A program made the position numbers and the translations under genes. From Bacteroidales bacterium (GTDB taxonomy: Bacteria > Bacteroidota > Bacteroidia > Bacteroidales > P3): 64,000 nucleotides of DNA. How positions within the stretch are numbered: position 1 is the stretch's first letter; each line of letters opens with the position of its first letter. Positions 1-64,000 of this stretch are shown here, piece after piece. Under the pieces are notes generated by a model. That model did no database searches. It was not told the origin of the DNA and was given only the letters and a program-made list of their open reading frames with translations. The stretch spans positions 1,072 to 65,071 of the forward strand of contig JAFXAD010000055.1 in the NCBI GenBank assembly GCA_017522065.1, in the 5' to 3' direction.

Positions 1-56
1 CTGAGTATCCAGATTGGGACTGACTTACAGATTCTGAGCGCCACATATATCTGGCC

Positions 57-644
57 TTATTTCAGGTTCATTTTCAGGCCTATGCTGAGGCGGTAGGGCT
101 TGGTTTCCTCGGCAACGTCGACCAGATTGCTGAAGCCGAATCCGCCCCAGTCGAAATAGAGCGTTGCCATCAGCTGCCGCGTCAGGCGTACCTCCATGCC
201 TAATCCGCCCCATACGCCGTCGGTCTCGCCGTTCAGTCCGAATCCGCCACGCAGCACATAGTCCACACCAATGTCGCTGCCCAGCGGGAGCGCGTGGAGC
301 GCAACAAGGGCACCGCCTGTCAGGTTCAGATCGTTGTTGTTCCAGCTGATGCTCGTGAAGTTGTCGTTGTAGGCCATTAATCCCGTTGGCGAGCAGTGCA
401 TCATCGACAGGTAACCGCCCACTTCGAGGCGTTTCCAAATCCTGACCGACGCTGTGGCGTTGAGGGCTCGGCTGGGATGGTTGCGGAGGAAGCCCGACCC
501 GAATGGGTACATTCCGTATTGGCTATAGATTTGATTGTATGTGGCGCCGACGTTGACGCGCTGCCAAACACTTTTCTGCTGCGCTGTGGCTGTGGTGGCA
601 AAAAGCATTGCCAATATAATTGATAGTCTGATTATTTTCTTCAT
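57..644 (-). CDS. small outer-membrane beta-barrel protein, function unknown
   Basis: 195-aa ORF with signal peptide MKKIIRLSIILAMLFATTATAQ. Gly/aromatic-rich alternating strand pattern. Last gene of the minus-strand ECF cassette, 48 nt after the previous gene. Confidence 0.6.
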   Translation of the reverse strand: MKKIIRLSIILAMLFATTATAQQKSVWQRVNVGATYNQIYSQYGMYPFGSGFLRNHPSRALNATASVRIWKRLEVGGYLSMMHCSPTGLMAYNDNFTSISWNNNDLNLTGGALVALHALPLGSDIGVDYVLRGGFGLNGETDGVWGGLGMEVRLTRQLMATLYFDWGGFGFSNLVDVAEETKPYRLSIGLKMNLK

Positions 645-692
645 TTCTCAAAAGAATTAAGTTCTCTATAGAATTTTCGTTTTCGTATGCAG

Positions 693-2009
693 TTAAAACG
701 TGAAGCAAACGCCTGCCGAGAAGGGGTAGAGTTTCTGGTCCACAATGGGCTTGGCGTCGGTGTTGCGGCTACTTGTGCGGAAGAGGGGTGTCAGCGATGT
801 TTCGGCGAAGAAGGAGACTCGGTTGTAGCCTATGTCCAGACGGAGTCCCAGCTGGAACGGGTTGATAAGCCGGCCCAGTCGCTCGTCTTTGGTCGAAGCC
901 ACCGTGAGTTCGTCGGTATAGAAACCATGGCGGAGGAGATGTGATTTTTTGCGATAGATTGCAAATCCAGGCCGCAGTTCGCCACCGATGTGCAGGCCTT
1001 TGTAGTCGGCCCTGGAGTGCCACTGAATACGGATAGGGAATAATATGTTTACAATGGTAAAGTCGCTATTCCACAATATTTTGCCATGCTTCTGCTCTTC
1101 GTTTGCAAAGAGTGCCGACGCGTCGACGGCTTCGAGGGTACTGATACCGCTCACGGTGTCGGTATTAAGCGACAGGTAGGCGTTGTCGACGTGGAAGGCC
1201 TCGGCTTTCATGCCGAATCCGGCCGAGATGTCCCAATGCGGCTTCTGGAAGAATGCCCAACGTGCTCCGATAGAATAATGGCCTGCCGGACGGATGCCCC
1301 AAACGAAGTTGCCCGTCGGTGCATTGAATCCGCCGAAGGGGGTACTGCCCAGCGTGCTGATGCCGAACGACCAGTCCATAAAGACCGGCACCTCGCGCGG
1401 GTCTTTGACGAGCGACGAGAAGAGTGACTCATCCACCTCGCCGCCAATCTCTACGATGCGACCGGAGCCGTATGCGTTGGAGCGCTTGTTCTTGGCCTCG
1501 ATGCTGCGGTAGCGTATCCAGCCGTAGTCCTTGGCGTCGATATAGGCTTCGTCGGCCACAACAGTTGCGGTCACTTCGATGATGCTGCCATTCTCGGCAT
1601 CGAGGGTCAATGTGTTTAGTCGAACGGTCTCGTCGTTTGCGCTTTCAAACGTAATCTTTGAATATTCTTTGGCGTTGAGCGTCAGATTTTTGCTGTTGGT
1701 GTGTACCTGGATGCCATTGCTGTAGGGGAAGTCGTTGGATGTGAACGACAGCTTGCGGCTCTCGCTGTCGAACTTGATTTTGCCTTCGGGGAACCGCAGC
1801 GAGTCGGCTTCCTCGATTGTGCCGTAGGTGACGACTGCGATATAGTTGGCCGTGTCGTAGATTATCTTGATTTCTTTTGTCGCATTGGCAATAATGTTGG
1901 CAGGAGCCCATGGCAGTTTTTGAGTCAGCACGATGGGAAACTTTTGTGCCGTTGCGCTTGTGCTCAGCAACAGGGCCAGCGGTAGCAGGATTTTTCTGAA
2001 TGTTTTCAT
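693..2009 (-). CDS. putative outer-membrane protein (N-terminal soluble domain plus C-terminal beta-barrel), ECF cassette member
   Basis: 438-aa ORF with signal peptide ending ...STSATAQ and a C-terminus ...SAGVCFTF (aromatic terminal residue). Same architecture as the 393-aa ORF at 10847-12028. Confidence 0.6.
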   Translation of the reverse strand: MKTFRKILLPLALLLSTSATAQKFPIVLTQKLPWAPANIIANATKEIKIIYDTANYIAVVTYGTIEEADSLRFPEGKIKFDSESRKLSFTSNDFPYSNGIQVHTNSKNLTLNAKEYSKITFESANDETVRLNTLTLDAENGSIIEVTATVVADEAYIDAKDYGWIRYRSIEAKNKRSNAYGSGRIVEIGGEVDESLFSSLVKDPREVPVFMDWSFGISTLGSTPFGGFNAPTGNFVWGIRPAGHYSIGARWAFFQKPHWDISAGFGMKAEAFHVDNAYLSLNTDTVSGISTLEAVDASALFANEEQKHGKILWNSDFTIVNILFPIRIQWHSRADYKGLHIGGELRPGFAIYRKKSHLLRHGFYTDELTVASTKDERLGRLINPFQLGLRLDIGYNRVSFFAETSLTPLFRTSSRNTDAKPIVDQKLYPFSAGVCFTF

Positions 2010-2057
2010 AATATTATTGATGCTTGATTATTCGTATTAAAGGTTTCTTTTGCAAAT

Positions 2058-2969
2058 TCACTCCTCGCTAAAGGCCAGCATGGTGTCGATGTTTTGTGAA
2101 CGGCGGCTCAGGGTGGCGGCAATCCGGTCGATGGTTCTGCCTACAAAGCCTTTTCTCTCCTCGGTTGCCAGCAGAGAGTTTTCGACAATGTAGCCACGCA
2201 CGACGTCGGGGCGGGTTGTCGCAGGGTCGCGCAGAGGTGTCACGTCGACCAGTCGGTCGGTTTCAACCACAATCACGCGCCCACCCACAAGTCGGGCCCC
2301 TTTTGTCGGGCGAACCTCGCCCGTCTGTGCCAAAAGCTCTTCTTTTGGGTGCGTTTGCGGTATGTTGGTGCTTTGCAAGATATTTTCGTTGTCTTCGGTC
2401 GTAATCTCTTCGTTTGTAGTCTCGTGCACACTATTGGCATAAACTTCCTGATGGGAGCGGAGTACGGATTGCGGAGTGTGGATAGGTGAGTTGTCTTTTT
2501 TGTTTTCGTGCTGAAGGCTCTTTTCGTTTTCGTATGTGGTCTGTGCCAGATATAGAGGCTCGCGCTTCTCGGGACGGATGTAAAGGCTGTCGGGCAGGAT
2601 GGTGTCGCTTACGGTTCTCTGGGCAGTGTCGGCATCGGCAGTGACTGCTCCACCGTCGTTCTGCGGCAGGAATGCGCGGACCACACCGGCAGCAACGACG
2701 AACAGCGTTATGGCGGCTGCAACGCCCATCCACATTTTCTTGCGGCTCTGTGCAGCCTTCGCTGCGACGTCGTGCATCAGGCGCTCTTTGCCAGGCATCG
2801 TCACCAGTGGAGGCGTGACGTGCAACTCAGGCGACATGATTTCTGCCAATTCGTCGCGAAGGTCGGGATGCATGTCGAGGAAAGCTTCCACTTCGGCAGC
2901 TTCGGCAGCACCAAGCTCGCCGTCGGCATAGCGCATCAGGTATCCTTCGTAGTTTTCGTTGTTTATCAT
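2058..2969 (-). CDS. anti-sigma factor (single-pass membrane protein)
   Basis: N-terminus YLMRYADGELGAAEAAEVEAFLDMHPDLRDEL is typical of an anti-sigma N-terminal domain. One TM helix (WMGVAAAITLFVVAAGVV). Directly downstream of an ECF sigma gene. Confidence 0.7.
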   Translation of the reverse strand: MINNENYEGYLMRYADGELGAAEAAEVEAFLDMHPDLRDELAEIMSPELHVTPPLVTMPGKERLMHDVAAKAAQSRKKMWMGVAAAITLFVVAAGVVRAFLPQNDGGAVTADADTAQRTVSDTILPDSLYIRPEKREPLYLAQTTYENEKSLQHENKKDNSPIHTPQSVLRSHQEVYANSVHETTNEEITTEDNENILQSTNIPQTHPKEELLAQTGEVRPTKGARLVGGRVIVVETDRLVDVTPLRDPATTRPDVVRGYIVENSLLATEERKGFVGRTIDRIAATLSRRSQNIDTMLAFSEE

Positions 2970-3020
2970 TTTTTTAAATTTTAGATTCGGATGGATTTTC
3001 CTAATTTTTTTTCGTTTTCG

Positions 3021-3506
3021 TCAATTCCGGTATTCTTCCAAGAGTTTTTTCATTGTTTTTCGTGCCCTGAAAAGGTAGACAGCCACCTGCTGTTCGCTCA
3101 GCCCCGTCATCGACGCCATCTCGCTGTATCCGTATCCTTCCAGGTCTTTCATCAGTACCAGTTGTCTTTGCACGTCGGGCAGCTGGTTTAGTGCGTGCTG
3201 CATAGCGTCGCGAAGTTCGAAGTCTGTGTGTTGTTCATACTCTTCTTGTTCGGGTTTCAAGGCTTCGCTTGCTCTGAGTTCCACGTTCTGGTGTCGATGG
3301 CTGTCGACCAGTCGTCTATATAGCAATCTTATCAGGTAGCCTTTGGCTCGGGCGGCCTCTATCGTTTCCCTTTGTTCCCACAGGGTCACGAAGACATCCT
3401 GTACGGCATCTTCGCTGGCCGCACCATGACCGGTGTAGCGCAACGCGAAGCGATAGAGGTCGTCGCCGTGCTGCTTGATGCAATCGTTATATTCCTTTGT
3501 AGTCAT
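3021..3506 (-). CDS. ECF-type RNA polymerase sigma-70 family factor
   Basis: 161 aa. Region 2 (DAVQDVFVTLWE) and region 4 (LVLMKDLEGYGYSEMASMTGLSEQQVAVYLFRARKTMKKLL) signatures. Confidence 0.9.
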   Translation of the reverse strand: MTTKEYNDCIKQHGDDLYRFALRYTGHGAASEDAVQDVFVTLWEQRETIEAARAKGYLIRLLYRRLVDSHRHQNVELRASEALKPEQEEYEQHTDFELRDAMQHALNQLPDVQRQLVLMKDLEGYGYSEMASMTGLSEQQVAVYLFRARKTMKKLLEEYRN

Positions 3507-3731
3507 CGAGTGCCTTGTGAGAGTATCTTGTCGATTATCCTTTTTTGCACAATATACGTTTGTGGTGTAAAAAATATTACAAAGGAAAAAAAGTTTTCAA
3601 GAAATCACGGATAATCACTCAATTAAATGGCGAATTATGCGAATTGCCCTAAGCTACGCAGGCTGTAAATTCTACGGCGTAGTCCTCTAATTACTCGAAA
3701 TTTTATTTCTCGCAGAAGGTGGGAAATGGAG

Positions 3732-3875
3732 TCAGTTTAAATCGCTGTCGAAAAGCATGCCGACAGCGAGAAAAAGCAGGAGGGCGGGCACCCCGAAACG
3801 GCTGCCCGCCTTGCCTGCCAAAATGCTTGCAAAAAACAGTGTCGAAAGTACGAGAAGGATTAATTCGATTTGCAT
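3732..3875 (-). pseudogene. N-terminal remnant (47 codons) of a K+/H+ (CPA1/NhaP2-type) antiporter
   Basis: MQIELILLVLSTLFFASILAGKAGSRFGVPALLLFLAVGMLFDSDLN* matches the first TM hairpin and the GVPxLLLFLxVGML motif of NhaP2-type antiporters. It stops where full-length proteins continue for more than 400 aa. No continuation seen in any frame downstream. Confidence 0.5.
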
Positions 3876-4387
3876 AGTTTCATGATTGAGAGTGCTTCGG
3901 CGCCGTGGAAGCAGGCAACTGGTGTTTCGGACTCGAAGCGGCTGCCTTCGTAGTGTCCTGCCTGGAGGAGGAGGCATGCACCGTCGGTGCTGAAGAGCAG
4001 GTCGAGGGCGCCGTTGCCACTGACTTGCGGTTTGAGACGGGAGAGGGTGAGACTGTCGTTCGAGCCCATGGCGTCGAGTGCAGTGCGATAGTCGGAAGCG
4101 GAGAGGTAGATCTTGGTGTCCTTCATACGGCACGAGGTGGGTTTATAGAAGAAGTACCACATGGAACCGCTGAGGTTCATGGCGGTGAGTATGAAGCCGA
4201 GAGCGGTGCAGATGATGCCCACTGTGAGCATAATCATGCGGAGGCTGTCGGAAGCTTCCGATGTGCGCATCATGATCAGTAGGATGATGCCGACGGCAAG
4301 GACGAGCAGTGAGGGGATGGGGTTCTGTTTTTTCTTGACGATAACGTCATTCATTTGGTTTTCGATATATTGATGAATTGTTTCCAT
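3860..4387 (-). CDS. hypothetical two-TM membrane protein (tandem paralogue 1)
   Basis: 175-aa ORF with two predicted TM helices followed by a soluble C-terminal domain. Same architecture and alignable motifs as the upstream 180-aa ORF. Confidence 0.55.
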   Translation of the reverse strand: METIHQYIENQMNDVIVKKKQNPIPSLLVLAVGIILLIMMRTSEASDSLRMIMLTVGIICTALGFILTAMNLSGSMWYFFYKPTSCRMKDTKIYLSASDYRTALDAMGSNDSLTLSRLKPQVSGNGALDLLFSTDGACLLLQAGHYEGSRFESETPVACFHGAEALSIMKLCKSN

Positions 4388-4407
4388 GTTGTTGTTTTTT
4401 AAATGTT

Positions 4408-4950
4408 TTATTTGTTGTTTTGGTTTTCTGCTGTTCCGCTTACGATAATGTCGGTGAGCGGAATGTATTTGTTGCCTTCTACGCGAGTCAGCTGGGAGTA
4501 GAACACACGTTCGTCGCGGTCGCTGTAGCGAACGAGGGCCAGCTCTGGCTGTGCGGACTTCTTCACACGGCTCAGTGCATCTTCGTCGTGGGCCTCGAGA
4601 GCGGCGACGACATCGTCCTTCACCATGGCGGAGTAGTAGGTGTAGGTCGGCTCGAGCACTGCGTGGAGTTGACGGCTATAGGGGCGTCGTGAGTCGCCAA
4701 AAAGATAATAGCACACTATGGTGACAAAACTGCATCCGCCAACAACCATCATGCCGACAAAGGTGGACGACCAGCCGGCGGAAGCGTTGGGGATCATGAA
4801 GAAAAGTACACCGCATAGTACTCCGATGGCTGTCAGTATCCAGCCTGTCCAAAAGGGGAGCAGCGTATGCCGAATCTCGGGAAGATTATAAATTGATTTT
4901 CTGATATATTCCATAATTTTATGCGTAATGATAAAACTGACAATGTCCAA
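4408..4950 (-). CDS. hypothetical two-TM membrane protein (tandem paralogue 2)
   Basis: 180-aa ORF; an alternative start MEYIRK at 4914 is possible. Two TM helices then a soluble domain. Only 20 nt from the next ORF. Confidence 0.55.
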   Translation of the reverse strand: MDIVSFIITHKIMEYIRKSIYNLPEIRHTLLPFWTGWILTAIGVLCGVLFFMIPNASAGWSSTFVGMMVVGGCSFVTIVCYYLFGDSRRPYSRQLHAVLEPTYTYYSAMVKDDVVAALEAHDEDALSRVKKSAQPELALVRYSDRDERVFYSQLTRVEGNKYIPLTDIIVSGTAENQNNK

Positions 4951-5008
4951 CAGACAAAGTGAAGCGGAGTTGAATCTTCGCTGTCTGTTTTTGTTCTATT
5001 TCATTAGT

Positions 5009-5142
5009 CGTTTTCTCGCCTCAGCATACAAGCAAGCTTGTCTGCATTCGGCTTAACGAAAACGTTCCTTTTCAAGGGACCGTTTTCTCGCCATTCCAAT
5101 ATAAGCAAACTACCATTGGTCATTTGGCTTATCGAAAACGTT
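5009..5142. repeat. two tandem extended hairpin units sharing the outer stem CGTTTTC...GAAAACG
   Basis: Unit 1 is 5009-5066 and unit 2 is 5081-5142. Both start CGTTTTCTCGCC and end GGCTTA(A/T)CGAAAACGTT. The inner parts differ but are each self-complementary (ACAAG/CTTGT in unit 1, CCAAT/ATTGG in unit 2). Confidence 0.6.
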
Positions 5143-5218
5143 GTCAAAAAAAATTTTGTAACTATATGCTCTGTAGGTTGTTATTGCCTTTGGTGAGCAT
5201 CGCAAAAAATGGATTGAA

Positions 5219-5569
5219 TCAGAGTCTCAAGCAAAGCAGGAGATAGAGGTAGCCAGGTTGCGCGCAACGAGGAATGAGCACACGGACCGGCGAGGTGGGG
5301 AATATGCATCGCGACATCGCGACTATACGGCTCAGAGGCGATGCATTCTCGTGAACGACACGCACCACGGTGGGGGCGGATACGGAAGGTTGCCCAACGG
5401 CAAGCAGGTTGTCCATCCCGAGGTCATCCCATTGGGGACGGTTGTCACGTGTGCGTTCAAGTGTATTGCTTGTTTTGTTGTGATATGCAATATGTTGTGC
5501 TGCAAACGAAGCCTGCCACCCCAGTAGGAGCAGTGCAAGGATAACAAATCGTTTGGCAGTTGTTGTCAT
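5219..5569 (-). CDS. hypothetical small secreted protein
   Basis: 116-aa ORF with a plausible signal peptide (RFVILALLLLGWQASFAAQ) and a TACCTTTG motif about 65 nt upstream. The C-terminal third looks low-quality (LLLCLRL). Confidence 0.35.
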   Translation of the reverse strand: MTTTAKRFVILALLLLGWQASFAAQHIAYHNKTSNTLERTRDNRPQWDDLGMDNLLAVGQPSVSAPTVVRVVHENASPLSRIVAMSRCIFPTSPVRVLIPRCAQPGYLYLLLCLRL

Positions 5570-5633
5570 ATCGGTCGAAATATTCTGGTTTATAATTGTT
5601 TAATGAGATATGATGCTGTTCTGTTTCTGAGTG

Positions 5634-5641
5634 CAAAGGTA
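5634..5641 (-). promoter_or_regulatory. Bacteroides-type -7 promoter motif TAnnTTTG (TACCTTTG)
   Basis: Motif on the minus strand about 65 nt upstream of the ATG at 5569. Confidence 0.35.
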
Positions 5642-5693
5642 TGCTTATTTTGCCATTTGAGGAAATTTATTTCACCCAAATGTAAAAAATGAG

Positions 5694-5701
5694 TATTTTT
5701 G
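5694..5701 (+). promoter_or_regulatory. Bacteroides-type -7 promoter motif TAnnTTTG (TATTTTTG)
   Basis: Motif about 58 nt upstream of the ribD ATG at 5759. It overlaps the TTG start of the longest ORF, which argues for the later start. Confidence 0.4.
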
Positions 5702-5758
5702 CATCCGTTTTGCATGGTCGCTTCGCTTAAAATCTTTTCAAAATCTCTCAATTCAATT

Positions 5759-6688
5759 ATGACACAGAACGAGACAGACATAATGTATATGCGCCGTTGC
5801 CTGCAGCTGGCACTGAATGGAATGGGACGGGTGCGCCCCAACCCAATGGTTGGTTGCGTCGTTGTGAAGGATGGCTCAATCCTGAGCGAAGGTTTTCATC
5901 AACATTATGGCGGCTGGCATGCCGAGCGCAACGCCATTTTGAATGCGGAGTGCGACCTGCGCGGAGCCACCCTTTATGTCAACCTTGAGCCTTGCTCGCA
6001 CTATGGGAAAACGCCTCCCTGCGCTGATCTCATCGTGGAGAAGGGTGTCAGCCGTGTGGTGTGCTGCAACGACGACCCGAACCCGCTTGTCGCGGGGCGC
6101 GGTTTTGACAAGCTCGAGGCTGCTGGCATAGAGGTGGTGCACCATGTGCTGGAAGGGGAGGGGAGACATCTTAACCGACGTTTCTTCACCTTCATGGAAA
6201 AGCAACGGCCATACATAATCCTCAAATGGGCCGAGAGTGCTGACGGCTACATGGCACCTGCAGCAAAAGGAAACTACTGGATAAGTAGCGACAGCCAGAA
6301 CCGGCTGAACCATCGCTGGCGCACAGAAGAGGCGGCGATACTGGTGGGGTCGCAGACCTATCTCGACGACCGTCCGCAGCTTACGGCTCGACAATTCTGT
6401 GGCCCGCAGCCTGCGCGGATTGTCCTCGACCGACGCGGACGGCTAACAGATGTGCCGGAAGATTGGCTGCACCTGCGCTGCGGTACGCTCACCGAGGTGG
6501 CACAGTCGCTCTTTGAGAGGAAAATCCAGTCGGTCATCGTGGAGGGTGGCAGGCAGATACTCGATGCCTTTATCGCTGAAGACATGTATGATGAAGTGCG
6601 AATCCTCCGTGGCTCGTGTCGAATGGAGTCGGGGCTCAAGGCTCCCGATGCGACGGGACTCAAAAATGTCACTATCTATACCGACTAA
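5759..6688 (+). CDS. ribD: bifunctional riboflavin biosynthesis protein RibD (pyrimidine deaminase/uracil reductase)
   Basis: Zinc-deaminase motifs HAERNAI and PCSHYGKTPPCA, followed by a reductase domain (YIILKWAESADGY...). Start chosen at MTQNETDIMYMRRCLQLA. Confidence 0.9.
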   Translation: MTQNETDIMYMRRCLQLALNGMGRVRPNPMVGCVVVKDGSILSEGFHQHYGGWHAERNAILNAECDLRGATLYVNLEPCSHYGKTPPCADLIVEKGVSRVVCCNDDPNPLVAGRGFDKLEAAGIEVVHHVLEGEGRHLNRRFFTFMEKQRPYIILKWAESADGYMAPAAKGNYWISSDSQNRLNHRWRTEEAAILVGSQTYLDDRPQLTARQFCGPQPARIVLDRRGRLTDVPEDWLHLRCGTLTEVAQSLFERKIQSVIVEGGRQILDAFIAEDMYDEVRILRGSCRMESGLKAPDATGLKNVTIYTD

Positions 6689-6704
6689 CAACTGATCTAT
6701 ACAA

Positions 6705-7307
6705 ATGTTCGACGATATATACCACACCATCAAGGCACCCTCCGAGGGTCTCTACAAGGAGAAAGGCAGCAAGTTCTTGGCTTTCGCCTTTCCGGTCCGC
6801 ACTGTCGAAGAGGTGAAGGCTCACCTCGACCAGCTGCGCAAAGACTACTTCGACGCGCGTCACCACTGCTATGCCTACATCCTCGGTCCCAACAAAGATG
6901 CTTTCCGAGCCAACGACGACGGCGAACCCAGCGGCACGGGCGGCAGACCCATCCACGGGCAACTGCTCAGCGCCGACCTTACGGACACGCTCATCGTCGT
7001 GGTGCGCTATTTCGGCGGCATACTGCTCGGTGCCAGTGGATTGGCCAATGCATACAAGACTGCAGCCCGCGACGCCATCCAGAACGCCACCATCATCGAA
7101 AAGACAATCGACATCCGCTACCGTCTGCATTTCGAATATGCCGCAATGAACGACGTGATGCGCATTGTCAAGGAATACGAGCTCTTACCTCGAAACCAGG
7201 ACTTCAATCTCGATTGCCGTCTCGATGTCGAGGTGCGTCAGTCGCTCAGTGTCCGTTTCTACGATGCTATCGCCAACCTGCGGACTGTCAGAATCGAAAC
7301 TTTGTGA
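6705..7307 (+). CDS. YigZ/IMPACT (UPF0029) family protein
   Basis: KGSKFLAFAFPV...ARHHCYAYILG...DDGEPSGTGGRPI...VVVRYFGGILLG motifs typical of the YigZ N-terminal domain. Confidence 0.8.
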   Translation: MFDDIYHTIKAPSEGLYKEKGSKFLAFAFPVRTVEEVKAHLDQLRKDYFDARHHCYAYILGPNKDAFRANDDGEPSGTGGRPIHGQLLSADLTDTLIVVVRYFGGILLGASGLANAYKTAARDAIQNATIIEKTIDIRYRLHFEYAAMNDVMRIVKEYELLPRNQDFNLDCRLDVEVRQSLSVRFYDAIANLRTVRIETL

Positions 7308-7343
7308 AATAACGTTAACCGTAACCTTAACTCCAGATACAAT

Positions 7344-9149
7344 ATGAAAAACTTAGTCGCATTCTTTGTCTTCGTTTTCGTCTTTGTTTCAGTTTCACAG
7401 GCACAAACCGTCGAACCGAATTGGAAATCAATCAACGAGCGCGGCTATCCGTGGTGGTTCAGCGACGCCCGTCTGGGCATCTTCGTCCATTGGGGCCTCT
7501 ACAGCGTGCCGGCCTACGCCAGCAAGGAGGGCTACGGCGAATGGTTCTACCGCGGCCTGATGACGGGCGACACCGCACGGCGCCGCATTATGAGCCTCTA
7601 TGCCGACACCACGCTGCCCGTATTCGAGCAGTATGCCGAACTGACAAAGCATTGGAAAGCAGAATTGTGGAATCCTGATGAGTGGGCGCAACTGTTCAAA
7701 GATGCTGGGGCGCGCTACGTGGTGCTCGTCACCAAGCACCACGACGGCTACTGCCTGTGGGACAGCCCCCAGCAGCCCGCGTGGAACAGCACCGTCAGCG
7801 GTCCGCGCCGCAACATCGTCGAGGAGCTCACCGCCGCCGTGCGTAGCAAGGGGCTCAGGATGGGCTTCTACTACTCGCTGCCCGAATGGAGCAACCCGCG
7901 CCACATCTGGATGCAGGACCCGCCCAAGAAGATTGGCGACTATGTCGACAACTATATGGTTCCGCAGTTCAAGGAGCTCGTCGGCCGCTACCGTCCCGAC
8001 CTCATTTTCACCGACGGCGACTGGCTGAACAGCGCCAAGCAGTTCCGCTCGGAGGAGCTCATCAGCTGGTACTACAACACCGTGGGTCCCAACGCTATTG
8101 TCAATGACCGCTGGGGCAGCGGCACGCAGCACGGCTTCCGCACGCCCGAATACAGCGCCGGACTCAGTGGTCAAGGCAACCGTCCTTGGGCCGAATGCCG
8201 CGGCATAGGGCGCAGCTTCGGTTTCAACCGCAACGAGGATGTCGCCAACTTCCTCACCGACCGCCAGCTGATACAGCATTTCTGCGAGCTCGTCGCCACC
8301 GGCGGTGGGCTGACCCTCAACGTAGGCCCGATGGCCGACGGTACCATTCCGTTTATCCAGCAGGAGCGTCTGCTGGCACTGGGCCGTTGGCTGAAAATCA
8401 ACGGTGAAGCCATCTACGGCTCCGAGCCACCCGACGACGGTTGGCGCTGCAAACCGGTAATTATGATCAAAGACTACAAACACATAGTCAAGTGGCTGCC
8501 CGTCAGCGACAGCATCGGCTTCGACTGGGTGCGCAACTCGCCCGACCCCACCATCGCCGTCGACGATTTCAGCGTCATCTGGGAGGGTACCGTCACCGTG
8601 CCGGCCGACGGCAAGTACACCTTCCGTGCCGAGGCCGACGATGAAATCATCGTCACCCGTGGCGACGACACCCTGCTCTACTACAACAAGAACTGGGCCG
8701 AAAACGACCGCGCCGAAAAGACGATGAAACTCAAGCAAGGACAGAAACTGCCACTCAAAGTCCACTTCTTCGAGAAGGACCTCGAAGCCTCGGCCCGGCT
8801 ATTGTGGAGCAAGGATGGCGGCGAGTTCGAACCCGTGCCGTCGGCGTGGAAAGGTATGGCCAGCTCATACCAGACCGTGCGCTGCTACACGCGCCGCGGC
8901 GACGCCTTCTACATCCTCCTCTTCGACCGTCCCGGCCAGCAGGTCAAAATGCCTCTGGACTTCATTCTGCCCGCAGAGGCCACAATCCGCCTGCTCGGCA
9001 CTAACGACAACCTACCCTGGAAGCAGGACAAGGACTACCTTACAACCATCGACCTCTCGGCCGTCAATCCCGACCAGTTAAACGCCCTCGAACATGTATG
9101 GGTGCTGAAAATTGATGATTTTGGAGGAAGATACCGATTTGATAACTAA
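7344..9149 (+). CDS. alpha-L-fucosidase (GH29) with a C-terminal PA14-like insert
   Basis: Signal peptide, then GH29-like RLGIFVHWGLYSVPAY...YVVLVTKHHDGYCLWDS. A later segment FSVIWEGTVTVPADGKYTFRAEADDEIIV resembles PA14. Confidence 0.85.
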   Translation: MKNLVAFFVFVFVFVSVSQAQTVEPNWKSINERGYPWWFSDARLGIFVHWGLYSVPAYASKEGYGEWFYRGLMTGDTARRRIMSLYADTTLPVFEQYAELTKHWKAELWNPDEWAQLFKDAGARYVVLVTKHHDGYCLWDSPQQPAWNSTVSGPRRNIVEELTAAVRSKGLRMGFYYSLPEWSNPRHIWMQDPPKKIGDYVDNYMVPQFKELVGRYRPDLIFTDGDWLNSAKQFRSEELISWYYNTVGPNAIVNDRWGSGTQHGFRTPEYSAGLSGQGNRPWAECRGIGRSFGFNRNEDVANFLTDRQLIQHFCELVATGGGLTLNVGPMADGTIPFIQQERLLALGRWLKINGEAIYGSEPPDDGWRCKPVIMIKDYKHIVKWLPVSDSIGFDWVRNSPDPTIAVDDFSVIWEGTVTVPADGKYTFRAEADDEIIVTRGDDTLLYYNKNWAENDRAEKTMKLKQGQKLPLKVHFFEKDLEASARLLWSKDGGEFEPVPSAWKGMASSYQTVRCYTRRGDAFYILLFDRPGQQVKMPLDFILPAEATIRLLGTNDNLPWKQDKDYLTTIDLSAVNPDQLNALEHVWVLKIDDFGGRYRFDN

Positions 9150-9243
9150 GGTGTTGTGTTTGAATTTCAAAAAAAGTTACTATTGCTGTAAGATTTTGAT
9201 GTCCTGAAACGATTTATACATGAAAACACAAAATTGAACAGCA

Positions 9244-9354
9244 ATGAAAACTATAAAGAAAATCTCTGCAACATTAATACCCATGGCAACAATCCTTTTC
9301 ACCGTAGTCTCCGGTATTGGCATATCCGAGTTGCTCATCTACGCCCTTGCGTGA
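9244..9354 (+). CDS. candidate 36-aa hydrophobic micro-ORF upstream of the ECF sigma gene
   Basis: ATG...TGA encoding MKTIKKISATLIPMATILFTVVSGIGISELLIYALA (basic N-terminus plus one TM-like helix). Ends 28 nt before the sigma GTG start. No other support. Confidence 0.25.
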   Translation: MKTIKKISATLIPMATILFTVVSGIGISELLIYALA

Positions 9355-9382
9355 CATTCTACCCTAAAACGCCACATACACC

Positions 9383-9868
9383 GTGACTCGCACAGAATAC
9401 AACAACAATGTCAAAACATGGTCCGGCAACGTGCTACGCTTTGCCGTGTGGAACTGTGGCGACAGGATGCGTGGCGAAGATGCAGTGCAAGAGGCCTTTG
9501 CAAAATTATGGGAGAATCGCGAGCAAGTTTCTGTCGAGAAAGGGCTTGGATACCTGTTGACCGTGGCGCGACGCTACCTGCTTGACTGTTTCCGTCACGA
9601 CGATGTCGTCTGTCGAGCTCATAAGGAAATGGCCGATACACAAGAGACGGCTTACGAAAGTCGCGATACAGGCTTGAGCGATGAGATGACGGCGGCACTT
9701 GTTCAGCTGCCAGAGATACAAAGGACTATAATGCAGCTGCGCGACGTGGAGGGATACAGCTACAAAGAGATAGCCGAACAACTCAAAATCAACGAAAACC
9801 AAGTGCAAGTCTACCTGTTCCGTGCTCGCACCACAATGAAAAAAATACTAATTAAAAAAGCCATATAA
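9383..9868 (+). CDS. ECF-type RNA polymerase sigma-70 family factor (paralogue of 3021-3506)
   Basis: 161 aa with a GTG start. It aligns end to end with the other sigma (MTRTEYNNNVK vs MTTKEYNDCIK; VQVYLFRARTTMKKIL vs VAVYLFRARKTMKKLL). Confidence 0.85.
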   Translation: MTRTEYNNNVKTWSGNVLRFAVWNCGDRMRGEDAVQEAFAKLWENREQVSVEKGLGYLLTVARRYLLDCFRHDDVVCRAHKEMADTQETAYESRDTGLSDEMTAALVQLPEIQRTIMQLRDVEGYSYKEIAEQLKINENQVQVYLFRARTTMKKILIKKAI

Positions 9869-9968
9869 AAACAAGTCAAGTTTACAATACAACTCTTTCT
9901 GAAGTTTGCTCCACTGCGGTCGCAGGCCTGCAGAGCAGGCAGAAAGTTGAGGTTAAAGTTAAAGAAAA

Positions 9969-10850
9969 ATGATAAACGAAGACAACATAGAACTCTATCT
10001 GTTCCGCTACAAGGAAGGTCTGCTTGACGAAGCCGAGACTGCCGAGGTGGAGAAGGCGCTGGCCTCGCGCCCCGACTGGCAGGAGCTAGCCGACCTCTAT
10101 GATCCCGAGCTGACCTTGCCGGCAGGTGCCACGATGCCCTACGCAGACTTCGAGTCGCTGCGCGATGGAGGCCCGAGAGCCGTCGAGAAGAAAACAATCC
10201 GTCTCGGCGAGGCAGTATACTTGCGCAGGATACCTATTTGGAAGACCATAGGCATAGCAGCATCACTGCTGGTCTTTGTGACATTCTTCGTCAAGTTTTT
10301 GGACAACATGCCCGCCGATGGGGGCGCAATAGTCGCGGAGCAAGGAACAGTGACGGTCGATTCAGTGACGCAACCGATACTCGATACCGACGTCGTGGAG
10401 TCATTTATGGAAACACGAGAGTCGGCCCCGACACGGACAGTTGACAAAACTGACGAGAATCTGTTGGCCGAAGTAGTTGAAGACAATTTTTTTGAAGAAC
10501 AAAATCCAGAAACCTATAGCGCCGAAACGGAACCCGAAGTCGAGATGACAAAAGCCGTGGATACAATAAAATATAAGATTGGCAATGGCACCAGTCGCGA
10601 ACTCAACGACCCGATGGACCAGGAGGTGCTCTATGCCGACAACATTATTGTCAGGAAAGCCCCCGACCCTTCAGAATCCGCGCAGCCCACCACTCGCCAG
10701 CAACTTCGCAGCATCGCCAAGCGCGCCACGTCGATCATTGCCGGCGCCTCGTCCAACCGCCAACAGCGTCGTCAGGCCTTTGGCGAATATATAGAAGACC
10801 AAATCGAAAACAACGAAATATTAAGTAACATAATAGCAACTATAGAATGA
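9969..10850 (+). CDS. anti-sigma factor (single-pass membrane protein)
   Basis: N-terminus ELYLFRYKEGLLDEAETAEVEKALASRPDWQELADLY parallels the 2058-2969 product. One TM helix (IGIAASLLVFVTFFV). ATGA overlap with the next gene. Confidence 0.7.
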   Translation: MINEDNIELYLFRYKEGLLDEAETAEVEKALASRPDWQELADLYDPELTLPAGATMPYADFESLRDGGPRAVEKKTIRLGEAVYLRRIPIWKTIGIAASLLVFVTFFVKFLDNMPADGGAIVAEQGTVTVDSVTQPILDTDVVESFMETRESAPTRTVDKTDENLLAEVVEDNFFEEQNPETYSAETEPEVEMTKAVDTIKYKIGNGTSRELNDPMDQEVLYADNIIVRKAPDPSESAQPTTRQQLRSIAKRATSIIAGASSNRQQRRQAFGEYIEDQIENNEILSNIIATIE

Positions 10851-12028
10851 AAACATTAGTTTCTTTTTTCAGCCTTGTGATTGCAGCCATATCGCTCTCA
10901 CTCAATGTGGCAGCACAAACCAAAAGTGTCCGCGAAAGCATCACTGCCGACAGCATCACATCTATCAAAGTATTAGGTAATTCACGTGTTGTTTGGGTCC
11001 ACGACACAGAGCCCTACATCCAGGTGTCGTGGTTCACCACCGACATCGAACAGCCTGAAAAATATGGTATCACCATCGAAGGTAACGAACTGACCTTCGA
11101 GGACCTCTTGGGCCGCTTCTACTATGAGCTGCACCTCGACAGCAGCACCAAGGTTCACGTCATCGTCGACGGCAACTCGCGCTTCGCCTGGCCTAACGGC
11201 AAAAAGACCGAGATTTCGAGCAGGATGGAGAACACCAGCATCAGTGGTGTGTTCAGCGAGCTGAAAGGCCTGGTCGACGAACTGGTGATCACCTACGACA
11301 GCGTGGCCAAAAGCGGCAACAGCAACAAGGCCGGCGAGGCCTTCGTCAACAGTCCCCGCAAGAAACGCAAATACACTTTCGGCGACCGCACCAACCTCGA
11401 CTTCCACTGGGCCTTCAACAACTGGGGCGACCAGCCCTACAACGGCCTCATGAAGATGGACGGCCCCTACAACCTGCGCACCAGCTTCAGCAGCTACCAG
11501 CTCAGCGAAAACTATGCTGTGATTATGACCGACCATTTCAAACTTAACATCGGCATCGGCTACGAGTCAGACGTATACAAGTTCACCGACAACTACGTGT
11601 CGATGGATGCCACAACAGGAGCCCTCGCCACTCAGAATCAGGCCGGTGTGGATGCCGTCAGCGGCATTACGGGTAGCAATCTCGGCGACTGGTCGTCGCG
11701 ATTCGTGACACGCTACGTAACCCTGCCCGTCGAGTTCGAATACCGCGACAAGAGCGCTCTAAGGTCGTGGCGTATCAAGCTGGGTGTCGTCCCCGGACTT
11801 TCGTTCAACAGCAGTCATACCGGCCTCAAGCACGAGTTGGAAAAACGTGGCCGCAACTATCAGGATGTGCAGGAGGGAGTCTCCAAGTTCGTAAACCCAT
11901 ACAAACTCGACGTGCGCTTCACCGTCAAGTGGAACTGGCTCGGCTTCTTCATCCAGCTGCCCACCATGCCTGTCTTTATCGATACCGACACCAAGGTTTA
12001 CCCCATCAAGCTCGGCTTCATGATCTGA
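10847..12028 (+). CDS. putative outer-membrane protein (N-terminal domain plus beta-barrel), ECF cassette member
   Basis: 393 aa with a signal peptide ...LNVAAQ and a C-terminal strand pattern ending KVYPIKLGFMI (compare KLYPFSAGVCFTF in the 693-2009 product). Confidence 0.6.
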   Translation: MKTLVSFFSLVIAAISLSLNVAAQTKSVRESITADSITSIKVLGNSRVVWVHDTEPYIQVSWFTTDIEQPEKYGITIEGNELTFEDLLGRFYYELHLDSSTKVHVIVDGNSRFAWPNGKKTEISSRMENTSISGVFSELKGLVDELVITYDSVAKSGNSNKAGEAFVNSPRKKRKYTFGDRTNLDFHWAFNNWGDQPYNGLMKMDGPYNLRTSFSSYQLSENYAVIMTDHFKLNIGIGYESDVYKFTDNYVSMDATTGALATQNQAGVDAVSGITGSNLGDWSSRFVTRYVTLPVEFEYRDKSALRSWRIKLGVVPGLSFNSSHTGLKHELEKRGRNYQDVQEGVSKFVNPYKLDVRFTVKWNWLGFFIQLPTMPVFIDTDTKVYPIKLGFMI

Positions 12029-12080
12029 AACACAAAAGACCCTATCATACTTGTTGCGCGGCCACAGGCCGCGACCCACA

Positions 12081-12114
12081 ATGCGCCCGACCGTTCGGCC
12101 GGGCGCATTTTTTG
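12081..12114 (+). terminator. intrinsic terminator
   Basis: ATGCGCCCGACCG-TTCG-GCCGGGCGCAT hairpin followed by TTTTTT. Confidence 0.6.
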
Positions 12115-12213
12115 CATCCGCTCCCGAAGACAAAAAACAAAATTTTTTTGCACGATATGTAAAAAAAACGTTTTTTCCGTTACTAATATGTTTAGAACAA
12201 AAAAACACTGACT

Positions 12214-13041
12214 ATGGACCACGGAAGGAACATCTGCCGACAGCTGAAGCAGCTGCGGCGCGACATCGCCGACCAGAACGGCATCGAGCTGCACCAGGAG
12301 GAGTGCACCTACAAGGGCCACTGCGACGGCACCTGCCCCCATTGCGACGCCGAGTTGCAATACATCGAGCGCGAGCTGGCACGCCGCCAAAGCCTCGGCA
12401 AGGCCGCTGTCGTGGCCGGCACAGTGCTGACGATGGCATCGGTGCAGACGGCACAAGCCCAGGAACCCATCCTTATGGGCAAGCCGGCAATGCCGGTCGA
12501 AGAGCGCGCTGACCAAGGCACGCTGAAAGGAACCGTTACCGACCAAAAAACCGGCGAACCGCTGATTGGCTGCAATGTCGTGTTAAGGCAAAACGGGCAG
12601 ATTATCACGGGGGCAAGAACCGATTTCGACGGCATCTACACCATCAAGGGTGTAAAGGCGGGCACATATTCGGTGGAGTTTTCGTATATAGGCTACATCA
12701 AACTGATTGTGCCTGAATTTGAAGTCCGTGCGAAAGGCTTCACTATACTGAATCGGGGTTTATCGCGCAAAAAAAATGCCAACGACGAGGCGACTGAAGT
12801 CGAGCCCCCTTTGATGGGCATTGTGCCTGTGGAGCACATCAACATCGGTGAGCCCGACACAGGTCGTACTCCGACTGTGATTATCGAAACCAACAGCACT
12901 GGTGAGGCCACGGGCAAATACGCCATCGGCGGCGTCGAGACACAGCTGGACGGCACCCCGGCCAGCGAATCGGGCAATCCGTTGCCCAATGAGCGTCCGA
13001 AAATCGACGTGGTTAATCCGCTTGACCAAAAGGCACAATAG
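12214..13041 (+). CDS. Cys-rich N-terminal domain / single TM / CarboxypepD_reg-domain protein
   Basis: N-terminus CRQLKQLRRDIADQNGIELHQEECTYKGHCDGTCPHCDAE has 5 Cys. TM helix AAVVAGTVLTMASV. Then QGTLKGTVTDQKTGEPLIGCNVVL...SYIGY (carboxypeptidase-regulatory-like fold) and a Pro/Gly/Thr-rich tail. Confidence 0.7.
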   Translation: MDHGRNICRQLKQLRRDIADQNGIELHQEECTYKGHCDGTCPHCDAELQYIERELARRQSLGKAAVVAGTVLTMASVQTAQAQEPILMGKPAMPVEERADQGTLKGTVTDQKTGEPLIGCNVVLRQNGQIITGARTDFDGIYTIKGVKAGTYSVEFSYIGYIKLIVPEFEVRAKGFTILNRGLSRKKNANDEATEVEPPLMGIVPVEHINIGEPDTGRTPTVIIETNSTGEATGKYAIGGVETQLDGTPASESGNPLPNERPKIDVVNPLDQKAQ

Positions 13042-13044
13042 GTA

Positions 13045-13686
13045 ATGGATGCAGTCCCATTTATCGGCGTTTCGCGTCACCGTATCGGCGTCGACGGCAA
13101 CGGCGTCACTACGCTGGCGGCTTTCCACGGCTGTCCGCTGCGATGCCGCTACTGCTTGAATCCGGCCTGCACGGGACCGACCGACCGCCTGTTCCGCTAC
13201 ACGCCCGAAAGCCTTTACGAGAAGGTGCGCATCGATAATCTCTATTTTCTGGCCACCGGTGGTGGCATCTGTTTCGGCGGTGGCGAGCCGCTGCTGAGGA
13301 TTGATTTTCTGGAGCAGTTCCGCGCACTGTGCGGCACGGCGTGGCGCCTGACGGCCGAGACGTCGCTGGCCGTTCCGCGTGCGACGGTGGCAAGGGCGGC
13401 CGCAATATTCGACGATTTTATTGTCGACATAAAGGACTCGAACCCCGACATATACAAGCGCTACACCGGCCGCAGCAACCGCCAGTCGCTGGGCAACTTG
13501 CGATGGCTGCTGAAAAAGAAAGGCGCTGATAACATAATTGTGCGCGTGCCGCTTATACCGGAGTATAACAGCGACGCCGACCGCGACCGCACAGTCGCTC
13601 TCCTCAAGGATTGGGGCGTCACGCGCATCGACCGATTCGAATATATAGTCAAAGAAAAGAATGAGAACAGTAATACAGCGAGTTAG
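13045..13686 (+). CDS. radical SAM protein, small glycyl-radical-activase-like type
   Basis: VSRHRIGVDGNGVTTLAAFHGCPLRCRYCLNP is a CxxxCxxC cluster motif with an activase-like lead-in. GGGEPLL is a SAM-binding motif. Only 213 aa, and 3 nt after the previous gene. Confidence 0.8.
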   Translation: MDAVPFIGVSRHRIGVDGNGVTTLAAFHGCPLRCRYCLNPACTGPTDRLFRYTPESLYEKVRIDNLYFLATGGGICFGGGEPLLRIDFLEQFRALCGTAWRLTAETSLAVPRATVARAAAIFDDFIVDIKDSNPDIYKRYTGRSNRQSLGNLRWLLKKKGADNIIVRVPLIPEYNSDADRDRTVALLKDWGVTRIDRFEYIVKEKNENSNTAS

Positions 13687-14122
13687 GTCGGCTTCGGTCG
13701 ACATCGAAGGTAAGCGGCACAGCGAGATAGGTCACGGCCTGCTGGTGCTTGTAGGCATCGAGGACCGCGACACCGAACAGGACATCGACTACCTGTGCCA
13801 CAAGATTGCGCAGATGCGGATTTTCGACGACGAACAGGGCGTGATGAATCTCCCGGTAACTGCTGTCGAAGATTTCGGCATCCTCGTCGTCAGCCAGTTC
13901 ACCCTTATGGCAAGTACGCGCAAGGGGAACAGACCCAGCTATATACATGCTTCGCGGCCCGATTTCGCCGTTCCGATGTATGAAAAATTCTGCAGCCTGC
14001 TGTCGAATGTTGTCGGCAAACAGGTGCAGACTGGTGTCTTCGGCGCCGACATGAAGGTGGCACTCATCAACGATGGACCGGTAACTATCATTATGGACTC
14101 GCACTTGAAGGAGGATTTTTAA
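13661..14122 (+). CDS. dtd: D-aminoacyl-tRNA deacylase
   Basis: MRTVIQRV...GLLVLVGIE...SQFTL...KGNRPSY motifs. Overlaps the radical SAM gene by 26 nt. Confidence 0.9.
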   Translation: MRTVIQRVRSASVDIEGKRHSEIGHGLLVLVGIEDRDTEQDIDYLCHKIAQMRIFDDEQGVMNLPVTAVEDFGILVVSQFTLMASTRKGNRPSYIHASRPDFAVPMYEKFCSLLSNVVGKQVQTGVFGADMKVALINDGPVTIIMDSHLKEDF

Positions 14123-14134
14123 AGTTGAACGTAA

Positions 14135-14962
14135 ATGAATAAAGTTGTTTTATTGACAGGGGCCAGTAGTGGCATAGGCTACGATACGGCTATCCATCTT
14201 GCAAAGCAGGGCCACAAAGTATATGCAGCGGCTCGCCGGCTCGAACTTATGGAACCTCTTAAAGAATATGGTATTGTGCCTATCAGAATGGATGTTACCG
14301 ACGAACAGTCGATGGCAGATGGTGTGAAGAACATATTGGACGCTGAAGGACGGATAGACGTTTTGATAAACAACGCCGGCTACGGATGGTTTGGCGCTAT
14401 CGAGACAACCCCTCTGGAGGAGGCTCGCCGCCAGCAGGAAGTCAACGTGTTCGGACTGGCAAGGCTCTGTCAGCTGGTGCTGCCGACTATGCGCAAACAG
14501 GGCAACGGACGCATCATCAACACTTCGTCAATTGCCGGGAAAATAGTGCTGCAATACGGCGGATGGTACCACGTGTCGAAATTCTCGGTCGAGGCATTGA
14601 GCGACGCCCTGCGTATGGAAGTAAAACCCTTCGGCATCGATGTCTCGATGATCGAACCGGGCGGCATTAAGACCGATTGGGGCATCATTGCCGCTCGTCA
14701 CCTGAAAGAGTCGTCGGCTGGCTCGCCCTACGAGCAATCGGCAACTAACGAGGCCGACTTGTTGCATAAGGCCTATTCTGGACGTTGGCTATCCTCGCCA
14801 CACGTTATCACCAAAGCTATTTCGCGCGCTGTCAACAGCCGCCGCCCGCGTGCCCGATACCGGACGGGACGATTCTCACACCTTGGCGTCTTCTTCCATT
14901 GGCTGTTGCCTACACGTTGGTGGGATGCCTTGATGCGGGCCTTCAGCCGTGTCAAACTATAG
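14135..14962 (+). CDS. short-chain dehydrogenase/reductase (SDR) family oxidoreductase
   Basis: TGASSGIG cofactor motif, NNAGYG, and the catalytic YHVSK motif. Confidence 0.9.
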   Translation: MNKVVLLTGASSGIGYDTAIHLAKQGHKVYAAARRLELMEPLKEYGIVPIRMDVTDEQSMADGVKNILDAEGRIDVLINNAGYGWFGAIETTPLEEARRQQEVNVFGLARLCQLVLPTMRKQGNGRIINTSSIAGKIVLQYGGWYHVSKFSVEALSDALRMEVKPFGIDVSMIEPGGIKTDWGIIAARHLKESSAGSPYEQSATNEADLLHKAYSGRWLSSPHVITKAISRAVNSRRPRARYRTGRFSHLGVFFHWLLPTRWWDALMRAFSRVKL

Positions 14963-15046
14963 GATTTGAGCGGCGATGTGAAAGGAATGAAGGAATGATT
15001 TGTTAAATTTTTTTTGATTTTTCTTGGCTGAATGATAACTAATGTG

Positions 15047-15054
15047 TAACTTTG
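15047..15054 (+). promoter_or_regulatory. Bacteroides-type -7 promoter motif (TAACTTTG)
   Basis: 31 nt upstream of the ATG at 15085. Confidence 0.4.
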
Positions 15055-15084
15055 CACATTGAAAACCAATAAAAAAGTAAAGCC

Positions 15085-17160
15085 ATGAAAAAGTCCTTAT
15101 TCCTTGTTTTATGCCTAATCTGCATGATTTCGGGCAAGTCGTTCGCCGATGTTGGCGATACGTTATCTTATTGTGGCAATGCAGCGCTGTCGACACGAAT
15201 AGGTGTCAACAACACTACGTCGACAGTTTACTGGGGTATAATGCTTCCGGCGGCCCAGCTGTCGGGGCACGATTCGGTGCAGAGCGTACTTCTCTACGTA
15301 ACTCCTACGGATGCGGGAACCTATACGCTCTACCTTTATCAGGGAGGCACATCCTCACCCCAGACGCTTGTCTACACAAAGACCTATCAGATTAATCCTT
15401 CTGCTGCGGGCTGGCAGCATTGTGCGTTAGACAGTTCTGTTGTCATTCCATCCAATACGAACCTTTGGGTGGTTTTCGCCAATACGGATGTTCTCTATCC
15501 TGCTGCAGCCTGTGCGTATGTCAACAACGTGAACAGCAATTGGTTGTCACTCGACGGAACTTCGTGGACGCATGCCGACACGCAGGTGGGACTGCCACAG
15601 AGCTACAGTTGGCTTATAAAGTGCGTCACACATACTTCAGCAACAGCGGCCCCTGTCGTTGTCGCGCATGGTCCGACTATGGGTGTTACGGGCTCTCCGT
15701 TGACCTTTACGGCCGATGCAAGCAGCGGAGCCACCGTGAGTTGGCAACTCGCAGGGGGCACGCCGACAACAGCCTCGGGTATGTCGGTTACCGCCACTTG
15801 GAACAATCCGGGCACTTACAATGTAATAGCTACTGCCACCAATGCCAATGGCACATCGCGCGACACAATAGTGCTCAATGTGTTCGAATGTCAAGAGGTC
15901 GTGTCGTTCCCATACACTATGGGGTTCGAAAGCACCGATCCGCTTGCCTGCTGGACCATTGTGGACGCAGATGGTGACGGGTATGCGTGGGATGCTGCGG
16001 TTTTTTCGGGCGCCGCGGCAAACAATGGGTCTGGCTGTATCGCTTCGGCTTCTTATATAAACGGCCCTGGAGCTTTGACCCCTGATAACTGGCTGATAAG
16101 CCCTCAGATATACCTCCCTCAGGACAACGGATTCACTCTTTCGTGGTATGATGGGGCGGTCGACCAGAACTATTACGAAGAGCATTACGGAGTATACATT
16201 TCAACAACGGGCACAGCCACATCGGATTTCTCTCTGCTGCAAGAATACGATATCACAGGCACTGCATGGACGCAGAAGTCCATCGACCTCAGCAGCTATG
16301 CAGGACAGCATGTCTATATTGCGTTCCGCCACTTCGACATTACGGATATGTATTGGATGAAGATTGACGATATAACCATTACCATGCAGCAACCGAGCAC
16401 TTATTTGGTGTCGTTCGAGTGTGAGGGTAATTTTGCCGGCAAGGTTGACACGCTTGCTTCGGGCAACAATCCTTCGCTTTGTGGACAGCAGGTGTCGCTC
16501 AGTTCACAGCATACAACGCCGATATACATTACCTGCCAGAAATTCGAGTTCGACCTTGATGCCTTGTATGTCAATGGGGTAGACAGAAAGGGCGATGCGC
16601 AATTCATCCCTGGCGATGTGCAGAATGTTTATTTGTATAATTTCCAGCCAACTGAGCCTACAACGATTCGGGTACTATTTGTCGGACGTGAAATGACGGT
16701 GACTGTCATTGCCAACCCAACACAAGGAGGGTCGGTGACTGGCGGTGGAACGTATCACTATCTCGATACGGCAACTCTTGTGGCTACTGCGAACAGCGGT
16801 TACACATTTACAGGATGGAACGACGGCAACACCGACAATCCGCGACAGATTGTCGTTACGGCTAATACTACCTATACGGCTAATTTTGCTACATCTCAGT
16901 CGATTGATGAGGTGCTGGCTACATCGGTAAGGCTGACTCCTAATCCGGCATCGAGTTTTGTGGAACTTTCGCTTGAAGGCATCTCCGAGAGCGTGACGGT
17001 GTCGATAGTCGACTTGTGCGGCAGGACGGTAGTCTCGGTGACAGATGCTGACGGAGGGGGAAAAACAAGACTGGATGTGTCGTCGCTGCCAGCCGGCCCA
17101 TACTTTGTGAGGGTCAGCGGCATTGGAGTCAACAACGTTTATAGACTTTTGAAGAAGTAG
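15085..17160 (+). CDS. T9SS cargo protein: PKD-like, cleaved-adhesin/MAM-like and InlB-B-repeat-like modules plus a type-A CTD
   Basis: Signal peptide. DADGDGYAWD module. GGSVTGGGTYHYLDTATLVATANSGYTFTGWNDG (Listeria-Bacteroides repeat type). CTD LTPNPASSFVEL...GPYFVRVSG...VYRLLKK. Confidence 0.85.
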   Translation: MKKSLFLVLCLICMISGKSFADVGDTLSYCGNAALSTRIGVNNTTSTVYWGIMLPAAQLSGHDSVQSVLLYVTPTDAGTYTLYLYQGGTSSPQTLVYTKTYQINPSAAGWQHCALDSSVVIPSNTNLWVVFANTDVLYPAAACAYVNNVNSNWLSLDGTSWTHADTQVGLPQSYSWLIKCVTHTSATAAPVVVAHGPTMGVTGSPLTFTADASSGATVSWQLAGGTPTTASGMSVTATWNNPGTYNVIATATNANGTSRDTIVLNVFECQEVVSFPYTMGFESTDPLACWTIVDADGDGYAWDAAVFSGAAANNGSGCIASASYINGPGALTPDNWLISPQIYLPQDNGFTLSWYDGAVDQNYYEEHYGVYISTTGTATSDFSLLQEYDITGTAWTQKSIDLSSYAGQHVYIAFRHFDITDMYWMKIDDITITMQQPSTYLVSFECEGNFAGKVDTLASGNNPSLCGQQVSLSSQHTTPIYITCQKFEFDLDALYVNGVDRKGDAQFIPGDVQNVYLYNFQPTEPTTIRVLFVGREMTVTVIANPTQGGSVTGGGTYHYLDTATLVATANSGYTFTGWNDGNTDNPRQIVVTANTTYTANFATSQSIDEVLATSVRLTPNPASSFVELSLEGISESVTVSIVDLCGRTVVSVTDADGGGKTRLDVSSLPAGPYFVRVSGIGVNNVYRLLKK

Positions 17161-17171
17161 TTGTCGCGTAT

Positions 17172-17930
17172 TTATCCCAGCAGAACGTCCATGGCCATCA
17201 TCGTCACAAATCCTACGGCAAATCCTATTGTCGAAAGGTTTGTGTGATGGCCTTGGGCTGTCTCGGGTATCAGTTCTTCAACAACCACATACATCATGGC
17301 GCCTGCGGCAAAAGCAAGCAGGTAGGGGAGGGCTACACCGAGCGTCGAAGCCAGCAACAGTATCGCTACCGATCCGAGGGGCTCGACGACGCCGCTGAGC
17401 GATCCGATGAGGAACGAACGCCAGCGTGTATTGCCCTCGGCATGCATGGGCATCGATATTATCGCTCCTTCTGGGATGTTCTGGATGGCAATGCCTATCG
17501 AGACGGCAAGTGCTGCCGATAGCGTCAGGCCTTGGCTTTCGCCTGCAAAAACCACGCCGACAGCCATTCCTTCGGGTAGATTGTGTATGGTGACGGCAAG
17601 TGCAAGCATCGCTGTCCGCGACAGGCGTGACCGTGGTCCTTCGGCACGGGCGGCACCGTTGTGCAAGTGGGGGGTCACTTCGTCAATAAGCAATAGAAAA
17701 GCAATGCCTGCAAGAAAGCCTATAGATGCTGGCAATATCCCTCCCGTTGACATCTCCATCGAGGGCAGCAGCAGCGACCACACGCTGGCGGCTACCATCA
17801 CTCCCGACGCAAAGCCCAGCAGCGTCTTCTGTAGCCGGTCGGGTATGTCTTTCTTCATGAAGAAAACAAACGACGACCCCAGCATGGTGCCTGCCAATGG
17901 TAGCAAGATTCCTATCAGTGTTGGTGACAT
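17172..17930 (-). CDS. ZIP family metal (zinc) transporter
   Basis: Multi-TM protein with the HNLPEGMAVG and IQNIPEG signatures of ZupT/ZIP proteins. Confidence 0.85.
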   Translation of the reverse strand: MSPTLIGILLPLAGTMLGSSFVFFMKKDIPDRLQKTLLGFASGVMVAASVWSLLLPSMEMSTGGILPASIGFLAGIAFLLLIDEVTPHLHNGAARAEGPRSRLSRTAMLALAVTIHNLPEGMAVGVVFAGESQGLTLSAALAVSIGIAIQNIPEGAIISMPMHAEGNTRWRSFLIGSLSGVVEPLGSVAILLLASTLGVALPYLLAFAAGAMMYVVVEELIPETAQGHHTNLSTIGFAVGFVTMMAMDVLLG

Positions 17931-18100
17931 TGTTTGTTTTGTTTGGTGTCGTTACAATGGCAGGTGCTGCTGCCACTATGGGGACAGTGACTGCAGCCGC
18001 AACTGCACCCGTTACCCCCTTTTAGCTGGTGTACAATCCAACGTACCACGCCGACGGCGGTAACTGCAAGTATCAGTATGACAATGACGTTTTGAATCAT
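17915..18100 (-). CDS. FeoB-associated Cys-rich small membrane protein
   Basis: MIQNVIVILILAVTAVGVVRWIVHQLKGGNGCSCGCSHCPH... is one TM helix plus a Cys cluster. ATGA overlap with the feoB stop and a 16-nt overlap with the ZIP start. Confidence 0.6.
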   Translation of the reverse strand: MIQNVIVILILAVTAVGVVRWIVHQLKGGNGCSCGCSHCPHSGSSTCHCNDTKQNKQCHQH

Positions 18101-20529
18101 AACAGTAACGTTCCTAACTGGAATAACAGTGTTGATGCAATCCATGCCAATCCTATGGTATAGGCCATCGTGAAGAAGGCCCATTTCCATTTGCCGCTCT
18201 CGTTCTTGATGGCTACAATTGTGCTAAGACATGGCATGTAGAGAAGTATGAAAAGTAGCATCGATGCTGCCGACAGCGGTGTCATGTTCTCGCTGACAAG
18301 CTGTGAGATACGGCTCTCGTTTTCTTCTGCTTCAAAGTCTTCAAGTTGTTCTGCCTCTTCGCTGCTGGTGGCATAGACAACGGTCATGGTGCTGGCTACC
18401 ACTTCTTTGGCAAAAACGCCCGACAGCAACGAAACGCTCTGCTTCCAGTCGAATCCGCAGGGCTTCATCACAGGTTCAATGGTTTTGCCGATTTTGGCCA
18501 TGTAGGAATTCTCGGCCTGCAGCTTCTTGTCGTCGTTGGTGGGGAAATAGCTGAGTGCCCACACGATGATGGAGGCTGCAAGTATGATGGTACCCATCTT
18601 TTTGAGATATTCTTTGCCTTTCTCCCATGTGTGGCGCAATACGGCTTTCGCGGTAGGCATGCGGTAGGGTGGAAGCTCCATGACAAAGGGCAGACTGTCG
18701 CCTTTCACCACAAAACGACTGAACAATTTGGCCATCAGTACAGCCATAATCATTCCAAGCAGGTAGAGTCCGGTCAGCACCAATGCAGCGTATTTGCTGA
18801 AAAATGCTGAGACGAGTATCACGTAAACCGGGATTCGTGCCGAACAGCTCATCATCGGTATGACGAGCATGGTGAGCAAACGGCTTTTGCGGTCTTCTAT
18901 GGTGCGTGTGGCCATGATAGCCGGGACGTTGCATCCAAATCCCATTATCATCGGAATGAAACTTTTGCCATGCAGACCCATCTTGTGCATCAGTTTGTCC
19001 ATGATGAATGCTGCGCGGGCCATATAGCCACTGTCTTCCATAAATGAAATGAATAGGTAGAGTATCAGTATGTTGGGCAAGAAGACGATGACGCTTCCAA
19101 CACCGGCAATGATTCCGTCGGCGAGCAGCGAACGAAGGGGCCCCTCTTCCATATTGTTGTTCACCAAGTCTCCAAGCCATCCGAACAACGCGTCAATCCA
19201 GTCCATAGGATAGGCCCCGAGTGCGAATGTGCAGTAGAATGTAACAAACATGAAGATGAGGAAGATGGGGTATCCTAACCATCGGTGAGTGACTATGGCA
19301 TCGATCCTGTCTGTGTGTCTGTGAAGGGTGCTCTTTTCGTTTTTCTTGTAGCACTCGGCCAGTGCACCTCGCACAAAGGCGTATTTCGCATCGGTGATGG
19401 CACTCTCTATGTCTTGATGCTCTGCCTTGACGGTCATCTGGTGACCTTTGCTGATATCTTTGTCTATCAGTCGGCGGCCACTGCTTTTCTTGAATTCGTC
19501 GGCAAGGCGGTTGCGCATCTTCAATACGCTCCCGTCGGGGTCGTGCTCAGTGGTGTACTGCTCTAACTGGTGGTCGTTTTCCAACAGTTTGATGCTAAGG
19601 AAACGTGTGGAGAGCGTGTCGCTGAATCCATGCTCATACAGCTCGGTCCGAAGTTTCTTTATATACTGTTCCAGCTCGTTGCCGTGGTTGACATGGATGT
19701 GGCGTGTCTTGGTGTCGCGTCCTTCATAGACTTCTATTATCTTGTCGAAAAGCCTGTCGATACCCTCTCCGTTACGTCCGGTGGTGGGGATGATAGGCAT
19801 GCCCAACAGGGTGCTCAGCTGCTCGATGTCTAGCTCGTCACCGCTCCGCTTCAGTTCGTCAAACATGTTCAGGGCCATCACCATGGTGATATCCATGTCG
19901 ATAAGCTGTGTCGTAAGATATAGGTTGCGCTCCAGGTTGCTGCCATCTACGACGTTAAGAATGATGTCGGGATTCTTCTCTATGATGTGTTTGCGGACAT
20001 ATAGCTCCTCGGGCGAATATGCACTGAGCGAATAGGTGCCTGGCAGGTCGATGAGATTGAATGTGTAGCCTGCATGCTGGAAAGTGCCTACTTTTTCGTC
20101 TACGGTCACTCCGCTGTAGTTGCCCACGCGTTCATGGGCATGGGCTGCTATATTGAAAATGCTGGTTTTGCCACAGTTGGGGTTGCCGACAAGGGCTACG
20201 TTGATGGTTTTGCCGCGTTCGGCGGCTATATGTTGGGCGGCACTCTGCTCCTCAATCTCAATGCCTCGGTAGTCGTTGTGATTAGCAATCTCTTGTTCGG
20301 CCTCTTCCTCGCTCACTATCTCGACTTTCGCGGCATCACTGCGACGCAGCGACACTTCGAAGTTCATTATACGGTACTTGATGGGGTCGTTCAGTGGAGC
20401 GTTGAGGATTGATTCTACAGTTACTCCTTTGATGAAACCCATCTCTATGATACGCTTCCTGAATGCTCCGTGTCCGGAGACACGGACCACTACGCCTTTT
20501 GCACCTGTTTGTAATTCAGAGAGTAACAT
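18097..20529 (-). CDS. feoB: ferrous iron transporter, FeoA-FeoB fusion
   Basis: N-terminal FeoA-like SH3 domain (GAKGVVVRVSGHGAFRKRIIEMGFIKGVTV), G domain VALVGNPNCGKTSIFN, and a polytopic C-terminal permease. Confidence 0.95.
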   Translation of the reverse strand: MLLSELQTGAKGVVVRVSGHGAFRKRIIEMGFIKGVTVESILNAPLNDPIKYRIMNFEVSLRRSDAAKVEIVSEEEAEQEIANHNDYRGIEIEEQSAAQHIAAERGKTINVALVGNPNCGKTSIFNIAAHAHERVGNYSGVTVDEKVGTFQHAGYTFNLIDLPGTYSLSAYSPEELYVRKHIIEKNPDIILNVVDGSNLERNLYLTTQLIDMDITMVMALNMFDELKRSGDELDIEQLSTLLGMPIIPTTGRNGEGIDRLFDKIIEVYEGRDTKTRHIHVNHGNELEQYIKKLRTELYEHGFSDTLSTRFLSIKLLENDHQLEQYTTEHDPDGSVLKMRNRLADEFKKSSGRRLIDKDISKGHQMTVKAEHQDIESAITDAKYAFVRGALAECYKKNEKSTLHRHTDRIDAIVTHRWLGYPIFLIFMFVTFYCTFALGAYPMDWIDALFGWLGDLVNNNMEEGPLRSLLADGIIAGVGSVIVFLPNILILYLFISFMEDSGYMARAAFIMDKLMHKMGLHGKSFIPMIMGFGCNVPAIMATRTIEDRKSRLLTMLVIPMMSCSARIPVYVILVSAFFSKYAALVLTGLYLLGMIMAVLMAKLFSRFVVKGDSLPFVMELPPYRMPTAKAVLRHTWEKGKEYLKKMGTIILAASIIVWALSYFPTNDDKKLQAENSYMAKIGKTIEPVMKPCGFDWKQSVSLLSGVFAKEVVASTMTVVYATSSEEAEQLEDFEAEENESRISQLVSENMTPLSAASMLLFILLYMPCLSTIVAIKNESGKWKWAFFTMAYTIGLAWIASTLLFQLGTLLL

Positions 20530-20555
20530 TGCTTTGCGGTTTTGTTTGATTTTTG

Positions 20556-20563
20556 CAAAATTA
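20556..20563 (-). promoter_or_regulatory. Bacteroides-type -7 promoter motif (TAATTTTG)
   Basis: 27 nt upstream of the feoB ATG at 20529. Confidence 0.4.
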
Positions 20564-20627
20564 CACTCTTCTTTTGGATGGTGAAATCCCTAAAATTAGG
20601 GATTTTTAATATCGGGTATCAGCACTG

Positions 20628-21101
20628 TCAGAATATTTCCTTGATGGTGTGCGATATGCCATTCACAATGAAACTGTCGCCAACGGATTTGTTCTTGATT
20701 GCCTGATAGATGGGCGTCTGTGCACTGATGGCGAAATAGTATTGCATTCCGGTAGGCGACTCGGCATCGTTTACCACAAACTTGCCGGCGCCTATGCTGA
20801 GGAAGAAGCGTTGTTTGTCTGTGACTACAATCGAGCCGTGCTCGGCGCGGTCGAAGGGAGACAGTCTTATGGCTTCCTGCAGATAGCGCAGGCTGGCATT
20901 GGCATTGCTGAGTTGTTTGGCGTACATGTCGCGTGTACGCATCATTTTTGTCCGGTAGCTGTCATATCGGTCTACGTTGGCTCCGTATTCGTTGCTCTGC
21001 TGCTGGGCCGAGTCCATTTCCTGCTTCGCAACGCCCGCTATGTGCTGTTGGTGGGATATGAGACTTTGGATTACTCTGATGCGTTTTTCTTCTCGTGTCA
21101 T
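20628..21101 (-). CDS. GreA/GreB C-terminal-domain-like protein (function label tentative)
   Basis: 157 aa. N-terminal coiled-coil-like region. The C-terminus TPIYQAIKNKSVGDSFIVNGISHTIKEI resembles the Gre C-terminal SPIGxALLGKKVGD motif. Confidence 0.55.
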   Translation of the reverse strand: MTREEKRIRVIQSLISHQQHIAGVAKQEMDSAQQQSNEYGANVDRYDSYRTKMMRTRDMYAKQLSNANASLRYLQEAIRLSPFDRAEHGSIVVTDKQRFFLSIGAGKFVVNDAESPTGMQYYFAISAQTPIYQAIKNKSVGDSFIVNGISHTIKEIF

Positions 21102-21106
21102 AATCG

Positions 21107-21142
21107 GAAAAAAGAAAAGGACGGTCGCATTCGTGACCGCCC
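21107..21142 (-). terminator. intrinsic terminator after the aminotransferase gene
   Basis: On the minus strand, GGGCGGTC-ACGAATGC-GACCGTCC (8 bp including one G-U) followed by TTTTCTTTTTT. Confidence 0.45.
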
Positions 21143-21167
21143 TATGATTATTGTTGTTTTCAGCCTG

Positions 21168-22382
21168 TTATAGGCGGCCTGGGTAGACTTTCAGTGCTTC
21201 TTCAAGGCATTTGACGGCTGCTTGTAGATCCTCTTTGCACAGGCAGTATGTGATGCGTGCCTGATGGCGGCCGCGTTCGGGATCGACATAGAATCCGGTG
21301 GCGGGAGCAAGCATTACGGTGGCTCCCTTGTAGCTGAAGTCTGTCAGCAACCATTGGCAGAATTTGTCGCTGTCGTCGACAGGAAGGTCGATGACGGTGT
21401 AGAACGCACCTTTAGGCATCGGGCAGAAGCATCCGGGTATCTTGTTGATACCCTCAACGATGACGTTTCGGCGAGATACATACTCGGCCTGTACTTTGTC
21501 GAAATATTCCTGAGGAGTGTCTACTGCTGCCTCTGCGAAAATCTGGCCAAACGAGGGCGGCGACAGACGTGCCTGTGCCAGGCGCATGGCAATTGCATAG
21601 ACTTCGCTGTTGCGTGTCACCATGCATCCTACACGGGCTCCACATGCGCTGTAGCGTTTCGAGACCGAGTCGAAAAGGATGGTGTTGCGCTCCAGCCCTT
21701 CAAGCTGCATTACGCTGAAGTGTTTATGGCCGTCGTAGCAGAATTCGCGGTACACCTCGTCGGCAAAAAGGAACAGGTCGTATTTCTTGACCAAGCCTGC
21801 AACTTTAAGCAACTCCTCGTGGGTGTAAAGATAGCCGGTCGGGTTGTTGGGGTTGCATATCATTATGGCTTTGGTGCGCGGAGTGATGACTTTCTCGAAA
21901 TCCTCGATGGGAGGCAATGCGAAACCGGTCTTGATGTCGCTGGGGATGGTGACAATCTTGGCGTCGCAAAGCTTTGCGAAAGTGTTGTAGTTGGTGTAGT
22001 ATGGCTCGGGGATGATAATCTCATCGCCAGGATTGAGACATACGGTGAAGGCCATCTGGAGTGCCTCGCTGCCGCCAGTGGTGACGATTACCTGATTCGG
22101 TGTCACGTCGATGCCGTGGCGGTGGTAGTAGTTGCACAGTGCACGGCGATAGCTCGGTATGCCGGCAGAGTGGCTGTATTCGAGAACGCCTTTCCATTCG
22201 GGCAACTCGCGGGCTTTGTCTGCCAGGGCTGCCAAGGCACCTTTAGGGGTCTCAATGTCCGGCTGGCCGATGTTGAGGTGGTATACGTGGACGCCACGCT
22301 CCTTGGCTGCATCCGAGAAGGGGACAAGCTTCCTGATTGCCGATTGCGGCAACTCCATTCCTTTGTTTGAAATCTGTGGCAT
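21168..22382 (-). CDS. PLP-dependent aminotransferase, class I/II (aspartate-aminotransferase-like)
   Basis: NPNNPTG motif and SVSKRYSACGARVG (PLP lysine). 404 aa. Confidence 0.9.
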   Translation of the reverse strand: MPQISNKGMELPQSAIRKLVPFSDAAKERGVHVYHLNIGQPDIETPKGALAALADKARELPEWKGVLEYSHSAGIPSYRRALCNYYHRHGIDVTPNQVIVTTGGSEALQMAFTVCLNPGDEIIIPEPYYTNYNTFAKLCDAKIVTIPSDIKTGFALPPIEDFEKVITPRTKAIMICNPNNPTGYLYTHEELLKVAGLVKKYDLFLFADEVYREFCYDGHKHFSVMQLEGLERNTILFDSVSKRYSACGARVGCMVTRNSEVYAIAMRLAQARLSPPSFGQIFAEAAVDTPQEYFDKVQAEYVSRRNVIVEGINKIPGCFCPMPKGAFYTVIDLPVDDSDKFCQWLLTDFSYKGATVMLAPATGFYVDPERGRHQARITYCLCKEDLQAAVKCLEEALKVYPGRL

Positions 22383-22415
22383 ATTGAATTGTAGATTGTG
22401 GTTAATAATGAATGG

Positions 22416-22820
22416 TTATTGCTCTACTTTACCTTTGATTTTCAGAGTTACGCGCGGCGAATCAATTGCGTTGCTCGTTACGGTGATGGTCTTGGTGAAA
22501 CCACCGACGTTGTTGGTGTTGTAGCGTACTTTTATGGTTCCGGTCTTGCCAGGCATGATGGGCTCTTTGGTCCATGACGGTGTGGTGCATCCGCAGCTGG
22601 CTTTCACGTTGCTGAGGATAAGGGGCTCGTTGCCTTCGTTGGTAAAGGTGAACTCGCAATTGCCGTCACCTCCTTTTTTAAGGGTCCCGTAGTTATGCTC
22701 CAGTTCGCTGAAACTGATTTTCGGGCCGTTCATAGGTTGGTCCTGAGTTTTTACGTCTTGTGCGTTAATCATTGTGAACGCCATGCTCACAAACAAACTT
22801 AACAAAAAGAATTTCTTCAT
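22416..22820 (-). CDS. DUF1573 domain protein
   Basis: Start chosen at MKKFFLLSLFVSMAFTMINAQ. The ASCGCTTP motif is typical of DUF1573. TACCTTTG lies 44 nt upstream. Confidence 0.8.
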   Translation of the reverse strand: MKKFFLLSLFVSMAFTMINAQDVKTQDQPMNGPKISFSELEHNYGTLKKGGDGNCEFTFTNEGNEPLILSNVKASCGCTTPSWTKEPIMPGKTGTIKVRYNTNNVGGFTKTITVTSNAIDSPRVTLKIKGKVEQ

Positions 22821-22863
22821 GATAGAATTGTTTTTTGATTGTTCAACGTTTATTTTTGATGTG

Positions 22864-22871
22864 CAAAGGTA
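22864..22871 (-). promoter_or_regulatory. Bacteroides-type -7 promoter motif (TACCTTTG)
   Basis: Upstream of the DUF1573 ATG at 22820. It supports the short start over the 206-aa ORF. Confidence 0.4.
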
Positions 22872-22944
22872 CACTTTTATTTTTTTTCTTTGTTGTGTTG
22901 TGTCAAAATTAATTTTTTTTATGTTTTGATCGTTAGAGGTGTTT

Positions 22945-23155
22945 TTCGCCTGAAAAGTTTGAAATCGAATGTTAAAAATACTAAAGCCGCCTGTTCTTCC
23001 CGGCATTGCAGACGGTGTCGTCCGTCGTCGATGCATTGGGTCTCTTTGTCAAACTCGGTTTCTGTTTTGTATTACTCAAGACGGTTTTATTGCATCTTTT
23101 TCAAACAAGAAAAGCCATACAAGGGACCTTCCTGTATGGCTTTGCGGAAACATTT
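22945..23155. repeat. intergenic repeat element, copy A (partner at 33365-33585)
   Basis: By hand alignment, the core 23015-23155 matches 33447-33585 at roughly three quarters identity without indels over long stretches (for example GTCGTCGATGCA..GGGTCTCT...CTGTTTTGTATT.CTCAAG...ACAAGAAAAGCCATACAAGG). Weaker similarity extends to about 22945. Confidence 0.7.
23102..23140 (-). terminator. intrinsic terminator of the giant-protein/lipoprotein unit (inside repeat copy A)
   Basis: On the minus strand, GCCATACAGG-AAGGTCC-CTTGTATGGC followed by TTTTCTTGTTT. Confidence 0.6.
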
Positions 23156-23202
23156 GTTATTATGCGATATTTCGGTAACCCGGTTTACACAGGTGTACGC
23201 CC

Positions 23203-23679
23203 CTACTGTGTGACAGCCCAAAACTGTATCTGCAAAGGCTCGGCGGCGGTGCCTTGCTGGCCGCCGTTGACGAAGGGGAAGGTGGTGTCGGTGTTGAAGA
23301 TGTTGTGCAGCTTGTGGGAGTAATAGCGTAGGGCTATCTGTCCGTAGGGCTGCGAAGGGGCGTGGATGAAGAGGAAGAAGCGCCCGAGGTCGTCGCACTG
23401 GGCAACGCCTACACATTCGTCGCCCACAAAGGCGCCGAGTCGGTCGTCGACGTCGGTCGTCCAGATGTCGGAGGGTACTGGCGTATCGTCGGCCATCTGC
23501 AGGTTCACCTGGATCACGGCGGTCATACTGCTCGAATAATCGTAGTCGGAATCGGCCACCCAGGCAGGGTCGTCGATGTTGCCTTGTATGGAAAACGGTT
23601 TTTCGCTGACTTCTTCCTTGCCACAGGAGGCAAGGAAGAAGAGAGCAGCGAGTGCTATTGTCATTATTTTGTTTTTCAT
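23203..23679 (-). CDS. lipoprotein with a domain homologous to a C-terminal module of the upstream giant protein
   Basis: Lipobox LASCG. ATGA overlap with the giant gene stop. Segment DDRLGAFVGDECVGVAQ...FFLFIHAPSQPYGQIALRYYSHKLHNIF aligns with NDVVVALLGNDIVGRAN...LYLTIHGNEAFEGMPVHFRLWQASTGRIY in the giant protein. Confidence 0.7.
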   Translation of the reverse strand: MKNKIMTIALAALFFLASCGKEEVSEKPFSIQGNIDDPAWVADSDYDYSSSMTAVIQVNLQMADDTPVPSDIWTTDVDDRLGAFVGDECVGVAQCDDLGRFFLFIHAPSQPYGQIALRYYSHKLHNIFNTDTTFPFVNGGQQGTAAEPLQIQFWAVTQ

Positions 23680-26600
23680 TTCTTGATGAGTTTAATCGTG
23701 GTTATTGTTCCGTTATTGTTCACCGTAGCGAAGTATACGCCTGCGGCAAGGGTGGTTGTGGGTGTCCATCGTGTGCTGGTGATGCGGTCGATAAGGACGC
23801 CGCTGGCGTTATAGATAGTGATGGTGAAATCATCCGCCCAGCCGTCGGTCGAGGTGAAGTCTACGTGGTCGGTAAACGGGATTGGGTAGGCGGTGATAGT
23901 TGAAAGTTGAGAGTTGGAAGTCGAGAGTATTACGGGGTCGGTCAGCGTGCCGTAATGACGGTTGGGGACTGCGGAAACGGAAATCGGAGAGCGGAGAGCG
24001 GAAATCGGAGCTACGCTGGTCTGCGTTCCGTCCTGCTCAATAACAAAGGTGATTTCGCCAGCGTTGTCGGTTCCGAGGGTGAGGAAGAACAGTGTGTCGC
24101 CATCGACAACCTGCGGGGTGACGGAGCAGACGGGGGTGCCGTTGATGTAAGCCGTTAGCTGAGAGTTCTGAGCTGAGAGCTCTGGGCTGAGTGCTGCGAT
24201 GATTGTCATATTGGTGGCAGGTGAGTTGAAAGTTGAGAGTTGAGATTTGAAATCAGGCTCAGCGTTTTGCTTTCCGTTTTCCGCTTCCTTGTTGCCGTTG
24301 CGGAAGGTGAAGTTCACTGTGGACTCGGCGTTTCTGTAGAGCAGGTAGCCTTTGCCTGGGGTGAGGACCTTCAGCGAGCCTTCCCAGCGCTCGTTCTCCG
24401 AGAAGACGGCGAACTCGGTCTGCGATTTGATGATGTCGCCGACGGTGACGTTCTCGATATAGTCGGCCATAGCGTTAGTCAGGTTCAGCGTGTTGTTTAG
24501 CAGGTAGGGGAAGGCGTTCCAGCCGTGATGCAACTGGATGGTACGTTCGGCATCGGTGGCAAGGCGGCGTCCGGCCATCTGCGTATTGTTGTGGAAGTCG
24601 GCGGTGCGCATCAGGTACATCTGCCTGTAGTCCAGGCTGTAGAATGTGCCCGTCCACTGCTCGCCGTCCCATTCGGCAAACTGCTGTGTGGCGACGCTCT
24701 TCAGTTGGTCGCCCTGGCTCCACGGCGTAGAGCTGTAGAGGAGGTCGCCGACAGATGCGTTGCTGTCGGGTTCCAGATAGAACGATATCCAGTTCCAACC
24801 CTGCACGATGTCGAGGCTCTGCACCTCGTTGGCTGAAGTGGAGAGGAGAACTGGTGCCGCCGGCGGCAGGCCCACGGTGGCGTCGTTCTGGTAGCTTACG
24901 TCGGTCGAAGGCATCAGGCTGTAGATGCGTCCTGTCGATGCCTGCCACAGGCGGAAGTGGACGGGCATACCTTCAAACGCCTCGTTGCCGTGGATGGTGA
25001 GGTAGAGGTAGCTGGTGCCGGCTTCGGCGTTGAAGTCGACATTGGCACGTCCGACGATGTCGTTGCCCAGAAGTGCGACGACGACGTCGTTCGGGTCGCT
25101 GTCGTAGGTGCCGTCGACCATCACTTGTCCGCGCAGCGACATCTGGCGAGCGTAGCCGCGGGGGTTGTCGTCGTCCCACGGGCAGATGGCCTTGATTTCG
25201 ACCATGATTTTCAGTGGTTCGCTGAGGCCGTCTTCGTCGGTGAGGTAGATTATTTCAGAATAGATGCCGACGGGCAGGTTGTGGTCGATGGTGAAACGCA
25301 GGCCGATGGTCTCTTGCGGGTTGATGCTGCCGTAGGCTTGGCTGACGCTCATCCAGCTGGGCAAGCCCTCGATGGTGAACTGGTGTCGGCGTCCGCTGAT
25401 GTTCTGGATGTCGGCCGTCAGCTCAAAGTCGTCGACCATAGTCTCGTAGAAGACTGCCTGGAGGCGATTTTCGCTCCAGAGCAGCACGTTCTTGTTGACA
25501 TACACCTGCCACATAGTGGGGCTCACTGTGCGGTTGCCGTTGAGGTCTTCCACGTTACGCACGGTGATGAAGATGTTGTTCTTGTTGATTTCGCGGTCGA
25601 GCATATTGATGTTGATGAGCAGCTCGTCCTGGTTGAAGCTCCAGTCGAAGTTCATCTTGGTCAGCAGGCCGCGTTCGCGCACGGGTGCGATGTCCTCGTC
25701 GGTTGCAAACTGGGTGTTGAGGGTTGAGAAATCCGGTACGGTGACAAGGGGTTGTATTTTTTCAACTACCGTGCCATCGGTGGTGCGGAAAATCTTGCGG
25801 TTGTTGATAGAGAAATGTTCCTCCATGATGCCGTTGCTGTTTTCGACCTGCTCGCTGAAGGGCAGCCATGCCACCAGGCCCATTTCGTCGCCGTAGGGTG
25901 CGATGTTGTCGTAGGTCTCCACCAGATTTTTGGGCAGTGCCTGTTCGAAGAGCACCAGTTCGTCGATGGTGCCATTAAGCACATCGCAGTTCCAGGCACC
26001 TCCGAGCATCATGTCGCCGCTCAGACCGCTTAGTGTATCGGTGGCGAAGGTGTTCATCAGGTTGCCGTCGACGTAGATGGCGGCATTGTTCTGCGTGCGG
26101 TTGACGGTCAGCACGTAGTGGTGCCAAGCGCCATCGGCGAGGTTGCCGCTGGCCTGCTGCATCATGTTGCCATTGCGGAAACGGAGGCTGCCGTTCTCGA
26201 TGGCTATGAGTGTGCCGTCGAAACCGTCGACGCCCTGATAGCCGCGCTGGCGCCAGCCGGCGGAGAAGAGGGGCGCGTTGTTTGCCTCGGTGCGGAACCA
26301 GAACATAAGGGTGTAGTCCTGAATGGCCGAGCGCGAGAAGATGTCCTGGTCGAGGCTGACGGGCTGTGTGCCGTCGAGGTGCAGGGCATAGCCGGCGGGG
26401 GTGGTCCAGGCAAATCCTTGGAGGGTCAGCGTGGAGCCACTGGCAAGGTCGGCGCAGGTGTTGCCGCGGCCTTCGTTCATCGGGTAGTATGCCGCCAGTT
26501 TCTTCTCGTAGCCCGTAAGGGGCTTTTCATGGGTCTCAACAATCTCTGCCTGGTTCAAGGCCTTGATCCATACACGTGTCTCCAGCATATTGCCGCGGTA

Positions 26601-29600
26601 GCCGTGTCCGAAGACCAGCGGTGCGGATTGAGAGCGGAGGGATGAGAGCTGAGAGTTGATAAGGGAGTCTGTTAAGTTGGCCTGGTCGGTCAGCTCGCTG
26701 GTGCCGGCGAAGAAGCGCACCTGGTTTTCGTCGCGGTCGACGACGACCACCATACGGCGGAAGTCGGTGAGCGGCTCCATAGGTTTCGACTCCAGATGGT
26801 AGTCATTTATATCAAGGTACATACGGCAGCTGTCGCCGTCGGGGAGCAGGCCGAAGGAGATGTCGCTGCCCGAAGTGGAGTGTCCGAAGAGTTCCATCTT
26901 GCTTGCGGGGAGGGGCGAGTAGGGTTTGGCGATGAGGTCGATGCTGAACGACTTGTTGGCCAGCACGCGTGTCACTTCGCTCGAGGCACCGCACGTGGGT
27001 GTTCCGTCGAAGTAGAGCGAGGTGCCCGTCGTGATGCGGCCGCTCGAATTGGTGATGCCGAGCAGCTGGAAGTTGTTGTCCTCGTCGAGGTAGTTGCCGG
27101 CAATGGGCTCGTTGAAGCGCAGCTTGATGTTGTCGGCCACGCCGAGGATGCCGAAGGCCGGTTCGGGCTGGCCGAAGACGCGCGGCGGACGTGTGTCCTT
27201 GGTACCGGTGAGCACGGGCGACGACTTGGTGATGAAGCCCGAGCCGTGGCGGCAGAAGCTCACGGCGCGCAGGTCGTAGTGCTGCTCGATGGGGTCGCGC
27301 TCGCCGTAGAAGTGGATGTTGTCGATGCGGCCGCCGGTAATCATAGCCTTGGTGCCGCTGGCGGCGGCATAGATGGCGCTGTCGTAATAGTAGGAGCAGA
27401 TGGTCACCCACTCGTCGGCGCTCTGCGTCGACAGCTTGTACTGTAGCTCTATGTGGTCGAAGCCGCGGTAGTTGACGTCATAGTCGATGATGCTCACCGG
27501 CAGGTAGTAGCCCGTCGAGTCCTTCGGCGAAAGGGTGTTGAGCACCCAGTTTTCGTGCGGTTGCTCGATGTTGACGTCGCAGCTCACCGGCATAAAGTGT
27601 ACCGAGAACTGGGCCTGGCCTTTGTAATTGACGATGCAGGGCGACTCCAGTTCGATGATGAGGTCCTCGAAGTCGTAGCCGTCGCCGGCATAGACCTCCA
27701 TAGTCTTGGTGATGACCTGCGAGCCGGTGAGCAGTATTTCGCGGCCGTCGGTCAGCGGCATACCGTCGATATAGACGCGGGCGCCGTGGGGGTTGCTTTC
27801 GTCGTTCATCTTCAGCTTAAACCTGATAGGATAATCCACAGCAGTGCCCACGGTGGCCTCGAGCTCGTTGTAGAGTTGGATGGTGAAGATGGCGGGACGG
27901 TCTATCGGCACATTGCTGAGTTCGTGGACGTTGATGTCGACCTTGGGGTTCTCGAGCTTGAGCGTGCCTGCCGAGAGTGGCATCTTGGGGCGGTATAACT
28001 CGGTGCTGTCGGCCACCTCGCAGGGGCATCTGGTAGCGCCGCCGCGCAGGTAGTAGACCAGTGAGCCGTAGAGGTAGTCGTCGCCGTCATAGTCGCCTCC
28101 TTCGCTGACGAAGTCGCGCGTGTCGGCCGAGGCAGTGTTGAAGGCAAAGTCGCTGATGCTCTTCTTCAAACGATAGACGCTGACATCTATATTGCTGTAC
28201 ATATCGGGTGCCAGGGTGAAGCCTATCTCACGTGTGTGCAAGAGGCGCTCCTCGGGGTCGCGTCCGAACTGGAAGTCGATAATGGGTGTCAAAGAAAACT
28301 CAACAGCTGAACCGTGTGAATGGGCTCCAAAATGGTATGGACTGTATTTACCGTGACCATCTGTATTTTCTTCACGTAAATCATTCATAGCGTTTATTAT
28401 CATTTGTCCCACATGAAGACTAAATACATTTGCCAAACTTTTTATCAAGTTGCCTGTGCCCACATTGAAGCCGGGATAGTCACAATAGACGTGGTAAGCA
28501 TCGCTGTAGGAGTAAGTGTCGGTGTGCGAGAGTGTGAGAGGGCCGCTGACAGAATAGGTGGCCACCGAGTCGTGCTGGTTATGGTGAATGGCGGCAACCT
28601 TCTCGGCCTCGTTCTGCAGCAGCAGTTTGGCCCAATCGGCGATGCGACGGTTCAGGTCGCCCACCTCGTCGACATAATACTGCGACGAGTTTTCGGGCAG
28701 CATCTTTACATAGTCGCCACCCCAGTTTGTGTCGCCAGGTGCTACGCGGCTCCAATATACTTGTGTATTGCGTGCGTTGGCGGTAGCCTGTGCGGTGGCA
28801 CTGTCGCAGGTCAGCAGCAAGGCGTCGCGCTGGTGCATCAGCTGCGGGATAAGGTTGTCGCGGATATGGCTGTGGGTGTAGGCGAAGGTGGCAGCCAACG
28901 CGGGGCCGTTCTCCAGTTCGCTGCCGATGACCAGGTAGTAGCGCTGGCCGTTGGTGTCAACGCCTGTGCCCACGGTCTGCATAGTGCCGTTGGCACTGCT
29001 GCCGCCGAGGGCGGTGAATGTCACCGAGTCGAGAGGCTGCACAGCATCCACACGGCGAAAATAGACGTTCTGCACCGCGCCGATATAGACGTCAGCATCC
29101 TGACCGACAAAGTAGGGGTTGTCGCTGGTGCTGATGCGCTCGTTGGTGCGGAAGGTGTAGTTGCCTTCGTGCTTGTAGTAGTAGCTGCTGGTGATGGGCA
29201 GGTTAAAATCATAGGTTGTGCTGAAGTCCATAGACTGGCCGGTATACCAACCGGTATATATACCACCTACTCCACCAACTCCAACAACACCCATAATAAC
29301 ATTGCCATGTGTACCGAGGGTAAGACCGAAATCGAGTCCGAACTTGAACTGGAAGTCGTAGGTGTAGCTGTAGGAGTATTCCGCACCGCTCTCAATATAG
29401 GCGCTGGAGGTGCTTCCCGGCGGGTCGCGCAGCACGTCGAGCAGCTGGATGGTGCCGTGGGTAGAGGTGATGGCGTCGGCTGCGGTGGCGCGGTGACCGG
29501 TCACGTAGCCGCGCACAGCCTGCTGCACCACATACTCGCCCTCGCTCTCGACCGAGAGGTCGAGCACACGCTGCACGTTGGTATCGCTGCGCACAAAGGA

Positions 29601-32600
29601 GACATAGTCGATGGGGATGCTGAAGTCGGCGCTGCCGAGGGTGTCGAGCTCGAGGCTCATCACCTGCGTGTTGGCGTTCTCGTTTTCGTGCATACCGTTG
29701 TAGACCTTCAGGGTGCCGCCCTTGATGCGCACCTCGTCGAGGGCGCCGTTGGGGTCGTTGTTATAGTAATAGTCCTCGTGGGCGTAGGCGCGGAAGTCGT
29801 AGGTGCCACTCTTGAAGACCGGAGCCCCGAAGAGGTAGCTGTAGGTGCCGTCGGCCTGCTTGGTGGCCAAGGGTACCTGGATGATCTGGTTGGTGATGTT
29901 CTGGCGCGCCATAGTGGGCTCGCCGAAGTAGTCCACCTCCATACCCCAGTGCAGCTGCTTGCAGGTGATGCTGATGGGAGCGCGGTAGGTGAGCTTGTAC
30001 TGTGCATTGCTGGTGGTGTAGCGGGCATACTGGCCCCAGGCGTTGGCGCCTGTGGGGGCTTCGCGCACGGTATCGCTCGCGGTGGCGGCATCGCTGAGGT
30101 CGACCACATCGCCCGTACGTCCGCGGCTGAAGAGGGTGGCATAGCCGGTGGCGTTGGCCTGCACAATCTTCCACCGCACGGGGAAGAGGTCGGCGCTGAA
30201 CTCGCCCGTCACCGGGTCGGGCTCGATGACCACGCGACGCAGCTGGTAGTGGACCTGGGTCTGTCCCACAGTGTCCACACCATTCACTCCTCCATACAGG
30301 AGATGAGGAACAGTATATTCGAGTGTGTCCTTGGTGAGGTCGGAGGGCACGCGCACCACATAGCTCACGTTGTCGCCCTCGAGCTCGAGGACCAGGCGGA
30401 GGTTGTCGCCCAGATTGTTGTGCGAGAGGCCGAGGCCGAGGGGCAAAGCCGCTTGGTCGAGACCGCCGCTGACGCGTCCCGTGAGGCGCACCTTGGTCTG
30501 GTCCCACACGCGCACACCGTCGAGCGGTGTGTCGAGGGTGAGCAGGCTGTCGCCATCCATACGCACATAGCCGTCGCCGTCGAAGTGGTGGCCGTCCTTG
30601 ACCACCTGCAGCGTGAAGGCGCTACCCTGCGGCACGCGCAGCTCGAAGTTGCCGTTGGCGTCGGTGCGCACCGGCGAGCCGGCAAAGCGCATCGTCGTGC
30701 CGTTGAGGCGGAAACAGGCGTCGCGCACCGGCACCGAGCTGTTCTCGAAGAGCACACGGCCGGTGAAGCGCACCGAGCTGATGTTGTCGAAGTTAACCCC
30801 CTGCGTATTGCAGCGGCTGAGCGTCAGCGTGATGGTGGCCGACGTGGAGTTGGTATTGTTGTAGCGGAACTGTGCGGTCTGCGAGGTGGGGGTGATGGCA
30901 TATTCCACACCGCCGCCGTAGGGCAGACTGTCGAAGAGGTAGGCACCCGTGGAGTCGGTGGTGACCACCTGCACCGTGGCGCCGTTGTCGGTCCGCGTGG
31001 CAGTGACGGTGATGCCGGGGCATCCGCTGCCGTCCTCGTAGTGCACGCGGCCGGCGATGCGGCCGTAGGGCGAACGCGAGCCGGTGGTGACGTGGCTTGT
31101 GCTGACGGTATTGCCTTCGCAGGTGTAGCTCATCGTCACGCGGTACTGCCACACGGGGCTTATCTGCGGGTCGGCCGTGCGGTCCACCCAGAAGCTGTTG
31201 GTCGTGGTGCCGAGGGTGGTCCAGGCAGCGTTGGGGTCGTTGTCGGGCCGTGTCTCGACGAGGAACTCGTCGACGCCGCCGTCGGTCATCCCCCAGGTGA
31301 GACGCACATATTCGGGCGAAGTCTGGTGCGTGCCGCTGAGGCTATCGAGGTTGGCGGCATTGGTGTAGTAGGGCGTGCTGCTGCCACTGGCGAGTGAAAA
31401 CGTTCCTTTGAGAGGGACATAATAATACAGTGGCAGACTGATGCCGGTTGTGTCGAGCATCCAGGCGTATGAGTAGTGGACGCAAGGACTGTTTGCCACA
31501 TCGGTGTAGGTAAAGCCGACACGTCCGGTATAATAGGTGTTCCAGTCGGGATTGTGTATGACGCGGTAGAGTGCCGCCTTGATGGAGTCGCCTGGCACGG
31601 GGATGCGGATGGTGTCGCCCGTCTCCTGCATAATCTTGAGGATATAGAGTGTGGCACGGTCGTCCCAGTAAGCATGAGGTACGTGGCAATCGTGTCCGCA
31701 CGGACCTTCGTAATTAGAGTTGTACACTTGAATTGACAGATGCACCTTGTGGTTCTCGGCGAAATTGTCGTCGACGCGGTATTCCATATCGTCCATATTG
31801 TCGGAGATGACTGCCAGATAGAGAGTCGGGTTGATGCTTGCGCTGCGGGCATAGTCGTGTCCTGTCCAGCCCCAGATGGCCGACGAGGTGCGGCGCACGC
31901 GGTAGTAGATGGTGTTGCTGTGCTCGACGGGGTTGTACCAGGCGGCGCGGGCGGAGTCGACGTAGGTGAAGGTTTTCTCGTTCGATGCGGTGTCGCCCCA
32001 CTCGATGGGCATCATAGCGATGGTCTGCGCGTCGCTGAAGTCGCTGCTGTAGGCACGCTGCAGCTCGAACATATCGTTCGGCACGATGTCCTCTGCGTTG
32101 GGATAGCGTATCTTCCAGCTGAGCTGCTTGTAGCGGTTGTCGTAATAGGTGATGTTGTCGCCCTCGCGCTGGTAGGAGTAGGTGCTGGCTGTGAAGTCGT
32201 GGATGCGGTGGTAGGCGGGTACGTTGACTTTATTGGACGTGTACCACAGAATGATGTCCGAAGAGTCAGTAGATTCGGAGCTGTGCACCTGCATAAAGAT
32301 GCGGAAGCCGGGCTGCACGGTGTCCTCGGCCTGCAGCCATAGCATACCGCTTTGTTCCTGACAGGGGATCTGTGCCGTGTTCCACGAGGTGTAGTACTTT
32401 ATGGGCTGTTGGAAAGCGACGTAGGGCACCGCTACCTTGCCTGCTGAGTTGGCGCTGTTTTCGTTGTTGGAATAGAAGATGGGGTTTATCAGCTGGGGCT
32501 GCACATCGCGGCTGTTGAGGTTGCTGAAGGTGCCCAGGGTGAAGTTTTTTGTGTATTGGGTTTGGGTAGTTACAGGTGACCCATTGGGGAAAGTAGTCTC

Positions 32601-33137
32601 AGATACTGTTGATTGGAATTGAATACCCGCCGTGATAGTGCTCCCCAGAACCGCCTCTGGCGGATACCAGTCGAACTCGATGTAATACTCTTGTCGGTAG
32701 AGATTCGTGCGCACTTCTTCTGAATTAACTCCCTCCAAATCAGATGTCAGATTGTGCATTTGGATGGTATCGGTATTGAAAGCTGCATTCACGCCATCAC
32801 TTGCCGAAGTGAACACAACGGTTCCCGACATCACTCGGAACTTATGTCCACCAAGATGATAGAGTTCAAGAATAGGCACAGGGGTCTGACCGCCCGCACT
32901 ATAATAGTAGACCTGGCCATTGTTAATTAGACTATAAGTGTAGACTCCGTAATAAAAACGTACAGGAATCCTGAAGTGCAACTTGCCTTGTGCAGTCTTC
33001 ACGGCATCGTAGTAGCTTGAGTCGACTATGCGTTGCACGAACGGACGATCTGTTGGCAGTGCCTGCGCCGACCTGGGCAGCAGCATCGCCGCCATCAGTG
33101 GAATCGCCATTAATAAAGTTTTAAGAAGGTGTTTCAT
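23676..33137 (-). CDS. giant (3153 aa) T9SS cargo protein with CarboxypepD_reg-like, LamG/ConA-like and Ig-like modules plus a type-A CTD
   Basis: Uninterrupted 9.46-kb ORF. Signal peptide MKHLLKTLLMAIPLMAAMLLPRSAQA. GRIAGRVHYEDGSGCPGITVTATRTD...STGAYLF (CarboxypepD_reg-like). ...GAWHHYVLTVNRTQNNAAIYVDGNL (LamG-like). CTD ITAYPIPFTDHVDF...AGVYFATVNNNGTITTIKLIKK. Confidence 0.9.
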   Translation of the reverse strand: MKHLLKTLLMAIPLMAAMLLPRSAQALPTDRPFVQRIVDSSYYDAVKTAQGKLHFRIPVRFYYGVYTYSLINNGQVYYYSAGGQTPVPILELYHLGGHKFRVMSGTVVFTSASDGVNAAFNTDTIQMHNLTSDLEGVNSEEVRTNLYRQEYYIEFDWYPPEAVLGSTITAGIQFQSTVSETTFPNGSPVTTQTQYTKNFTLGTFSNLNSRDVQPQLINPIFYSNNENSANSAGKVAVPYVAFQQPIKYYTSWNTAQIPCQEQSGMLWLQAEDTVQPGFRIFMQVHSSESTDSSDIILWYTSNKVNVPAYHRIHDFTASTYSYQREGDNITYYDNRYKQLSWKIRYPNAEDIVPNDMFELQRAYSSDFSDAQTIAMMPIEWGDTASNEKTFTYVDSARAAWYNPVEHSNTIYYRVRRTSSAIWGWTGHDYARSASINPTLYLAVISDNMDDMEYRVDDNFAENHKVHLSIQVYNSNYEGPCGHDCHVPHAYWDDRATLYILKIMQETGDTIRIPVPGDSIKAALYRVIHNPDWNTYYTGRVGFTYTDVANSPCVHYSYAWMLDTTGISLPLYYYVPLKGTFSLASGSSTPYYTNAANLDSLSGTHQTSPEYVRLTWGMTDGGVDEFLVETRPDNDPNAAWTTLGTTTNSFWVDRTADPQISPVWQYRVTMSYTCEGNTVSTSHVTTGSRSPYGRIAGRVHYEDGSGCPGITVTATRTDNGATVQVVTTDSTGAYLFDSLPYGGGVEYAITPTSQTAQFRYNNTNSTSATITLTLSRCNTQGVNFDNISSVRFTGRVLFENSSVPVRDACFRLNGTTMRFAGSPVRTDANGNFELRVPQGSAFTLQVVKDGHHFDGDGYVRMDGDSLLTLDTPLDGVRVWDQTKVRLTGRVSGGLDQAALPLGLGLSHNNLGDNLRLVLELEGDNVSYVVRVPSDLTKDTLEYTVPHLLYGGVNGVDTVGQTQVHYQLRRVVIEPDPVTGEFSADLFPVRWKIVQANATGYATLFSRGRTGDVVDLSDAATASDTVREAPTGANAWGQYARYTTSNAQYKLTYRAPISITCKQLHWGMEVDYFGEPTMARQNITNQIIQVPLATKQADGTYSYLFGAPVFKSGTYDFRAYAHEDYYYNNDPNGALDEVRIKGGTLKVYNGMHENENANTQVMSLELDTLGSADFSIPIDYVSFVRSDTNVQRVLDLSVESEGEYVVQQAVRGYVTGHRATAADAITSTHGTIQLLDVLRDPPGSTSSAYIESGAEYSYSYTYDFQFKFGLDFGLTLGTHGNVIMGVVGVGGVGGIYTGWYTGQSMDFSTTYDFNLPITSSYYYKHEGNYTFRTNERISTSDNPYFVGQDADVYIGAVQNVYFRRVDAVQPLDSVTFTALGGSSANGTMQTVGTGVDTNGQRYYLVIGSELENGPALAATFAYTHSHIRDNLIPQLMHQRDALLLTCDSATAQATANARNTQVYWSRVAPGDTNWGGDYVKMLPENSSQYYVDEVGDLNRRIADWAKLLLQNEAEKVAAIHHNQHDSVATYSVSGPLTLSHTDTYSYSDAYHVYCDYPGFNVGTGNLIKSLANVFSLHVGQMIINAMNDLREENTDGHGKYSPYHFGAHSHGSAVEFSLTPIIDFQFGRDPEERLLHTREIGFTLAPDMYSNIDVSVYRLKKSISDFAFNTASADTRDFVSEGGDYDGDDYLYGSLVYYLRGGATRCPCEVADSTELYRPKMPLSAGTLKLENPKVDINVHELSNVPIDRPAIFTIQLYNELEATVGTAVDYPIRFKLKMNDESNPHGARVYIDGMPLTDGREILLTGSQVITKTMEVYAGDGYDFEDLIIELESPCIVNYKGQAQFSVHFMPVSCDVNIEQPHENWVLNTLSPKDSTGYYLPVSIIDYDVNYRGFDHIELQYKLSTQSADEWVTICSYYYDSAIYAAASGTKAMITGGRIDNIHFYGERDPIEQHYDLRAVSFCRHGSGFITKSSPVLTGTKDTRPPRVFGQPEPAFGILGVADNIKLRFNEPIAGNYLDEDNNFQLLGITNSSGRITTGTSLYFDGTPTCGASSEVTRVLANKSFSIDLIAKPYSPLPASKMELFGHSTSGSDISFGLLPDGDSCRMYLDINDYHLESKPMEPLTDFRRMVVVVDRDENQVRFFAGTSELTDQANLTDSLINSQLSSLRSQSAPLVFGHGYRGNMLETRVWIKALNQAEIVETHEKPLTGYEKKLAAYYPMNEGRGNTCADLASGSTLTLQGFAWTTPAGYALHLDGTQPVSLDQDIFSRSAIQDYTLMFWFRTEANNAPLFSAGWRQRGYQGVDGFDGTLIAIENGSLRFRNGNMMQQASGNLADGAWHHYVLTVNRTQNNAAIYVDGNLMNTFATDTLSGLSGDMMLGGAWNCDVLNGTIDELVLFEQALPKNLVETYDNIAPYGDEMGLVAWLPFSEQVENSNGIMEEHFSINNRKIFRTTDGTVVEKIQPLVTVPDFSTLNTQFATDEDIAPVRERGLLTKMNFDWSFNQDELLININMLDREINKNNIFITVRNVEDLNGNRTVSPTMWQVYVNKNVLLWSENRLQAVFYETMVDDFELTADIQNISGRRHQFTIEGLPSWMSVSQAYGSINPQETIGLRFTIDHNLPVGIYSEIIYLTDEDGLSEPLKIMVEIKAICPWDDDNPRGYARQMSLRGQVMVDGTYDSDPNDVVVALLGNDIVGRANVDFNAEAGTSYLYLTIHGNEAFEGMPVHFRLWQASTGRIYSLMPSTDVSYQNDATVGLPPAAPVLLSTSANEVQSLDIVQGWNWISFYLEPDSNASVGDLLYSSTPWSQGDQLKSVATQQFAEWDGEQWTGTFYSLDYRQMYLMRTADFHNNTQMAGRRLATDAERTIQLHHGWNAFPYLLNNTLNLTNAMADYIENVTVGDIIKSQTEFAVFSENERWEGSLKVLTPGKGYLLYRNAESTVNFTFRNGNKEAENGKQNAEPDFKSQLSTFNSPATNMTIIAALSPELSAQNSQLTAYINGTPVCSVTPQVVDGDTLFFLTLGTDNAGEITFVIEQDGTQTSVAPISALRSPISVSAVPNRHYGTLTDPVILSTSNSQLSTITAYPIPFTDHVDFTSTDGWADDFTITIYNASGVLIDRITSTRWTPTTTLAAGVYFATVNNNGTITTIKLIKK

Positions 33138-33295
33138 ATAAGTTTTTTATTTAGTTTTGCAGAGATGAGTAGATAAAAACAGCGACGAAATAAAGAAAAG
33201 TACGGAAATTTGTCATATAATTTTTAGGCATTTGCCATCTAATTCTATGACATCGAGTGCATTTGTATTATATTGCTAACCTACAATTATGAGTA

Positions 33296-33303
33296 CAAAT
33301 GTA
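33296..33303 (-). promoter_or_regulatory. Bacteroides-type -7 promoter motif (TACATTTG)
   Basis: About 160 nt upstream of the giant gene ATG at 33137, implying a long 5' leader if used. Confidence 0.3.
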
Positions 33304-33364
33304 CAAATAAAAACGATTTGTTATACGTTTTCAGCAGATTTTTTCCCCGTTGGACAGAACGAGT

Positions 33365-33585
33365 TGAAAGTTGAAATCGCAAGTTATGTTGGGTGGCATT
33401 ACGGGGAAGGAGTCAGGCAATCATTCCTGTAGCCACGACCAGAAGGGCGTCGTAGTCGTCGATGCAACGGGTCTCTCTTTCAAACCCGCTCTCTGTTTTG
33501 TATTCCTCAAGGTCGTTATATTGCATCCCATTCATACAAGAAAAGCCATACAAGGAACTCCTGCATGGCATTGCGAGAATAATTG
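33365..33585. repeat. intergenic repeat element, copy B (partner at 22945-23155)
   Basis: Same orientation as copy A. Lies between the stop of the 476-aa cargo gene and the promoter region of the giant gene. Confidence 0.7.
33533..33569 (-). terminator. probable intrinsic terminator of the 476-aa cargo gene (inside repeat copy B)
   Basis: On the minus strand, GCCATGCAGG-AGTTCC-TTGTATGGC (imperfect stem) followed by TTTTCTTGT. Confidence 0.45.
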
Positions 33586-33600
33586 TTTAAGTGAGATTGT

Positions 33601-35031
33601 TTATTTTTTCACTATTCGTTTTGTTGTGGTGCCTGATGGGGTTGTGATGCGGACAATGTATGTGCCATGAGTCAGGCCGGAGATGTCGACCGTTGCAGAA
33701 ACACCATGTACTGGCGAAGAGAGAATTAGACTCCCGTTGGCTGCGAAAATCTCAATCCTGCGCAAATGGAAGGAGGAGACGACTGTAAGACTTGATGTGG
33801 CAGGGTTGGGGAAGAGGTGTGTGTAGATGTCTACTGGCGTATTTTGCGGTATGACGATGTCTGTTGTTCCGGTAGAGGTGTCTGGAGGAGTGATAAGACG
33901 GAACTGAATGGTGTCGGTCCATTCGCTCGCGGTGTCGGACGTGCAAATGGTACGCAGTCGGGCAGCGTAAGTGACACCGGTGTCGAGGTCCGTTAGGATT
34001 GCCATATTGACAGACAGCGAGTCGATATAGACTGACGGGTCAGGAATGCTGTCGGCGTTGAACACCTGAAGTTGCCATACGGTGGAGTCCTGATGGTTCC
34101 ACGTGAGAGCCGCAGTGGCCGTGTCGATGTGGTCGATACGCAGACCTGTCGGTGGCAGACATTCGATGGTGTCGGGCGGGTTGTATGTATAGGATGTGTC
34201 GAAAATGGCAAAGAATGTAAATATTTCGCCGCCTCCGCCGTAATCGTAACGCATTATTCTAAACATATTCTCTCCATTATCACTGTAAATGTGTCGTTCA
34301 TCGTTCATATTAGTGTCAAGGAATAGACAGTAGCTATAGTCCAGGTCGGGTATATCCCAAGGCCAACTTACCGCACTGTACACGGTTGGCCTGCGAAGAT
34401 ATACTTTTTTAGTAGTGGGGCACAGCGGATTCCACGCAGACTCGGGATAGGTCCAGGGTATTATAATACTGTAGTTGTTAAAGGCTGTGCCTCCGACAAA
34501 AAACAAGGTGTCCACTATGACGGGTTTGTTGAAGTATGCTTCGTATAAAGGGACGTTGATACTTTCTGGCGCTTGAAGAGTCCGCAATGGGTATTCTAAG
34601 CTTTTGTTTGGAGTTGCGGTGTCCCATCGGGTTTCTGCGACGAATCGGACGGAATCCCCTTCAGCGACATAGAGCCGGAAGTATTCGGGTACTCGCCCTT
34701 GTATTGTGGTGTCCAGTTGAGGGTCCTCAGGGTTGACATTGCCAATTCTCGCATGACCTGCTATGCCGATGATTTTTAGAGGCTTCGAAGTCATACAGGC
34801 TCTGCCGATGAATACGCTTCTGCCGGGACCGGTATCAGGTCTATAATTATGATAGTAGTAAGCATAATTATATATCTCGGGGTTCGTTTCCATATAGCGG
34901 TCAATCCAGTTGGTGTCCCAATAGTATAGGTATGGCAGTCGGTCCCCAAAACGTATAACTGTGTCGGTATTCTGTGACGTTGCTGACGCTATGGCAACTA
35001 TCATTACTGCAAGTATTATTGTTTTTTTCAT
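33601..35031 (-). CDS. T9SS cargo protein with a fibronectin-III-like module and type-A CTD
   Basis: Signal peptide. PTGLRIDHIDTATAALTWNHQ...YAARLRTICTSDTASEWTDTIQF (FN3-like). CTD LFPNPATSSLTVV...GTYIVRITTPSGTTTKRIVKK. Confidence 0.8.
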   Translation of the reverse strand: MKKTIILAVMIVAIASATSQNTDTVIRFGDRLPYLYYWDTNWIDRYMETNPEIYNYAYYYHNYRPDTGPGRSVFIGRACMTSKPLKIIGIAGHARIGNVNPEDPQLDTTIQGRVPEYFRLYVAEGDSVRFVAETRWDTATPNKSLEYPLRTLQAPESINVPLYEAYFNKPVIVDTLFFVGGTAFNNYSIIIPWTYPESAWNPLCPTTKKVYLRRPTVYSAVSWPWDIPDLDYSYCLFLDTNMNDERHIYSDNGENMFRIMRYDYGGGGEIFTFFAIFDTSYTYNPPDTIECLPPTGLRIDHIDTATAALTWNHQDSTVWQLQVFNADSIPDPSVYIDSLSVNMAILTDLDTGVTYAARLRTICTSDTASEWTDTIQFRLITPPDTSTGTTDIVIPQNTPVDIYTHLFPNPATSSLTVVSSFHLRRIEIFAANGSLILSSPVHGVSATVDISGLTHGTYIVRITTPSGTTTKRIVKK

Positions 35032-35349
35032 TTTTTTTTGTTTTATTGTTGATGATTATCAATTTTTTACTATTTGCAGATTATGTTTTGGCTTTGGCTT
35101 ATATGTATTGCGTTGTTTAAAGGATTGGTATGCAATAAAATATATTTTTTATTATCTGTTGTATTTATTTGCAAATATAATGAAATTTTTAAAAAAAACA
35201 TATTTTTTTTGCTAAAACAAATTATATAGTATGATAACGATTTGACATTCATTGAGTCTGTGCTCTCTGTGTGGCTGTTTGTGTTAAGACGTTCTGGATT
35301 TTTATCGTTGTACCTTAAATTTTATTTGTTTCTAATAAAAAAAAGTGTG

Positions 35350-35357
35350 TATCTTTG
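35350..35357 (+). promoter_or_regulatory. Bacteroides-type -7 promoter motif (TATCTTTG)
   Basis: 58 nt upstream of the ferredoxin-subunit ATG at 35415. Confidence 0.45.
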
Positions 35358-35414
35358 CAGTCCTGTTTGCAGTAAAATTAACATCAATTATATTAATCAT
35401 ATAAAACTAAAACT

Positions 35415-35633
35415 ATGGCATTTAAAGGACAAATCGTTATCGATACCGAACGCTGCAAAGGCTGCGGTGTGTGCCTCGAGGCATGCCCTATGCATTGCAT
35501 CGAACTATCGAAAAATGTAAATGGCAAGGGTTACAACTACACCCAAACCGTCAACGACAACTGCATCGGTTGTGCTTCTTGCGCAATTGTATGCCCGGAT
35601 GGTGTTATTTCCGTCTACAAGGTTAAATGTTAA
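35415..35633 (+). CDS. 2-oxoacid:ferredoxin oxidoreductase delta subunit (2x[4Fe-4S] ferredoxin)
   Basis: Two CxxCxxCxxxCP motifs (CKGCGVCLEACP, CIGCASCAIVCP). First gene of a four-gene operon. Confidence 0.85.
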   Translation: MAFKGQIVIDTERCKGCGVCLEACPMHCIELSKNVNGKGYNYTQTVNDNCIGCASCAIVCPDGVISVYKVKC

Positions 35634-35654
35634 ACAAGTAAAAAGAATTATAAA

Positions 35655-36737
35655 ATGGCAAAAGAACTGAAATTAATGAAGGGCAATGAGGCTATTGCCC
35701 GCGCTATGATTGCCAGCGGTACGGACGGCTACTTTGGCTACCCTATCACTCCGCAGTCGGAAGTTATGGAAACTCTTATGGCCGAAAAACCTTGGGAAAC
35801 CACCGGTATGGTTGTCCTGCAGGCTGAATCCGAGCTGGCTTCTATCAACATGGTATACGGCGGTGCCGCAACAGGTAAGAAAGTTGCCACTTCCTCTTCC
35901 TCGCCCGGAATCTCCCTTATGGCCGAAGGTCTTACCTATCTCGCCGGCGCTGAAATCCCCTGCGTTGTCATGAACGCTATGCGCGGCGGCCCCGGATTGG
36001 GAACAATCCAGCCCGCTCAGAGCGACTACTTCCAGAGCACCAAGGGTGGTGGACACGGTGACTATCAGCTCTATGTCCTCGCTCCCTCTTCGGTACAGGA
36101 AATGTACGACTTCGTCTTCGACGCTTGGGATATCGCTTTCAAATATCGCAACCCTGTCCTCATCCTCACCGATGGCGCTATCGGACAGTGCATGGAAAAA
36201 TGCTACACCCGTGACTATGTCCCCCGTTGGACAGAAGAAGAACGCCGCGCCAAAGCTCCTTGGGGCACTTGGGGCAAACCCGCAACTCGTCCTCACAACA
36301 TCATCACCTCTCTTGAACTCGATTCTGCACGTCAGGAAGTTTTCAACCAGAAACTCCAGAAAAAATACGCCCAGATGAAGGAAGAGGATGTCCGTTTCGA
36401 AGCCCTTAACTGCGAAGATGCCGACTATATCTTTGTGGCTTACGGTACATCTGCACGTATCTGCATGAAATCTATGCAGCTCGCTCGCGAAAAAGGTCTG
36501 AAGGTCGGTCTGCTCCGCCCGATTACTCTCTATCCTTTCCCGACCAAGCAAATCGCCGAACTCGCTAACCGCGTTAAAGGCATGCTCTGCGTCGAGATGA
36601 GTGCAGGTCAGATGATCGAAGATGTCAAATTGGCTGCCGACTGCAAGATTCCTATCGAGCACTACGGCCGCTTCGGTGGCATCATCCCCACTCCCGAAGA
36701 GGTCCTTGAAGCATTGGAAAACAAAATCATCAAGTAA
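35655..36737 (+). CDS. 2-oxoacid:ferredoxin oxidoreductase alpha subunit (KorA/VorB-like)
   Basis: MKGNEAIARAMIASGTDGYFGYPITPQSE is the typical N-terminus of the alpha subunit. 360 aa. Confidence 0.9.
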   Translation: MAKELKLMKGNEAIARAMIASGTDGYFGYPITPQSEVMETLMAEKPWETTGMVVLQAESELASINMVYGGAATGKKVATSSSSPGISLMAEGLTYLAGAEIPCVVMNAMRGGPGLGTIQPAQSDYFQSTKGGGHGDYQLYVLAPSSVQEMYDFVFDAWDIAFKYRNPVLILTDGAIGQCMEKCYTRDYVPRWTEEERRAKAPWGTWGKPATRPHNIITSLELDSARQEVFNQKLQKKYAQMKEEDVRFEALNCEDADYIFVAYGTSARICMKSMQLAREKGLKVGLLRPITLYPFPTKQIAELANRVKGMLCVEMSAGQMIEDVKLAADCKIPIEHYGRFGGIIPTPEEVLEALENKIIK

Positions 36738-36814
36738 AGTTGAAAAAGTGGTAAGGCTACAAAGACTATTCCCCTTTTGAACCTTAAACTTTTAAACCTT
36801 TTAAACTTAGAAAA

Positions 36815-37594
36815 ATGGCAAATTTAGATATAGTAAAACCTGAAAACCTGGTTTACCAAAAATCAAAAGTTCTGACGGATGCCGTTATGCACTATTGCCC
36901 GGGCTGCGGTCACGGTACGGCTCACCGCATCATCGCAGAGGTTATCGAAGAACTCGGTATCCAAGACAAGACCATCGGCGTCTCTCCCGTAGGATGCTCG
37001 GTTATGGCCTACAACTACTTTGACGTCGACTTCCAGGAAGCCGCCCACGGACGCGCTCCCGCTGTCGCTACAGCTATCAAGCGCCTCAACCCCGACCGCT
37101 ATGTCTTCACATATCAGGGCGACGGCGACTTGGCTGCTATCGGTACTGCAGAGACCATCCACGCCTGCAACCGCGGCGAAAACATCACCATGGTCTTCAT
37201 CAACAATGCTATTTACGGTATGACTGGTGGACAGATGGCTCCTACCACTCTGCTCGGCATGAAAACCGCTACAACTCCCTACGGTCGCGACCAGAAACTC
37301 AACGGATGGCCGTTCCAGGTTACCGAACTGCTCGCTCAGCTCCCCGGTACCTACTACGTCACCCGCCAGAGTGTACATACTCCTGCCAACGTCCGCAAGG
37401 CTAAAGCAGCCCTCAAGAAGGCTTTCGAAAACCAGAAACTCCAGAAAGGCGTCAGCTTCGTCGAAATCGTTTCCAGCTGCAACTCGGGTTGGAAAATGAC
37501 TCCCGTCCAGGCTAATAAATGGATGGAAGAGAACATGTTCCCGCAGTATCCTCTCGGTGACATCAAGGTTGATGGCGAACTGGTTAAGAAATAA
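36815..37594 (+). CDS. 2-oxoacid:ferredoxin oxidoreductase beta subunit (TPP-binding)
   Basis: YCPGCGHG and GDGDLAAIG...NNAIYGMTGGQ TPP-binding motifs. Confidence 0.9.
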   Translation: MANLDIVKPENLVYQKSKVLTDAVMHYCPGCGHGTAHRIIAEVIEELGIQDKTIGVSPVGCSVMAYNYFDVDFQEAAHGRAPAVATAIKRLNPDRYVFTYQGDGDLAAIGTAETIHACNRGENITMVFINNAIYGMTGGQMAPTTLLGMKTATTPYGRDQKLNGWPFQVTELLAQLPGTYYVTRQSVHTPANVRKAKAALKKAFENQKLQKGVSFVEIVSSCNSGWKMTPVQANKWMEENMFPQYPLGDIKVDGELVKK

Positions 37595-37648
37595 CAACGC
37601 CTCTCGTATCAACGTATAAACATATCAACGTTAAAACAGTTTAAAGTT

Positions 37649-38200
37649 ATGACAGAAGAAATAATCATCGCCGGATTCGGTGGACAGGGCGTCCTCTCTA
37701 TGGGCAAGATCCTTGCCTACTCTGGTGTTATGGAAGATAAAGAAGTGCTCTGGATGCCTTCCTACGGCCCCGAGCAGCGTGGCGGTACCGCTAACGTCAC
37801 CGTCATAGTCAGCGACGAGCGTATCAGCTCGCCCATCATCAGCAAATTCGATACTGCTATCGTTCTCAACCAGCAGTCTCTCGACAAATTCGAGAAGAGT
37901 GTAAAGCCTGGCGGATTGCTGATTTACGACCCCAACGGTATCACTCACGAACCTACTCGCCGCGATATCAATATCTATAAGATTCCCGCAACGGAAAAGG
38001 CTACAGAAAAAGGTATCGCTAAGGTGTTCAATATGATCGTTCTCGGCGGTTTCCTCAAACTGAAACCCATCGTCGGAAGCGAATTCATCCACAAGGGTCT
38101 TGAGAAATCTCTGCCTGCTCGCCACCACAATCTCATTCCCCAGAACGAGGAGGCTATCGAACTTGGCAAGACTCTCATCGAACCGGTCTTCACCCTCTAA
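37649..38200 (+). CDS. 2-oxoacid:ferredoxin oxidoreductase gamma subunit
   Basis: IIIAGFGGQGVLSMGKILA...SYGPEQRGGTA is the typical gamma-subunit signature. Confidence 0.9.
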   Translation: MTEEIIIAGFGGQGVLSMGKILAYSGVMEDKEVLWMPSYGPEQRGGTANVTVIVSDERISSPIISKFDTAIVLNQQSLDKFEKSVKPGGLLIYDPNGITHEPTRRDINIYKIPATEKATEKGIAKVFNMIVLGGFLKLKPIVGSEFIHKGLEKSLPARHHNLIPQNEEAIELGKTLIEPVFTL

Positions 38201-38223
38201 GATTATCTGTAAATCTTATAATA

Positions 38224-38251
38224 AAGGCTGCCCATTCGGACAGCCTTTTTC
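38224..38251 (+). terminator. intrinsic terminator after the oxidoreductase operon
   Basis: GGCTGCC-CATTC-GGACAGCC hairpin followed by TTTTT. Confidence 0.5.
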
Positions 38252-38262
38252 TGAATAATATT

Positions 38263-38847
38263 ATGAAACAGACTACATTGTGCTATCTCGAACATCAGGG
38301 CAAGTACTTGATGTTGCACCGTGTGAAAAAACAAAATGATGCAAGCCACGACAAATGGATCGGAGTGGGAGGGAAGTGTGAGGCCGATGAAAGCCCAGAT
38401 GAATGTATGTTGCGCGAAGTGAAGGAGGAAACAGGCCTGACGGTAACGTCATGGCGCTATCGGGGTATAGTGACTTTTATCTCGGATATTTGGCCTTGTG
38501 AGTATATGCACCTTTTCACTGCCGACCGTTGGAACGTCGAGTCTGATGATAGGCAGGATTTGGATTCTCCCGACAGTACGGCGACAACAATGAATCCGGC
38601 AACTCCTTATAATAATATGAATAAGCAATCAGATGCCGATTTGACATTGCCCGATTGTGATGAAGGTGATTTGCAATGGATTGATAAAAAGGATATTTTT
38701 GCTCTCAATTTATGGCCAGGCGACCGTATTTTCTTGCAGTTGATAATGAATCCTGACCAACCGTTCTTCTCTCTGAAACTCGTCTACAAAGGTGATGACC
38801 TTGTCTCGGCAAAACTCGATGGACGACTTATGGATAATTATCTGTAG
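38263..38847 (+). CDS. NUDIX hydrolase (MutT-like)
   Basis: Nudix box GVGGKCEADESPDECMLREVKEETGL. Confidence 0.85.
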   Translation: MKQTTLCYLEHQGKYLMLHRVKKQNDASHDKWIGVGGKCEADESPDECMLREVKEETGLTVTSWRYRGIVTFISDIWPCEYMHLFTADRWNVESDDRQDLDSPDSTATTMNPATPYNNMNKQSDADLTLPDCDEGDLQWIDKKDIFALNLWPGDRIFLQLIMNPDQPFFSLKLVYKGDDLVSAKLDGRLMDNYL

Positions 38848-38865
38848 AACGTATCTATACGGCTC

Positions 38866-38906
38866 AAAAAAAACAGAGTATCGAAATCCCGATACTCTGT
38901 TTTTTT
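38866..38906. terminator. bidirectional intrinsic terminator
   Basis: A-run, then CAGAGTATCG-AAATCC-CGATACTCTG, then a T-run. Sits between the convergent NUDIX gene and the 44-aa ORF. Confidence 0.7.
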
Positions 38907-38923
38907 GAGCTTAACCTGTGGGT

Positions 38924-39058
38924 TTATTCAGCGTTGATGATTGCTTTATGGACAGCGTTCCAGCCGGCAGCGTTGAGACCCCAGTTGTTGGTGGAGTTCT
39001 TGTTGCCTTGAACTCTCACTTTTCTTCTCTTGACTTTTTTGTTTGCATTAATACCCAT
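38924..39058 (-). CDS. candidate 44-aa basic small protein (or small RNA locus)
   Basis: ATG...TAA encoding MGINANKKVKRRKVRVQGNKNSTNNWGLNAAGWNAVHKAIINAE. TATCTTTG motif 77 nt upstream and a strong terminator 18 nt downstream. Confidence 0.4.
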   Translation of the reverse strand: MGINANKKVKRRKVRVQGNKNSTNNWGLNAAGWNAVHKAIINAE

Positions 39059-39134
39059 AATACACTATTATTTTATTGTTCAACTTCTTGATTTTTAAGT
39101 AGTAGAAGGTTTTTCTCCTTCTGGAAATGTTTTG

Positions 39135-39142
39135 CAAAGATA
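39135..39142 (-). promoter_or_regulatory. Bacteroides-type -7 promoter motif (TATCTTTG)
   Basis: Upstream of the 44-aa ORF and downstream of the stop of the 515-aa gene. Confidence 0.4.
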
Positions 39143-39190
39143 CATCAATTATTTGTTCTGGCAAACAAATTTCTCTTTTTTAACTATAAT

Positions 39191-40738
39191 TTATCCTTCA
39201 AGATGCTCTTTGCGCAAAAGGTCGTTTACTGTCTTGACAGGATTGAAGGTCGCAAGCGGGACTTCTACAAATAGCGTAATCCATTCTGCCATTGCACCAT
39301 TCCATAGTCCAGGAAGTTCTTGCGACTTGACGGTGACTGCGCCTTTGGTCTTTTTGCTTATGAATCCTGTTGCCGGGTCAACATATTTTCTCAAGTCAAA
39401 CCGACGACCTCTGTAGTCTTTCGTTCCACATACCAAATCAACAGGGTTGAAGTGCGTTGCGGAATTTAGGATGGCTTCTTGGTCGGGATCCTTGCGGTTT
39501 ATTTGTGCGGTCTCGACAATCTGTAGGCTTTTTACTCCGTTGGTGTTTTGTGTGAAGAATGGACCGCCACCGGGTTCCCCCTGGTTCTTGACCATTCCGC
39601 ATATTCTTATGGGCCTGTTTAGTTTGGCTTTAAGAATCAATATTTTTTCTTTTGTGCCTAATTTGGAGTAATTGTCGGGCAATGATATGTTTAGCTTCTC
39701 TGTTGCGAATTTTGCAATCTTGCTTATCGTTCGGATGTCGGGATTTGAATTGAGTTTTTTGAGACTTTCGAAGGTCTTTGACTGTAGCTCTATGAGTAAA
39801 CCTGCCAGTACTTCCTTATATATGATTGTTGTGTGTTTCATCCAATCCGGCACAACATTGTCTATGTTCTTTATGAATATTATGTCGGCTTTACATTCAT
39901 TAAGGTTCTCTATCAGAGCTCCATGTCCACCAGGACGGAACGTCAGGCGACCATTCTCGTCACGAATGGGTTCGTTGTATTCGTCTACAGCTATTGTGTC
40001 GGTGTAATGCTTTTGTTCCGAAAGAGTTATGTTTAATTTTATGTTTAAGTTGGACTCGTAGTACTTCTTTACTTCGGATATCTTTTTGCGGAACAGTTGT
40101 CTGTGCTCTGGCGAAACAGTGAAGTGGATGTTGACTGTGCCATCTGCGTTTCTGGCGTAGTTTGCACCTTCTACTATGTGTTCCTCAAGTGGTGTACGGC
40201 TCAGCTCTCCATATCTGTGGAATTTTAGAAGTGCCTTGGGCAGTGTGCCGTATCCGAGGTATTGCTCTTTGAGCAGATAGTTGATGACGGTTGTGAAATC
40301 GCCGCGATCCATATAGTCGCTGAAGTCGAGAGAGGATCGTTCCATGCACGATTTCAAATCTTCAAAAAACGCAAATGTCCGTATGTGCTGAAGGAATTCT
40401 TTGACGGACGGAAACTCTTTCTCAAAGTTGTTGGCAACTCCAAAATAGGTCGAAGAAAATGTGTAAAGGTCTTTGAACATGCGAGATGCAGCCCCTGAAG
40501 CAGGAGTGAATTTCATTATTTTCTTCTCCTGCAGCGATTGCTTGTATAGCTTCGACAAACGCATTATCTCGCTATCGGTCATGCGTATTATGCCACCATT
40601 CTCAACGGTAGCGGCCTCGATGAGTTGCGTTTTCGGGAAACCTTTGTGGAAGTTGTCTATCTGTTTGAGTACGGTTTCTTTTGCAAGTCCCATGCTTGCA
40701 ATTTGTTGCAGATCCTGTGCTGAAAACTGTTCTTTCAT
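39191..40738 (-). CDS. conserved hypothetical protein, DUF4301-like / sugar-nucleotidyltransferase-like (label tentative)
   Basis: 515-aa clean ORF. FTPASGAASRMFK and RPGGHGALIENLN are reminiscent of UDP-sugar pyrophosphorylase-type motifs. The family assignment is from memory only. Confidence 0.6.
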   Translation of the reverse strand: MKEQFSAQDLQQIASMGLAKETVLKQIDNFHKGFPKTQLIEAATVENGGIIRMTDSEIMRLSKLYKQSLQEKKIMKFTPASGAASRMFKDLYTFSSTYFGVANNFEKEFPSVKEFLQHIRTFAFFEDLKSCMERSSLDFSDYMDRGDFTTVINYLLKEQYLGYGTLPKALLKFHRYGELSRTPLEEHIVEGANYARNADGTVNIHFTVSPEHRQLFRKKISEVKKYYESNLNIKLNITLSEQKHYTDTIAVDEYNEPIRDENGRLTFRPGGHGALIENLNECKADIIFIKNIDNVVPDWMKHTTIIYKEVLAGLLIELQSKTFESLKKLNSNPDIRTISKIAKFATEKLNISLPDNYSKLGTKEKILILKAKLNRPIRICGMVKNQGEPGGGPFFTQNTNGVKSLQIVETAQINRKDPDQEAILNSATHFNPVDLVCGTKDYRGRRFDLRKYVDPATGFISKKTKGAVTVKSQELPGLWNGAMAEWITLFVEVPLATFNPVKTVNDLLRKEHLEG

Positions 40739-40750
40739 TTCTGCAAGGAC

Positions 40751-41158
40751 TTAGCGCTGGTCTCTGATTATGTCTTTTTCCAGATTTATTGTCGATTTCA
40801 CGACTTCACCAGGTTTTAGCCTGATAGTGTTGCTTCCTTTACGGTAGCAGTAGAATACATCGGGGGTATACATTTCGTCGTATCCGGTCTCATATTCTGC
40901 TGTCACGTTAAGTATGGCAGGAGCCTTGAATTGAGTGGAAAAAACTCCGCTGGCTGAGGTTACGCCTTGCGTATTTCCAAAACTTGTGTCGATGTCAAGA
41001 ATTTTGACTTTAACACCTGAAACTGGCTGTTTTGTTAGCTCGTCTATGACTGTGATTTCAACATAACACGTTGTGTCTTTGTCACAACCGCTGAATAAAA
41101 GGGTTGATAATCCGCTTATTAAAACAAAACATGCAATAGCTAAAATTTTTTTCTTCAT
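40751..41158 (-). CDS. hypothetical lipoprotein (Ig/CarboxypepD_reg-like small beta domain)
   Basis: Signal peptide with lipobox LFSGC. 135 aa. 12 nt upstream of the 515-aa gene. Confidence 0.6.
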   Translation of the reverse strand: MKKKILAIACFVLISGLSTLLFSGCDKDTTCYVEITVIDELTKQPVSGVKVKILDIDTSFGNTQGVTSASGVFSTQFKAPAILNVTAEYETGYDEMYTPDVFYCYRKGSNTIRLKPGEVVKSTINLEKDIIRDQR

Positions 41159-41198
41159 AAAAATACCGTTATTTTTGTCTTAAACGTTTTTTTTTTAC

Positions 41199-41206
41199 TA
41201 TTTTTG
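41199..41206 (+). promoter_or_regulatory. Bacteroides-type -7 promoter motif (TATTTTTG)
   Basis: 29 nt upstream of the cyclophilin ATG at 41235. Confidence 0.4.
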
Positions 41207-41211
41207 CATTG

Positions 41212-41219
41212 CAAAATTA
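41212..41219 (-). promoter_or_regulatory. Bacteroides-type -7 promoter motif (TAATTTTG)
   Basis: 54 nt upstream of the lipoprotein ATG at 41158. Divergent with the plus-strand motif. Confidence 0.35.
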
Positions 41220-41234
41220 ATAATTTTCTGTGGT

Positions 41235-41924
41235 ATGAAAGTTAAAAATAATCTATTTTTATTGCTTTTTTTTGTAACGATGGCGCTGTGTAATGCGCAA
41301 ACAAATGAAAATAAACAAAATATGACTGAAAAAAAATATTACGTCCTTATCGAGACTTCGTATGGTAATATGACGGTCGAGCTCTTCAACGAGACTCCAA
41401 AACACAGGGATAATTTCCTAAAGTTGGTAAATGAGGGCTTTTACAACGACTTGCTTTTCCATCGTGTGATAAATAATTTTATGATTCAAGGTGGCGACCC
41501 GGAGTCGAGAAATGCTGGCCCGCAAAAACGCCTCGGCAATGGAACGGCTGGCTATACCGTTCCTGCTGAGTTTGTTAAAGGTCTGATTCATAGAAAAGGT
41601 GCTCTCGCGGCTGCACGTCAGGGCGATATGGTCAACCCGACAAAGGCATCGTCCTCGTGCCAGTTCTATATCGTGCAAGGCAATGTGTGGGATGCTCAAA
41701 GCCTTAAAATCATGGGTGAACGTATGGGAAAGGATTTTGACAAGCAGCAAATCGAAGTGTATACAACGGTCGGCGGTACTCCTCATCTGGACTACGACTA
41801 CACGGTGTTTGGACAGGTCGTTGAAGGCCTTGATGTGATAGACAAGATTGCTGCCGTCAAATGCGGACCTGGCGACCGGCCTTTGGAGGACGTCAAGATG
41901 AGGATCTCTGTTTTGGAACGTTAG
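41235..41924 (+). CDS. secreted cyclophilin-type peptidyl-prolyl cis-trans isomerase
   Basis: Signal peptide, then FHRVINNFMIQGGDP and other cyclophilin motifs. Confidence 0.9.
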   Translation: MKVKNNLFLLLFFVTMALCNAQTNENKQNMTEKKYYVLIETSYGNMTVELFNETPKHRDNFLKLVNEGFYNDLLFHRVINNFMIQGGDPESRNAGPQKRLGNGTAGYTVPAEFVKGLIHRKGALAAARQGDMVNPTKASSSCQFYIVQGNVWDAQSLKIMGERMGKDFDKQQIEVYTTVGGTPHLDYDYTVFGQVVEGLDVIDKIAAVKCGPGDRPLEDVKMRISVLER

Positions 41925-41969
41925 CCTGTTATTTGAAAACTAATTTGTACTACATAATCTAAAAAAAAC

Positions 41970-43013
41970 ATGTTGATTAATCAGATTGAAGATTTTATCC
42001 GCGACATTCAGTTGGCTTCTATCGAAAAGTCGAAGGATAAAGCTGCGGAGGTAGAACAATTCCGTATCAAGTATCTCGGAAAGAAAGGCGTGATAAGCGA
42101 CTTGTTCGAACAGTTTAAGTCCGTGCCGAACGAACAGAAAAAAGAAATAGGACAAGCCTTAAACCGTTTGAAAACAGCTGCTCAGGCTAAAATTGAAGAA
42201 TTTAAGCAAAATGTTGAAAATACTACTCAACAGTCTAGTTCCATGGATCTTACAATGCCAACGGACTATTCCGAGATTGGAAGCCGCCATGTCCTTTCTG
42301 TTGTGATGAACGAAATAATAGAAATCTTTTCACGAATCGGCTTTACTGTCGCAGAGTCGGTCGAGATTGAAGATGACTGGCATCTCTTCTCAGCGCTGAA
42401 CTTTCCCCACGACCATCCCGCCCGTGATATGCAGGACACTTTCTTTGTGGAGAAAGAAGAGGGCAAGCAGGAGGTGGCTTTGCGTACACATACTTCTTCT
42501 GTACAGGTACGTGTCATGGAAAACAACAAACCTCCTATCCGTATCATTGCCCCGGGACGTGTCTTCCGCAACGAGGCAATATCGGCTCGCGCCCATTGTA
42601 TATTCCATCAGGTGGAAGCGCTTTATGTCGACAAGAAGGTCTCTTTTGCCGACTTGAAACAAACGCTGCTCTATTTCGCAAAGGAAATGTTCGGCGAAAA
42701 AACGCAGATCCGCCTTCGCCCGTCGTACTTCCCGTTTACGGAGCCTTCCGCAGAAATGGATATTTCATGCAATATATGCGGTGGCAAGGGCTGTAATATT
42801 TGCAAGGGAACAGGCTGGCTCGAAATTCTTGGCTGCGGAATGGTCGACCCGAACGTGCTTGAGTCTTGCGGCATCGACAGTAAGGAATACAGCGGTTTCG
42901 CTTTGGGTATGGGCGTAGAGCGTATGGCTATGCTGAAATATCAGATCCGTGATTTGCGTCTGTATTTCGAAAACGACTTGCGTTTCCTCAGGCAGTTCGA
43001 CGCTCTTGTGTAA
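41970..43013 (+). CDS. pheS: phenylalanine--tRNA ligase alpha subunit
   Basis: HPARDMQDTFF, LRTHTSSVQ, FRNEAISARAH and FPFTEPSAE motifs. 347 aa. Confidence 0.95.
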   Translation: MLINQIEDFIRDIQLASIEKSKDKAAEVEQFRIKYLGKKGVISDLFEQFKSVPNEQKKEIGQALNRLKTAAQAKIEEFKQNVENTTQQSSSMDLTMPTDYSEIGSRHVLSVVMNEIIEIFSRIGFTVAESVEIEDDWHLFSALNFPHDHPARDMQDTFFVEKEEGKQEVALRTHTSSVQVRVMENNKPPIRIIAPGRVFRNEAISARAHCIFHQVEALYVDKKVSFADLKQTLLYFAKEMFGEKTQIRLRPSYFPFTEPSAEMDISCNICGGKGCNICKGTGWLEILGCGMVDPNVLESCGIDSKEYSGFALGMGVERMAMLKYQIRDLRLYFENDLRFLRQFDALV

Positions 43014-43036
43014 TTCGCCGTTAATAATGTGATAGT

Positions 43037-43396
43037 ATGGCAGTTATTGAAATAGAAAACATGGAGTTCTATTCCTATCACGGTTGCTTCGCGGAGGAAT
43101 CGAAAATAGGAACGCATTTTTTGGTGAGCCTTTGGCTGGATGTTGATACAACCAAGGCTCAACGTTCTGACAACATTGAGGATACTGTCAATTACTTGTC
43201 CGTCTACCAGACTGTGAAAAAGCAAATGGCAATCCCCTCTCATCTGCTGGAGCATGTTGCCGATCGTATTGCGTCCAGTGTTATGGATGAATTCCATGCT
43301 ATCAGTAATATACGTGTGAAAATAGTCAAACGTAACCCTCCCTTGGGGGGCAGGATAGAAGGGGTGGCCCTGACAATTGAAAAGACTCGTGAATAA
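43037..43396 (+). CDS. folB: dihydroneopterin aldolase
   Basis: 119 aa. IENMEFYSYHGCFAEESKIGTHFLVSLWLDVD resembles the FolB N-terminus. Typical size. Confidence 0.85.
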   Translation: MAVIEIENMEFYSYHGCFAEESKIGTHFLVSLWLDVDTTKAQRSDNIEDTVNYLSVYQTVKKQMAIPSHLLEHVADRIASSVMDEFHAISNIRVKIVKRNPPLGGRIEGVALTIEKTRE

Positions 43397-43412
43397 CACG
43401 AGTCTTTTTTTT
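43383..43412 (+). terminator. intrinsic terminator (hairpin spans the folB stop codon)
   Basis: GACTCGTG-AATAA-CACGAGTC followed by TTTTTTTT. Confidence 0.6.
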
Positions 43413-43435
43413 GATTCCATGTGTTTTGCGCTTCT

Positions 43436-44203
43436 TTATAAAAGCCCCTCGTCATGAAAACTGTAGTAGTCTGGTATGCCGTCAGGACGTATTCCGACTA
43501 TCAGATGGTCCAATAGGTTAATTCTAAGGATTTTCCCTGCTTCCATGATGCTTTTTGTCAGATTTTTGTCTTGGGGACTCGGAGTGAGGTTCCCGGTAGG
43601 ATGATTGTGTGCAACAATAATGTTCACTGCATTTTTTTCCAGGGCGGTGCTGAATATTCGCCGTATGTCTACAACGGTGTCGTTGAGCCCGCCCGACGAA
43701 ATGCGTTGCTTGAACAATACTTTATTCCTGAAATTCATATATATGGCCCAAAACTCTTCATGTGGCAAGTCTATAATCGACGGGCTGATGTAGTTGAACA
43801 TTTTTTCACTGTCGGTAAGAATGTATATCTTGCGGTCGTTACCCTCTGTCAACATTCTGTATCCAAGCTCCATAGCTGCTATTATTGTGATGGCTTTCGC
43901 TTCACCGATGCCTTTGTAGCCGCGGGTCAGTTCTGCTATCCCTTGCCTTGAAAGAGCGGATAGGTCGTTGTCGTTGCTCCGTAGTATCTCTTTGGCCAAC
44001 TCGACAGCACTCTGCCCAACAGTTCCGCTACCTAACAGAATTGCAAGTAGTTCGGCATTGCTGAGCTCTTTTTTCCCTTTGGTAATCAGTTTCTCGCGCG
44101 GTCTGTCTTCCAAAGCCCATTCTTTCAATTTCAGAGTGCCTTTGTGCTGGGTCGTTGTTTGTTGTTTTTCAGTGTCTAATGTCTTGTTGTTGTCGTTGTC
44201 CAT
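43436..44203 (-). CDS. radC: RadC-family JAB-domain protein
   Basis: ERPREKL...LSNAELLAILLGSG N-terminal HhH-like region and the JAMM motif HNHPTGNLTPSPQD. Confidence 0.85.
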   Translation of the reverse strand: MDNDNNKTLDTEKQQTTTQHKGTLKLKEWALEDRPREKLITKGKKELSNAELLAILLGSGTVGQSAVELAKEILRSNDNDLSALSRQGIAELTRGYKGIGEAKAITIIAAMELGYRMLTEGNDRKIYILTDSEKMFNYISPSIIDLPHEEFWAIYMNFRNKVLFKQRISSGGLNDTVVDIRRIFSTALEKNAVNIIVAHNHPTGNLTPSPQDKNLTKSIMEAGKILRINLLDHLIVGIRPDGIPDYYSFHDEGLL

Positions 44204-44223
44204 ACTGTTGCTTTATTTTGTGC

Positions 44224-44231
44224 AAAAATAC
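44224..44231 (-). promoter_or_regulatory. Bacteroides-type -7 promoter motif (TATTTTTG)
   Basis: 21 nt upstream of the radC ATG at 44203. Confidence 0.35.
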
Positions 44232-44418
44232 ACATTTTTTTCAATCCGGCAACAAGCCCTGTATCTCCGCCTCCGTTAGCCGCTACGTTTTGTCTTCCTT
44301 CTCTGTGCTCCGAACTTTTTTCAGTGTCGCATGGGTTGATTCTAAGAATTTTAATAGTTGAATTATTAAATATTGGTGTTTTTTTTGCGAAATAACTTGT
44401 AGTGTCAATAAAATTTCC

Positions 44419-44426
44419 TATTTTTG
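44419..44426 (+). promoter_or_regulatory. Bacteroides-type -7 promoter motif (TATTTTTG)
   Basis: 48 nt upstream of the secDF ATG at 44474. Confidence 0.4.
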
Positions 44427-44473
44427 CATATTCAAAAAATAGAATAACTAAAAAAAACTTTAACACGTAAGAA

Positions 44474-47400
44474 ATGCAGAATAAAGGACTTATCAGATTT
44501 TTAGCGATAGCCTTTGTGCTTGTTTGTTTGTTTCAATTGTCATTTTCTTTTGCTACAAAGAAGGTGGAGAATAAAGCCAAGGCCAACGCTGCAAAGTATG
44601 TCGAGAGTGCACAAGGGCAGAGTGATATTAATGCCTGTGTCAAAAAACAAGGCAACAGCGAGTTGAGTGCTGCTGAACTTAAGAATTTGACTGCTATCGT
44701 AACTGACTCGTTGCGTACTGTAAAAGAAACCTACTACCTTGATTCCATGGCTAATGAAAAAGTCTGGTTGGGTTTCACCTACAAGAAATGCCAAGCTCGC
44801 GAAATCAATCTTGGCCTCGACCTCAAGGGCGGTATGAATGTCATGCTTGAAGTTTCAACAGTCGATGTGGTAAAAGCTCTCGCCAACTATACCAACGACG
44901 AAACTTTCAACAAAGCTGTCGAAATGGCTCTGGAACAACAGAAGAAGTCTGTTAACGAGGATTTCGTAAGCCTTTTCTATGATGCCATAATTTCTATCAA
45001 ACCTGATGTCCGCCTCGCTGGATATTTCAGCAGCCAACTTACTGGCACGACTCTGAATGATGACAACAATACCATTCTCGCCAAACTGAAAGAAGAAACC
45101 AGCAGCGCTTATGACAGAACTTATGAAATCCTTCGCAAGCGTATCGACAAGTTCGGAGTTGCTCAGCCTACTATCCAGAAACTCCAGGCTTCCGAACGTA
45201 TCCTCGTCGAGCTCCCTGGTGTTAAAGATCCTCAGCGCGTGCGCAAACTTTTGAAAGGTACTGCTCAGCTCGAGTTCTGGGCTACATATAGTGGCGATAT
45301 GACAGATGCACGCCTGCTTAACGAATACAATCGTGTTGCCGGCTACCTTACCGCTACTGACGAATACCTTGCCGCTCGTCACAACAATAATACCGTGGAC
45401 TCAGTGGTGGCCGCTGACAGCAACGCTGTGGCTGACTCTGTTGCTACAACCGAACAGACTGAACTTGCTGGTGTTCCTGAAGCAGAAACCGACGCTCAGT
45501 CTGAACAGTATAGAAAAGAGCACCCCCTCATGTCTCTCTTCGCTCAGTGGCAGGGCTATCAACCCTATCCTCCGGTCGTCTTCCGCGCAACCGAGGCCGA
45601 CACTGCAGCTGTTAACCGCATGATTGCCGAAGGTATCCGCGCTGGCAAAATCAATGCCCGCGAAGTCAAATACCTCTGGTCTGTAAAACCTGTCGAAGAG
45701 AATTCTAATATCTTTGAACTTTATGCAATCAAGATTGAGGACTATGACAGAAACACAAACCTCCCCAAGGCTAAACTCGACGGAAGCGTGATTACGGACG
45801 CCCGCCAGGATTTCAGCAACACGGAAGGTAATGAGATTTCCATGTCGATGAATTCCGAAGGTGCTCACGCTTGGAAAAACATTACGCACGACAATATCGG
45901 TAAATGTGTCGCCATCGTTCTTGACGACCAGGTCTATTCCGCACCTCGCGTCAATGGCGAAATCGCCGGAGGCCGTTCCTCGATAACTGGTAACTTCACC
46001 CTCGATGAGGCAAAAGACCTCGCCAATGTCCTTAAGTCTGGTAAGCTCCCCGCTCCAGCACGCATCGTCCAGGAGGCTGTCGTAGGACCTTCGCTCGGTC
46101 AGGAATCAATCCACAAAGGACTTGTCTCTTTCATCCTTGCATTTATTATTGTACTTATATATATGGTCGTATTCTACAATCGTGCCGGTTGGGTCTCGGT
46201 TGTGGCTTTGGTGACCAACGTTTTCCTTCTGATGGGTGTGCTCGCATCGATTGGTTCAGTTTTGACTTTGCCTGGTATCGCAGGTATTGTCCTGACAATG
46301 GCAATGGCTGTCGACGGTAACGTTATTATATACGAACGTGTCAAGGAAGAACTGAGAGCAGGCAATAGTCTGTCCAACTCAATTGATAAGGGCTTCAAGA
46401 ATGCTATGTCGGCAATCATCGACGGTCAGGTCACTACCTTCCTCCTCGGTCTTGTGCTTATCATGTTCGGCTCAGGTACAATCCAGGGCTTCGCAGTGAC
46501 TCTCTGCATCGGTATTGTAACTTCGTTGTTCACGAGTATCTTCATTACCCGTCTGGTTATCGACTGGATGCTTAACCACAAGAAGAAAATCAACTTCTCG
46601 TTCAGCTTCAGCGAAAACTTCATGCGTAACGCCAACTTCGATTTCATGGGCAAACGCAAAGTTTTCTACATCATTGCTGCATGCGCTATCGTCCTTTGCC
46701 TTGTCGGTATTTTTGGCCGTCATTTAAGCATGGGCATCGATTTCACGGGTGGACGTACCTATGTGGTGCGTTTCGATCAGGATGTCAATGTCGTTGACGT
46801 TCGCGCAAGCTTGGCCGACGAGTTCGACGAAGCTCCTGAGGTCAAGTCATACGGCCCCAACAATCAGGTCAAGATTACCACCAACATCGTGGCCGAGGAT
46901 TACTACGAGGCTTACAGACAAGCTCACAATCTGTCAGCTAATGATACTATCACTGATGAGATGGTGATAAATGAAAAGCTGTTCGAAGGCACAAAGAAAT
47001 ATTTCTCAAAAACTGACGACGGCAAAGATATCTCACTGGCACAGTTCTCGAATGCCGATATTTATCCTTATGGAATTATTCAGTCCGAACAAGTGGAGGC
47101 TACAATGGCAACGGATATGAAACGCTCATCCATACTCGCTGTCCTTGGCGGCTTGCTTGTGATATTCGCCTACATCGGAATCCGCTTCAAGAGCTGGCGT
47201 TTCGGTATCGGTAGTATCACGGCTCTTGCTCATGATACAATTCTTATCATTGGTCTCTTTGCATTGCTGCGTGGCATCATGCCTTTCAGCCTTGATGTCG
47301 ACCAGTCGTTCATCGCAGCAATACTTACAGTGATCGGTTACTCTATCAACGCTACCGTGGTTATCTTCGACCGCGTGCGTGAAAACCGTAGCCTCTATCC

Positions 47401-47647
47401 CAAACGTACTCTCATTCAGCACATGAACGATGCCATCAATTCAACATTGGCTCGTACAATCAACACGTCCGGTACGACATTCTTCACACTGCTCATGATG
47501 TTCATCTTCGGTGGTGAAGTTATCCGCGGTTTCATATTCGCTTTGTTGATCGGCGTGCTCTGCGGTATGTTCTCCTCTGTATGTCTGGCATGCCCCATCG
47601 TATACGAGGTTAGCAAGAAGAGAGAGGAAAAAAGACTTCAGGCTTAA
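44474..47647 (+). CDS. secDF: protein translocase subunit SecDF fusion
   Basis: 1057 aa. SecD periplasmic domain (LGLDLKGGMNV) followed by two 6-TM bundles (AGIVLTMAMAVDGNVIIYERVKEE; TVIGYSINATVVIFDRVREN). Confidence 0.95.
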   Translation: MQNKGLIRFLAIAFVLVCLFQLSFSFATKKVENKAKANAAKYVESAQGQSDINACVKKQGNSELSAAELKNLTAIVTDSLRTVKETYYLDSMANEKVWLGFTYKKCQAREINLGLDLKGGMNVMLEVSTVDVVKALANYTNDETFNKAVEMALEQQKKSVNEDFVSLFYDAIISIKPDVRLAGYFSSQLTGTTLNDDNNTILAKLKEETSSAYDRTYEILRKRIDKFGVAQPTIQKLQASERILVELPGVKDPQRVRKLLKGTAQLEFWATYSGDMTDARLLNEYNRVAGYLTATDEYLAARHNNNTVDSVVAADSNAVADSVATTEQTELAGVPEAETDAQSEQYRKEHPLMSLFAQWQGYQPYPPVVFRATEADTAAVNRMIAEGIRAGKINAREVKYLWSVKPVEENSNIFELYAIKIEDYDRNTNLPKAKLDGSVITDARQDFSNTEGNEISMSMNSEGAHAWKNITHDNIGKCVAIVLDDQVYSAPRVNGEIAGGRSSITGNFTLDEAKDLANVLKSGKLPAPARIVQEAVVGPSLGQESIHKGLVSFILAFIIVLIYMVVFYNRAGWVSVVALVTNVFLLMGVLASIGSVLTLPGIAGIVLTMAMAVDGNVIIYERVKEELRAGNSLSNSIDKGFKNAMSAIIDGQVTTFLLGLVLIMFGSGTIQGFAVTLCIGIVTSLFTSIFITRLVIDWMLNHKKKINFSFSFSENFMRNANFDFMGKRKVFYIIAACAIVLCLVGIFGRHLSMGIDFTGGRTYVVRFDQDVNVVDVRASLADEFDEAPEVKSYGPNNQVKITTNIVAEDYYEAYRQAHNLSANDTITDEMVINEKLFEGTKKYFSKTDDGKDISLAQFSNADIYPYGIIQSEQVEATMATDMKRSSILAVLGGLLVIFAYIGIRFKSWRFGIGSITALAHDTILIIGLFALLRGIMPFSLDVDQSFIAAILTVIGYSINATVVIFDRVRENRSLYPKRTLIQHMNDAINSTLARTINTSGTTFFTLLMMFIFGGEVIRGFIFALLIGVLCGMFSSVCLACPIVYEVSKKREEKRLQA

Positions 47648-47674
47648 TAAATATAATGTATACAATATAATATT

Positions 47675-48100
47675 GTGGACTTCATTGATATCATAATAAC
47701 AATAGCCATTCTTGGTGTGGGTGGCCTTCTTTCCGGAGCAAAAAAAGGAAAGAAGGCTGCTCCGCAGCAATCTGCTCCAAGACCTGTGGCCCGCCCAGTC
47801 TTCGAAACTTTATTCGAGGATGACGACGATATATTTGATGAGGATGTCAATGAAGAGGTGTTCACCAGCGATTTCGCTGAAGATGTCAACGTTGAACGGG
47901 AAACCAACACTCAGGAAGAGTATTTCTCATACGAAAATCAAGATATGAATCAGACTTGGAAAGACACTTTCGAAAGTACAGAAAAGCCTGATTCCATGAC
48001 TAATGATATGGTTTCTGAAGAAACGGGGTATTTTGATGGCAAAATAGATATCCGTAAGGCTTTTATATATCAAACAATCTTGGAACGTGTGAATTACTGA
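47675..48100 (+). CDS. hypothetical protein with an N-terminal TM helix and a very acidic tail
   Basis: 141-aa ORF with a GTG start 27 nt after secDF. IIITIAILGVGGLLSG, then FEDDDDIFDEDVNEE. Confidence 0.45.
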   Translation: MDFIDIIITIAILGVGGLLSGAKKGKKAAPQQSAPRPVARPVFETLFEDDDDIFDEDVNEEVFTSDFAEDVNVERETNTQEEYFSYENQDMNQTWKDTFESTEKPDSMTNDMVSEETGYFDGKIDIRKAFIYQTILERVNY

Positions 48101-48180
48101 TTTTTCGTTCATCTGATGTCACTCTATAAGTAAATGAATAAATAAAATAAATAATTAACTGTCTTACAAAAACAACAAGT

Positions 48181-51100
48181 ATGTTTAGAAAGGTACTATT
48201 AACAATCGGGTTGCTTCTGGTCACTCAGGCAGTGGCCTTGGCACAGGGTACTATTAAAGGTACCATTACCGATGAATCTACCGGAGAACCCTTGATCGGT
48301 GCCAATGTCATCATCAAACAAGACGGACAGCTGGTATCAGGTGGACGTACAGACTTGGATGGTAACTATACTATCAAAGCTGTACAGGTAGGAAAGTATG
48401 ACATTGAGGTCTCTTATATGGGATATCAAACTGTCAAATCAGAGATTAACGTTAAGGCAACAGGCTTTACAGTTTACAACGAGAAACTGGGAAAATCGGC
48501 TGGCGGAAAACAGCTTCAAACCGTTGTTGTCAAAACTAACAAGGTGCCTGTTATCGAAATCGGTGCTCCAGAGTCTGGTACTCGTCTCTCGTCTGAGGAT
48601 ATCGGACGTATGCCGTCCAACTCTGTCGACGGAATCGTCGCAGCTGTCGCCGGTGTCGGATACAGCGATGGCGGCTCAGGTACGGCTCGTGGTGAAGAGG
48701 GTATGGTGACACAGGTCGGTGGCGTCCGTACTCGTACCGGTGTCAATGTCCCGAAAGAGGCAATCGCCGAAATCCAGGTCGTCCTCGGTGGTACACCTGC
48801 AAATATCGGTGAGGCAATCGGTGGTACTCAGATTATTACCCTCAAACCGCCTTCAAACAAGTTCATGGGTCTTGTCAAATATGAGACCTATCTCGATTAC
48901 CGTCTCAACAACAGCCTTGTTGTTTGGTTGACAGGTCCTGTCGCAAAGGCTGCCCTTAAAGATGAGAGTGGCAATAAGACCGGTACACGTACCCTTATCG
49001 GTTTCCGTTTCACCGGAACGGGCTCTTATTCCAAATTCGGTTACTACCGTCCTAAGGATGGACGCTACCTTGTCGTGAACGACGAAAAGGTTATGGAAAT
49101 CGAGAATTCGCCCATCGATTACGATCCTGTTGAGGGTACAGTCAACTACACCGCTCAGCATCTCCGCACTTCGGACTTCGTCGAAATCAAACGTCCTAAC
49201 GCTCGCAACTATTATGCAAACAAGGATCGTCAAGCTGATTTCGGCAGCTACTCCATCGCTCTTCAGGGTGCTTTGGATTTCCGTTTCACCGAACTTACGT
49301 CTTTGGTGCTGACTGGCGAATATGACTATTCTTATGGCCCGAACACAAGTCTTGCTTATTTCCCGCTCAACTTGCACAATGCTGCCAATGGCGTAAACAA
49401 GACTCACAATATGTCGATCACCGCTGATTTCACCCAGCGCTTCAAAGACCCTGAGCCTGTTGCTGACGAAAGTAATCCAGACGCCAAGTCGGAACCCGTT
49501 GTATCGAAGGTTATGTACAACATCACTGCTATGTACAACCGCTATACAACCAAGTCCTACAATGAGCAGTTCGGCGACGACCTCTTCAAATATGGTCATA
49601 TCGCTACTTTCTACAGAACTCAGACTCCTTCGTATGAAATCAGAACCGATTATGAGTATCAAGGAACCACAACGTCGGCTTATGTGCAGAACAGCTGGAT
49701 CGAGAATTCGCAGTTTGTAGCTCCCTCTGAGTACAACCCCATTCTTTCCAACTATACCACTCAGCTTTACAACATTCCTTCGCTGGCTCCGTATCTGAAC
49801 AGATTTGACAATATCCGTTCATTCAACGGCTTGTACAACGGTCAGAGCCCCTCATACATCTATGGTCTCTCTTCCTATGCCAACGTTGGTGTTCAGAACG
49901 CTTCGTACGCAAAACAGGAAAACAACTATTATTATGTGTCGGCTAAGGCTGCTGCAACCGTCAAGGGTCATGACCTTGAAATCGGATTCCAGTATGACCA
50001 GTACACTGCTGCATACTATGGCCTCTCGGCTTACAGCCTCTGGACCATCATGCGTCAGAACGCCAACGCCCATATCCTTAACCTCGACTTCGAAAGTCCT
50101 ATAGAACGCACCGTCGGTGACGTCCTGTATGTTGACTACAACCGTAAGTATGTCGAGGGTACCGAGACTTTCTCGGCTGAGGCTATCCGTAATGCCGTTG
50201 GTCTTAGCATGACCGACTGGCTCGACGTTGACCGCTACTCTCCAGATGATTTCAACTCATTTGGCGGCATCAACCTCTTCTCGGCAAATGAACTTTTCAA
50301 CAACGGTAACCAGATCGTCAGCTACTACGGCTTCGACCACACTGGTGAAAAATACCGCAGAGGTACTTGGCAGCTCGAAGACTTCTTCGACCCCGTCGGA
50401 CGTGGCCATAAGAACTTCCAGTATCTGCCTTCGTTCTCGCCCATCTATGCTGCTGGATACATCCAAGACAAGTTCTTCTTCCAGGATCTTATCTTCAACG
50501 TCGGTGTTCGCGTCGACTACTTCGATGGTAACCAAATGGTTCTTAAAGACCCCTACCTGCTCTATGAGTCTTACACAATTGGCGACCTCAAGAACGGTAA
50601 AGCCCCCTATAACACTGACAGAGCAAACAACGCTTTCCCAGAGGCTGCAACCGACGATTGGGTAGTCTATGTTAACGCATACGATGCCACCATTCCTACC
50701 GTAAGAGGTTATCGTAACGATGGTGTATGGTATAATAAAGAAGGTGTCGAGGTCTCTGCACCGAGCCTTATCTCGGGTGAGTCTGGTAAACCGACTCCTT
50801 ATCGTACCGTCGACAGCCGTATCCCGAACAGCAGCGGCAACTACGTCAAATCGAGTGCTTTCGAAGACTACAAGCCTCAGATTGTTGTCATGCCCCGTAT
50901 CGCATTCTCTTTCCCTGTCAACGATATGTCTCAGTTCAAGGCTAACTACGACATTATTGCACGTCGTCCCTCTTCGGGATGGCAAGCCGACTATCTCAGT
51001 TATCTCTACATGAGCCAGGTTACCGGTGCAATCAGCAACCCCAACCTGAAACCGGAACGTGTTACCAACTACGAGCTCGGTTTCCAGCAGGCTCTTAACA

Positions 51101-51960
51101 AAGACAAGACTGCTGCCCTCAGTATCTCGGCTTACTATAAGGAGACACGCGACCTTATTCAGTTGGTTCAGTACGCAGGTGCTGACCCCAACCAGAACTA
51201 CTATTCCTATGACAACCTCGATTTCAAAACTACCAAAGGTTTCTCCCTCTCTTTCGATATGCGTCAGAGCAACAACGTCCGTATCAATGCCAACTACACT
51301 CTCCAGTATGCCGAGGGTACAGGTTTGTCCGCGACAACAATGTCTGAACTTATCAAGGAAGGTTATACTACTCTTAAAATGCTGAATCCTATTGCCGACG
51401 ACCGCCGTCACGAGTTCAAAGCTAATGTCGACTACCGTCTTGGAAAGGAACAGGGTTGGAAGATTACTCGCACCGTTAAGGACAAAGACGGTAATCCCCG
51501 CAAGAAAGACATCTACCCGTTCCAAAATTTTGGTGTCAACTTCCTCGCTGTCGCACAGTCCGGCCGTCCCTACACAAGACAGTTCAGCAACACTCAGCAG
51601 ACTATCGTCGGAAGTTATCGTGGTGCACGTCTGCCTTGGGGCTTCTACTTCAATGTTGTCGTCGACAAGAGCTGGCCGATCGAAATCAAACGCGAAAACG
51701 GCAAGAACCGTCAGACTATGCTCAACGCTTCGGTCACTGTCAACAACCTCTTTGACATCAGAAATGTCACTGGCGTGTTCGCAGTCACCGGCAACCCCTC
51801 GGACAACGGTTACCTTACCGACCCGGAAACTCAGGCTGTTATCAACTCCTATCTCGATCCCGATTCCTACAGAGATCTCTACTCGATCTATCTGAACAAC
51901 GGATTCTGGAACTGGTCTTCGCCGAGAACTATCCGTGTCACGTTGACCTATAACTTCTAA
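48181..51960 (+). CDS. TonB-dependent-receptor-like outer-membrane barrel with an N-terminal CarboxypepD_reg domain (no SusD partner)
   Basis: Signal peptide. QGTIKGTITDESTGEPLIGANVIIKQ...SYMGY. Plug-like segment (IEIGAPESGTRLSSEDIGRMPSNSVDGIVAAVAGV). Long strand-rich region ending RVTLTYNF. Confidence 0.85.
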   Translation: MFRKVLLTIGLLLVTQAVALAQGTIKGTITDESTGEPLIGANVIIKQDGQLVSGGRTDLDGNYTIKAVQVGKYDIEVSYMGYQTVKSEINVKATGFTVYNEKLGKSAGGKQLQTVVVKTNKVPVIEIGAPESGTRLSSEDIGRMPSNSVDGIVAAVAGVGYSDGGSGTARGEEGMVTQVGGVRTRTGVNVPKEAIAEIQVVLGGTPANIGEAIGGTQIITLKPPSNKFMGLVKYETYLDYRLNNSLVVWLTGPVAKAALKDESGNKTGTRTLIGFRFTGTGSYSKFGYYRPKDGRYLVVNDEKVMEIENSPIDYDPVEGTVNYTAQHLRTSDFVEIKRPNARNYYANKDRQADFGSYSIALQGALDFRFTELTSLVLTGEYDYSYGPNTSLAYFPLNLHNAANGVNKTHNMSITADFTQRFKDPEPVADESNPDAKSEPVVSKVMYNITAMYNRYTTKSYNEQFGDDLFKYGHIATFYRTQTPSYEIRTDYEYQGTTTSAYVQNSWIENSQFVAPSEYNPILSNYTTQLYNIPSLAPYLNRFDNIRSFNGLYNGQSPSYIYGLSSYANVGVQNASYAKQENNYYYVSAKAAATVKGHDLEIGFQYDQYTAAYYGLSAYSLWTIMRQNANAHILNLDFESPIERTVGDVLYVDYNRKYVEGTETFSAEAIRNAVGLSMTDWLDVDRYSPDDFNSFGGINLFSANELFNNGNQIVSYYGFDHTGEKYRRGTWQLEDFFDPVGRGHKNFQYLPSFSPIYAAGYIQDKFFFQDLIFNVGVRVDYFDGNQMVLKDPYLLYESYTIGDLKNGKAPYNTDRANNAFPEAATDDWVVYVNAYDATIPTVRGYRNDGVWYNKEGVEVSAPSLISGESGKPTPYRTVDSRIPNSSGNYVKSSAFEDYKPQIVVMPRIAFSFPVNDMSQFKANYDIIARRPSSGWQADYLSYLYMSQVTGAISNPNLKPERVTNYELGFQQALNKDKTAALSISAYYKETRDLIQLVQYAGADPNQNYYSYDNLDFKTTKGFSLSFDMRQSNNVRINANYTLQYAEGTGLSATTMSELIKEGYTTLKMLNPIADDRRHEFKANVDYRLGKEQGWKITRTVKDKDGNPRKKDIYPFQNFGVNFLAVAQSGRPYTRQFSNTQQTIVGSYRGARLPWGFYFNVVVDKSWPIEIKRENGKNRQTMLNASVTVNNLFDIRNVTGVFAVTGNPSDNGYLTDPETQAVINSYLDPDSYRDLYSIYLNNGFWNWSSPRTIRVTLTYNF

Positions 51961-51989
51961 TTTGTTATAATGTGAAAAATTATAAAGAA

Positions 51990-54900
51990 ATGAAAAATAT
52001 ATTTATTAAAACAGTCTTGATGGCTTTTGTGTTCTCATCTATGATGGGAACAGCCGTGGCCCGCGAATGCACTACATGCAAGAAGGCAACCACGACAAAG
52101 ACTGCTATGCAGTCGAAGGCCGCTGCGTGCAAAAGAGCGCAGAGTACTGCTGAGCTGAACGTGAACAATGTCCGCGCATTAATTAACGGTTACGGCAATA
52201 TGTGGTATGACGGTAGTATCTCACAGTATCACATTCCTAAAGATGCCAACACAACTCCTATGTATTGTGCTGCTCTTTGGATCGGTGGTACCGATGTTAA
52301 CCAACAGCTTCGTCTTGCAGCCCTCCGTTTCGGTCAGGATGGCGATGACTATTGGCCGGGTCCCCTCACCGTAGATGGCGCTGCCGATATCTCTATCGAG
52401 GTGTGTAACTACTATGACCGCCACTACAAAATCACCCAGACGGAAGTCCAGACTTTCATGCAGATGTTCGACTATTCCAAGTTCCCTGCTGAACGCCGCG
52501 ACAACTATGATGAGAGTCTCGTCGCTCAAGTGATAAAGGAATGGCCTGCTCATGGCAATTTCGCCAACCAGTCCTATTACCTGGCTCCCTTCTTCGACGC
52601 TAATGGCGACCACAGATACAACTACCAGGACGGTGACTATCCGTACTATGACTTCGACAATGCTCTCTGCCCGCGTACTCTTAAAGCTGCCCTTAAACCC
52701 GGTGAAAACTATTCTCCGAAACCGACTATGGACGACTCCGCCGGAATCGTCAAGAAGGGAACCGGTCTGCTCTCAGACCAGGTGCTTAAAGGCGACCAAA
52801 CAATCTGGTGGGTGTTCAACGATATGGGTAACACTCATACCGAGTCGGGTGGACAACCTATCGGTCTCGAAATCCGTGCACAGGCTTTCGCTTTCTCGAC
52901 CAACGACGAGATCAATAACATGACCTTCTATTCGTACGAAATCATCAACCGTTCCACATACGAACTGCGCAACACTTACTTCAGCCAGTGGGTTGACCCG
53001 GATTTGGGTTACGCTCAGGACGACTATGTAGGTTGCGACGTCAAACGTGGTTTGGGTTATTGCTATAACGGTGACGAAGAGGATGGTCCCGGAACGGGCC
53101 AGTACAGTGGTATCCCCCCAGCAGTTGGTATCGACTTCTTCCAAGGCCCTTACATGGATCCTGACGGTATCGACAACCCCAGAATCGACATCTCTAAGAT
53201 GGCTTTATACTATCCTGAAAAACTCGCTGAATATCGTCTCGTCAATGGCGGATACGACACTATCAAACTCAACGACGATGCTGACCTCTACTATCCTCTC
53301 GCTTGGTATTTCCAAAAAGACGACTCTATCGGAAACTGTGCTATCAATGGTGTGAACTTCGGTAACAACATTGTTGATGACGAACGTTTCGGTATGCGCC
53401 GCTTCGTTTATTATAACAACTCTGCTACTGCAGACAACGGTGAACCCGACAAGGCTACCGACTACTACAACTACCTGCAGGGTATATGGAGAAATGGCCG
53501 TCCCATGACCTTCGGAGGCAACGCTATCAATACCGGTACTTCTACCATCAAGTGCGACTTCATGTTCCCCGACGACAGCGACCCCTTGCTCTGGGGAACC
53601 AACGGTGTCCGTCCCGACGACGAGTTCCTGCCTTTCGGTTGGAATGAAACAAGCATCGCCGGCAATTCTCCTTCAGACCGCCGTTTCATGCAGTCTGCAG
53701 GTCCTTTCACCCTGATGCCCGGTGCTGTCAACTATATTACCGTAGGTATTCCTTTCGCCCAGGCCACCAGCGGTTCTGCTTGGACTTCGGTCGGACTGCT
53801 CCGCGAAATCGACGATGTCTGCCAGGCTCTCTTCGAAAACTGCTTCAAGGTTCTTGATGGTCCAGACGCTCCTACACTCGTCGTTCAGGAAATGGATAAA
53901 GAGGTTATCCTCTACATCACTTACGAGAATCCTTCTTCAAACAACTACAACGAGAAATACAACGAGGAAGATCCTTCTATCGTTCGTACTTATATCGATA
54001 ATGGCAAGACTGTTGCCTACACCAAAGACCAACGCAGCTACAAGTTCGAAGGTTATCAGATCTATCAGCTCGCCAATGCCAGCGCTTCTGTCGCTGACAT
54101 CGGAGATGAGACTAAAGCACGCCTCGTCTTCCAGTGCGATGTCGAGAACTACTACGATGCTGTCTCTGCTATCGATACCGTTGCAATAACCGAAAATGGT
54201 GTCGTTACAGGCTATCGTTATGATACCACTTATAACGACAATCCCACCATTCCTATCGGAAAACTTGTAAACTACAACACCAACTCTTCTACTGGTATCC
54301 TTACCGGCAAGATTATGGTTGATGGCGAAAACAGCGGTATCAAACACGTTGTCCGTATCACTACCGACCAGTTTGCCAAGGGTAACAATACCAACCTCGT
54401 TAATAATAAAGAATACTATTATGTTTGTGTCGCTTACGCACACAACCGTTACAAAGAGTATTCTCAGACCGACCCGTCTAAACTTGATGGACAGAAAGAG
54501 CCTTACCTCGCTGGCCGTAAGAACGAAAAGGGCGGTACTATCTCTCCTGTCACCGCCAAACCTCACGATCCTTCGAGCGAAAACGGTGGTACCATCGTCA
54601 ATGCTACCTTCGGCATGAGTCCTAACATCACCCGTATCGACGGTTATGGCAACGGCGGTAACGCTCTTCGTCTGACCGAAGAGTCCATCCAGGAACTCAT
54701 GGGTGCTCCCGGCGAACCTGCTAAGGCTCCCGGCGAATTCACCATGGTTGATGGCGTTCAGCAGATGCAGAACCCCTGTATCATTACCCGTCCTCGTTAC
54801 GAGCAGAACTATGGTCCTATCAATGTGCGTGTCATCGACCCGCTGAACATCAAGCAAGGAACATTCTACATCAAATTCAACGGTGTCGACAACACATCGA

Positions 54901-56837
54901 AATGGGTTATCTACAAGCCGGACGGCTCTCCGCTCTATTATGACTCTATTAGCGGCACAAGCGTCTTCTCCGATACTGCTGATTTCGTTATCGGTCGTTA
55001 CAACGAGCAGCTCTTCCTCGACCTCGGTATTGCAGTAGCTATCACTAACCCGAAGGCAATTGCTACCGACCTCGTCTATGGAACCGAAGATGTCTCGATG
55101 GGTGGTCTTATCGCTGATGGAACATTCATCTCGGCTACGATGAACTTCGATGACCCAAGCCACCAGTGGTTAAGTGGTATTCCTGACAATGACAACTCCA
55201 TTATTACGAACTGGATCCGAAGCGGTTCTCAGTATTCGGAAGGTAACCAACAGACCTTCTTGTCAAATACCTATCTCCATAGCCCTGTCACAGGTTCCGA
55301 ACCTTACCTCGATGACGACTACTACAAAGTCGACATCGACCCGAACTATCTTGACCGTGTCAACTATTACGGTGTCGACCGTTATCAGGCATACGAGAAA
55401 GTCCTCATGGGATTGTGGAGCCCCTATGGTTTGGCTTCATATCGCGAATACCACCCCGCCTTCTCGTTCCGCTACTATTTGGCCGATCAGAGTATCCACG
55501 ATTCTCTGAACGACGGTAGGGAATACAACGAAATCATGCATGAGACTTTGATCTACACCAAGAACAAATCTCTCAAGTATAACGACTTCACCAAGCTCCC
55601 GAGCGTTCGCATCGTTCTCACAAGCGACACCAGCAAGTGGACCCGCTGCCCGGTTCTTGAAATGTGCGACGACTACACTCAGGCCGAAGGCAACGCACGC
55701 CGTTTCCAGTTGCGTAAACACAAATCTATCGACAAGAATGGTGACACTTGCGACGCCACAACACCGTCAACCGATCCTGGCAGCGCCAACTACATCGACG
55801 CTTACGGTATGGGATGGTTCCCCGGCTATGCAATCAACCTCGTGACTGGTGAGCGTCTCAACATCATGTACGGTGAAGACTCACGTTACATCCAGTTCAA
55901 CGGACGTGATATGATGTGGAACCCGGTCAGCACATACACATACGGTACAGGCAACTACGTTATGGGTGGCCGCCACTACATCTATATTATGAATGCTGTC
56001 AAGCAGAAATTCTCAAATATCAACTACAACACTGTAGGAAGTGCTTCGAACAACAGACATTTCGACTATCGTTCACCTTCTTACGATGCCGGTCGCTGGG
56101 CTGTCAGCATGCTCAAGTCTCTCGACCACTTCTTCGAGTGCCCGTTCACCAACCCTTCCGCAAGAACTGCTTACTACGGCAACTTCAACAACGGTCTGCT
56201 CAAGGCTGACGGCTCTCCCAAGATGCTTCCTATGCGTGACTCTGCCGCATTCCTCTTCTCGACTGTGGCCTGGGTCAACATGCCACTCGCAAGCGAGGCT
56301 ATCAACAATCCTAAGGATATTCCTACCAATGTGACAATCGATATCAACGTCAACAACCGTTATGGCAAATACTTGAGCAATAACGAGACTTCTGTCGGTT
56401 CGAGCAACTACAATAACCCGATGTACCAGTTTGATCTTACCAGCGACATTGTAACCGAAACAGGTGTTGCTACTCGTGCCGATGCACGTCAAAGCTACAA
56501 GGATTCCATCATGGATGCTATCAATGTCGTTCCTAACCCCTATTACAGTTATTCTACTTATGAAACCCTCAGTCAGTTGGAAACGAAGGTACGCTTCATC
56601 AATGTTCCCGGCAACACGACAATCAACATCTACACCGTCGACGGAACCTTGGTAAGAACCATACCTAACACTCCTTCCAACACAACTACGGTCGATTGGG
56701 ACCTCCACAACCACAATGGTATTCCTATCGCCGGTGGTATGTATCTGATCCATTTCAGCACTCCGGGCATCGGAGAGAAAATTGTCAAATGGTTCGGTAC
56801 AATGCGTCCTGTTGACTTGAGTCGTTTCCAATTCTAA
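51990..56837 (+). CDS. 1615-aa secreted protein of unknown function with a CTD-like / FlgD-Ig-like C-terminal beta-sandwich plus an extra tail
   Basis: ATG chosen at MKNIFIKTVLMAFVFSSMMGTAVA; the longest ORF starts with GTG at 51972. C-terminus VVPNPYYSYS...INIYTVDGTLV...GGMYLIHFSTPGIGEKIVKWFGTMRPVDLSRFQF. Confidence 0.8.
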   Translation: MKNIFIKTVLMAFVFSSMMGTAVARECTTCKKATTTKTAMQSKAAACKRAQSTAELNVNNVRALINGYGNMWYDGSISQYHIPKDANTTPMYCAALWIGGTDVNQQLRLAALRFGQDGDDYWPGPLTVDGAADISIEVCNYYDRHYKITQTEVQTFMQMFDYSKFPAERRDNYDESLVAQVIKEWPAHGNFANQSYYLAPFFDANGDHRYNYQDGDYPYYDFDNALCPRTLKAALKPGENYSPKPTMDDSAGIVKKGTGLLSDQVLKGDQTIWWVFNDMGNTHTESGGQPIGLEIRAQAFAFSTNDEINNMTFYSYEIINRSTYELRNTYFSQWVDPDLGYAQDDYVGCDVKRGLGYCYNGDEEDGPGTGQYSGIPPAVGIDFFQGPYMDPDGIDNPRIDISKMALYYPEKLAEYRLVNGGYDTIKLNDDADLYYPLAWYFQKDDSIGNCAINGVNFGNNIVDDERFGMRRFVYYNNSATADNGEPDKATDYYNYLQGIWRNGRPMTFGGNAINTGTSTIKCDFMFPDDSDPLLWGTNGVRPDDEFLPFGWNETSIAGNSPSDRRFMQSAGPFTLMPGAVNYITVGIPFAQATSGSAWTSVGLLREIDDVCQALFENCFKVLDGPDAPTLVVQEMDKEVILYITYENPSSNNYNEKYNEEDPSIVRTYIDNGKTVAYTKDQRSYKFEGYQIYQLANASASVADIGDETKARLVFQCDVENYYDAVSAIDTVAITENGVVTGYRYDTTYNDNPTIPIGKLVNYNTNSSTGILTGKIMVDGENSGIKHVVRITTDQFAKGNNTNLVNNKEYYYVCVAYAHNRYKEYSQTDPSKLDGQKEPYLAGRKNEKGGTISPVTAKPHDPSSENGGTIVNATFGMSPNITRIDGYGNGGNALRLTEESIQELMGAPGEPAKAPGEFTMVDGVQQMQNPCIITRPRYEQNYGPINVRVIDPLNIKQGTFYIKFNGVDNTSKWVIYKPDGSPLYYDSISGTSVFSDTADFVIGRYNEQLFLDLGIAVAITNPKAIATDLVYGTEDVSMGGLIADGTFISATMNFDDPSHQWLSGIPDNDNSIITNWIRSGSQYSEGNQQTFLSNTYLHSPVTGSEPYLDDDYYKVDIDPNYLDRVNYYGVDRYQAYEKVLMGLWSPYGLASYREYHPAFSFRYYLADQSIHDSLNDGREYNEIMHETLIYTKNKSLKYNDFTKLPSVRIVLTSDTSKWTRCPVLEMCDDYTQAEGNARRFQLRKHKSIDKNGDTCDATTPSTDPGSANYIDAYGMGWFPGYAINLVTGERLNIMYGEDSRYIQFNGRDMMWNPVSTYTYGTGNYVMGGRHYIYIMNAVKQKFSNINYNTVGSASNNRHFDYRSPSYDAGRWAVSMLKSLDHFFECPFTNPSARTAYYGNFNNGLLKADGSPKMLPMRDSAAFLFSTVAWVNMPLASEAINNPKDIPTNVTIDINVNNRYGKYLSNNETSVGSSNYNNPMYQFDLTSDIVTETGVATRADARQSYKDSIMDAINVVPNPYYSYSTYETLSQLETKVRFINVPGNTTINIYTVDGTLVRTIPNTPSNTTTVDWDLHNHNGIPIAGGMYLIHFSTPGIGEKIVKWFGTMRPVDLSRFQF

Positions 56838-56866
56838 TTATCATCAATCTTTAAAATTTTGCAGAA

Positions 56867-57934
56867 ATGAAAAGAATATTAAGTATATTGACTGTAATGG
56901 TCCTCTCAGCGTCTTTGACGGCACCTTCGCTCTTTGCCGGCAATGACAATCGTCGAGGAACGGCAGGCGCCACGGAGTTGCTTATCAACCCGTGGGCCCG
57001 CAGCTCCAGTTGGGCCGGAATCAATACTTCGTGCGCTCGTGGCATTGATGCTTTCTTTAGCAATATTGCCGGCCTTTCGTTTGTCGAGAAGATGGAATTT
57101 GTCTACACCAATACAATGCTCTATGGTGGACGTTCCGGTCTCGTCAGTGGCGCAACAATCAACTCGTTCGGTTTGGCTTTCCGCTTAGGCGATGCCGGCG
57201 TGCTCGGTGCCTATGTTATGGCAATGGGATTTGGCGACCTTCAGAAAACAACTGTCGAAAGCCCTGAACCTGGCTCTAACGGTACTGTCTCTCCGACATT
57301 CATGAATCTTAATGTTGCATTCTCATACTCCTTCACCAACTCAATCCATGGTGGTGCCAACGTTAAGATTATAACCGAGTCGACTGACGATGTCAACGCA
57401 ACGGGCGTTGCAATTGATGCTGGTATCCAGTACCAGACTGGTGAAAACGACGAGCTCAAGTTCGGTATCTCTCTGAAGAATATCGGACCCGCCCTCAGTT
57501 TCGGCGGTACGGGCGAATCGTTCACGGTGGTCAACGAAGCTGGCAATTCCATGACTGTCGAGTTCCGCTCGGCTGAAATGGAGTTACCTACCTGCCTCAA
57601 TATCGGTCTCTCCTACGACCTCTTGTTCGATAAATGGAATCAGCGCCTCACCATCGCTGGAAACTTCACTTCGAATGCCTTCCTTCGCGACAACTTCGGT
57701 CTGGGATTTGAGTATTCGCTGCTTGACATGTTCCAGCTTCGTGCAGCCTACCTCTATCAGACTGGCATCTTCGACGGCGACAACCGCACAACCGCCAATA
57801 CCGGTGTCCACGCAGGTGCTTCTGTAATCCTTCCGCTCAACAAGGAAAAAGGTACATCTCTCTCACTCGACTATGCATTTAGAACAACAGCTTTGAAGGG
57901 TACCCATTCAATCGGAGCTACCTTCAAGTTCTAA
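56867..57934 (+). CDS. PorV/PorQ-family (FadL-fold-like) outer-membrane protein
   Basis: Signal peptide. GTAGATELLINPWARSSSWAGINTS...DAFFSNIAGLSF resembles the PorV/PorQ N-terminal signature. Ends SIGATFKF. Confidence 0.7.
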   Translation: MKRILSILTVMVLSASLTAPSLFAGNDNRRGTAGATELLINPWARSSSWAGINTSCARGIDAFFSNIAGLSFVEKMEFVYTNTMLYGGRSGLVSGATINSFGLAFRLGDAGVLGAYVMAMGFGDLQKTTVESPEPGSNGTVSPTFMNLNVAFSYSFTNSIHGGANVKIITESTDDVNATGVAIDAGIQYQTGENDELKFGISLKNIGPALSFGGTGESFTVVNEAGNSMTVEFRSAEMELPTCLNIGLSYDLLFDKWNQRLTIAGNFTSNAFLRDNFGLGFEYSLLDMFQLRAAYLYQTGIFDGDNRTTANTGVHAGASVILPLNKEKGTSLSLDYAFRTTALKGTHSIGATFKF

Positions 57935-57961
57935 GACTAATAATCACACATATCGAAAGTT

Positions 57962-57995
57962 AGGAAAGGTCTTTCTCAGGCCTTTCCTACTTTTT
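57962..57995 (+). terminator. intrinsic terminator after the three-gene OM module
   Basis: AGGAAAGG-loop-CCTTTCCT followed by ACTTTTT. Confidence 0.55.
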
Positions 57996-58017
57996 AACGT
58001 AAAAAACAAACTCCAAA

Positions 58018-58491
58018 ATGTCAGAAATAAAGTATTATAGCGAAGAGGGTCTGCAAAAACTGAAAGACGAACTTCATCATCTTATCGCTGTCGAGCGACC
58101 GGCAGCATCAGCAGCCATTGCCGAGGCTCGCGACAAAGGCGACCTCTCTGAAAATGCTGAATATGATGCTGCAAAAGAAGCTCAAGGTCATCTTGAAGCT
58201 CGCATTTCCAAACTTCAGGATCTGATTGCTAATGCCCGTTTGCTCGACGAATCAAAAATCGACACTTCTAAAGTGCTTCTCCTCTCCAAAATAACAATCA
58301 AAAACGTGAAGAACAATATGAAACAGGTCTATACGATTGTTCCTGAGAGCGAAGCCAACCTGAAACAGGGCCTTATATCTGTTTCCTCGCCGTTTGCACA
58401 GGCTTTTCTCGGAAAGAAGGCTGGCGACAATGTCGAAGTCGTAGTACCTGCCGGTACAATGCATTTCGAGATTCTCAGTGTTGAAAGATAA
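58018..58491 (+). CDS. greA: transcription elongation factor GreA
   Basis: GDLSENAEYDAAKEAQ coiled-coil tip motif and the C-terminal SPFAQAFLGKKAGDNVEV motif. Confidence 0.95.
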   Translation: MSEIKYYSEEGLQKLKDELHHLIAVERPAASAAIAEARDKGDLSENAEYDAAKEAQGHLEARISKLQDLIANARLLDESKIDTSKVLLLSKITIKNVKNNMKQVYTIVPESEANLKQGLISVSSPFAQAFLGKKAGDNVEVVVPAGTMHFEILSVER

Positions 58492-58552
58492 GATGTTGTA
58501 CCTGTACGGACTTTACCTTGATTCTATAACAATCCTTAATCATTAAACCGCT

Positions 58553-58945
58553 ATGGCAAGCATTTTTTCAAAAATTGTTGCAGGTGAGATTCCCTGCTAT
58601 AAAGTCGCCGAGACGGATCACTGTCTGGCATTCCTCGATGTAAACCCTGTCGTTCGCGGCCATGTACTCTGCATCCCTAAAAAAGAGGTCGACTACATTT
58701 TCGACCTCGATGACGATCTTTTTGTAGAATTGCACCGCTTCAGCCGCAAGGTGGCTAAGGGCCTCAAAAAGGTCTGTCCGTGTATAAAGATTGGTGTCGC
58801 CGTTGTCGGAATAGACGTTCCTCATACGCACATTCATCTTATGCCGTTGAATAACCCCGGTGATCTTAATTTCAGCCACCATATCAAGATGGAACCTGAC
58901 GAGATGAAAGCTCTGGCCGACGAAATTGCTGCTGCAATCGAGTAG
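58553..58945 (+). CDS. HIT (histidine triad) family protein
   Basis: FSKIVAGEIPCYKVAE...FLDVNPVVRGHVLCIPK and the HTHIHLMP triad. Confidence 0.9.
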   Translation: MASIFSKIVAGEIPCYKVAETDHCLAFLDVNPVVRGHVLCIPKKEVDYIFDLDDDLFVELHRFSRKVAKGLKKVCPCIKIGVAVVGIDVPHTHIHLMPLNNPGDLNFSHHIKMEPDEMKALADEIAAAIE

Positions 58946-58978
58946 GCATAATGCTTTTCCGAACTCGTTTCATGATTT

Positions 58979-59023
58979 AAAAAAGCCTTCGGAGCAGAGG
59001 AATGCTCCGAAGGCTTTCGTTTT
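58979..59023. terminator. bidirectional intrinsic terminator
   Basis: A-run, then GCCTTCGGAGCA-GAGGAA-TGCTCCGAAGGC, then TTTCGTTTT. Sits between the convergent HIT and cargo genes. Confidence 0.7.
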
Positions 59024-59065
59024 AGGAAATGTTTTTAAGGTTACGACGTTTTCCGGACAGGAGTC

Positions 59066-62000
59066 CTATCGTACAACGATTTTCGTTACAGTCGATGATG
59101 CGGTTGTGCCGATTTGTACAAAGTAGATGCCTTTGCTAATTGTGCCGAGGTCAAGTGTCTTTGTGCAGTCACCTTCACAGTAGAAGGTCGATTTGTACAC
59201 AATTCGACCGTTTATGTCGGCCATCATGAGCCTTACTTTGCCGTCTATGCCGCTAAGCGAAATGCTCGTTCTGTCTGTTGCCGGGTTGGGGTAGACTTTT
59301 ACGATTGGCGACTCATGTGTTGTCTCTATGCCTACAGCTGGTATCTCTATAGCCTGGCTCCAGATGCTGTATACGCCAGCGGCGCAATGCGAACGGATGA
59401 AGATGTCGTAGCTCATGTCCGAGGGGATGCTGTCGATGTGGTATTCCGTCTCCCTGATGCCGGTCACGGTTGTACCTGTTCCGGCGCTGAAGTGCTCGGG
59501 ACCATACTCTATCTCATAGCTTTCGGCATCGCCTTCCCAGTATAGGGTGACTTCGGTGTATTCGCCGTGACGTGCCGTTTCGAATGTGATGTTCGATACC
59601 GGGTCGCAGCTTGGTGTGCGGAAGCTGACGGTCGGGCTCCATTGGCCGGGTGCACCATAGCAGACGGAGCGGATTTTGGCACTATAGCTGATGTCTTGTG
59701 CCAGCCCTTCGACCGTGAAAGGATGCTCGGTAGTGGTGTAGGTCTGGTTGAATCCGGTGTTGAAGATGTTGATTTCCCACACGTTGGCATCACCGTCGTC
59801 ACTCCAGTCGAAAGTGGCGCTGCGATAGCTTGCGTCGGTCAGCTCAAATCCTTCCGGAGCAGGACAGCCAACAGTAGCTGTGCGGATATTGCGAACCTCC
59901 CAATCCGACTGGAGACCGTTGTTGCATCGGTTGCGGAATCCAATGGTGTACTGCGTGTTGGGCGTCAATCCGTCGAATGTGTACTCCTGAACATTACCCA
60001 CTACCGTACCATTGAGGCCGTCGCTCCAGGCTCCGTCAGTGATGCGAACCTCAAGATTGCTTACTCCGTTGAGCTGGACCGTGATGCTTACAGGACCTTC
60101 GTCGATGTTGACAATGGTTGGCGTTAGGCAGTCAGCCGTGGGCACAACGCTGATTTTTAGGCTGTCGATGTAGGCGTTATAGCGGAACACCGACAGGTAG
60201 TCGATGGCCACGTAGTGTGCCGTAGGCGGAAAATCGTTTTCGTATAGCTTCCACGGTGTGCCTGCAGTAACGATGGTGTCGGTCCATACAAAGTCCTGTG
60301 GAGCGTTGCCCGATGTGGAGTAGCCCACGCGCATCGTCTCGTTGCCGAACATCATGTCGCTGTAGCGGAAACGCAGACGTATGCTGTCGTTGGCGTTGAA
60401 GGCTGGCGAGATGAGGGTTTGGCGATAGTTGGACGAGCTGTGGTAAGAGCTGAAACTGAAACAGCGTGTGCCCGACCATGCTGCCGACTGGTCGTGTTGC
60501 ATTAGGTTGGTCGGATTGGGGTCGGCATATACCATAGTGAAGCAGTTGGCTGGTGCCGTCGGGCTTTCGAAGTCCTCTTCGATCGGGGTCGACGGGGTTA
60601 TGGTCACCGGAATGCAGGTGGTGGTGAAGAGCACAATTGCACTCATCTCAGACACGTCGCCACCGCTGCAGACACCCTGTACCTTGACTTCGTAGGTCGA
60701 GCTTTCCGTCAGACCTGTGATGGTGATGCTGTTGCCAGATGCAGTCAGCGCAGTCCACGAACCCACACCCTGTTCGCGATAGAAGACGTTGTAGTACGGT
60801 GCACTGCCTGTCCAGCTGACCTGTGCGCTGTTGGCGCTTATGGCCGAAACCGTCACATTGCGTGGACGCAGACAAGAGGGTAGGGGAGCGCAACCGGTGA
60901 AGAGCTCATATCCTGCAGCCACATCGTAGAAGTCGGTGACGAAAAGGAACGTCATTGGCCCCAGTTCTGAGACTATCAGTGTGTCGATAGTCATCGTGCC
61001 GCCGGTGTAGGTGCAGCTGAATAGTGGGGTGCCGCCCGTGGTGTCGCCTTCATAGATGTAGAGGGCGTCGTTGCTCCACTGCGACAGGTCGATGGTGCCG
61101 CCGCGGAATGTCACGGCGTTGCCTTGCCCCGAGGGATAGACAACCAGCTTCGAAACGCTACTGGAACTGTATATTCCGGCAGGACCTCCGTTGTCGTATA
61201 TGGCCAAGCCGCATCCCGTGACGGTCGTATCGCTGTTGGCGCGCATAATGATTGTGCCTGTGGCAAAATCTATCGAACGCCATGTGCTCTGTTCGTCTGT
61301 GCAGACGGCGCTGACATAGAAACTGTATTTCGCTCCCGACACAAGTTGCGGCAGGGTGTAGAAGGTGTCGGCAACGGTCACCGTGTTGGCGGCAAACTGG
61401 ACGGGCGTTCCTATCGTGTCCCAAGCCAATTGGAACTGTGAGGCCTGTGCGGGGTTGTTCCAGCTGACGGTCACCGCCGACGCGTCGCTGATGTTGCTGA
61501 CAGCAAATTCAGTCACCGCTGGACAGCTCGAGATGGACGAAACGGTGATGTCGTCGATGATGGCGCTGACACCGTAAAGGGTGTTGTATGGAGCAAGAAA
61601 CGAGAGGGCTATGCGGCCACCGTCGCCGTCGTAGTCGGCAAAGCTGTAGTTGAACCAGCGGTACTCGTCCATCGACTGGTTGGGCACCGTCAGGGTGTCG
61701 AGCCAGCTGATGTTCTCGCCGTCGTTGTCAGCCACGCCTATCAGTATGCCGTTGCCGAGGCTGGCATCGCCCAGACGGGCGCGGAAGTTGATTTCGAGCG
61801 TGTAGAGGTCGTCGGCAAGCGGTGGCAGTACGGCGGCGCGTGTCGAGGGCGAGTGGGTGGCATACTGCGCATTGTAGCTTATGCCACCATATATGTGGTC
61901 TACTCGCTCGGGATTGTAGGTCCAGCAGGGAGGCATAATCCGTTCGGCATACGAGTCGAAATCCTCGCAGTACGGTGTCGCTATCGGACCGCAGTTGGTC

Positions 62001-64000
62001 GTCTGGATGATGTAGTTCCACATAGTGTCGTTGTCGCAGATGGTTCCGACGCGGATGCTGTAGCTGGTTGCCGGATTGAGTCCGCTGATGGTGCACGTGG
62101 TGTCGTAAAGTGGACCGTAGGCCGTCTGGTAGGAGGTGGCGTAAGCCTGTCGGTACTGCACCACGAAGGCGTTGTCGTCACCTTCTGCCACCCATGCCAC
62201 GCTGATGCTCGTGGAGTCGGCGTCGGCCCTATAGATGAATGGCGGCAGGCATCCCGTCATGGTGCAGTTGGTGATGAAACGCACATCGGCGGCACCGTAT
62301 GCCGAATTTGTGAAATATGACGACGGCGCTGCGGGATCGACGGGGCCGAAGTTGTTCCATTGGAAGGTCTGGATGGCATCGGTGGTGTGGAATTTCCAGT
62401 TGATGGGGTTCAGATAGAAAACACCTGATTGGTTGTGGGTCGCAATGACCAGATTCTGGCTCGTGTCATATACAAACGGCGTTGCGAACGGAATGATGTG
62501 CCATCTGGCTGTCGATACGGGTACAGTGTACGACGAAGCCATCAGCGTGAGGTTGCCGAGGGGAGCATACGAGGTGGCACTAAGTGCCGCGAGGCTTGTG
62601 TTGCCCACATAGAGGTCGAAGGTTAGTGCCTGTTCCACGTCGCCACCCGTCCGGAAGGCAATGCCATAGATGGTGTCGACCTCCGGCATTTCGGCGCGTG
62701 TGTAGATGCTTTGGGTATAGGAATTGGTCATCGAGGTGCCTACCAGGTATTCTGAGCCGCTGTAGTTGTTCGTCTGATCCTCGACCGAACTGCACGACTC
62801 GGTCATGAAGTCTATCCATACAGCATTTGCGGTGTCGACGTCATCGCCAATCTGGCAGGTGTTGCGAATATAGACCCTGTAGGCGTGGCCGGGTTGCAGG
62901 CCGGTGAAGTAGGCTATGTCCGACGTTGTGTAGGTGCTTTGCAGCATCTGCGTCAGGTCTGTCATGTCGTAGAGCATAGCCTGTGCTCCTACCGAAGGAT
63001 AGCCGTAGTAGGTGTCGTAGTGCCACGTGAGTGCTGCTGCCGTGTGGCTGACATTGAAGAGTTCTACGTCCGACACTGTGGCGCACGACAGTCCTGTGGT
63101 GAAGGGCTGTACGGCCTTGTAGTCGGCGTAGACGCTGTCGCATTCGGTGCGTATCCACGCATAGTAGGTGGTGCTTTGCAGCAGGCCGTCGACGATGCAG
63201 AAGGTGTCCTGCACGGTGGTGTAGTAGGTCGAGGTCTGCGGGTTGTTGACGGTGCTGATATAGACGTCGTAGCCTGTGGCGTTGTCGCAGGCATGGTTCC
63301 ACGAAATCAGTGCAGCATTCGACCCTACTGAGTCGACGAAGGTCAGCAGCGGACGGTCACATCCGTTGTAGTGGGTGATGGATATATCGTCGACGGCGGC
63401 GTTGCCCCACATCAGGTCGTCGCCATAGAAGCGGAACGCCACATAGTATTGCTGGTCGGCGGGCAGCGAGGCGGTGTTGAACTCATACTCGTGCCAGTTG
63501 TTGTCCATCGTGTCGACATTGGCGAGGGGAATGAAAGTCGACGTGTCGTTCAGGTTGCTCATCACGCCGGCCTGCAGCCACGAATTGATGAGGCTGATGT
63601 CGCCAATGACCAGGCCGTTCTCGATGAATCCGTAGAAGTTGACGGCTATCTCGTTGCCGGGCAGCGGCACCAGCGGTGTCGTCACGATGTTGTAGCCGTG
63701 TGTGGCACCGAACAGGAGGGCTAACGAGTCGGAATAGGCCATCTCGTCATACACTTTGGGCATATCGCCAAACATCGCGACGCCGTTCCAGCAGTGGGGT
63801 ATGTAGCCCGGCTCCTCGCCGTCAAAGTTGTTGAAGTAGGGAATGGCAATCGGTTCGCAGGTGGTACGGAAACTAATGGTGGCGCCATCCGAGGTGTCGC
63901 CGGCAGCGCACAGAGCGCGGACGCTGACGTCGTGGTGGCTCGATTGTGCCAGGTTGAAGAACGTATGATAGGGCGCGGTGACCGTGATGGCTGTGCCGCC
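59066..64000 (-). CDS. very large T9SS cargo protein rich in FN3-like and cleaved-adhesin/MAM-like modules, 5'-partial (continues beyond the window)
   Basis: The reading frame stays open upstream of the listed Met (63775) to the window edge; the translation there (...VSVRALCAAGDTSDGATISFRTTCEPIAIPYFNNFDGE...) continues the same module pattern. CTD VKVYPNPATDRTSISL...KGIYFVQIGTTASSTVTKIVVR. Confidence 0.85.
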   Translation of the reverse strand, partial: GGTAITVTAPYHTFFNLAQSSHHDVSVRALCAAGDTSDGATISFRTTCEPIAIPYFNNFDGEEPGYIPHCWNGVAMFGDMPKVYDEMAYSDSLALLFGATHGYNIVTTPLVPLPGNEIAVNFYGFIENGLVIGDISLINSWLQAGVMSNLNDTSTFIPLANVDTMDNNWHEYEFNTASLPADQQYYVAFRFYGDDLMWGNAAVDDISITHYNGCDRPLLTFVDSVGSNAALISWNHACDNATGYDVYISTVNNPQTSTYYTTVQDTFCIVDGLLQSTTYYAWIRTECDSVYADYKAVQPFTTGLSCATVSDVELFNVSHTAAALTWHYDTYYGYPSVGAQAMLYDMTDLTQMLQSTYTTSDIAYFTGLQPGHAYRVYIRNTCQIGDDVDTANAVWIDFMTESCSSVEDQTNNYSGSEYLVGTSMTNSYTQSIYTRAEMPEVDTIYGIAFRTGGDVEQALTFDLYVGNTSLAALSATSYAPLGNLTLMASSYTVPVSTARWHIIPFATPFVYDTSQNLVIATHNQSGVFYLNPINWKFHTTDAIQTFQWNNFGPVDPAAPSSYFTNSAYGAADVRFITNCTMTGCLPPFIYRADADSTSISVAWVAEGDDNAFVVQYRQAYATSYQTAYGPLYDTTCTISGLNPATSYSIRVGTICDNDTMWNYIIQTTNCGPIATPYCEDFDSYAERIMPPCWTYNPERVDHIYGGISYNAQYATHSPSTRAAVLPPLADDLYTLEINFRARLGDASLGNGILIGVADNDGENISWLDTLTVPNQSMDEYRWFNYSFADYDGDGGRIALSFLAPYNTLYGVSAIIDDITVSSISSCPAVTEFAVSNISDASAVTVSWNNPAQASQFQLAWDTIGTPVQFAANTVTVADTFYTLPQLVSGAKYSFYVSAVCTDEQSTWRSIDFATGTIIMRANSDTTVTGCGLAIYDNGGPAGIYSSSSVSKLVVYPSGQGNAVTFRGGTIDLSQWSNDALYIYEGDTTGGTPLFSCTYTGGTMTIDTLIVSELGPMTFLFVTDFYDVAAGYELFTGCAPLPSCLRPRNVTVSAISANSAQVSWTGSAPYYNVFYREQGVGSWTALTASGNSITITGLTESSTYEVKVQGVCSGGDVSEMSAIVLFTTTCIPVTITPSTPIEEDFESPTAPANCFTMVYADPNPTNLMQHDQSAAWSGTRCFSFSSYHSSSNYRQTLISPAFNANDSIRLRFRYSDMMFGNETMRVGYSTSGNAPQDFVWTDTIVTAGTPWKLYENDFPPTAHYVAIDYLSVFRYNAYIDSLKISVVPTADCLTPTIVNIDEGPVSITVQLNGVSNLEVRITDGAWSDGLNGTVVGNVQEYTFDGLTPNTQYTIGFRNRCNNGLQSDWEVRNIRTATVGCPAPEGFELTDASYRSATFDWSDDGDANVWEINIFNTGFNQTYTTTEHPFTVEGLAQDISYSAKIRSVCYGAPGQWSPTVSFRTPSCDPVSNITFETARHGEYTEVTLYWEGDAESYEIEYGPEHFSAGTGTTVTGIRETEYHIDSIPSDMSYDIFIRSHCAAGVYSIWSQAIEIPAVGIETTHESPIVKVYPNPATDRTSISLSGIDGKVRLMMADINGRIVYKSTFYCEGDCTKTLDLGTISKGIYFVQIGTTASSTVTKIVVR

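Follow-up and report, generated by a model that had tools for sequence, protein, structure and literature searches.

A minimal radical SAM enzyme and a Cys-rich head protein form a widespread two-gene system of gut bacteria

Gene pair and radical SAM enzyme

Two genes encoding a 275-residue protein (the partner) and a minimal radical SAM (rSAM) enzyme lie side by side in the 64,000-nucleotide stretch of Bacteroidales DNA analyzed here (the window). Both open reading frames were confirmed, and with them the 3-nucleotide gap that the original prediction had reported between these co-directional genes. The features of the locus are as follows.

12092..12213, + strand: upstream region, with a terminator-like hairpin of the preceding unit (12092-12105 plus a T-run) and then an AT-rich leader
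12214..13041, + strand: partner gene (ORF), 275 aa, laid out as head, predicted signal peptide, short motif, CarboxypepD_reg (NTE-like) domain, TonB-box-like segment, and tail
12214..12399, + strand: head domain, residues 1-62 (alignments; AF2)
12400..12459, + strand: signal-peptide-like segment, residues 63-82, KAAVVAGTVLTMASVQTAQA
12469..12486, + strand: first copy of the short motif, I-L-M-G-K-P, residues 86-91, a few residues past the predicted cleavage site
12514..12762, + strand: CarboxypepD_reg/NTE-like beta-sandwich, residues ~101-183 (Pfam, AF2, Foldseek, BLASTP)
12805..12864, + strand: TonB-box-like segment, residues 198-217, PPLMGIVPVEHINIGEPDTG
12865..13038, + strand: low-confidence tail, residues 218-275 (pLDDT 41-72)
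13045..13686, + strand: minimal rSAM enzyme, 213 aa, of the glycyl-radical enzyme (GRE) activase lineage
13132..13155, + strand: CX3CX2C cluster motif (C30, C34, C37), with D17-G18-x-G20 upstream and N39 after it
13661..14122, + strand: dtd, D-aminoacyl-tRNA deacylase (Pfam Tyr_Deacylase, E=5e-56)
48244..48579, + strand: N-terminal periplasmic part of the TonB-dependent barrel encoded at 48181 (the 48181 barrel), residues 22-133 (NTE domain plus TonB-box region)

A transcription unit of partner, enzyme, and dtd likely begins within 12092..12213, and no terminator-like site lies between these genes, with just two found inside coding sequence. The dtd gene overlaps the rSAM gene by 26 nucleotides and is probably cotranscribed with it, but it is context and stands outside the system. 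It is a neighbor in just 13 loci, all close relatives, so a "D-amino acid/epimerase" link to Dtd was dropped. Within about 10 kb on either side lie genes for RibD, UPF0029, a fucosidase, an ECF sigma factor, Dtd, an SDR, a T9SS adhesin, ZIP, and FeoB, and this interval holds no GRE, as had been noted from the sequence. The ECF sigma gene (9383-9868) has its own anti-sigma-like neighbor and is separated from the pair by a terminator-like site.

The activase-style lead-in and cluster motif first read in the enzyme (GVDGNGVTTLAAFHGCPLRCRYCLNP) were borne out, with the GRE activase model TIGR02494 (116.9 bits; cutoff, 174.35) as its top NCBIfam match and PFL-AE (3c8f; E=8e-15) as its top PDB match. 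Pfam detects Radical_SAM and Fer4_12 and no other domain. TIGR02493 (PFLA) scores 82.4 bits against a cutoff of 231.75, Bacteroides orthologues reach 143 to 148 bits on TIGR02494, still under its cutoff, and none of the curated rSAM families in NCBIfam reaches its own cutoff with the window's enzyme. Among 20 diverse orthologues, D17-G18-N-G20-V-T, C30-x3-C34-x2-C37-L-N39, and G78-G79-G80-E81 are invariant, and C96 is the only invariant Cys beyond the cluster motif, C42 and C76 of the window's enzyme being unconserved. Auxiliary-cluster Cys are absent, as is the ferredoxin-like insert with two auxiliary [4Fe-4S] clusters; the alignment to TIGR02494 is broken in two and passes over profile positions ~50-105, where this insert lies.

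GRE activases (TIGR02493/TIGR02494 and PFL-AE, 3c8f/3cb8) are the closest relatives. They have in common with the enzyme the D-G-x-G loop near the N terminus, the CX3CX2C-x-N and GGGE motifs, and a small partial TIM barrel of one domain, and PFL-AE shares the single cluster as well. The present enzymes differ in being 203 to 215 rather than 245 to 310 residues long and in missing all curated cutoffs. The window's enzyme has Thr for the Arg of DGxGxR and lacks the ferredoxin-like insert, and its obligate neighbor is not a GRE but a protein with a Cys-rich head that contains no RVxG[FWY]. From these comparisons, we propose that the enzyme descends from GRE activases and carries a single [4Fe-4S]/SAM site without auxiliary clusters. 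Abstraction of hydrogen from a protein glycine would be an extrapolation, because the enzyme scores under the cutoffs of every activase family.

The enzyme belongs to a clade of 7,333 clusters (90% identity) at E<=1e-10. Its 120 closest homologues are all 187 to 232 residues long, and seemingly longer versions (316 to 591 aa) proved to be overextended ORFs. Neither a SPASM/twitch nor an RRE domain was found in it, the SPASM families giving E>=2.6e-5, far under their cutoffs. A viperin-like role in antiphage defense was rejected, as PADLOC models gave no qualifying match (pVip alone for the enzyme, E=0.0098 and 13.4 bits; none for the partner).

A Cys-rich head that accompanies the enzyme

The partner begins with a two-helix, five-Cys domain (helix 3-21, Cys loop 22-41, helix 42-61+), modeled alone by AF2 at a pLDDT of 80.5. 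C8, C31, C37, C41, C44, and G39 are invariant in alignments of homologues, and G35 is nearly so. The five Cys had been recognized from the sequence, but the first spacing had been given as x25, and the actual arrangement is C8-x22-C31-x5-C37-x3-C41-x2-C44; the His residues counted alongside them are not conserved in homologues. Because R57, R58, and K63 stand on the head side of the hydrophobic stretch and acidic sequence follows beyond it, the head should be cytoplasmic, as originally supposed. It probably binds metal. The head family comprises about 2,619 protein clusters at 50% identity, and Pfam, NCBIfam, and PDB hold no model that matches it: a sequence-profile search of PDB gave at best a nonsignificant zinc-knuckle-like match (E=0.81), and Foldseek of the head-only model against PDB gave none below E=5. 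A folded 60-residue domain ahead of a signal peptide is unusual, and we know of no described precedent for thousands of proteins carrying a conserved, folded, probably metal-binding domain ahead of a Sec or lipoprotein signal peptide.

Across genomes, the two genes are conserved as neighbors. A head profile retrieved 80 genome loci, 46 of which have an rSAM gene adjoining one to five head genes; the others are extra head paralogues whose enzyme lies elsewhere in the genome (e.g., RUG13410 and UBA3724). An enzyme profile retrieved 78 loci, with a head gene within 700 bp in 61 and within about 1 kb in 64. Eleven of the remaining 14 lie less than 1 kb from a contig end, leaving three true orphans (L103, L114, and L173). 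As a control, 38 head-less loci retrieved only through TonB_C were inspected, and none has an rSAM gene. Altogether, the pairing is seen at well over 100 independent loci in Bacteroides, Muribaculaceae, Paludibacteraceae, Lentimicrobiaceae, and Clostridia-labeled metagenome-assembled genomes, with up to six head paralogues per enzyme (L204). No third gene is conserved, the head protein being the sole conserved neighbor across more than 150 loci, and the 120 best enzyme homologues and 150 best head homologues include no natural enzyme-head fusion.

The pairing is kept whether the head is followed by CarboxypepD_reg, as in the window, by TonB_C (L004, Bacteroides spp.), or by the short acidic remainder of a lipoprotein (P0081/L001), and it is kept in Clostridia-labeled versions (L108 and L132) and in a signal-less protein with two heads (P0411/L252). 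Paralogues within a locus have heads that are 89% identical and mature parts that are 28% identical (106 pairs). The enzyme relates to the head, the part that the original prediction had suggested it might modify; the head is its conserved companion, and CarboxypepD_reg is one of several interchangeable cargos. We regard functional coupling of enzyme and head as very probable. The window's pair exemplifies a two-gene system that is widespread in gut bacteria and for which neither Pfam nor NCBIfam has a model.

The TIGRFAM pairing of rSAM enzymes and lipoproteins in Bacteroidales, mentioned in the original prediction, turned out to be a different family. TIGR04134, the "radical SAM-associated putative lipoprotein," embodies the same concept, a Bacteroidales lipoprotein beside an rSAM enzyme. 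Its model has no match at E<=1 in the window's partner and none in the Bacteroides and Muribaculaceae versions, and it reaches only 12.3 bits (E=0.13; cutoff, 39.8) on the CarboxypepD_reg-like region of the homologue P0075. Our literature search found no paper on the pairing, on TIGR04134 in such a context, or on BT1055-1057 beyond a survey of TonB proteins.

Probable signal peptide, cargo, and likeness to a TonB-dependent barrel

Residues 63 to 82 consist of K63, a 14-residue hydrophobic core, and a cleavage region, with G62, K63, and G69 nearly invariant in the family. Judged by pattern, R57, R58, and K63, followed by AAVVAGTVLTMASV and the predicted SPase I site A80-Q-A82↓Q83, make up a Sec signal. 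SPase I sites of Bacteroidetes follow a +1 Gln rule, which this site fits. The hydrophobic stretch ends in AxA↓Q in 81 of 231 unique family members and in a lipobox in 117, the other 33 being unclear, and the full-length AF2 model shows no confident helix at residues 62-89. Because 198 of the 231 members (86%) end in one of these two motifs, the segment is probably not an anchor but a signal peptide that can be cleaved. This disputes the earlier description of the partner as membrane anchored; with a stable anchor improbable, the periplasmic part would be released or lipidated.

Mature N termini are also enriched in a short glycine-centered motif, defined as [LIVMF]-x-G-[DEK]-[VIPLM]. It occurs in 75 of 147 nonredundant sequences (98 copies) compared to 10.0 +- 3.1 after shuffling (500 shuffles; maximum, 22), a 10-fold enrichment.

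The CarboxypepD_reg domain named in the original prediction is secure, with 60.8 bits to PF13620 (cutoff, 32.3; residues 103-180), 48.5 bits to PF13715 (cutoff, 32.2), and an AF2 pLDDT of ~95. Foldseek of the full partner model recovered this fold alone, matching the SusC NTE domains 9hfj and 6ytc at a probability of 1.00. Residues ~101-183 correspond to residues 22-104 of the 48181 barrel, a protein of 1,259 residues. The hand alignment of these two regions, 38 identities in 61 positions, was exact, and BLASTP carries the similarity further (48% identity over 117 aa, E=2e-31), into VPV..I.IG.P..G. Beyond the domain, PPLMGIVPVEHINIGEPDTG of the partner aligns with NKVPVIEIGAPESG, just ahead of the barrel plug, a TonB-box-like match that is clearer in the homologues P0066 (TPIIEIGAPESGERIDADRIKHFPN) and P0049 and P0375 (GEIQVKLPGTPAN). 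The tail (..LDGTPAS..) may be what is left of a plug; its similarity to the plug is marginal, with the observed score reached by 10 of 300 shuffles. That the likeness is specific, as first suspected, is supported by a comparison made at the database level, the window itself containing one barrel only: 48181-type barrels are the partner's best barrel matches (P0090/91/93, E~1e-16), and SusC/RagA-type receptors follow at 1e-6 to 1e-3.

Elsewhere in the family, the cargo is often TonB itself. Among 149 other head proteins, 76 (51%) carry TonB_C and 48 (32%) a CarboxypepD_reg-like domain; short acidic linkers form a third type, and in many proteins a 50-residue acidic tail is the entire "periplasmic domain." These proportions recall the TonB paralogues of Bacteroides, among which TonB7 and TonB11 carry CarboxypepD_reg domains, and the NTE, found in TonB-dependent transporters and TonBs alike, may mediate their pairing (PMC10350073). 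One head protein from a Bacteroides thetaiotaomicron metagenome-assembled genome, L183, has 269 residues with TonB_C at 190-268, and from its length and domain position it is likely the orthologue of TonB2 (BT1056), listed in Table 1 of that survey (PMC10350073). The survey does not mention a Cys-rich N terminus, a lipobox, or an adjacent rSAM gene. The window's partner differs in lacking TonB_C (PF03544). The "TonB-like" architecture ascribed to it has substance because half of the head family carries TonB_C; a stable anchor is the part that is improbable.

A proposed role for the head and its alternatives

Single-cluster relatives of PFL-AE have been thought of as dedicated GRE activases, and here a large clade of them pairs with a 60-residue Cys-rich domain. 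As the obligate partner is this domain and not a GRE, the clade points to substrates of a new class or to a new role. We propose that client proteins, often several per genome, share a cytoplasmic Cys-rich head of ~62 residues that directly precedes a Sec-type signal peptide (SPase I AxA↓Q or lipobox) and then an interchangeable exported part. The head would act like a leader that recruits the enzyme while the head-bearing precursor is still in the cytoplasm. SAM-dependent abstraction of a hydrogen atom would occur on this precursor ahead of export; the client would then be exported, and signal peptidase would remove the head. In the window, the product would reproduce, as a soluble periplasmic protein, the N terminus of the 48181-type barrel (NTE domain plus TonB-box-like strand). 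Because it would copy that N terminus, we infer, purely by reasoning from likeness, that it could plausibly serve as a decoy or modulator of the barrel's partner, a TonB-family protein.

The steps of this proposal are not equally strong. We see the arguments for and against the client being the enzyme's covalent substrate as evenly balanced, "substrate" being only one of several possible roles for a head that has no homologue of known function. PFL-AE takes the pro-S hydrogen of Gly734 and accepts a 7-mer peptide as substrate (PMC10267522). The simplest site in the clients would be a conserved glycine. Candidates are two glycines of the Cys loop (G35 and G39), two where head and signal peptide meet (G62 and G69), and that of the downstream L-x-G-D/E-V. 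None of these candidates resembles the GRE motif RVxG[FWY], and the strict L-x-G-D/E-V motif occurs in only about half of members, so that modification at a glycine is a tentative suggestion. The chain as a whole, from leader-like head and hydrogen abstraction before export through head removal to decoy, falls a little short of an even chance.

One alternative, which we consider unlikely, is that head and hydrophobic helix form a permanent inner membrane anchor of TonB-like or anti-sigma-like transducers and that the enzyme modifies or regulates a metal or Fe-S head, coupling cytoplasmic redox or SAM status to TonB-dependent transport. Genuine TonB_C in half of the family, including the likely TonB2 orthologue, the N-terminal anchoring of canonical TonB, and the members without an obvious cleavage site (e.g., Bacteroides xylanisolvens L105) all speak for it, as does C8...C37-x3-C41-x2-C44, which recalls the ZAS pattern, C...HxxxCxxC. 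ZAS anti-sigma domains likewise join an N-terminal cytoplasmic Cys-rich helical domain to a hydrophobic segment and an extracytoplasmic part, and the head's C...C-x3-C-x2-C resembles their C...H-x3-C-x2-C. However, the head has only two helices, signal peptidase motifs follow its hydrophobic segment, zf-HC2 has no match in the partner at E<=1, and no sigma factor is among the conserved neighbors; a ZAS identity was rejected, and the original anti-sigma-like reading fell with it. As for a TonB-like anchor, ExbBD genes are not conserved nearby either, a core of ~14 residues is short for a stable helix, many members have just an acidic tail, and the Clostridia-labeled members and the signal-less P0411 are ill suited to a TonB role. 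Retention of AxA↓Q or a lipobox at the right distance in most of the family argues for selection for cleavage.

It is quite improbable, in our judgment, that the head is instead an accessory of the enzyme, a small Fe-S or Zn domain that stands in, in trans, for the ferredoxin-like insert that most GRE activases have and this enzyme does not, and that delivers electrons or tethers the enzyme to the membrane, with the substrate elsewhere (a small molecule or an unlinked protein). The skipped insert in the TIGR02494 alignment suits such a role, and C31-x5-C37-x3-C41-P is a ferredoxin motif minus its second Cys. Head proteins match FwdF, [FeFe]-hydrogenase, and GlcF weakly and bear such JGI names as "heterodisulfide reductase subunit C" and "ferredoxin," all of which point to this motif. 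The ferredoxin-like matches are all nonsignificant (E >= 0.018), as are the best PDB profile matches, which are zinc-knuckle-like, and PFL-AE functions without a ferredoxin-like insert. Nor is there a reason to fuse an electron donor ahead of varied signal peptides only to discard it at export, or to keep as many as six paralogues for one enzyme.

Two known systems bear comparison with the leader-like reading of the head. The rSAM enzyme anSME/AtsB acts in the cytoplasm on Sec-exported sulfatase precursors before translocation, and a single enzyme handles clients whose many genes are dispersed over Bacteroides genomes, which makes it a working analogy. It differs in being a SPASM enzyme with two auxiliary clusters that reads a short motif in the mature part of clients with ordinary signal peptides and no N-terminal head, and its sequence relation to the present enzyme is limited to the rSAM core. 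RiPP rSAM maturases (sactipeptides and ranthipeptides) share a conserved N-terminal recognition part with a variable remainder, several precursor paralogues beside one enzyme, and removal of the leader on export. In contrast, the clients here are proteins of 120 to 450 residues with folded domains, their "leader" combines a folded Cys-rich domain with a Sec signal peptide that general signal peptidases would remove, and the enzyme has neither RRE nor SPASM. In a RiPP-like or anSME-like variant, the head could be purely a recognition leader, with the enzyme modifying the glycine motif P-L-x-G-D/E-V-x-x-P or another residue in the disordered region past the signal peptide to yield a modified periplasmic protein or lipoprotein. 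Many members have the enriched motif 5 to 15 residues past the cleavage site, Bacteroidales and Clostridia-labeled versions share it (e.g., EPLMGDMP), and both the pattern of conserved leader with variable cargo and the anSME precedent fit. The strict motif is nonetheless missing from about half of members, P0411 keeps its enzyme with no exported part, the enzyme lacks the SPASM/twitch or RRE domains typical of peptide-modifying rSAM enzymes, and head conservation far exceeds the need of a docking leader, which leaves this variant quite unlikely. Adjacency as inherited synteny with no functional link, to which the many loci from related rumen Bacteroidales lend some color, is effectively refuted, since the enzyme gene may stand before or after the head genes or on the other strand, flanking genes differ, and the pairing spans Bacteroides to Clostridia-labeled genomes and tracks the head, not the cargo.

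Returning to the proposal of a head that serves as a leader for the enzyme, it is possible, if doubtful, that the head is a new radical SAM client domain and that a radical or a covalent C-alpha modification, installed on it by the activase descendant, acts as a SAM/redox checkpoint on export of TonB_C/NTE proteins. If so, anaerobic radical chemistry would gate TonB-dependent nutrient uptake in gut Bacteroidales, B. thetaiotaomicron TonB2 included, by a new posttranslational modification system for proteins, and there would be a first handle on the binding partner of the SusC-type NTE domain. What the NTE of SusC-like transporters does, and what the many TonB paralogues of Bacteroides do, is an open functional question (PMC10350073), and this system ties both domain types, NTE and TonB_C, to one dedicated enzyme. 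The system is new and lends itself to experiment, and because it includes the likely TonB2 orthologue of B. thetaiotaomicron, the question can be put in a genetically tractable organism.

The gene pair in its window

We class the system encoded at 12214-13686 as a radical SAM enzyme that has its own protein client, one in which both the domain and the architecture are new; a literature search found no paper describing the combination. The new domain, here called the head, is the Cys-rich first ~62 residues of the 275-aa partner protein; any protein bearing a head is a client, and its exported remainder is the cargo.

Features of the window discussed in the text
9383-9868: ECF sigma factor, just upstream of the pair
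9969-10850: anti-sigma-like protein, no Pfam match
10847-12028: 393-aa ORF overlapping the anti-sigma-like gene by 4 nt, no Pfam match
12092-12105: terminator-like hairpin with a T-run, after the upstream gene
12214-13041, + strand: partner gene, ORF of 275 aa
13045-13686, + strand: radical SAM enzyme gene, ORF of 213 aa
13661-14122: dtd (D-aminoacyl-tRNA deacylase), overlapping the 3' end of the enzyme gene by 26 nt
48181-56837: TonB-dependent barrel (1259 aa, with CarboxypepD_reg) and a 1621-aa ORF, 11 nt apart

The partner and enzyme genes, 3 nt apart, are probably transcribed together with dtd, because the hairpin at 12092-12105 lies upstream of them, no comparable site was found between the pair and dtd, and dtd overlaps the enzyme gene. 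Since dtd is kept as a neighbor in only 13 closely related loci, its presence is probably incidental, and a comparison of neighbors across loci found no third conserved gene around head and enzyme. The same hairpin stands between the pair and the group formed by the ECF sigma factor, the anti-sigma-like protein and the 393-aa ORF. The pair has a G+C content of 57.8%, compared with 51% for the whole window, and the closest genomes judged by the pair are the rumen MAGs RGIG2655 and UBA3724 (98-99% identity). Elsewhere, 15085-17160 encodes a T9SS-type secreted protein with PKD, Cleaved_Adhesin and Por_Secre_tail domains, consistent with a Bacteroidales origin, and the minus strand carries a very long, 3153-aa ORF at 23676-33137.

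Known identities were considered and rejected for the pair, namely a ZAS anti-sigma factor, a SPASM- or RRE-containing RiPP maturase, and a known defense system. The original prediction had raised membership in a TIGRFAM rSAM/lipoprotein system, and HMM tests of the partner and its homologues against TIGR04134 led us to discard this as well. The trace that appeared was faint (E=0.13) and fell on residues 130-179, a CarboxypepD_reg-like region, of the homologue P0075 (locus L006, 6001-6756); TIGR04134 may itself be a family of CarboxypepD_reg-like lipoproteins.

The head domain and its link to the enzyme

Five Cys residues mark the N-terminus of the partner, spaced C8-x22-C31-x5-C37-x3-C41-x2-C44 (the first interval had been misread as C-x25-C), and beyond them come a hydrophobic segment, CarboxypepD_reg at residues 103-180 and finally a tail. 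Homologue searches with the partner returned full-length relatives plus proteins that resemble it only over the N-terminal ~30% and continue into TonB_C or a short acidic sequence. Their alignment yields the head consensus M..GK.IC..LK.IR..IA.EN.I.L...ECTY.G.C.GTCP.CE.E..YLE.EL..R..LGKA..VAG, in which six positions never vary (C8, C31, C37, C41, C44 and G39) and G35, G62 and K63 hardly do. A profile search recovered heads in 2,214 clusters at 90% identity, and exhaustive phmmer found 2,619 representatives at 50% identity (1,464 with E<=1e-10), nearly always at residues 1-69. The domain has no model in Pfam or NCBIfam and no relative by sequence in the PDB (best E=0.81); AlphaFold, given the head alone, predicts a confident helix/Cys-loop/helix hairpin (pLDDT 80.5, pTM 0.65) that has no neighbor among PDB structures (best E=5).

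Surveys in both directions connected this domain to the enzyme, and the adjacency noticed in the original prediction proved to be conserved. When 80 genome loci were fetched by head profile, 46 had an enzyme orthologue as the immediate neighbor of between one and five head genes, either upstream or downstream of them and in one case on the other strand; the remaining loci are extra head paralogues, and their genomes often encode the enzyme beside a different head gene. Conversely, among 78 loci fetched by enzyme profile, a head gene lies at most 700 bp away in 61 and within ~1 kb in 64. Eleven of the other 14 sit <1 kb from a contig end, and only three are true orphans (L103, L114 from B. cellulosilyticus, and L173).

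This link is independent of the cargo and persists through each change in the remainder of the protein. The enzyme accompanies short acidic lipoproteins (P0081 at locus L001) and TonB_C head proteins (L004), and in every Bacteroides species sampled its gene overlaps the 5' end of a gene that encodes head, lipobox and TonB_C. The original prediction had placed the CarboxypepD_reg domain at the center, but the enzyme tracks the head through every cargo change and was found in none of 38 head-less loci retrieved via the TonB_C part alone. Paralogues at the same locus have heads that are 89% identical and remainders that are 28% identical (106 pairs), compared with 63% and 21% for random between-locus pairs, as expected if a recognition part is conserved to fit a single partner specific to each genome. 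At one locus (L204, 1484-7292) a single rSAM gene has six head paralogues around it; at L006, three tandem head proteins occur with rSAM absent within 6 kb. We consider functional coupling between enzyme and head very likely.

Pairs from MAGs labeled Eubacteriales, Clostridia or Oscillospiraceae (L108, L112, L115, L132, L143 and L095) combine a lipobox with non-TonB cargo, and the Gram-positive look of the VanY- and SleB-like neighbors in the Clostridia-labeled MAG locus L132 suggests that the pair has spread across phyla in the rumen or gut. One client, P0411 (262 aa; L252, 5001-6409), consists of two tandem heads with no hydrophobic or signal segment, and 3 nt downstream of its gene lies a 205-aa rSAM of the same family as the enzyme. 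Its neighbors, an AAA ATPase, an ADP-ribosylglycohydrolase and an NT5C nucleotidase, give the locus the look of a mobile element.

Cargo and its resemblance to transport proteins

Among 149 non-redundant head proteins measuring 100 aa or more, the cargo contains TonB_C in 76 and a CarboxypepD_reg-type domain in 48, the remainder having no Pfam domain. In metagenomes, the form met most often is a lipoprotein precursor of ~135 aa; its mature part of ~50 residues is acidic and rich in Pro and D-S/T.

In the partner, the middle domain is a bona fide CarboxypepD_reg domain of the kind that forms the N-terminal extension (NTE) of TonB-dependent transporters; its model (pLDDT ~95) matches the SusC-like transporter NTE structures 9hfj and 6ytc. 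Mimicry of the N-terminus of the barrel starting at 48181 was first proposed from 38 identities in 61 positions, a count that proved exact, and BLASTP lengthened the alignment to 117 residues at 48% identity (E=2e-31). It passes the domain end into VPV..I.IG.P..G, whose counterpart in the barrel immediately precedes the plug, at the position expected of a TonB box. Barrels of this type (P0090, P0091 and P0093) share signal peptide and N-terminus with the partner's CarboxypepD_reg subfamily at E~1e-16, whereas SusC/RagA-type receptors reach only 1e-6 to 1e-3. The pre-plug and plug sequence of the barrel is kept more fully in relatives, such as P0066 with TPIIEIGAPESGERIDADRIKHFPN and both P0049 and P0375 with GEIQVKLPGTPAN, than in the partner, whose tail gives only a marginal match. 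Given the barrel-type similarity, the pre-plug sequence in relatives and the NTE-matching model, the partner's cargo is best described as a detached copy of a specific TonB-dependent barrel's periplasmic N-terminus (NTE plus TonB-box-like strand), and it could serve as a decoy or modulator. The Pfam Plug model was not detected in the barrel at E<=1e-3, and the 1621-aa ORF downstream has no Pfam match; the two may form an uncharacterized receptor/partner pair.

A TonB_C client appears to have been cataloged already. In a B. thetaiotaomicron MAG (L183), a 269-aa head protein with TonB_C at 190-268 has the enzyme gene immediately upstream, and we infer that it is TonB2 (BT1056), because length and TonB_C position coincide with those in Table 1 of a survey of eleven TonB homologues of this species (PMC10350073). 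That survey stresses that the roles of the NTE and of most TonB paralogues are unknown, reports the NTE domain to be essential in BT1763, and makes no mention of the Cys-rich N-terminus or the radical SAM neighbor.

The enzyme, its proposed reaction and export

The enzyme matches Radical_SAM and Fer4_12 in Pfam. Because its nearest curated families are glycyl-radical enzyme (GRE) activases throughout and its nearest solved structure is E. coli PFL-AE (E=8e-15), and because it scores under the cut-offs of TIGR02494 (116.9 bits against 174.35) and the PFLA model (82.4 against 231.75), its sequence places it in the GRE-activase lineage, outside every curated family. It retains the hallmarks of that lineage, an invariant D-G-x-G loop, CX3CX2C-x-N, GGGE and a single cluster, its invariant Cys being C30, C34, C37 and, besides these, only C96. 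Descended from GRE activases and with a putative mode of action like theirs, the enzyme differs from them in its scores, in the missing auxiliary-cluster insert, which its two-piece TIGR02494 alignment skips, and in having no GRE partner, none being found within about 10 kb of the pair, as originally noted.

We propose a cytoplasmic step ahead of export, in which the enzyme would act either on the head-bearing precursor or together with it. Whether the client is a covalent substrate we regard as evenly balanced. The most economical chemistry would be H-atom abstraction at a conserved client glycine, because GRE-activase hallmarks are kept and PFL-AE acts on a backbone glycine, taking its pro-S hydrogen, and accepts a 7-mer peptide (PMC10267522); a glycine as the modification site is nonetheless rather doubtful. 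Within the Cys loop the candidates would be G35 and G39, and at the junction G62 and G69, the latter two also present in signal-less P0411; the Gly of an enriched motif farther downstream would be another. The reaction might end in a stable radical, in crosslinking to a nearby Cys or in some other product.

Alternatively, the head could be a trans-acting Fe-S accessory. Its Cys can be read as a ferredoxin motif minus the second Cys (C31-x5-C37-x3-C41-P) or as CX3CX2C (C37-x3-C41-x2-C44), and equally as a zinc knuckle (C41-P-x-C44); database hints for Zn or Fe-S were nonsignificant both ways. Modification could also be confined to the mature motif, [LIVMF]-x-G-[DEK]-[VIPLM], whose consensus P-L-x-G-D-V-x-x-P is centered on glycine; 75 of 147 non-redundant mature N-termini contain it, in a total of 98 copies compared with 10.0 +- 3.1 in shuffles. 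In the partner, ILMGKP closely follows the predicted cleavage site, and PPLMGIVP, a related sequence, occurs further on. The remaining rival, a permanent anchor or TonB/anti-sigma-like transducer, is disfavored by the way in which the hydrophobic stretch that follows the invariant G-K terminates: among 231 unique head proteins, small-x-small plus Gln in 81, a lipobox Cys in 117 and unclear in 33.

That stretch is quite likely a cleavable signal peptide. In the partner it runs R57-R58-Q-S-L-G-K63, AAVVAGTVLTMASV, Q-T-A80-Q-A82, with predicted cleavage before Q83-E-P, and thus offers a positively charged n-side, a 14-residue core, an AxA site and Gln at +1, the rule among Bacteroidetes SPase I substrates. 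Charge distribution and Cys-rich nature predict a cytoplasmic head that would be accessible to the enzyme. Instead of staying anchored, the remainder of the partner would be freed into the periplasm, and that of other members lipidated. The original observation stands, and its interpretation survives in the pair, the accessible head and the barrel mimicry, and gives way on the anchor, the CarboxypepD_reg focus and the TIGRFAM membership. Modification of the precursor before export would resemble the logic of anSME, which acts on sulfatase precursors before Sec export, and of leader-guided RiPP maturases, except that the "leader" here would be a folded head plus signal peptide, cut off by general signal peptidases. 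One 821-aa protein, P0468, continues after head and signal peptide into a long stretch rich in Q, A and P and ends in a Toprim/primase-like part; it may reflect a chimeric gene call or belong to a conjugative element.

Follow-up and report, generated by a model that had tools for sequence, protein, structure and literature searches.

A conserved Bacteroidota operon encoding a TonB-dependent transporter, a 1615-residue protein with a T9SS CTD-like domain, and a PorV/PorQ-family barrel

PorZ and PorU keep their C-terminal domains (CTDs), which stay bound to PorQ and PorV (PMC10202324; PMC12365241), and for type B cargo the cognate PorP/SprF barrel sets the final surface location (PMC12618676). 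A link between such barrels and TonB-dependent proteins has a precedent, C. hutchinsonii PorV co-purifying with a TonB-dependent receptor (PMC8564354). The alginate locus of Rhodothermus marinus contains the run tonB-hypA-hypB, annotated as a TonB receptor, a T9SS type A protein and a PorV/PorQ protein (PMC9530828, Fig. 2 legend). Here we describe a gene trio of the same order from a Bacteroidales bacterium, found in a 64,000-nt stretch of contig JAFXAD010000055.1 (the window). The first-pass annotation of the window stated that no functional description of such a trio was known, and our literature search, which found no functional study of it, agrees.

Operon layout and genomic neighbourhood

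Genes 1, 2 and 3 form a single operon (Table 1), because they share a strand, are separated by 29-nt spacers and are followed by a single strong terminator. The three genes, both spacers and the sole hairpin terminator were found where the first-pass annotation had placed them. The start of gene 2 is the ATG at 51990, the one that homologues use; an upstream GTG at 51972, which they do not use, was considered and rejected. Within 47500-59100 the terminator is the strongest terminator-like site of the + strand, with a folding energy of -20.5 kcal/mol (z = -5.9 relative to shuffles) and an equally good fold in 0/200 shuffles.

Table 1. Features of the operon; positions are those of the window.
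Feature	Position	Strand	Description
Gene 1	48181..51960	+	ORF, 1259 aa; TonB-dependent transporter-like outer-membrane protein with N-terminal extension, plug, barrel and Phe end
Gene 1 CarboxypepD_reg domain	48250..48474	+	residues 24-98; PF13620 62.4 bits, PF13715 61.3 bits
Gene 1 plug	48565..48828	+	~residues 129-216; PF07715, sub-threshold here, strongly matched by orthologues
Spacer gene 1/gene 2	51961..51989	+	29 nt
Gene 2	51990..56837	+	ORF, 1615 aa; secreted protein with body, T9SS CTD-like domain and conserved tail
Gene 2 signal peptide	51990..52061	+	residues 1-24, read from the sequence; putative cleavage between ...GTAVA and RE
Gene 2 C-terminal Ig-like sandwich	56511..56792	+	residues ~1508-1601; T9SS CTD, most like PorZ/PorU
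Gene 2 tail	56790..56834	+	residues 1601-1615, WFGTMRPVDLSRFQF, past the last CTD strand
Spacer gene 2/gene 3	56838..56866	+	29 nt
Gene 3	56867..57934	+	ORF, 355 aa; PorV/PorQ-family (FadL-like) outer-membrane barrel, subfamily distinct from PorV and PorQ
Intrinsic terminator, operon end	57961..57995	+	12-bp hairpin (57961-57989), then T-run

All 80 of the related genome loci, and the majority of those from metagenomes, show the order gene 1-gene 2-gene 3-GreA-HIT. Among the metagenome loci, gene 1 lies directly upstream of gene 2 in 61/68, gene 3 is adjacent to it in 65/73, and both flank it in 53 of the 62 that are testable; an arrangement recurring in all 80 genome loci and in so many metagenome loci is not due to chance. 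The synteny check that the first-pass annotation had called for thus holds far past close relatives, linkage persisting down to ~35% gene 2 identity, with spacers of ~20-30 nt wherever gene calls exist. Many of the carriers are uncultured Bacteroidota, and across very different habitats the same housekeeping neighbours are retained, namely GreA, HIT, RuvC and sometimes SecDF. Judged by this synteny, the trio is no local oddity but a deeply conserved operon whose neighbours are housekeeping genes. A search of the window for riboswitches and other Rfam elements found none, and no gene for a regulator adjoins the operon.

The three proteins

The product of gene 1 is a TonB-dependent transporter that has a plug and, at its N-terminus, a CarboxypepD_reg domain. 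Its Pfam matches are CarboxypepD_reg (62 bits), TonB_dep_Rec_b-barrel (56 bits) and OMP_b-brl_3, and the N-terminal domain also matches the N-terminal extension in PDB 9hfj_A, a SusC homologue. The plug-like segment noticed at first pass is sub-threshold in this copy (PF07715, 15.4 bits against a cut-off of 23.9), but covers profile positions 5-107 of 107 and is preceded by LQTVVVK, which by eye looks like a TonB box; Plug is matched in 15/19 orthologues and CarboxypepD_reg in 19/19, and the family is one of genuine plugged transporters. The protein ends in ...LTYNF. SusC/RagA models, searched with gene 1 and its orthologues, gave no match, and no SusD-like gene directly follows, the next gene being gene 2, which is not SusD-like. 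Pfam and the sequence itself thus bear out the N-terminal domain, barrel, terminal Phe and missing SusD of the first-pass description.

Gene 3 was assigned at first pass to the PorV/PorQ family, and profile searches uphold this: it exceeds the cut-off of the NCBIfam PorV_fam model NF033709 (111.2 bits, cut-off 90), as do 30/30 orthologues tested, and the orthologue profile matches solved PorV (PDB 6h3i_F, E = 5.3e-19). Both equivalog models are failed, PorQ at 52.5 bits (cut-off 220) and PorV at 41 (cut-off 250); on these scores gene 3 is neither, PorQ being the nearer of the two. PorP matches are weak and found in only 5/30 orthologues, and the BamG model gives 20.5 bits against a cut-off of 250.

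Gene 2 encodes a Sec-exported non-lipoprotein of 1615 aa that ends in a PorZ/PorU-like T9SS CTD and a FGxxRPxDLxxF tail. It has no lipobox, and throughout its family there are hydrophobic N-termini without a conserved lipobox Cys, so that a surface location requires a different anchor. Pfam, NCBIfam and PDB sequence searches with the full-length protein gave no match. In AF2 models of residues 40-1615, the stretch 40-1500 showed no convincing PDB fold, and for a model of residues 40-960 the fold search of the PDB gave nothing significant. Large and rich in beta structure, the body lacks a catalytic signature; the signal peptide and the absence of a recognisable catalytic motif are as first described. 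The family comprises 3796 representatives (clusters at 50% identity), and its most conserved region is the N-terminal half. At two loci gene 2 is present in tandem, and the N-terminal part of the second copy has diverged.

The C-terminus had been read as a type-A CTD/FlgD-Ig sandwich. As to fold this stands: AF2 predicts a sandwich, with most 10-residue blocks at ~80-90 mean pLDDT and lower stretches that include a segment below 50, and the best Foldseek matches are PorZ (5m11, E = 5.1e-6) and PorU (6za2, E = 1.2e-4), followed by FlgD and the T9SS substrate CTDs 8glk_D, 8gl8_D and 8gl6_D. The domain is sub-threshold for TIGR04183 (19.8 bits, curated cut-off 23) and for Pfam FlgD_ig (19.2 bits, cut-off 27) and has no Por_Secre_tail match; because of the TIGR04183 and Por_Secre_tail results, T9SS dependence of gene 2 is something we infer. 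Among NCBIfam models, the last 145 aa match best that of PorZ, in its C-terminal region (30.8 bits, equivalog cut-off 260). The CTD is thus closer to the CTDs that PorZ and PorU retain than to those of generic cargoes.

The extra tail past the CTD, which had been noticed in this single copy as unlike the cargoes, proved to be a hallmark of the family. It is carried by 119/120, 136/150 and 115/115 members in three sets, and R1606, P1607 and D1609 are invariant among 51 diverse homologues. Its last six residues have a pLDDT below 50 when modelled in isolation, which is what a segment that binds a partner would be expected to show. An adjacent gene 3 is found for 0/4 tail-less members, as against 65/73 metagenome loci, most of them tail-bearing (Fisher p = 4e-4, from few cases and phylogenetically non-independent sequences). 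A gene 1 neighbour is likewise absent beside the tail-less members. There are exceptions in both directions: (i) one tail-less copy (L168) comes immediately after a gene 3 homologue; (ii) tail-bearing homologues of some lineages (L122, L137, L139, L148 and L153) lack both gene 1 and gene 3 in their vicinity. The four canonical cargoes of the window do stop straight after the last CTD strand as described (...LLKK, ...LIKK, ...IVKK, ...IVVR), and all four match Por_Secre_tail, so ordinary T9SS cargo is present in the organism.

Proposed function and alternatives

None of the three computable checks named by the first-pass annotation (gene 3 family, synteny, gene 2 C-terminal fold) spoke against its view of the trio, which was either a private route for exporting or anchoring gene 2 or a surface capture complex with gene 2 in the place of SusD. 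By analogy with PorQ and PorZ, we tentatively favour, with somewhat less than even confidence, a SusD-less surface complex in which gene 2 is exported by the T9SS and held permanently on gene 3, together with the transporter. Gene 2 would cross the outer membrane through the T9SS of the cell, and the PorU sortase would leave its CTD uncleaved. CTD and tail would remain docked on the dedicated gene 3 barrel, much as PorZ on PorQ and PorU on PorV, thereby tethering the ~1500-residue body at the cell surface with no need of a lipid anchor. Less certainly, the tethered protein would sit on top of the gene 1 barrel or at its side, and could then be a surface capture or lid partner in TonB-powered uptake, a role taken elsewhere by the lipoproteins SusD, RagB and BtuG; since no binding or catalytic fold is recognisable in the body, this capture role is an analogy. 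The absence of an Rfam element and of an adjoining regulator, with the fixed place beside housekeeping genes, suggests a constitutive function and not a substrate-induced utilisation locus. Against the favoured reading, tail-bearing gene 2 homologues occur in some lineages with neither gene 1 nor gene 3 nearby, and one tail-less copy follows a gene 3 homologue. The fixed GreA/HIT/SecDF position, moreover, is no less in keeping with a housekeeping role in the envelope than with nutrient uptake.

Such a role is the core of an alternative that we regard as unlikely: the trio would be a T9SS-related envelope module, a paralogous counterpart of P. gingivalis PorF, PorZ and PorQ, with gene 2 acting in surface biogenesis (e.g. 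glycolipid presentation, or surface-protein processing or attachment) and gene 1 being structural or energising and not an importer. The nearest described relatives of all three proteins are indeed T9SS outer-membrane parts (PorQ/PorV for gene 3, PorZ/PorU for the gene 2 CTD), PorF has been described as a TonB-dependent-receptor-like T9SS component (PMC8564354), and the SecDF/GreA/HIT/RuvC surroundings are kept across habitats without an adjoining regulator or an Rfam element in the window. The PorZ match is however limited to the CTD (30.8 bits against 260), the gene 2 body giving no PorZ match in sequence or fold searches; PorF, which we compared with gene 1 by description, is reportedly plug-less, while the gene 1 family has a plug; and the Rhodothermus parallel is located in a polysaccharide locus. 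A role for gene 1 as exporter, with gene 2 passing through it and being held at the surface by gene 3 and the T9SS unneeded, we consider improbable. It could appeal to Oar, a TonB-dependent transporter required for secretion of Myxococcus PopC (PMC6434023), to the extension-plug-barrel build of gene 1, to its position immediately upstream of the cargo gene in 61/68 loci, and to a gene 2 CTD below the curated type A thresholds. That CTD is structurally a T9SS CTD nonetheless, in an organism with ordinary T9SS cargo; it is difficult to see how a protein of ~175 kDa (estimated from 1615 residues) would pass a 22-strand barrel, there are tail-bearing homologues without an adjacent gene 1, and an Oar-type model is absent among the Pfam/NCBIfam matches of gene 1 and its orthologues.

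It is quite doubtful, finally, that gene 2 is a T9SS-delivered surface adhesin or coat sitting on its own barrel in the manner of SprB-SprF, with gene 1 as a conserved neighbour that shares no function with it. It is established that T9SS cargo can be anchored by a PorP/SprF or PorQ barrel of its own (PMC12618676; PMC10202324), the large beta-rich body without a catalytic signature would suit an adhesin, and the diverged N-terminal part of the tandem second copies at two loci is what a variable surface region would be expected to give. The linkage of gene 1 is nevertheless as tight as that of gene 3 over very wide divergence, with spacers of ~20-30 nt, and in the gene 2 family conservation is highest in the N-terminal half, not the usual pattern of an adhesin or coat.

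Comparison with described systems

Of the systems joining a TonB-dependent transporter to a secreted protein or to the T9SS, Oar-PopC of Myxococcus xanthus (PMC6434023) belongs to another phylum and has no CTD, PorV-like barrel or operon link. PorF (PG0534) and CHU_1606 are TonB-receptor-like barrels linked functionally or physically to the T9SS and PorV (PMC8564354); going by the descriptions, PorF lacks a plug and CHU_1606 is of 91 kDa, whereas gene 1 has plug and extension and 1259 aa. The BamG-BamH pair of the Bacteroidota BAM uses a FadL/PorV-like 14-strand barrel as the dock of a large surface protein (PMC12611786; PMC12578637), but BamH is a lipoprotein and BamG binds BamA, and gene 3 is far below the BamG cut-off. 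In SusC-SusD, RagA-RagB and BtuB-BtuG, as in the trio, the gene for a transporter that carries an N-terminal extension immediately precedes the gene for its large surface partner; the trio differs in having neither a SusC/RagA signature nor a SusD, and its partner, gene 2, is not a lipoprotein and is apparently anchored through its CTD on a third protein, the gene 3 barrel.

In SprB-SprF and the Fjoh type B pairs a cargo gene adjoins its own PorV-like barrel gene, as here, but the gene 2 CTD is of the type A/PorZ kind, gene 3 is PorV/PorQ and not PorP/SprF, and the trio includes a TonB-dependent transporter. The Rhodothermus tonB-hypA-hypB run matches the gene order of the trio by annotation only and is uncharacterised there too; with lengths of 2805, 2181 and 1056 nt its genes are smaller, and they form part of a polysaccharide utilisation locus. 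The PorQ-PorZ/PorV-PorU attachment complex of Porphyromonas gingivalis likewise combines a PorV/PorQ-family barrel with a protein bearing a retained-type CTD. PorQ and PorV are the best equivalog-level matches of gene 3, although both cut-offs are failed, and neither the propellers of PorZ nor the peptidase of PorU is related to the body of gene 2. In the PorZ chain 5m11_A, 14 residues remain after the last CTD position of the alignment, while gene 2 family members run on through the last strand and into the tail; and the trio encodes barrel and CTD protein together, with a transporter gene.

The three genes form one operon

The three genes lie on the same strand, are separated by two spacers of 29 nt each, and are followed after gene 3 by a 12-bp hairpin and T-run with a folding energy of -20.5 kcal/mol (z = -5.9 vs shuffles); the first-pass annotation had described this layout accurately, and the trio is one operon. 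We place the start of gene 2 at ATG 51990 and not at GTG 51972, since its close homologues begin MKNIF... Genes 2 and 3 have an identical start context, GAAATGAAAA (51985-51995 and 56862-56872), and the spacers preceding them are AT-rich, with no evident Shine-Dalgarno sequence.

Features of the trio operon and its surroundings
Feature	Coordinates	Strand	Description
Giant T9SS cargo	23676-33137	-	3153 aa; Por_Secre_tail
Fused SecDF gene	44474-47647	+	Upstream of the trio
141-aa ORF	47675-48100	+	GTG start; between SecDF and gene 1
Gene 1	48181-51960	+	ORF, 1259 aa
Gene 2	51990-56837	+	ORF, 1615 aa
Gene 3	56867-57934	+	ORF, 355 aa
Terminator	57961-57995		12-bp hairpin + T-run, 3' of gene 3
Giant T9SS cargo	59066-63775	-	1569 aa; Por_Secre_tail

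The SecDF gene lies directly 5' of the trio in every rumen-clade locus whose contig extends that far, and precedes it in metagenome loci down to ~46% gene 2 identity; in more distant lineages it is absent from this place and other genes precede gene 1. The ORF that separates SecDF from gene 1 is hydrophobic at its N-terminus and very acidic in the rest of its length. It is poorly conserved, and may not be a real gene, since it was detected in just 1 of 80 related genome loci (L001, 53% identity). On the 3' side of the trio are GreA, a HIT-family gene and then an opposite-strand T9SS cargo gene. An Rfam scan of the whole window gave no matches, hence no riboswitch 5' of gene 1, and no tRNA genes were found in the window. 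A sigma-70 promoter scan was uninformative (19 sites vs 15 expected); Bacteroidota use a different consensus.

The host encodes ordinary T9SS cargo, with four Por_Secre_tail proteins in the window. Two of these are giants whose genes lie in stretches of 57-62% G+C, most of the 32-60 kb region being at 42-50%; the excess could come from amino-acid composition or from foreign origin. Read from its listed ATG, a provisional start near the window edge, the 1569-aa cargo opens with MFGDMPKVYDEM... and has no obvious signal peptide.

The three proteins and the gene 2 tail

Gene 1 combines an N-terminal CarboxypepD_reg domain with a receptor-type barrel (PF00593, 56 bits, and PF14905, 51.8 bits, each with a cut-off of 27) and a terminal Phe. 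The window copy aligns with the whole Plug profile at 15.4 bits, below the cut-off of 23.9; Plug is matched by 15 of 19 gene 1 orthologues at E <= 1e-3 and is present in the precomputed annotation of distant loci. Ahead of the plug, LQTVVVK resembles a TonB box, a putative assignment made by eye. The earlier reading of a CarboxypepD_reg receptor ending in Phe, with no SusD-like lipoprotein next to it, agrees with Pfam and with the sequence: neither a SusD domain nor a lipobox was found in gene 2, the protein encoded 3' of gene 1. No SusC/RagA model occurs among the NCBIfam matches of gene 1 and 18 orthologues, and gene 1 was rejected as a SusC; with no SusC/RagA signature and no SusD lipoprotein gene downstream, the locus was likewise rejected as a SusC/SusD-type utilisation locus. 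Homology to Oar is unsupported, there being no Oar-type model among the family matches of gene 1 and its orthologues, though the two might be analogous in function. Given the domains present and the lack of any SusC, RagA or Oar-type match, we classify gene 1 as a TonB-dependent transporter of generic type, with an N-terminal extension and a probable plug.

The proposed PorV/PorQ membership of gene 3 was borne out by profile searches. It scores 111.2 bits on NF033709, the PorV/PorQ family model (cut-off 90), over profile positions 2-326 of 326, and the same model is matched by all 30 gene 3 orthologues examined. A profile of the 30 orthologues matches the solved F. johnsoniae PorV (6h3i_F, E = 5.3e-19) and, more weakly, the FadL-family proteins TodX and TbuX. 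Gene 3 was rejected both as PorQ proper (NF033711, 52.5 bits vs an equivalog cut-off of 220) and as PorV proper (NF033710, 41 bits vs 250). BamG/BamH identity was also rejected, as gene 3 scores 20.5 bits vs 250 on the BamG model and gene 2 is not a lipoprotein. Gene 3 represents a separate subfamily among the PorV/PorQ-like barrels. The NCBIfam result for the orthologues (A6) includes weak matches from 22 of the 30 to NF052325, 'putative type IX sorting system protein PorV2', a curated PorV-like family of its own.

The signal peptide of gene 2 lacks a lipobox. Searches of Pfam, NCBIfam and PDB sequences returned no full-length family match, the CTD region alone being matched. AlphaFold2 models built from a 51-sequence alignment reached pLDDT 74 and pTM 0.71 for residues 40-960, and pLDDT 81 and pTM 0.74 for residues 930-1615. 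No convincing PDB relative was found by fold search for residues 930 to ~1500; for residues 40-960 the best candidate, with beta-sandwich portions of glycoside hydrolases (E = 3e-3, TM-score 0.18), was not accepted.

In the model, the ~95 residues preceding the tail form an Ig-like sandwich, for which the best Foldseek match is PorZ (5m11, E = 5.1e-6, 23% identity over 106 columns), followed by PorU (6za2, E = 1.2e-4) and, lower, by FlgD and the CTDs of translocon-caught T9SS substrates (8glk_D, 8gl8_D, 8gl6_D). The best NCBIfam match of the last 145 aa is likewise the C-terminal region of the PorZ model (30.8 bits, E = 1e-7). PorZ and PorU are reported as the two T9SS proteins that retain their CTD, bound to PorQ and PorV (PMC10202324; PMC12365241). 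Gene 2 was rejected as a PorZ itself, scoring 30.8 bits vs 260 on NF052228 with model positions 651-750 (the CTD region) alone aligned; the fold search of residues 40-960 contains no PorZ match. A full-length PorZ comprises two beta-propellers and a CTD. On the generic type A model TIGR04183 the C-terminus scores 19.8 bits, below the cut-off of 23; PF18962 gave no match even at E <= 10, and the sole Pfam match is FlgD_ig (19.2 bits vs 27). Type A proteins should stop after the last strand, and gene 2 has 14-15 residues more. The type-A CTD sandwich of the first-pass annotation thus stands as a fold, by its likeness to PorZ, PorU and substrate CTDs, and falls short of the curated cut-off for type A.

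Beyond its final CTD strand (...GEKIVKW), gene 2 runs on as FGTMRPVDLSRFQF, whereas the four Por_Secre_tail cargoes of the window end immediately after the equivalent strand. This extra tail, already noticed in the single sequence, is conserved family-wide: with the consensus K-W/F-F-G-x-x-R-P-x-D-L-x-x-F, it is carried by 119/120 close homologues, 136/150 representatives and 115/115 profile matches, and R1606, P1607 and D1609 are invariant across 51 diverse sequences. The final six residues have pLDDT < 50 when the protein is modelled alone. A tail so highly conserved, and of such low confidence in isolation, may fold onto a partner.

Five tail-less members were looked up (loci L165, L166, L167, L169 and L168), and these end like ordinary cargo, shortly beyond the final CTD strand (...KWAGVIRK, ...KWVKAGM, ...KWFGGLRI). 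Both gene 1 and gene 3 are missing from the visible flanks of four of them, and the fifth, L168, sits directly 3' of a gene 3 homologue. An adjacent downstream gene 3 was found for 0/4 tail-less copies vs 65/73 metagenome loci (Fisher p = 4e-4, from few cases and non-independent sequences).

Family and gene neighbourhood

An exhaustive HMMER search with gene 2 residues 416-1615 found 3796 family representatives (at 50% identity) with E <= 1e-3, 674 of them with E <= 1e-30. Members are mostly 1300-1700 aa long and, where named at source, are called 'hypothetical protein' or 'T9SS type A/C-terminal target domain-containing protein'. By the taxon labels of their MAG records they belong to uncultured Bacteroidales, Lentimicrobiaceae, Bacteroidota and Flavobacteriales, with one MAG labelled KSB1; the samples are from rumen, gut, digester, freshwater and marine habitats. 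Among the ~3800 clusters no member has a Pfam domain, and no published function was found. NCBI gives the name 'YCF48-related protein' to one branch, with members P0264 and P0308 (1687 aa), suggesting that a beta-propeller-like insertion has been added in some members.

Gene order was compared in two sets of loci. The 80 genome loci, from rumen and gut Bacteroidales MAGs with 54-91% gene 2 identity, have SecDF, gene 1, gene 2, gene 3, GreA and usually HIT wherever the contig extends. In the 80 metagenome loci, from many habitats and with 34-73% gene 2 identity, a same-strand adjacent gene 1 was found in 61/68 testable cases, an adjacent gene 3 in 65/73 and both in 53/62; GreA follows gene 3 in 50/50. 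Around three distant members the gene order reads gene 1 (with Plug), gene 2, a gene 3 homologue of 353-368 aa, GreA, HIT and RuvC. The neighbourhood check that the first-pass annotation had called for thus finds the order of the trio kept, in the genome loci wherever it is visible.

The exceptions are solitary gene 2 copies adjoining unrelated housekeeping genes. Five such homologues (L122, L137, L139, L148, L153), with neighbours including superoxide dismutase, Met-tRNA synthetase and histidine kinase, keep the tail, often with a final I, L or M in place of F; solitary tail-bearing copies imply that the cluster has been broken up in some lineages. In two metagenome loci (L151:6001-15784 and L124:3980-13676) the trio is followed by a second gene 2 copy and then by GreA. 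The L151 copies share an identical C-terminal stretch of ~850 residues and have clearly diverged over the N-terminal ~590; this looks like a partial duplication or gene conversion of recent date, the N-terminal part being variable, or possibly like an assembly artefact. The two L124 copies are 78% identical along their whole length.

A proposed role and its alternatives

We propose that the T9SS would carry gene 2 across the outer membrane, that its CTD would avoid cleavage by PorU, and that CTD and tail would remain docked on gene 3, much as PorZ is on PorQ. Such docking would hold the gene 2 body at the cell surface without a lipid; this anchoring step, taken alone, we consider fairly probable. 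The very tight linkage to gene 1 further suggests that the anchored protein works with the transporter, in which case gene 2 may, in the simplest model, serve a TonB-powered uptake complex as its lid or surface partner, in the place taken elsewhere by SusD, RagB or BtuG lipoproteins. The composite of T9SS export, anchoring on gene 3 and a lid for the gene 1 uptake complex is tentative, falling slightly short of what we would call probable.

The earlier statement that such a trio has no functional description agrees with the literature search: in the literature searched, the sole find on PorV-/PorQ-like paralogues beside TonB receptors was a figure legend, an unstudied annotation in which the Rhodothermus marinus alginate locus is drawn as a TonB receptor, a T9SS type A protein and a PorV/PorQ protein (PMC9530828). 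Both this gene order and the co-purification, in Cytophaga hutchinsonii, of PorV and a TonB-dependent receptor (PMC8564354) fit the uptake-complex model.

Other roles can be envisioned for the same three proteins. The housekeeping neighbourhood, with no adjacent regulator gene and no Rfam element, would also suit a T9SS-related envelope module, a counterpart of PorF, PorZ and PorQ, which we hold to be unlikely. By analogy with Oar/PopC (PMC6434023), gene 2 might instead leave the cell through gene 1 in a private TonB-powered export, an improbable route in our estimation; slightly less probable still is a gene 2 that serves as an adhesin or coat protein anchored at the surface, the transporter being a bystander. 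A broader form of the lid model is doubtful, if somewhat less remote than these: the trio may represent an unrecognised class of outer-membrane machine, widespread in Bacteroidota, in which a giant T9SS-delivered lid free of lipid, locked by CTD and tail on a PorQ-like barrel, gates a TonB-dependent transporter for housekeeping import or export. In the radical version of this reading, gene 1 itself would be the TonB-powered exporter of gene 2.

If the uptake-complex model is true, a transporter lid can be built without lipid, a secretion signal open to cleavage becomes a permanent anchor through a short C-terminal motif, and a role is found for a conserved, probably constitutively expressed 10-kb operon of many uncultured Bacteroidales. 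The parts of the trio are of known kinds, namely the PorV/PorQ family, the T9SS CTD fold and TonB-dependent transporters. Its novelty lies in a tail that is conserved, a gene 2 body whose fold cannot be recognised and an operon that is deeply conserved. Among PorV-like barrels, PorV is known to shuttle cargo, and PorQ and PorP/SprF to anchor gliding adhesins and a small number of T9SS parts, and the TonB-dependent transporters of Bacteroidota are known to work with surface lipoproteins; the trio operon unites these two themes.
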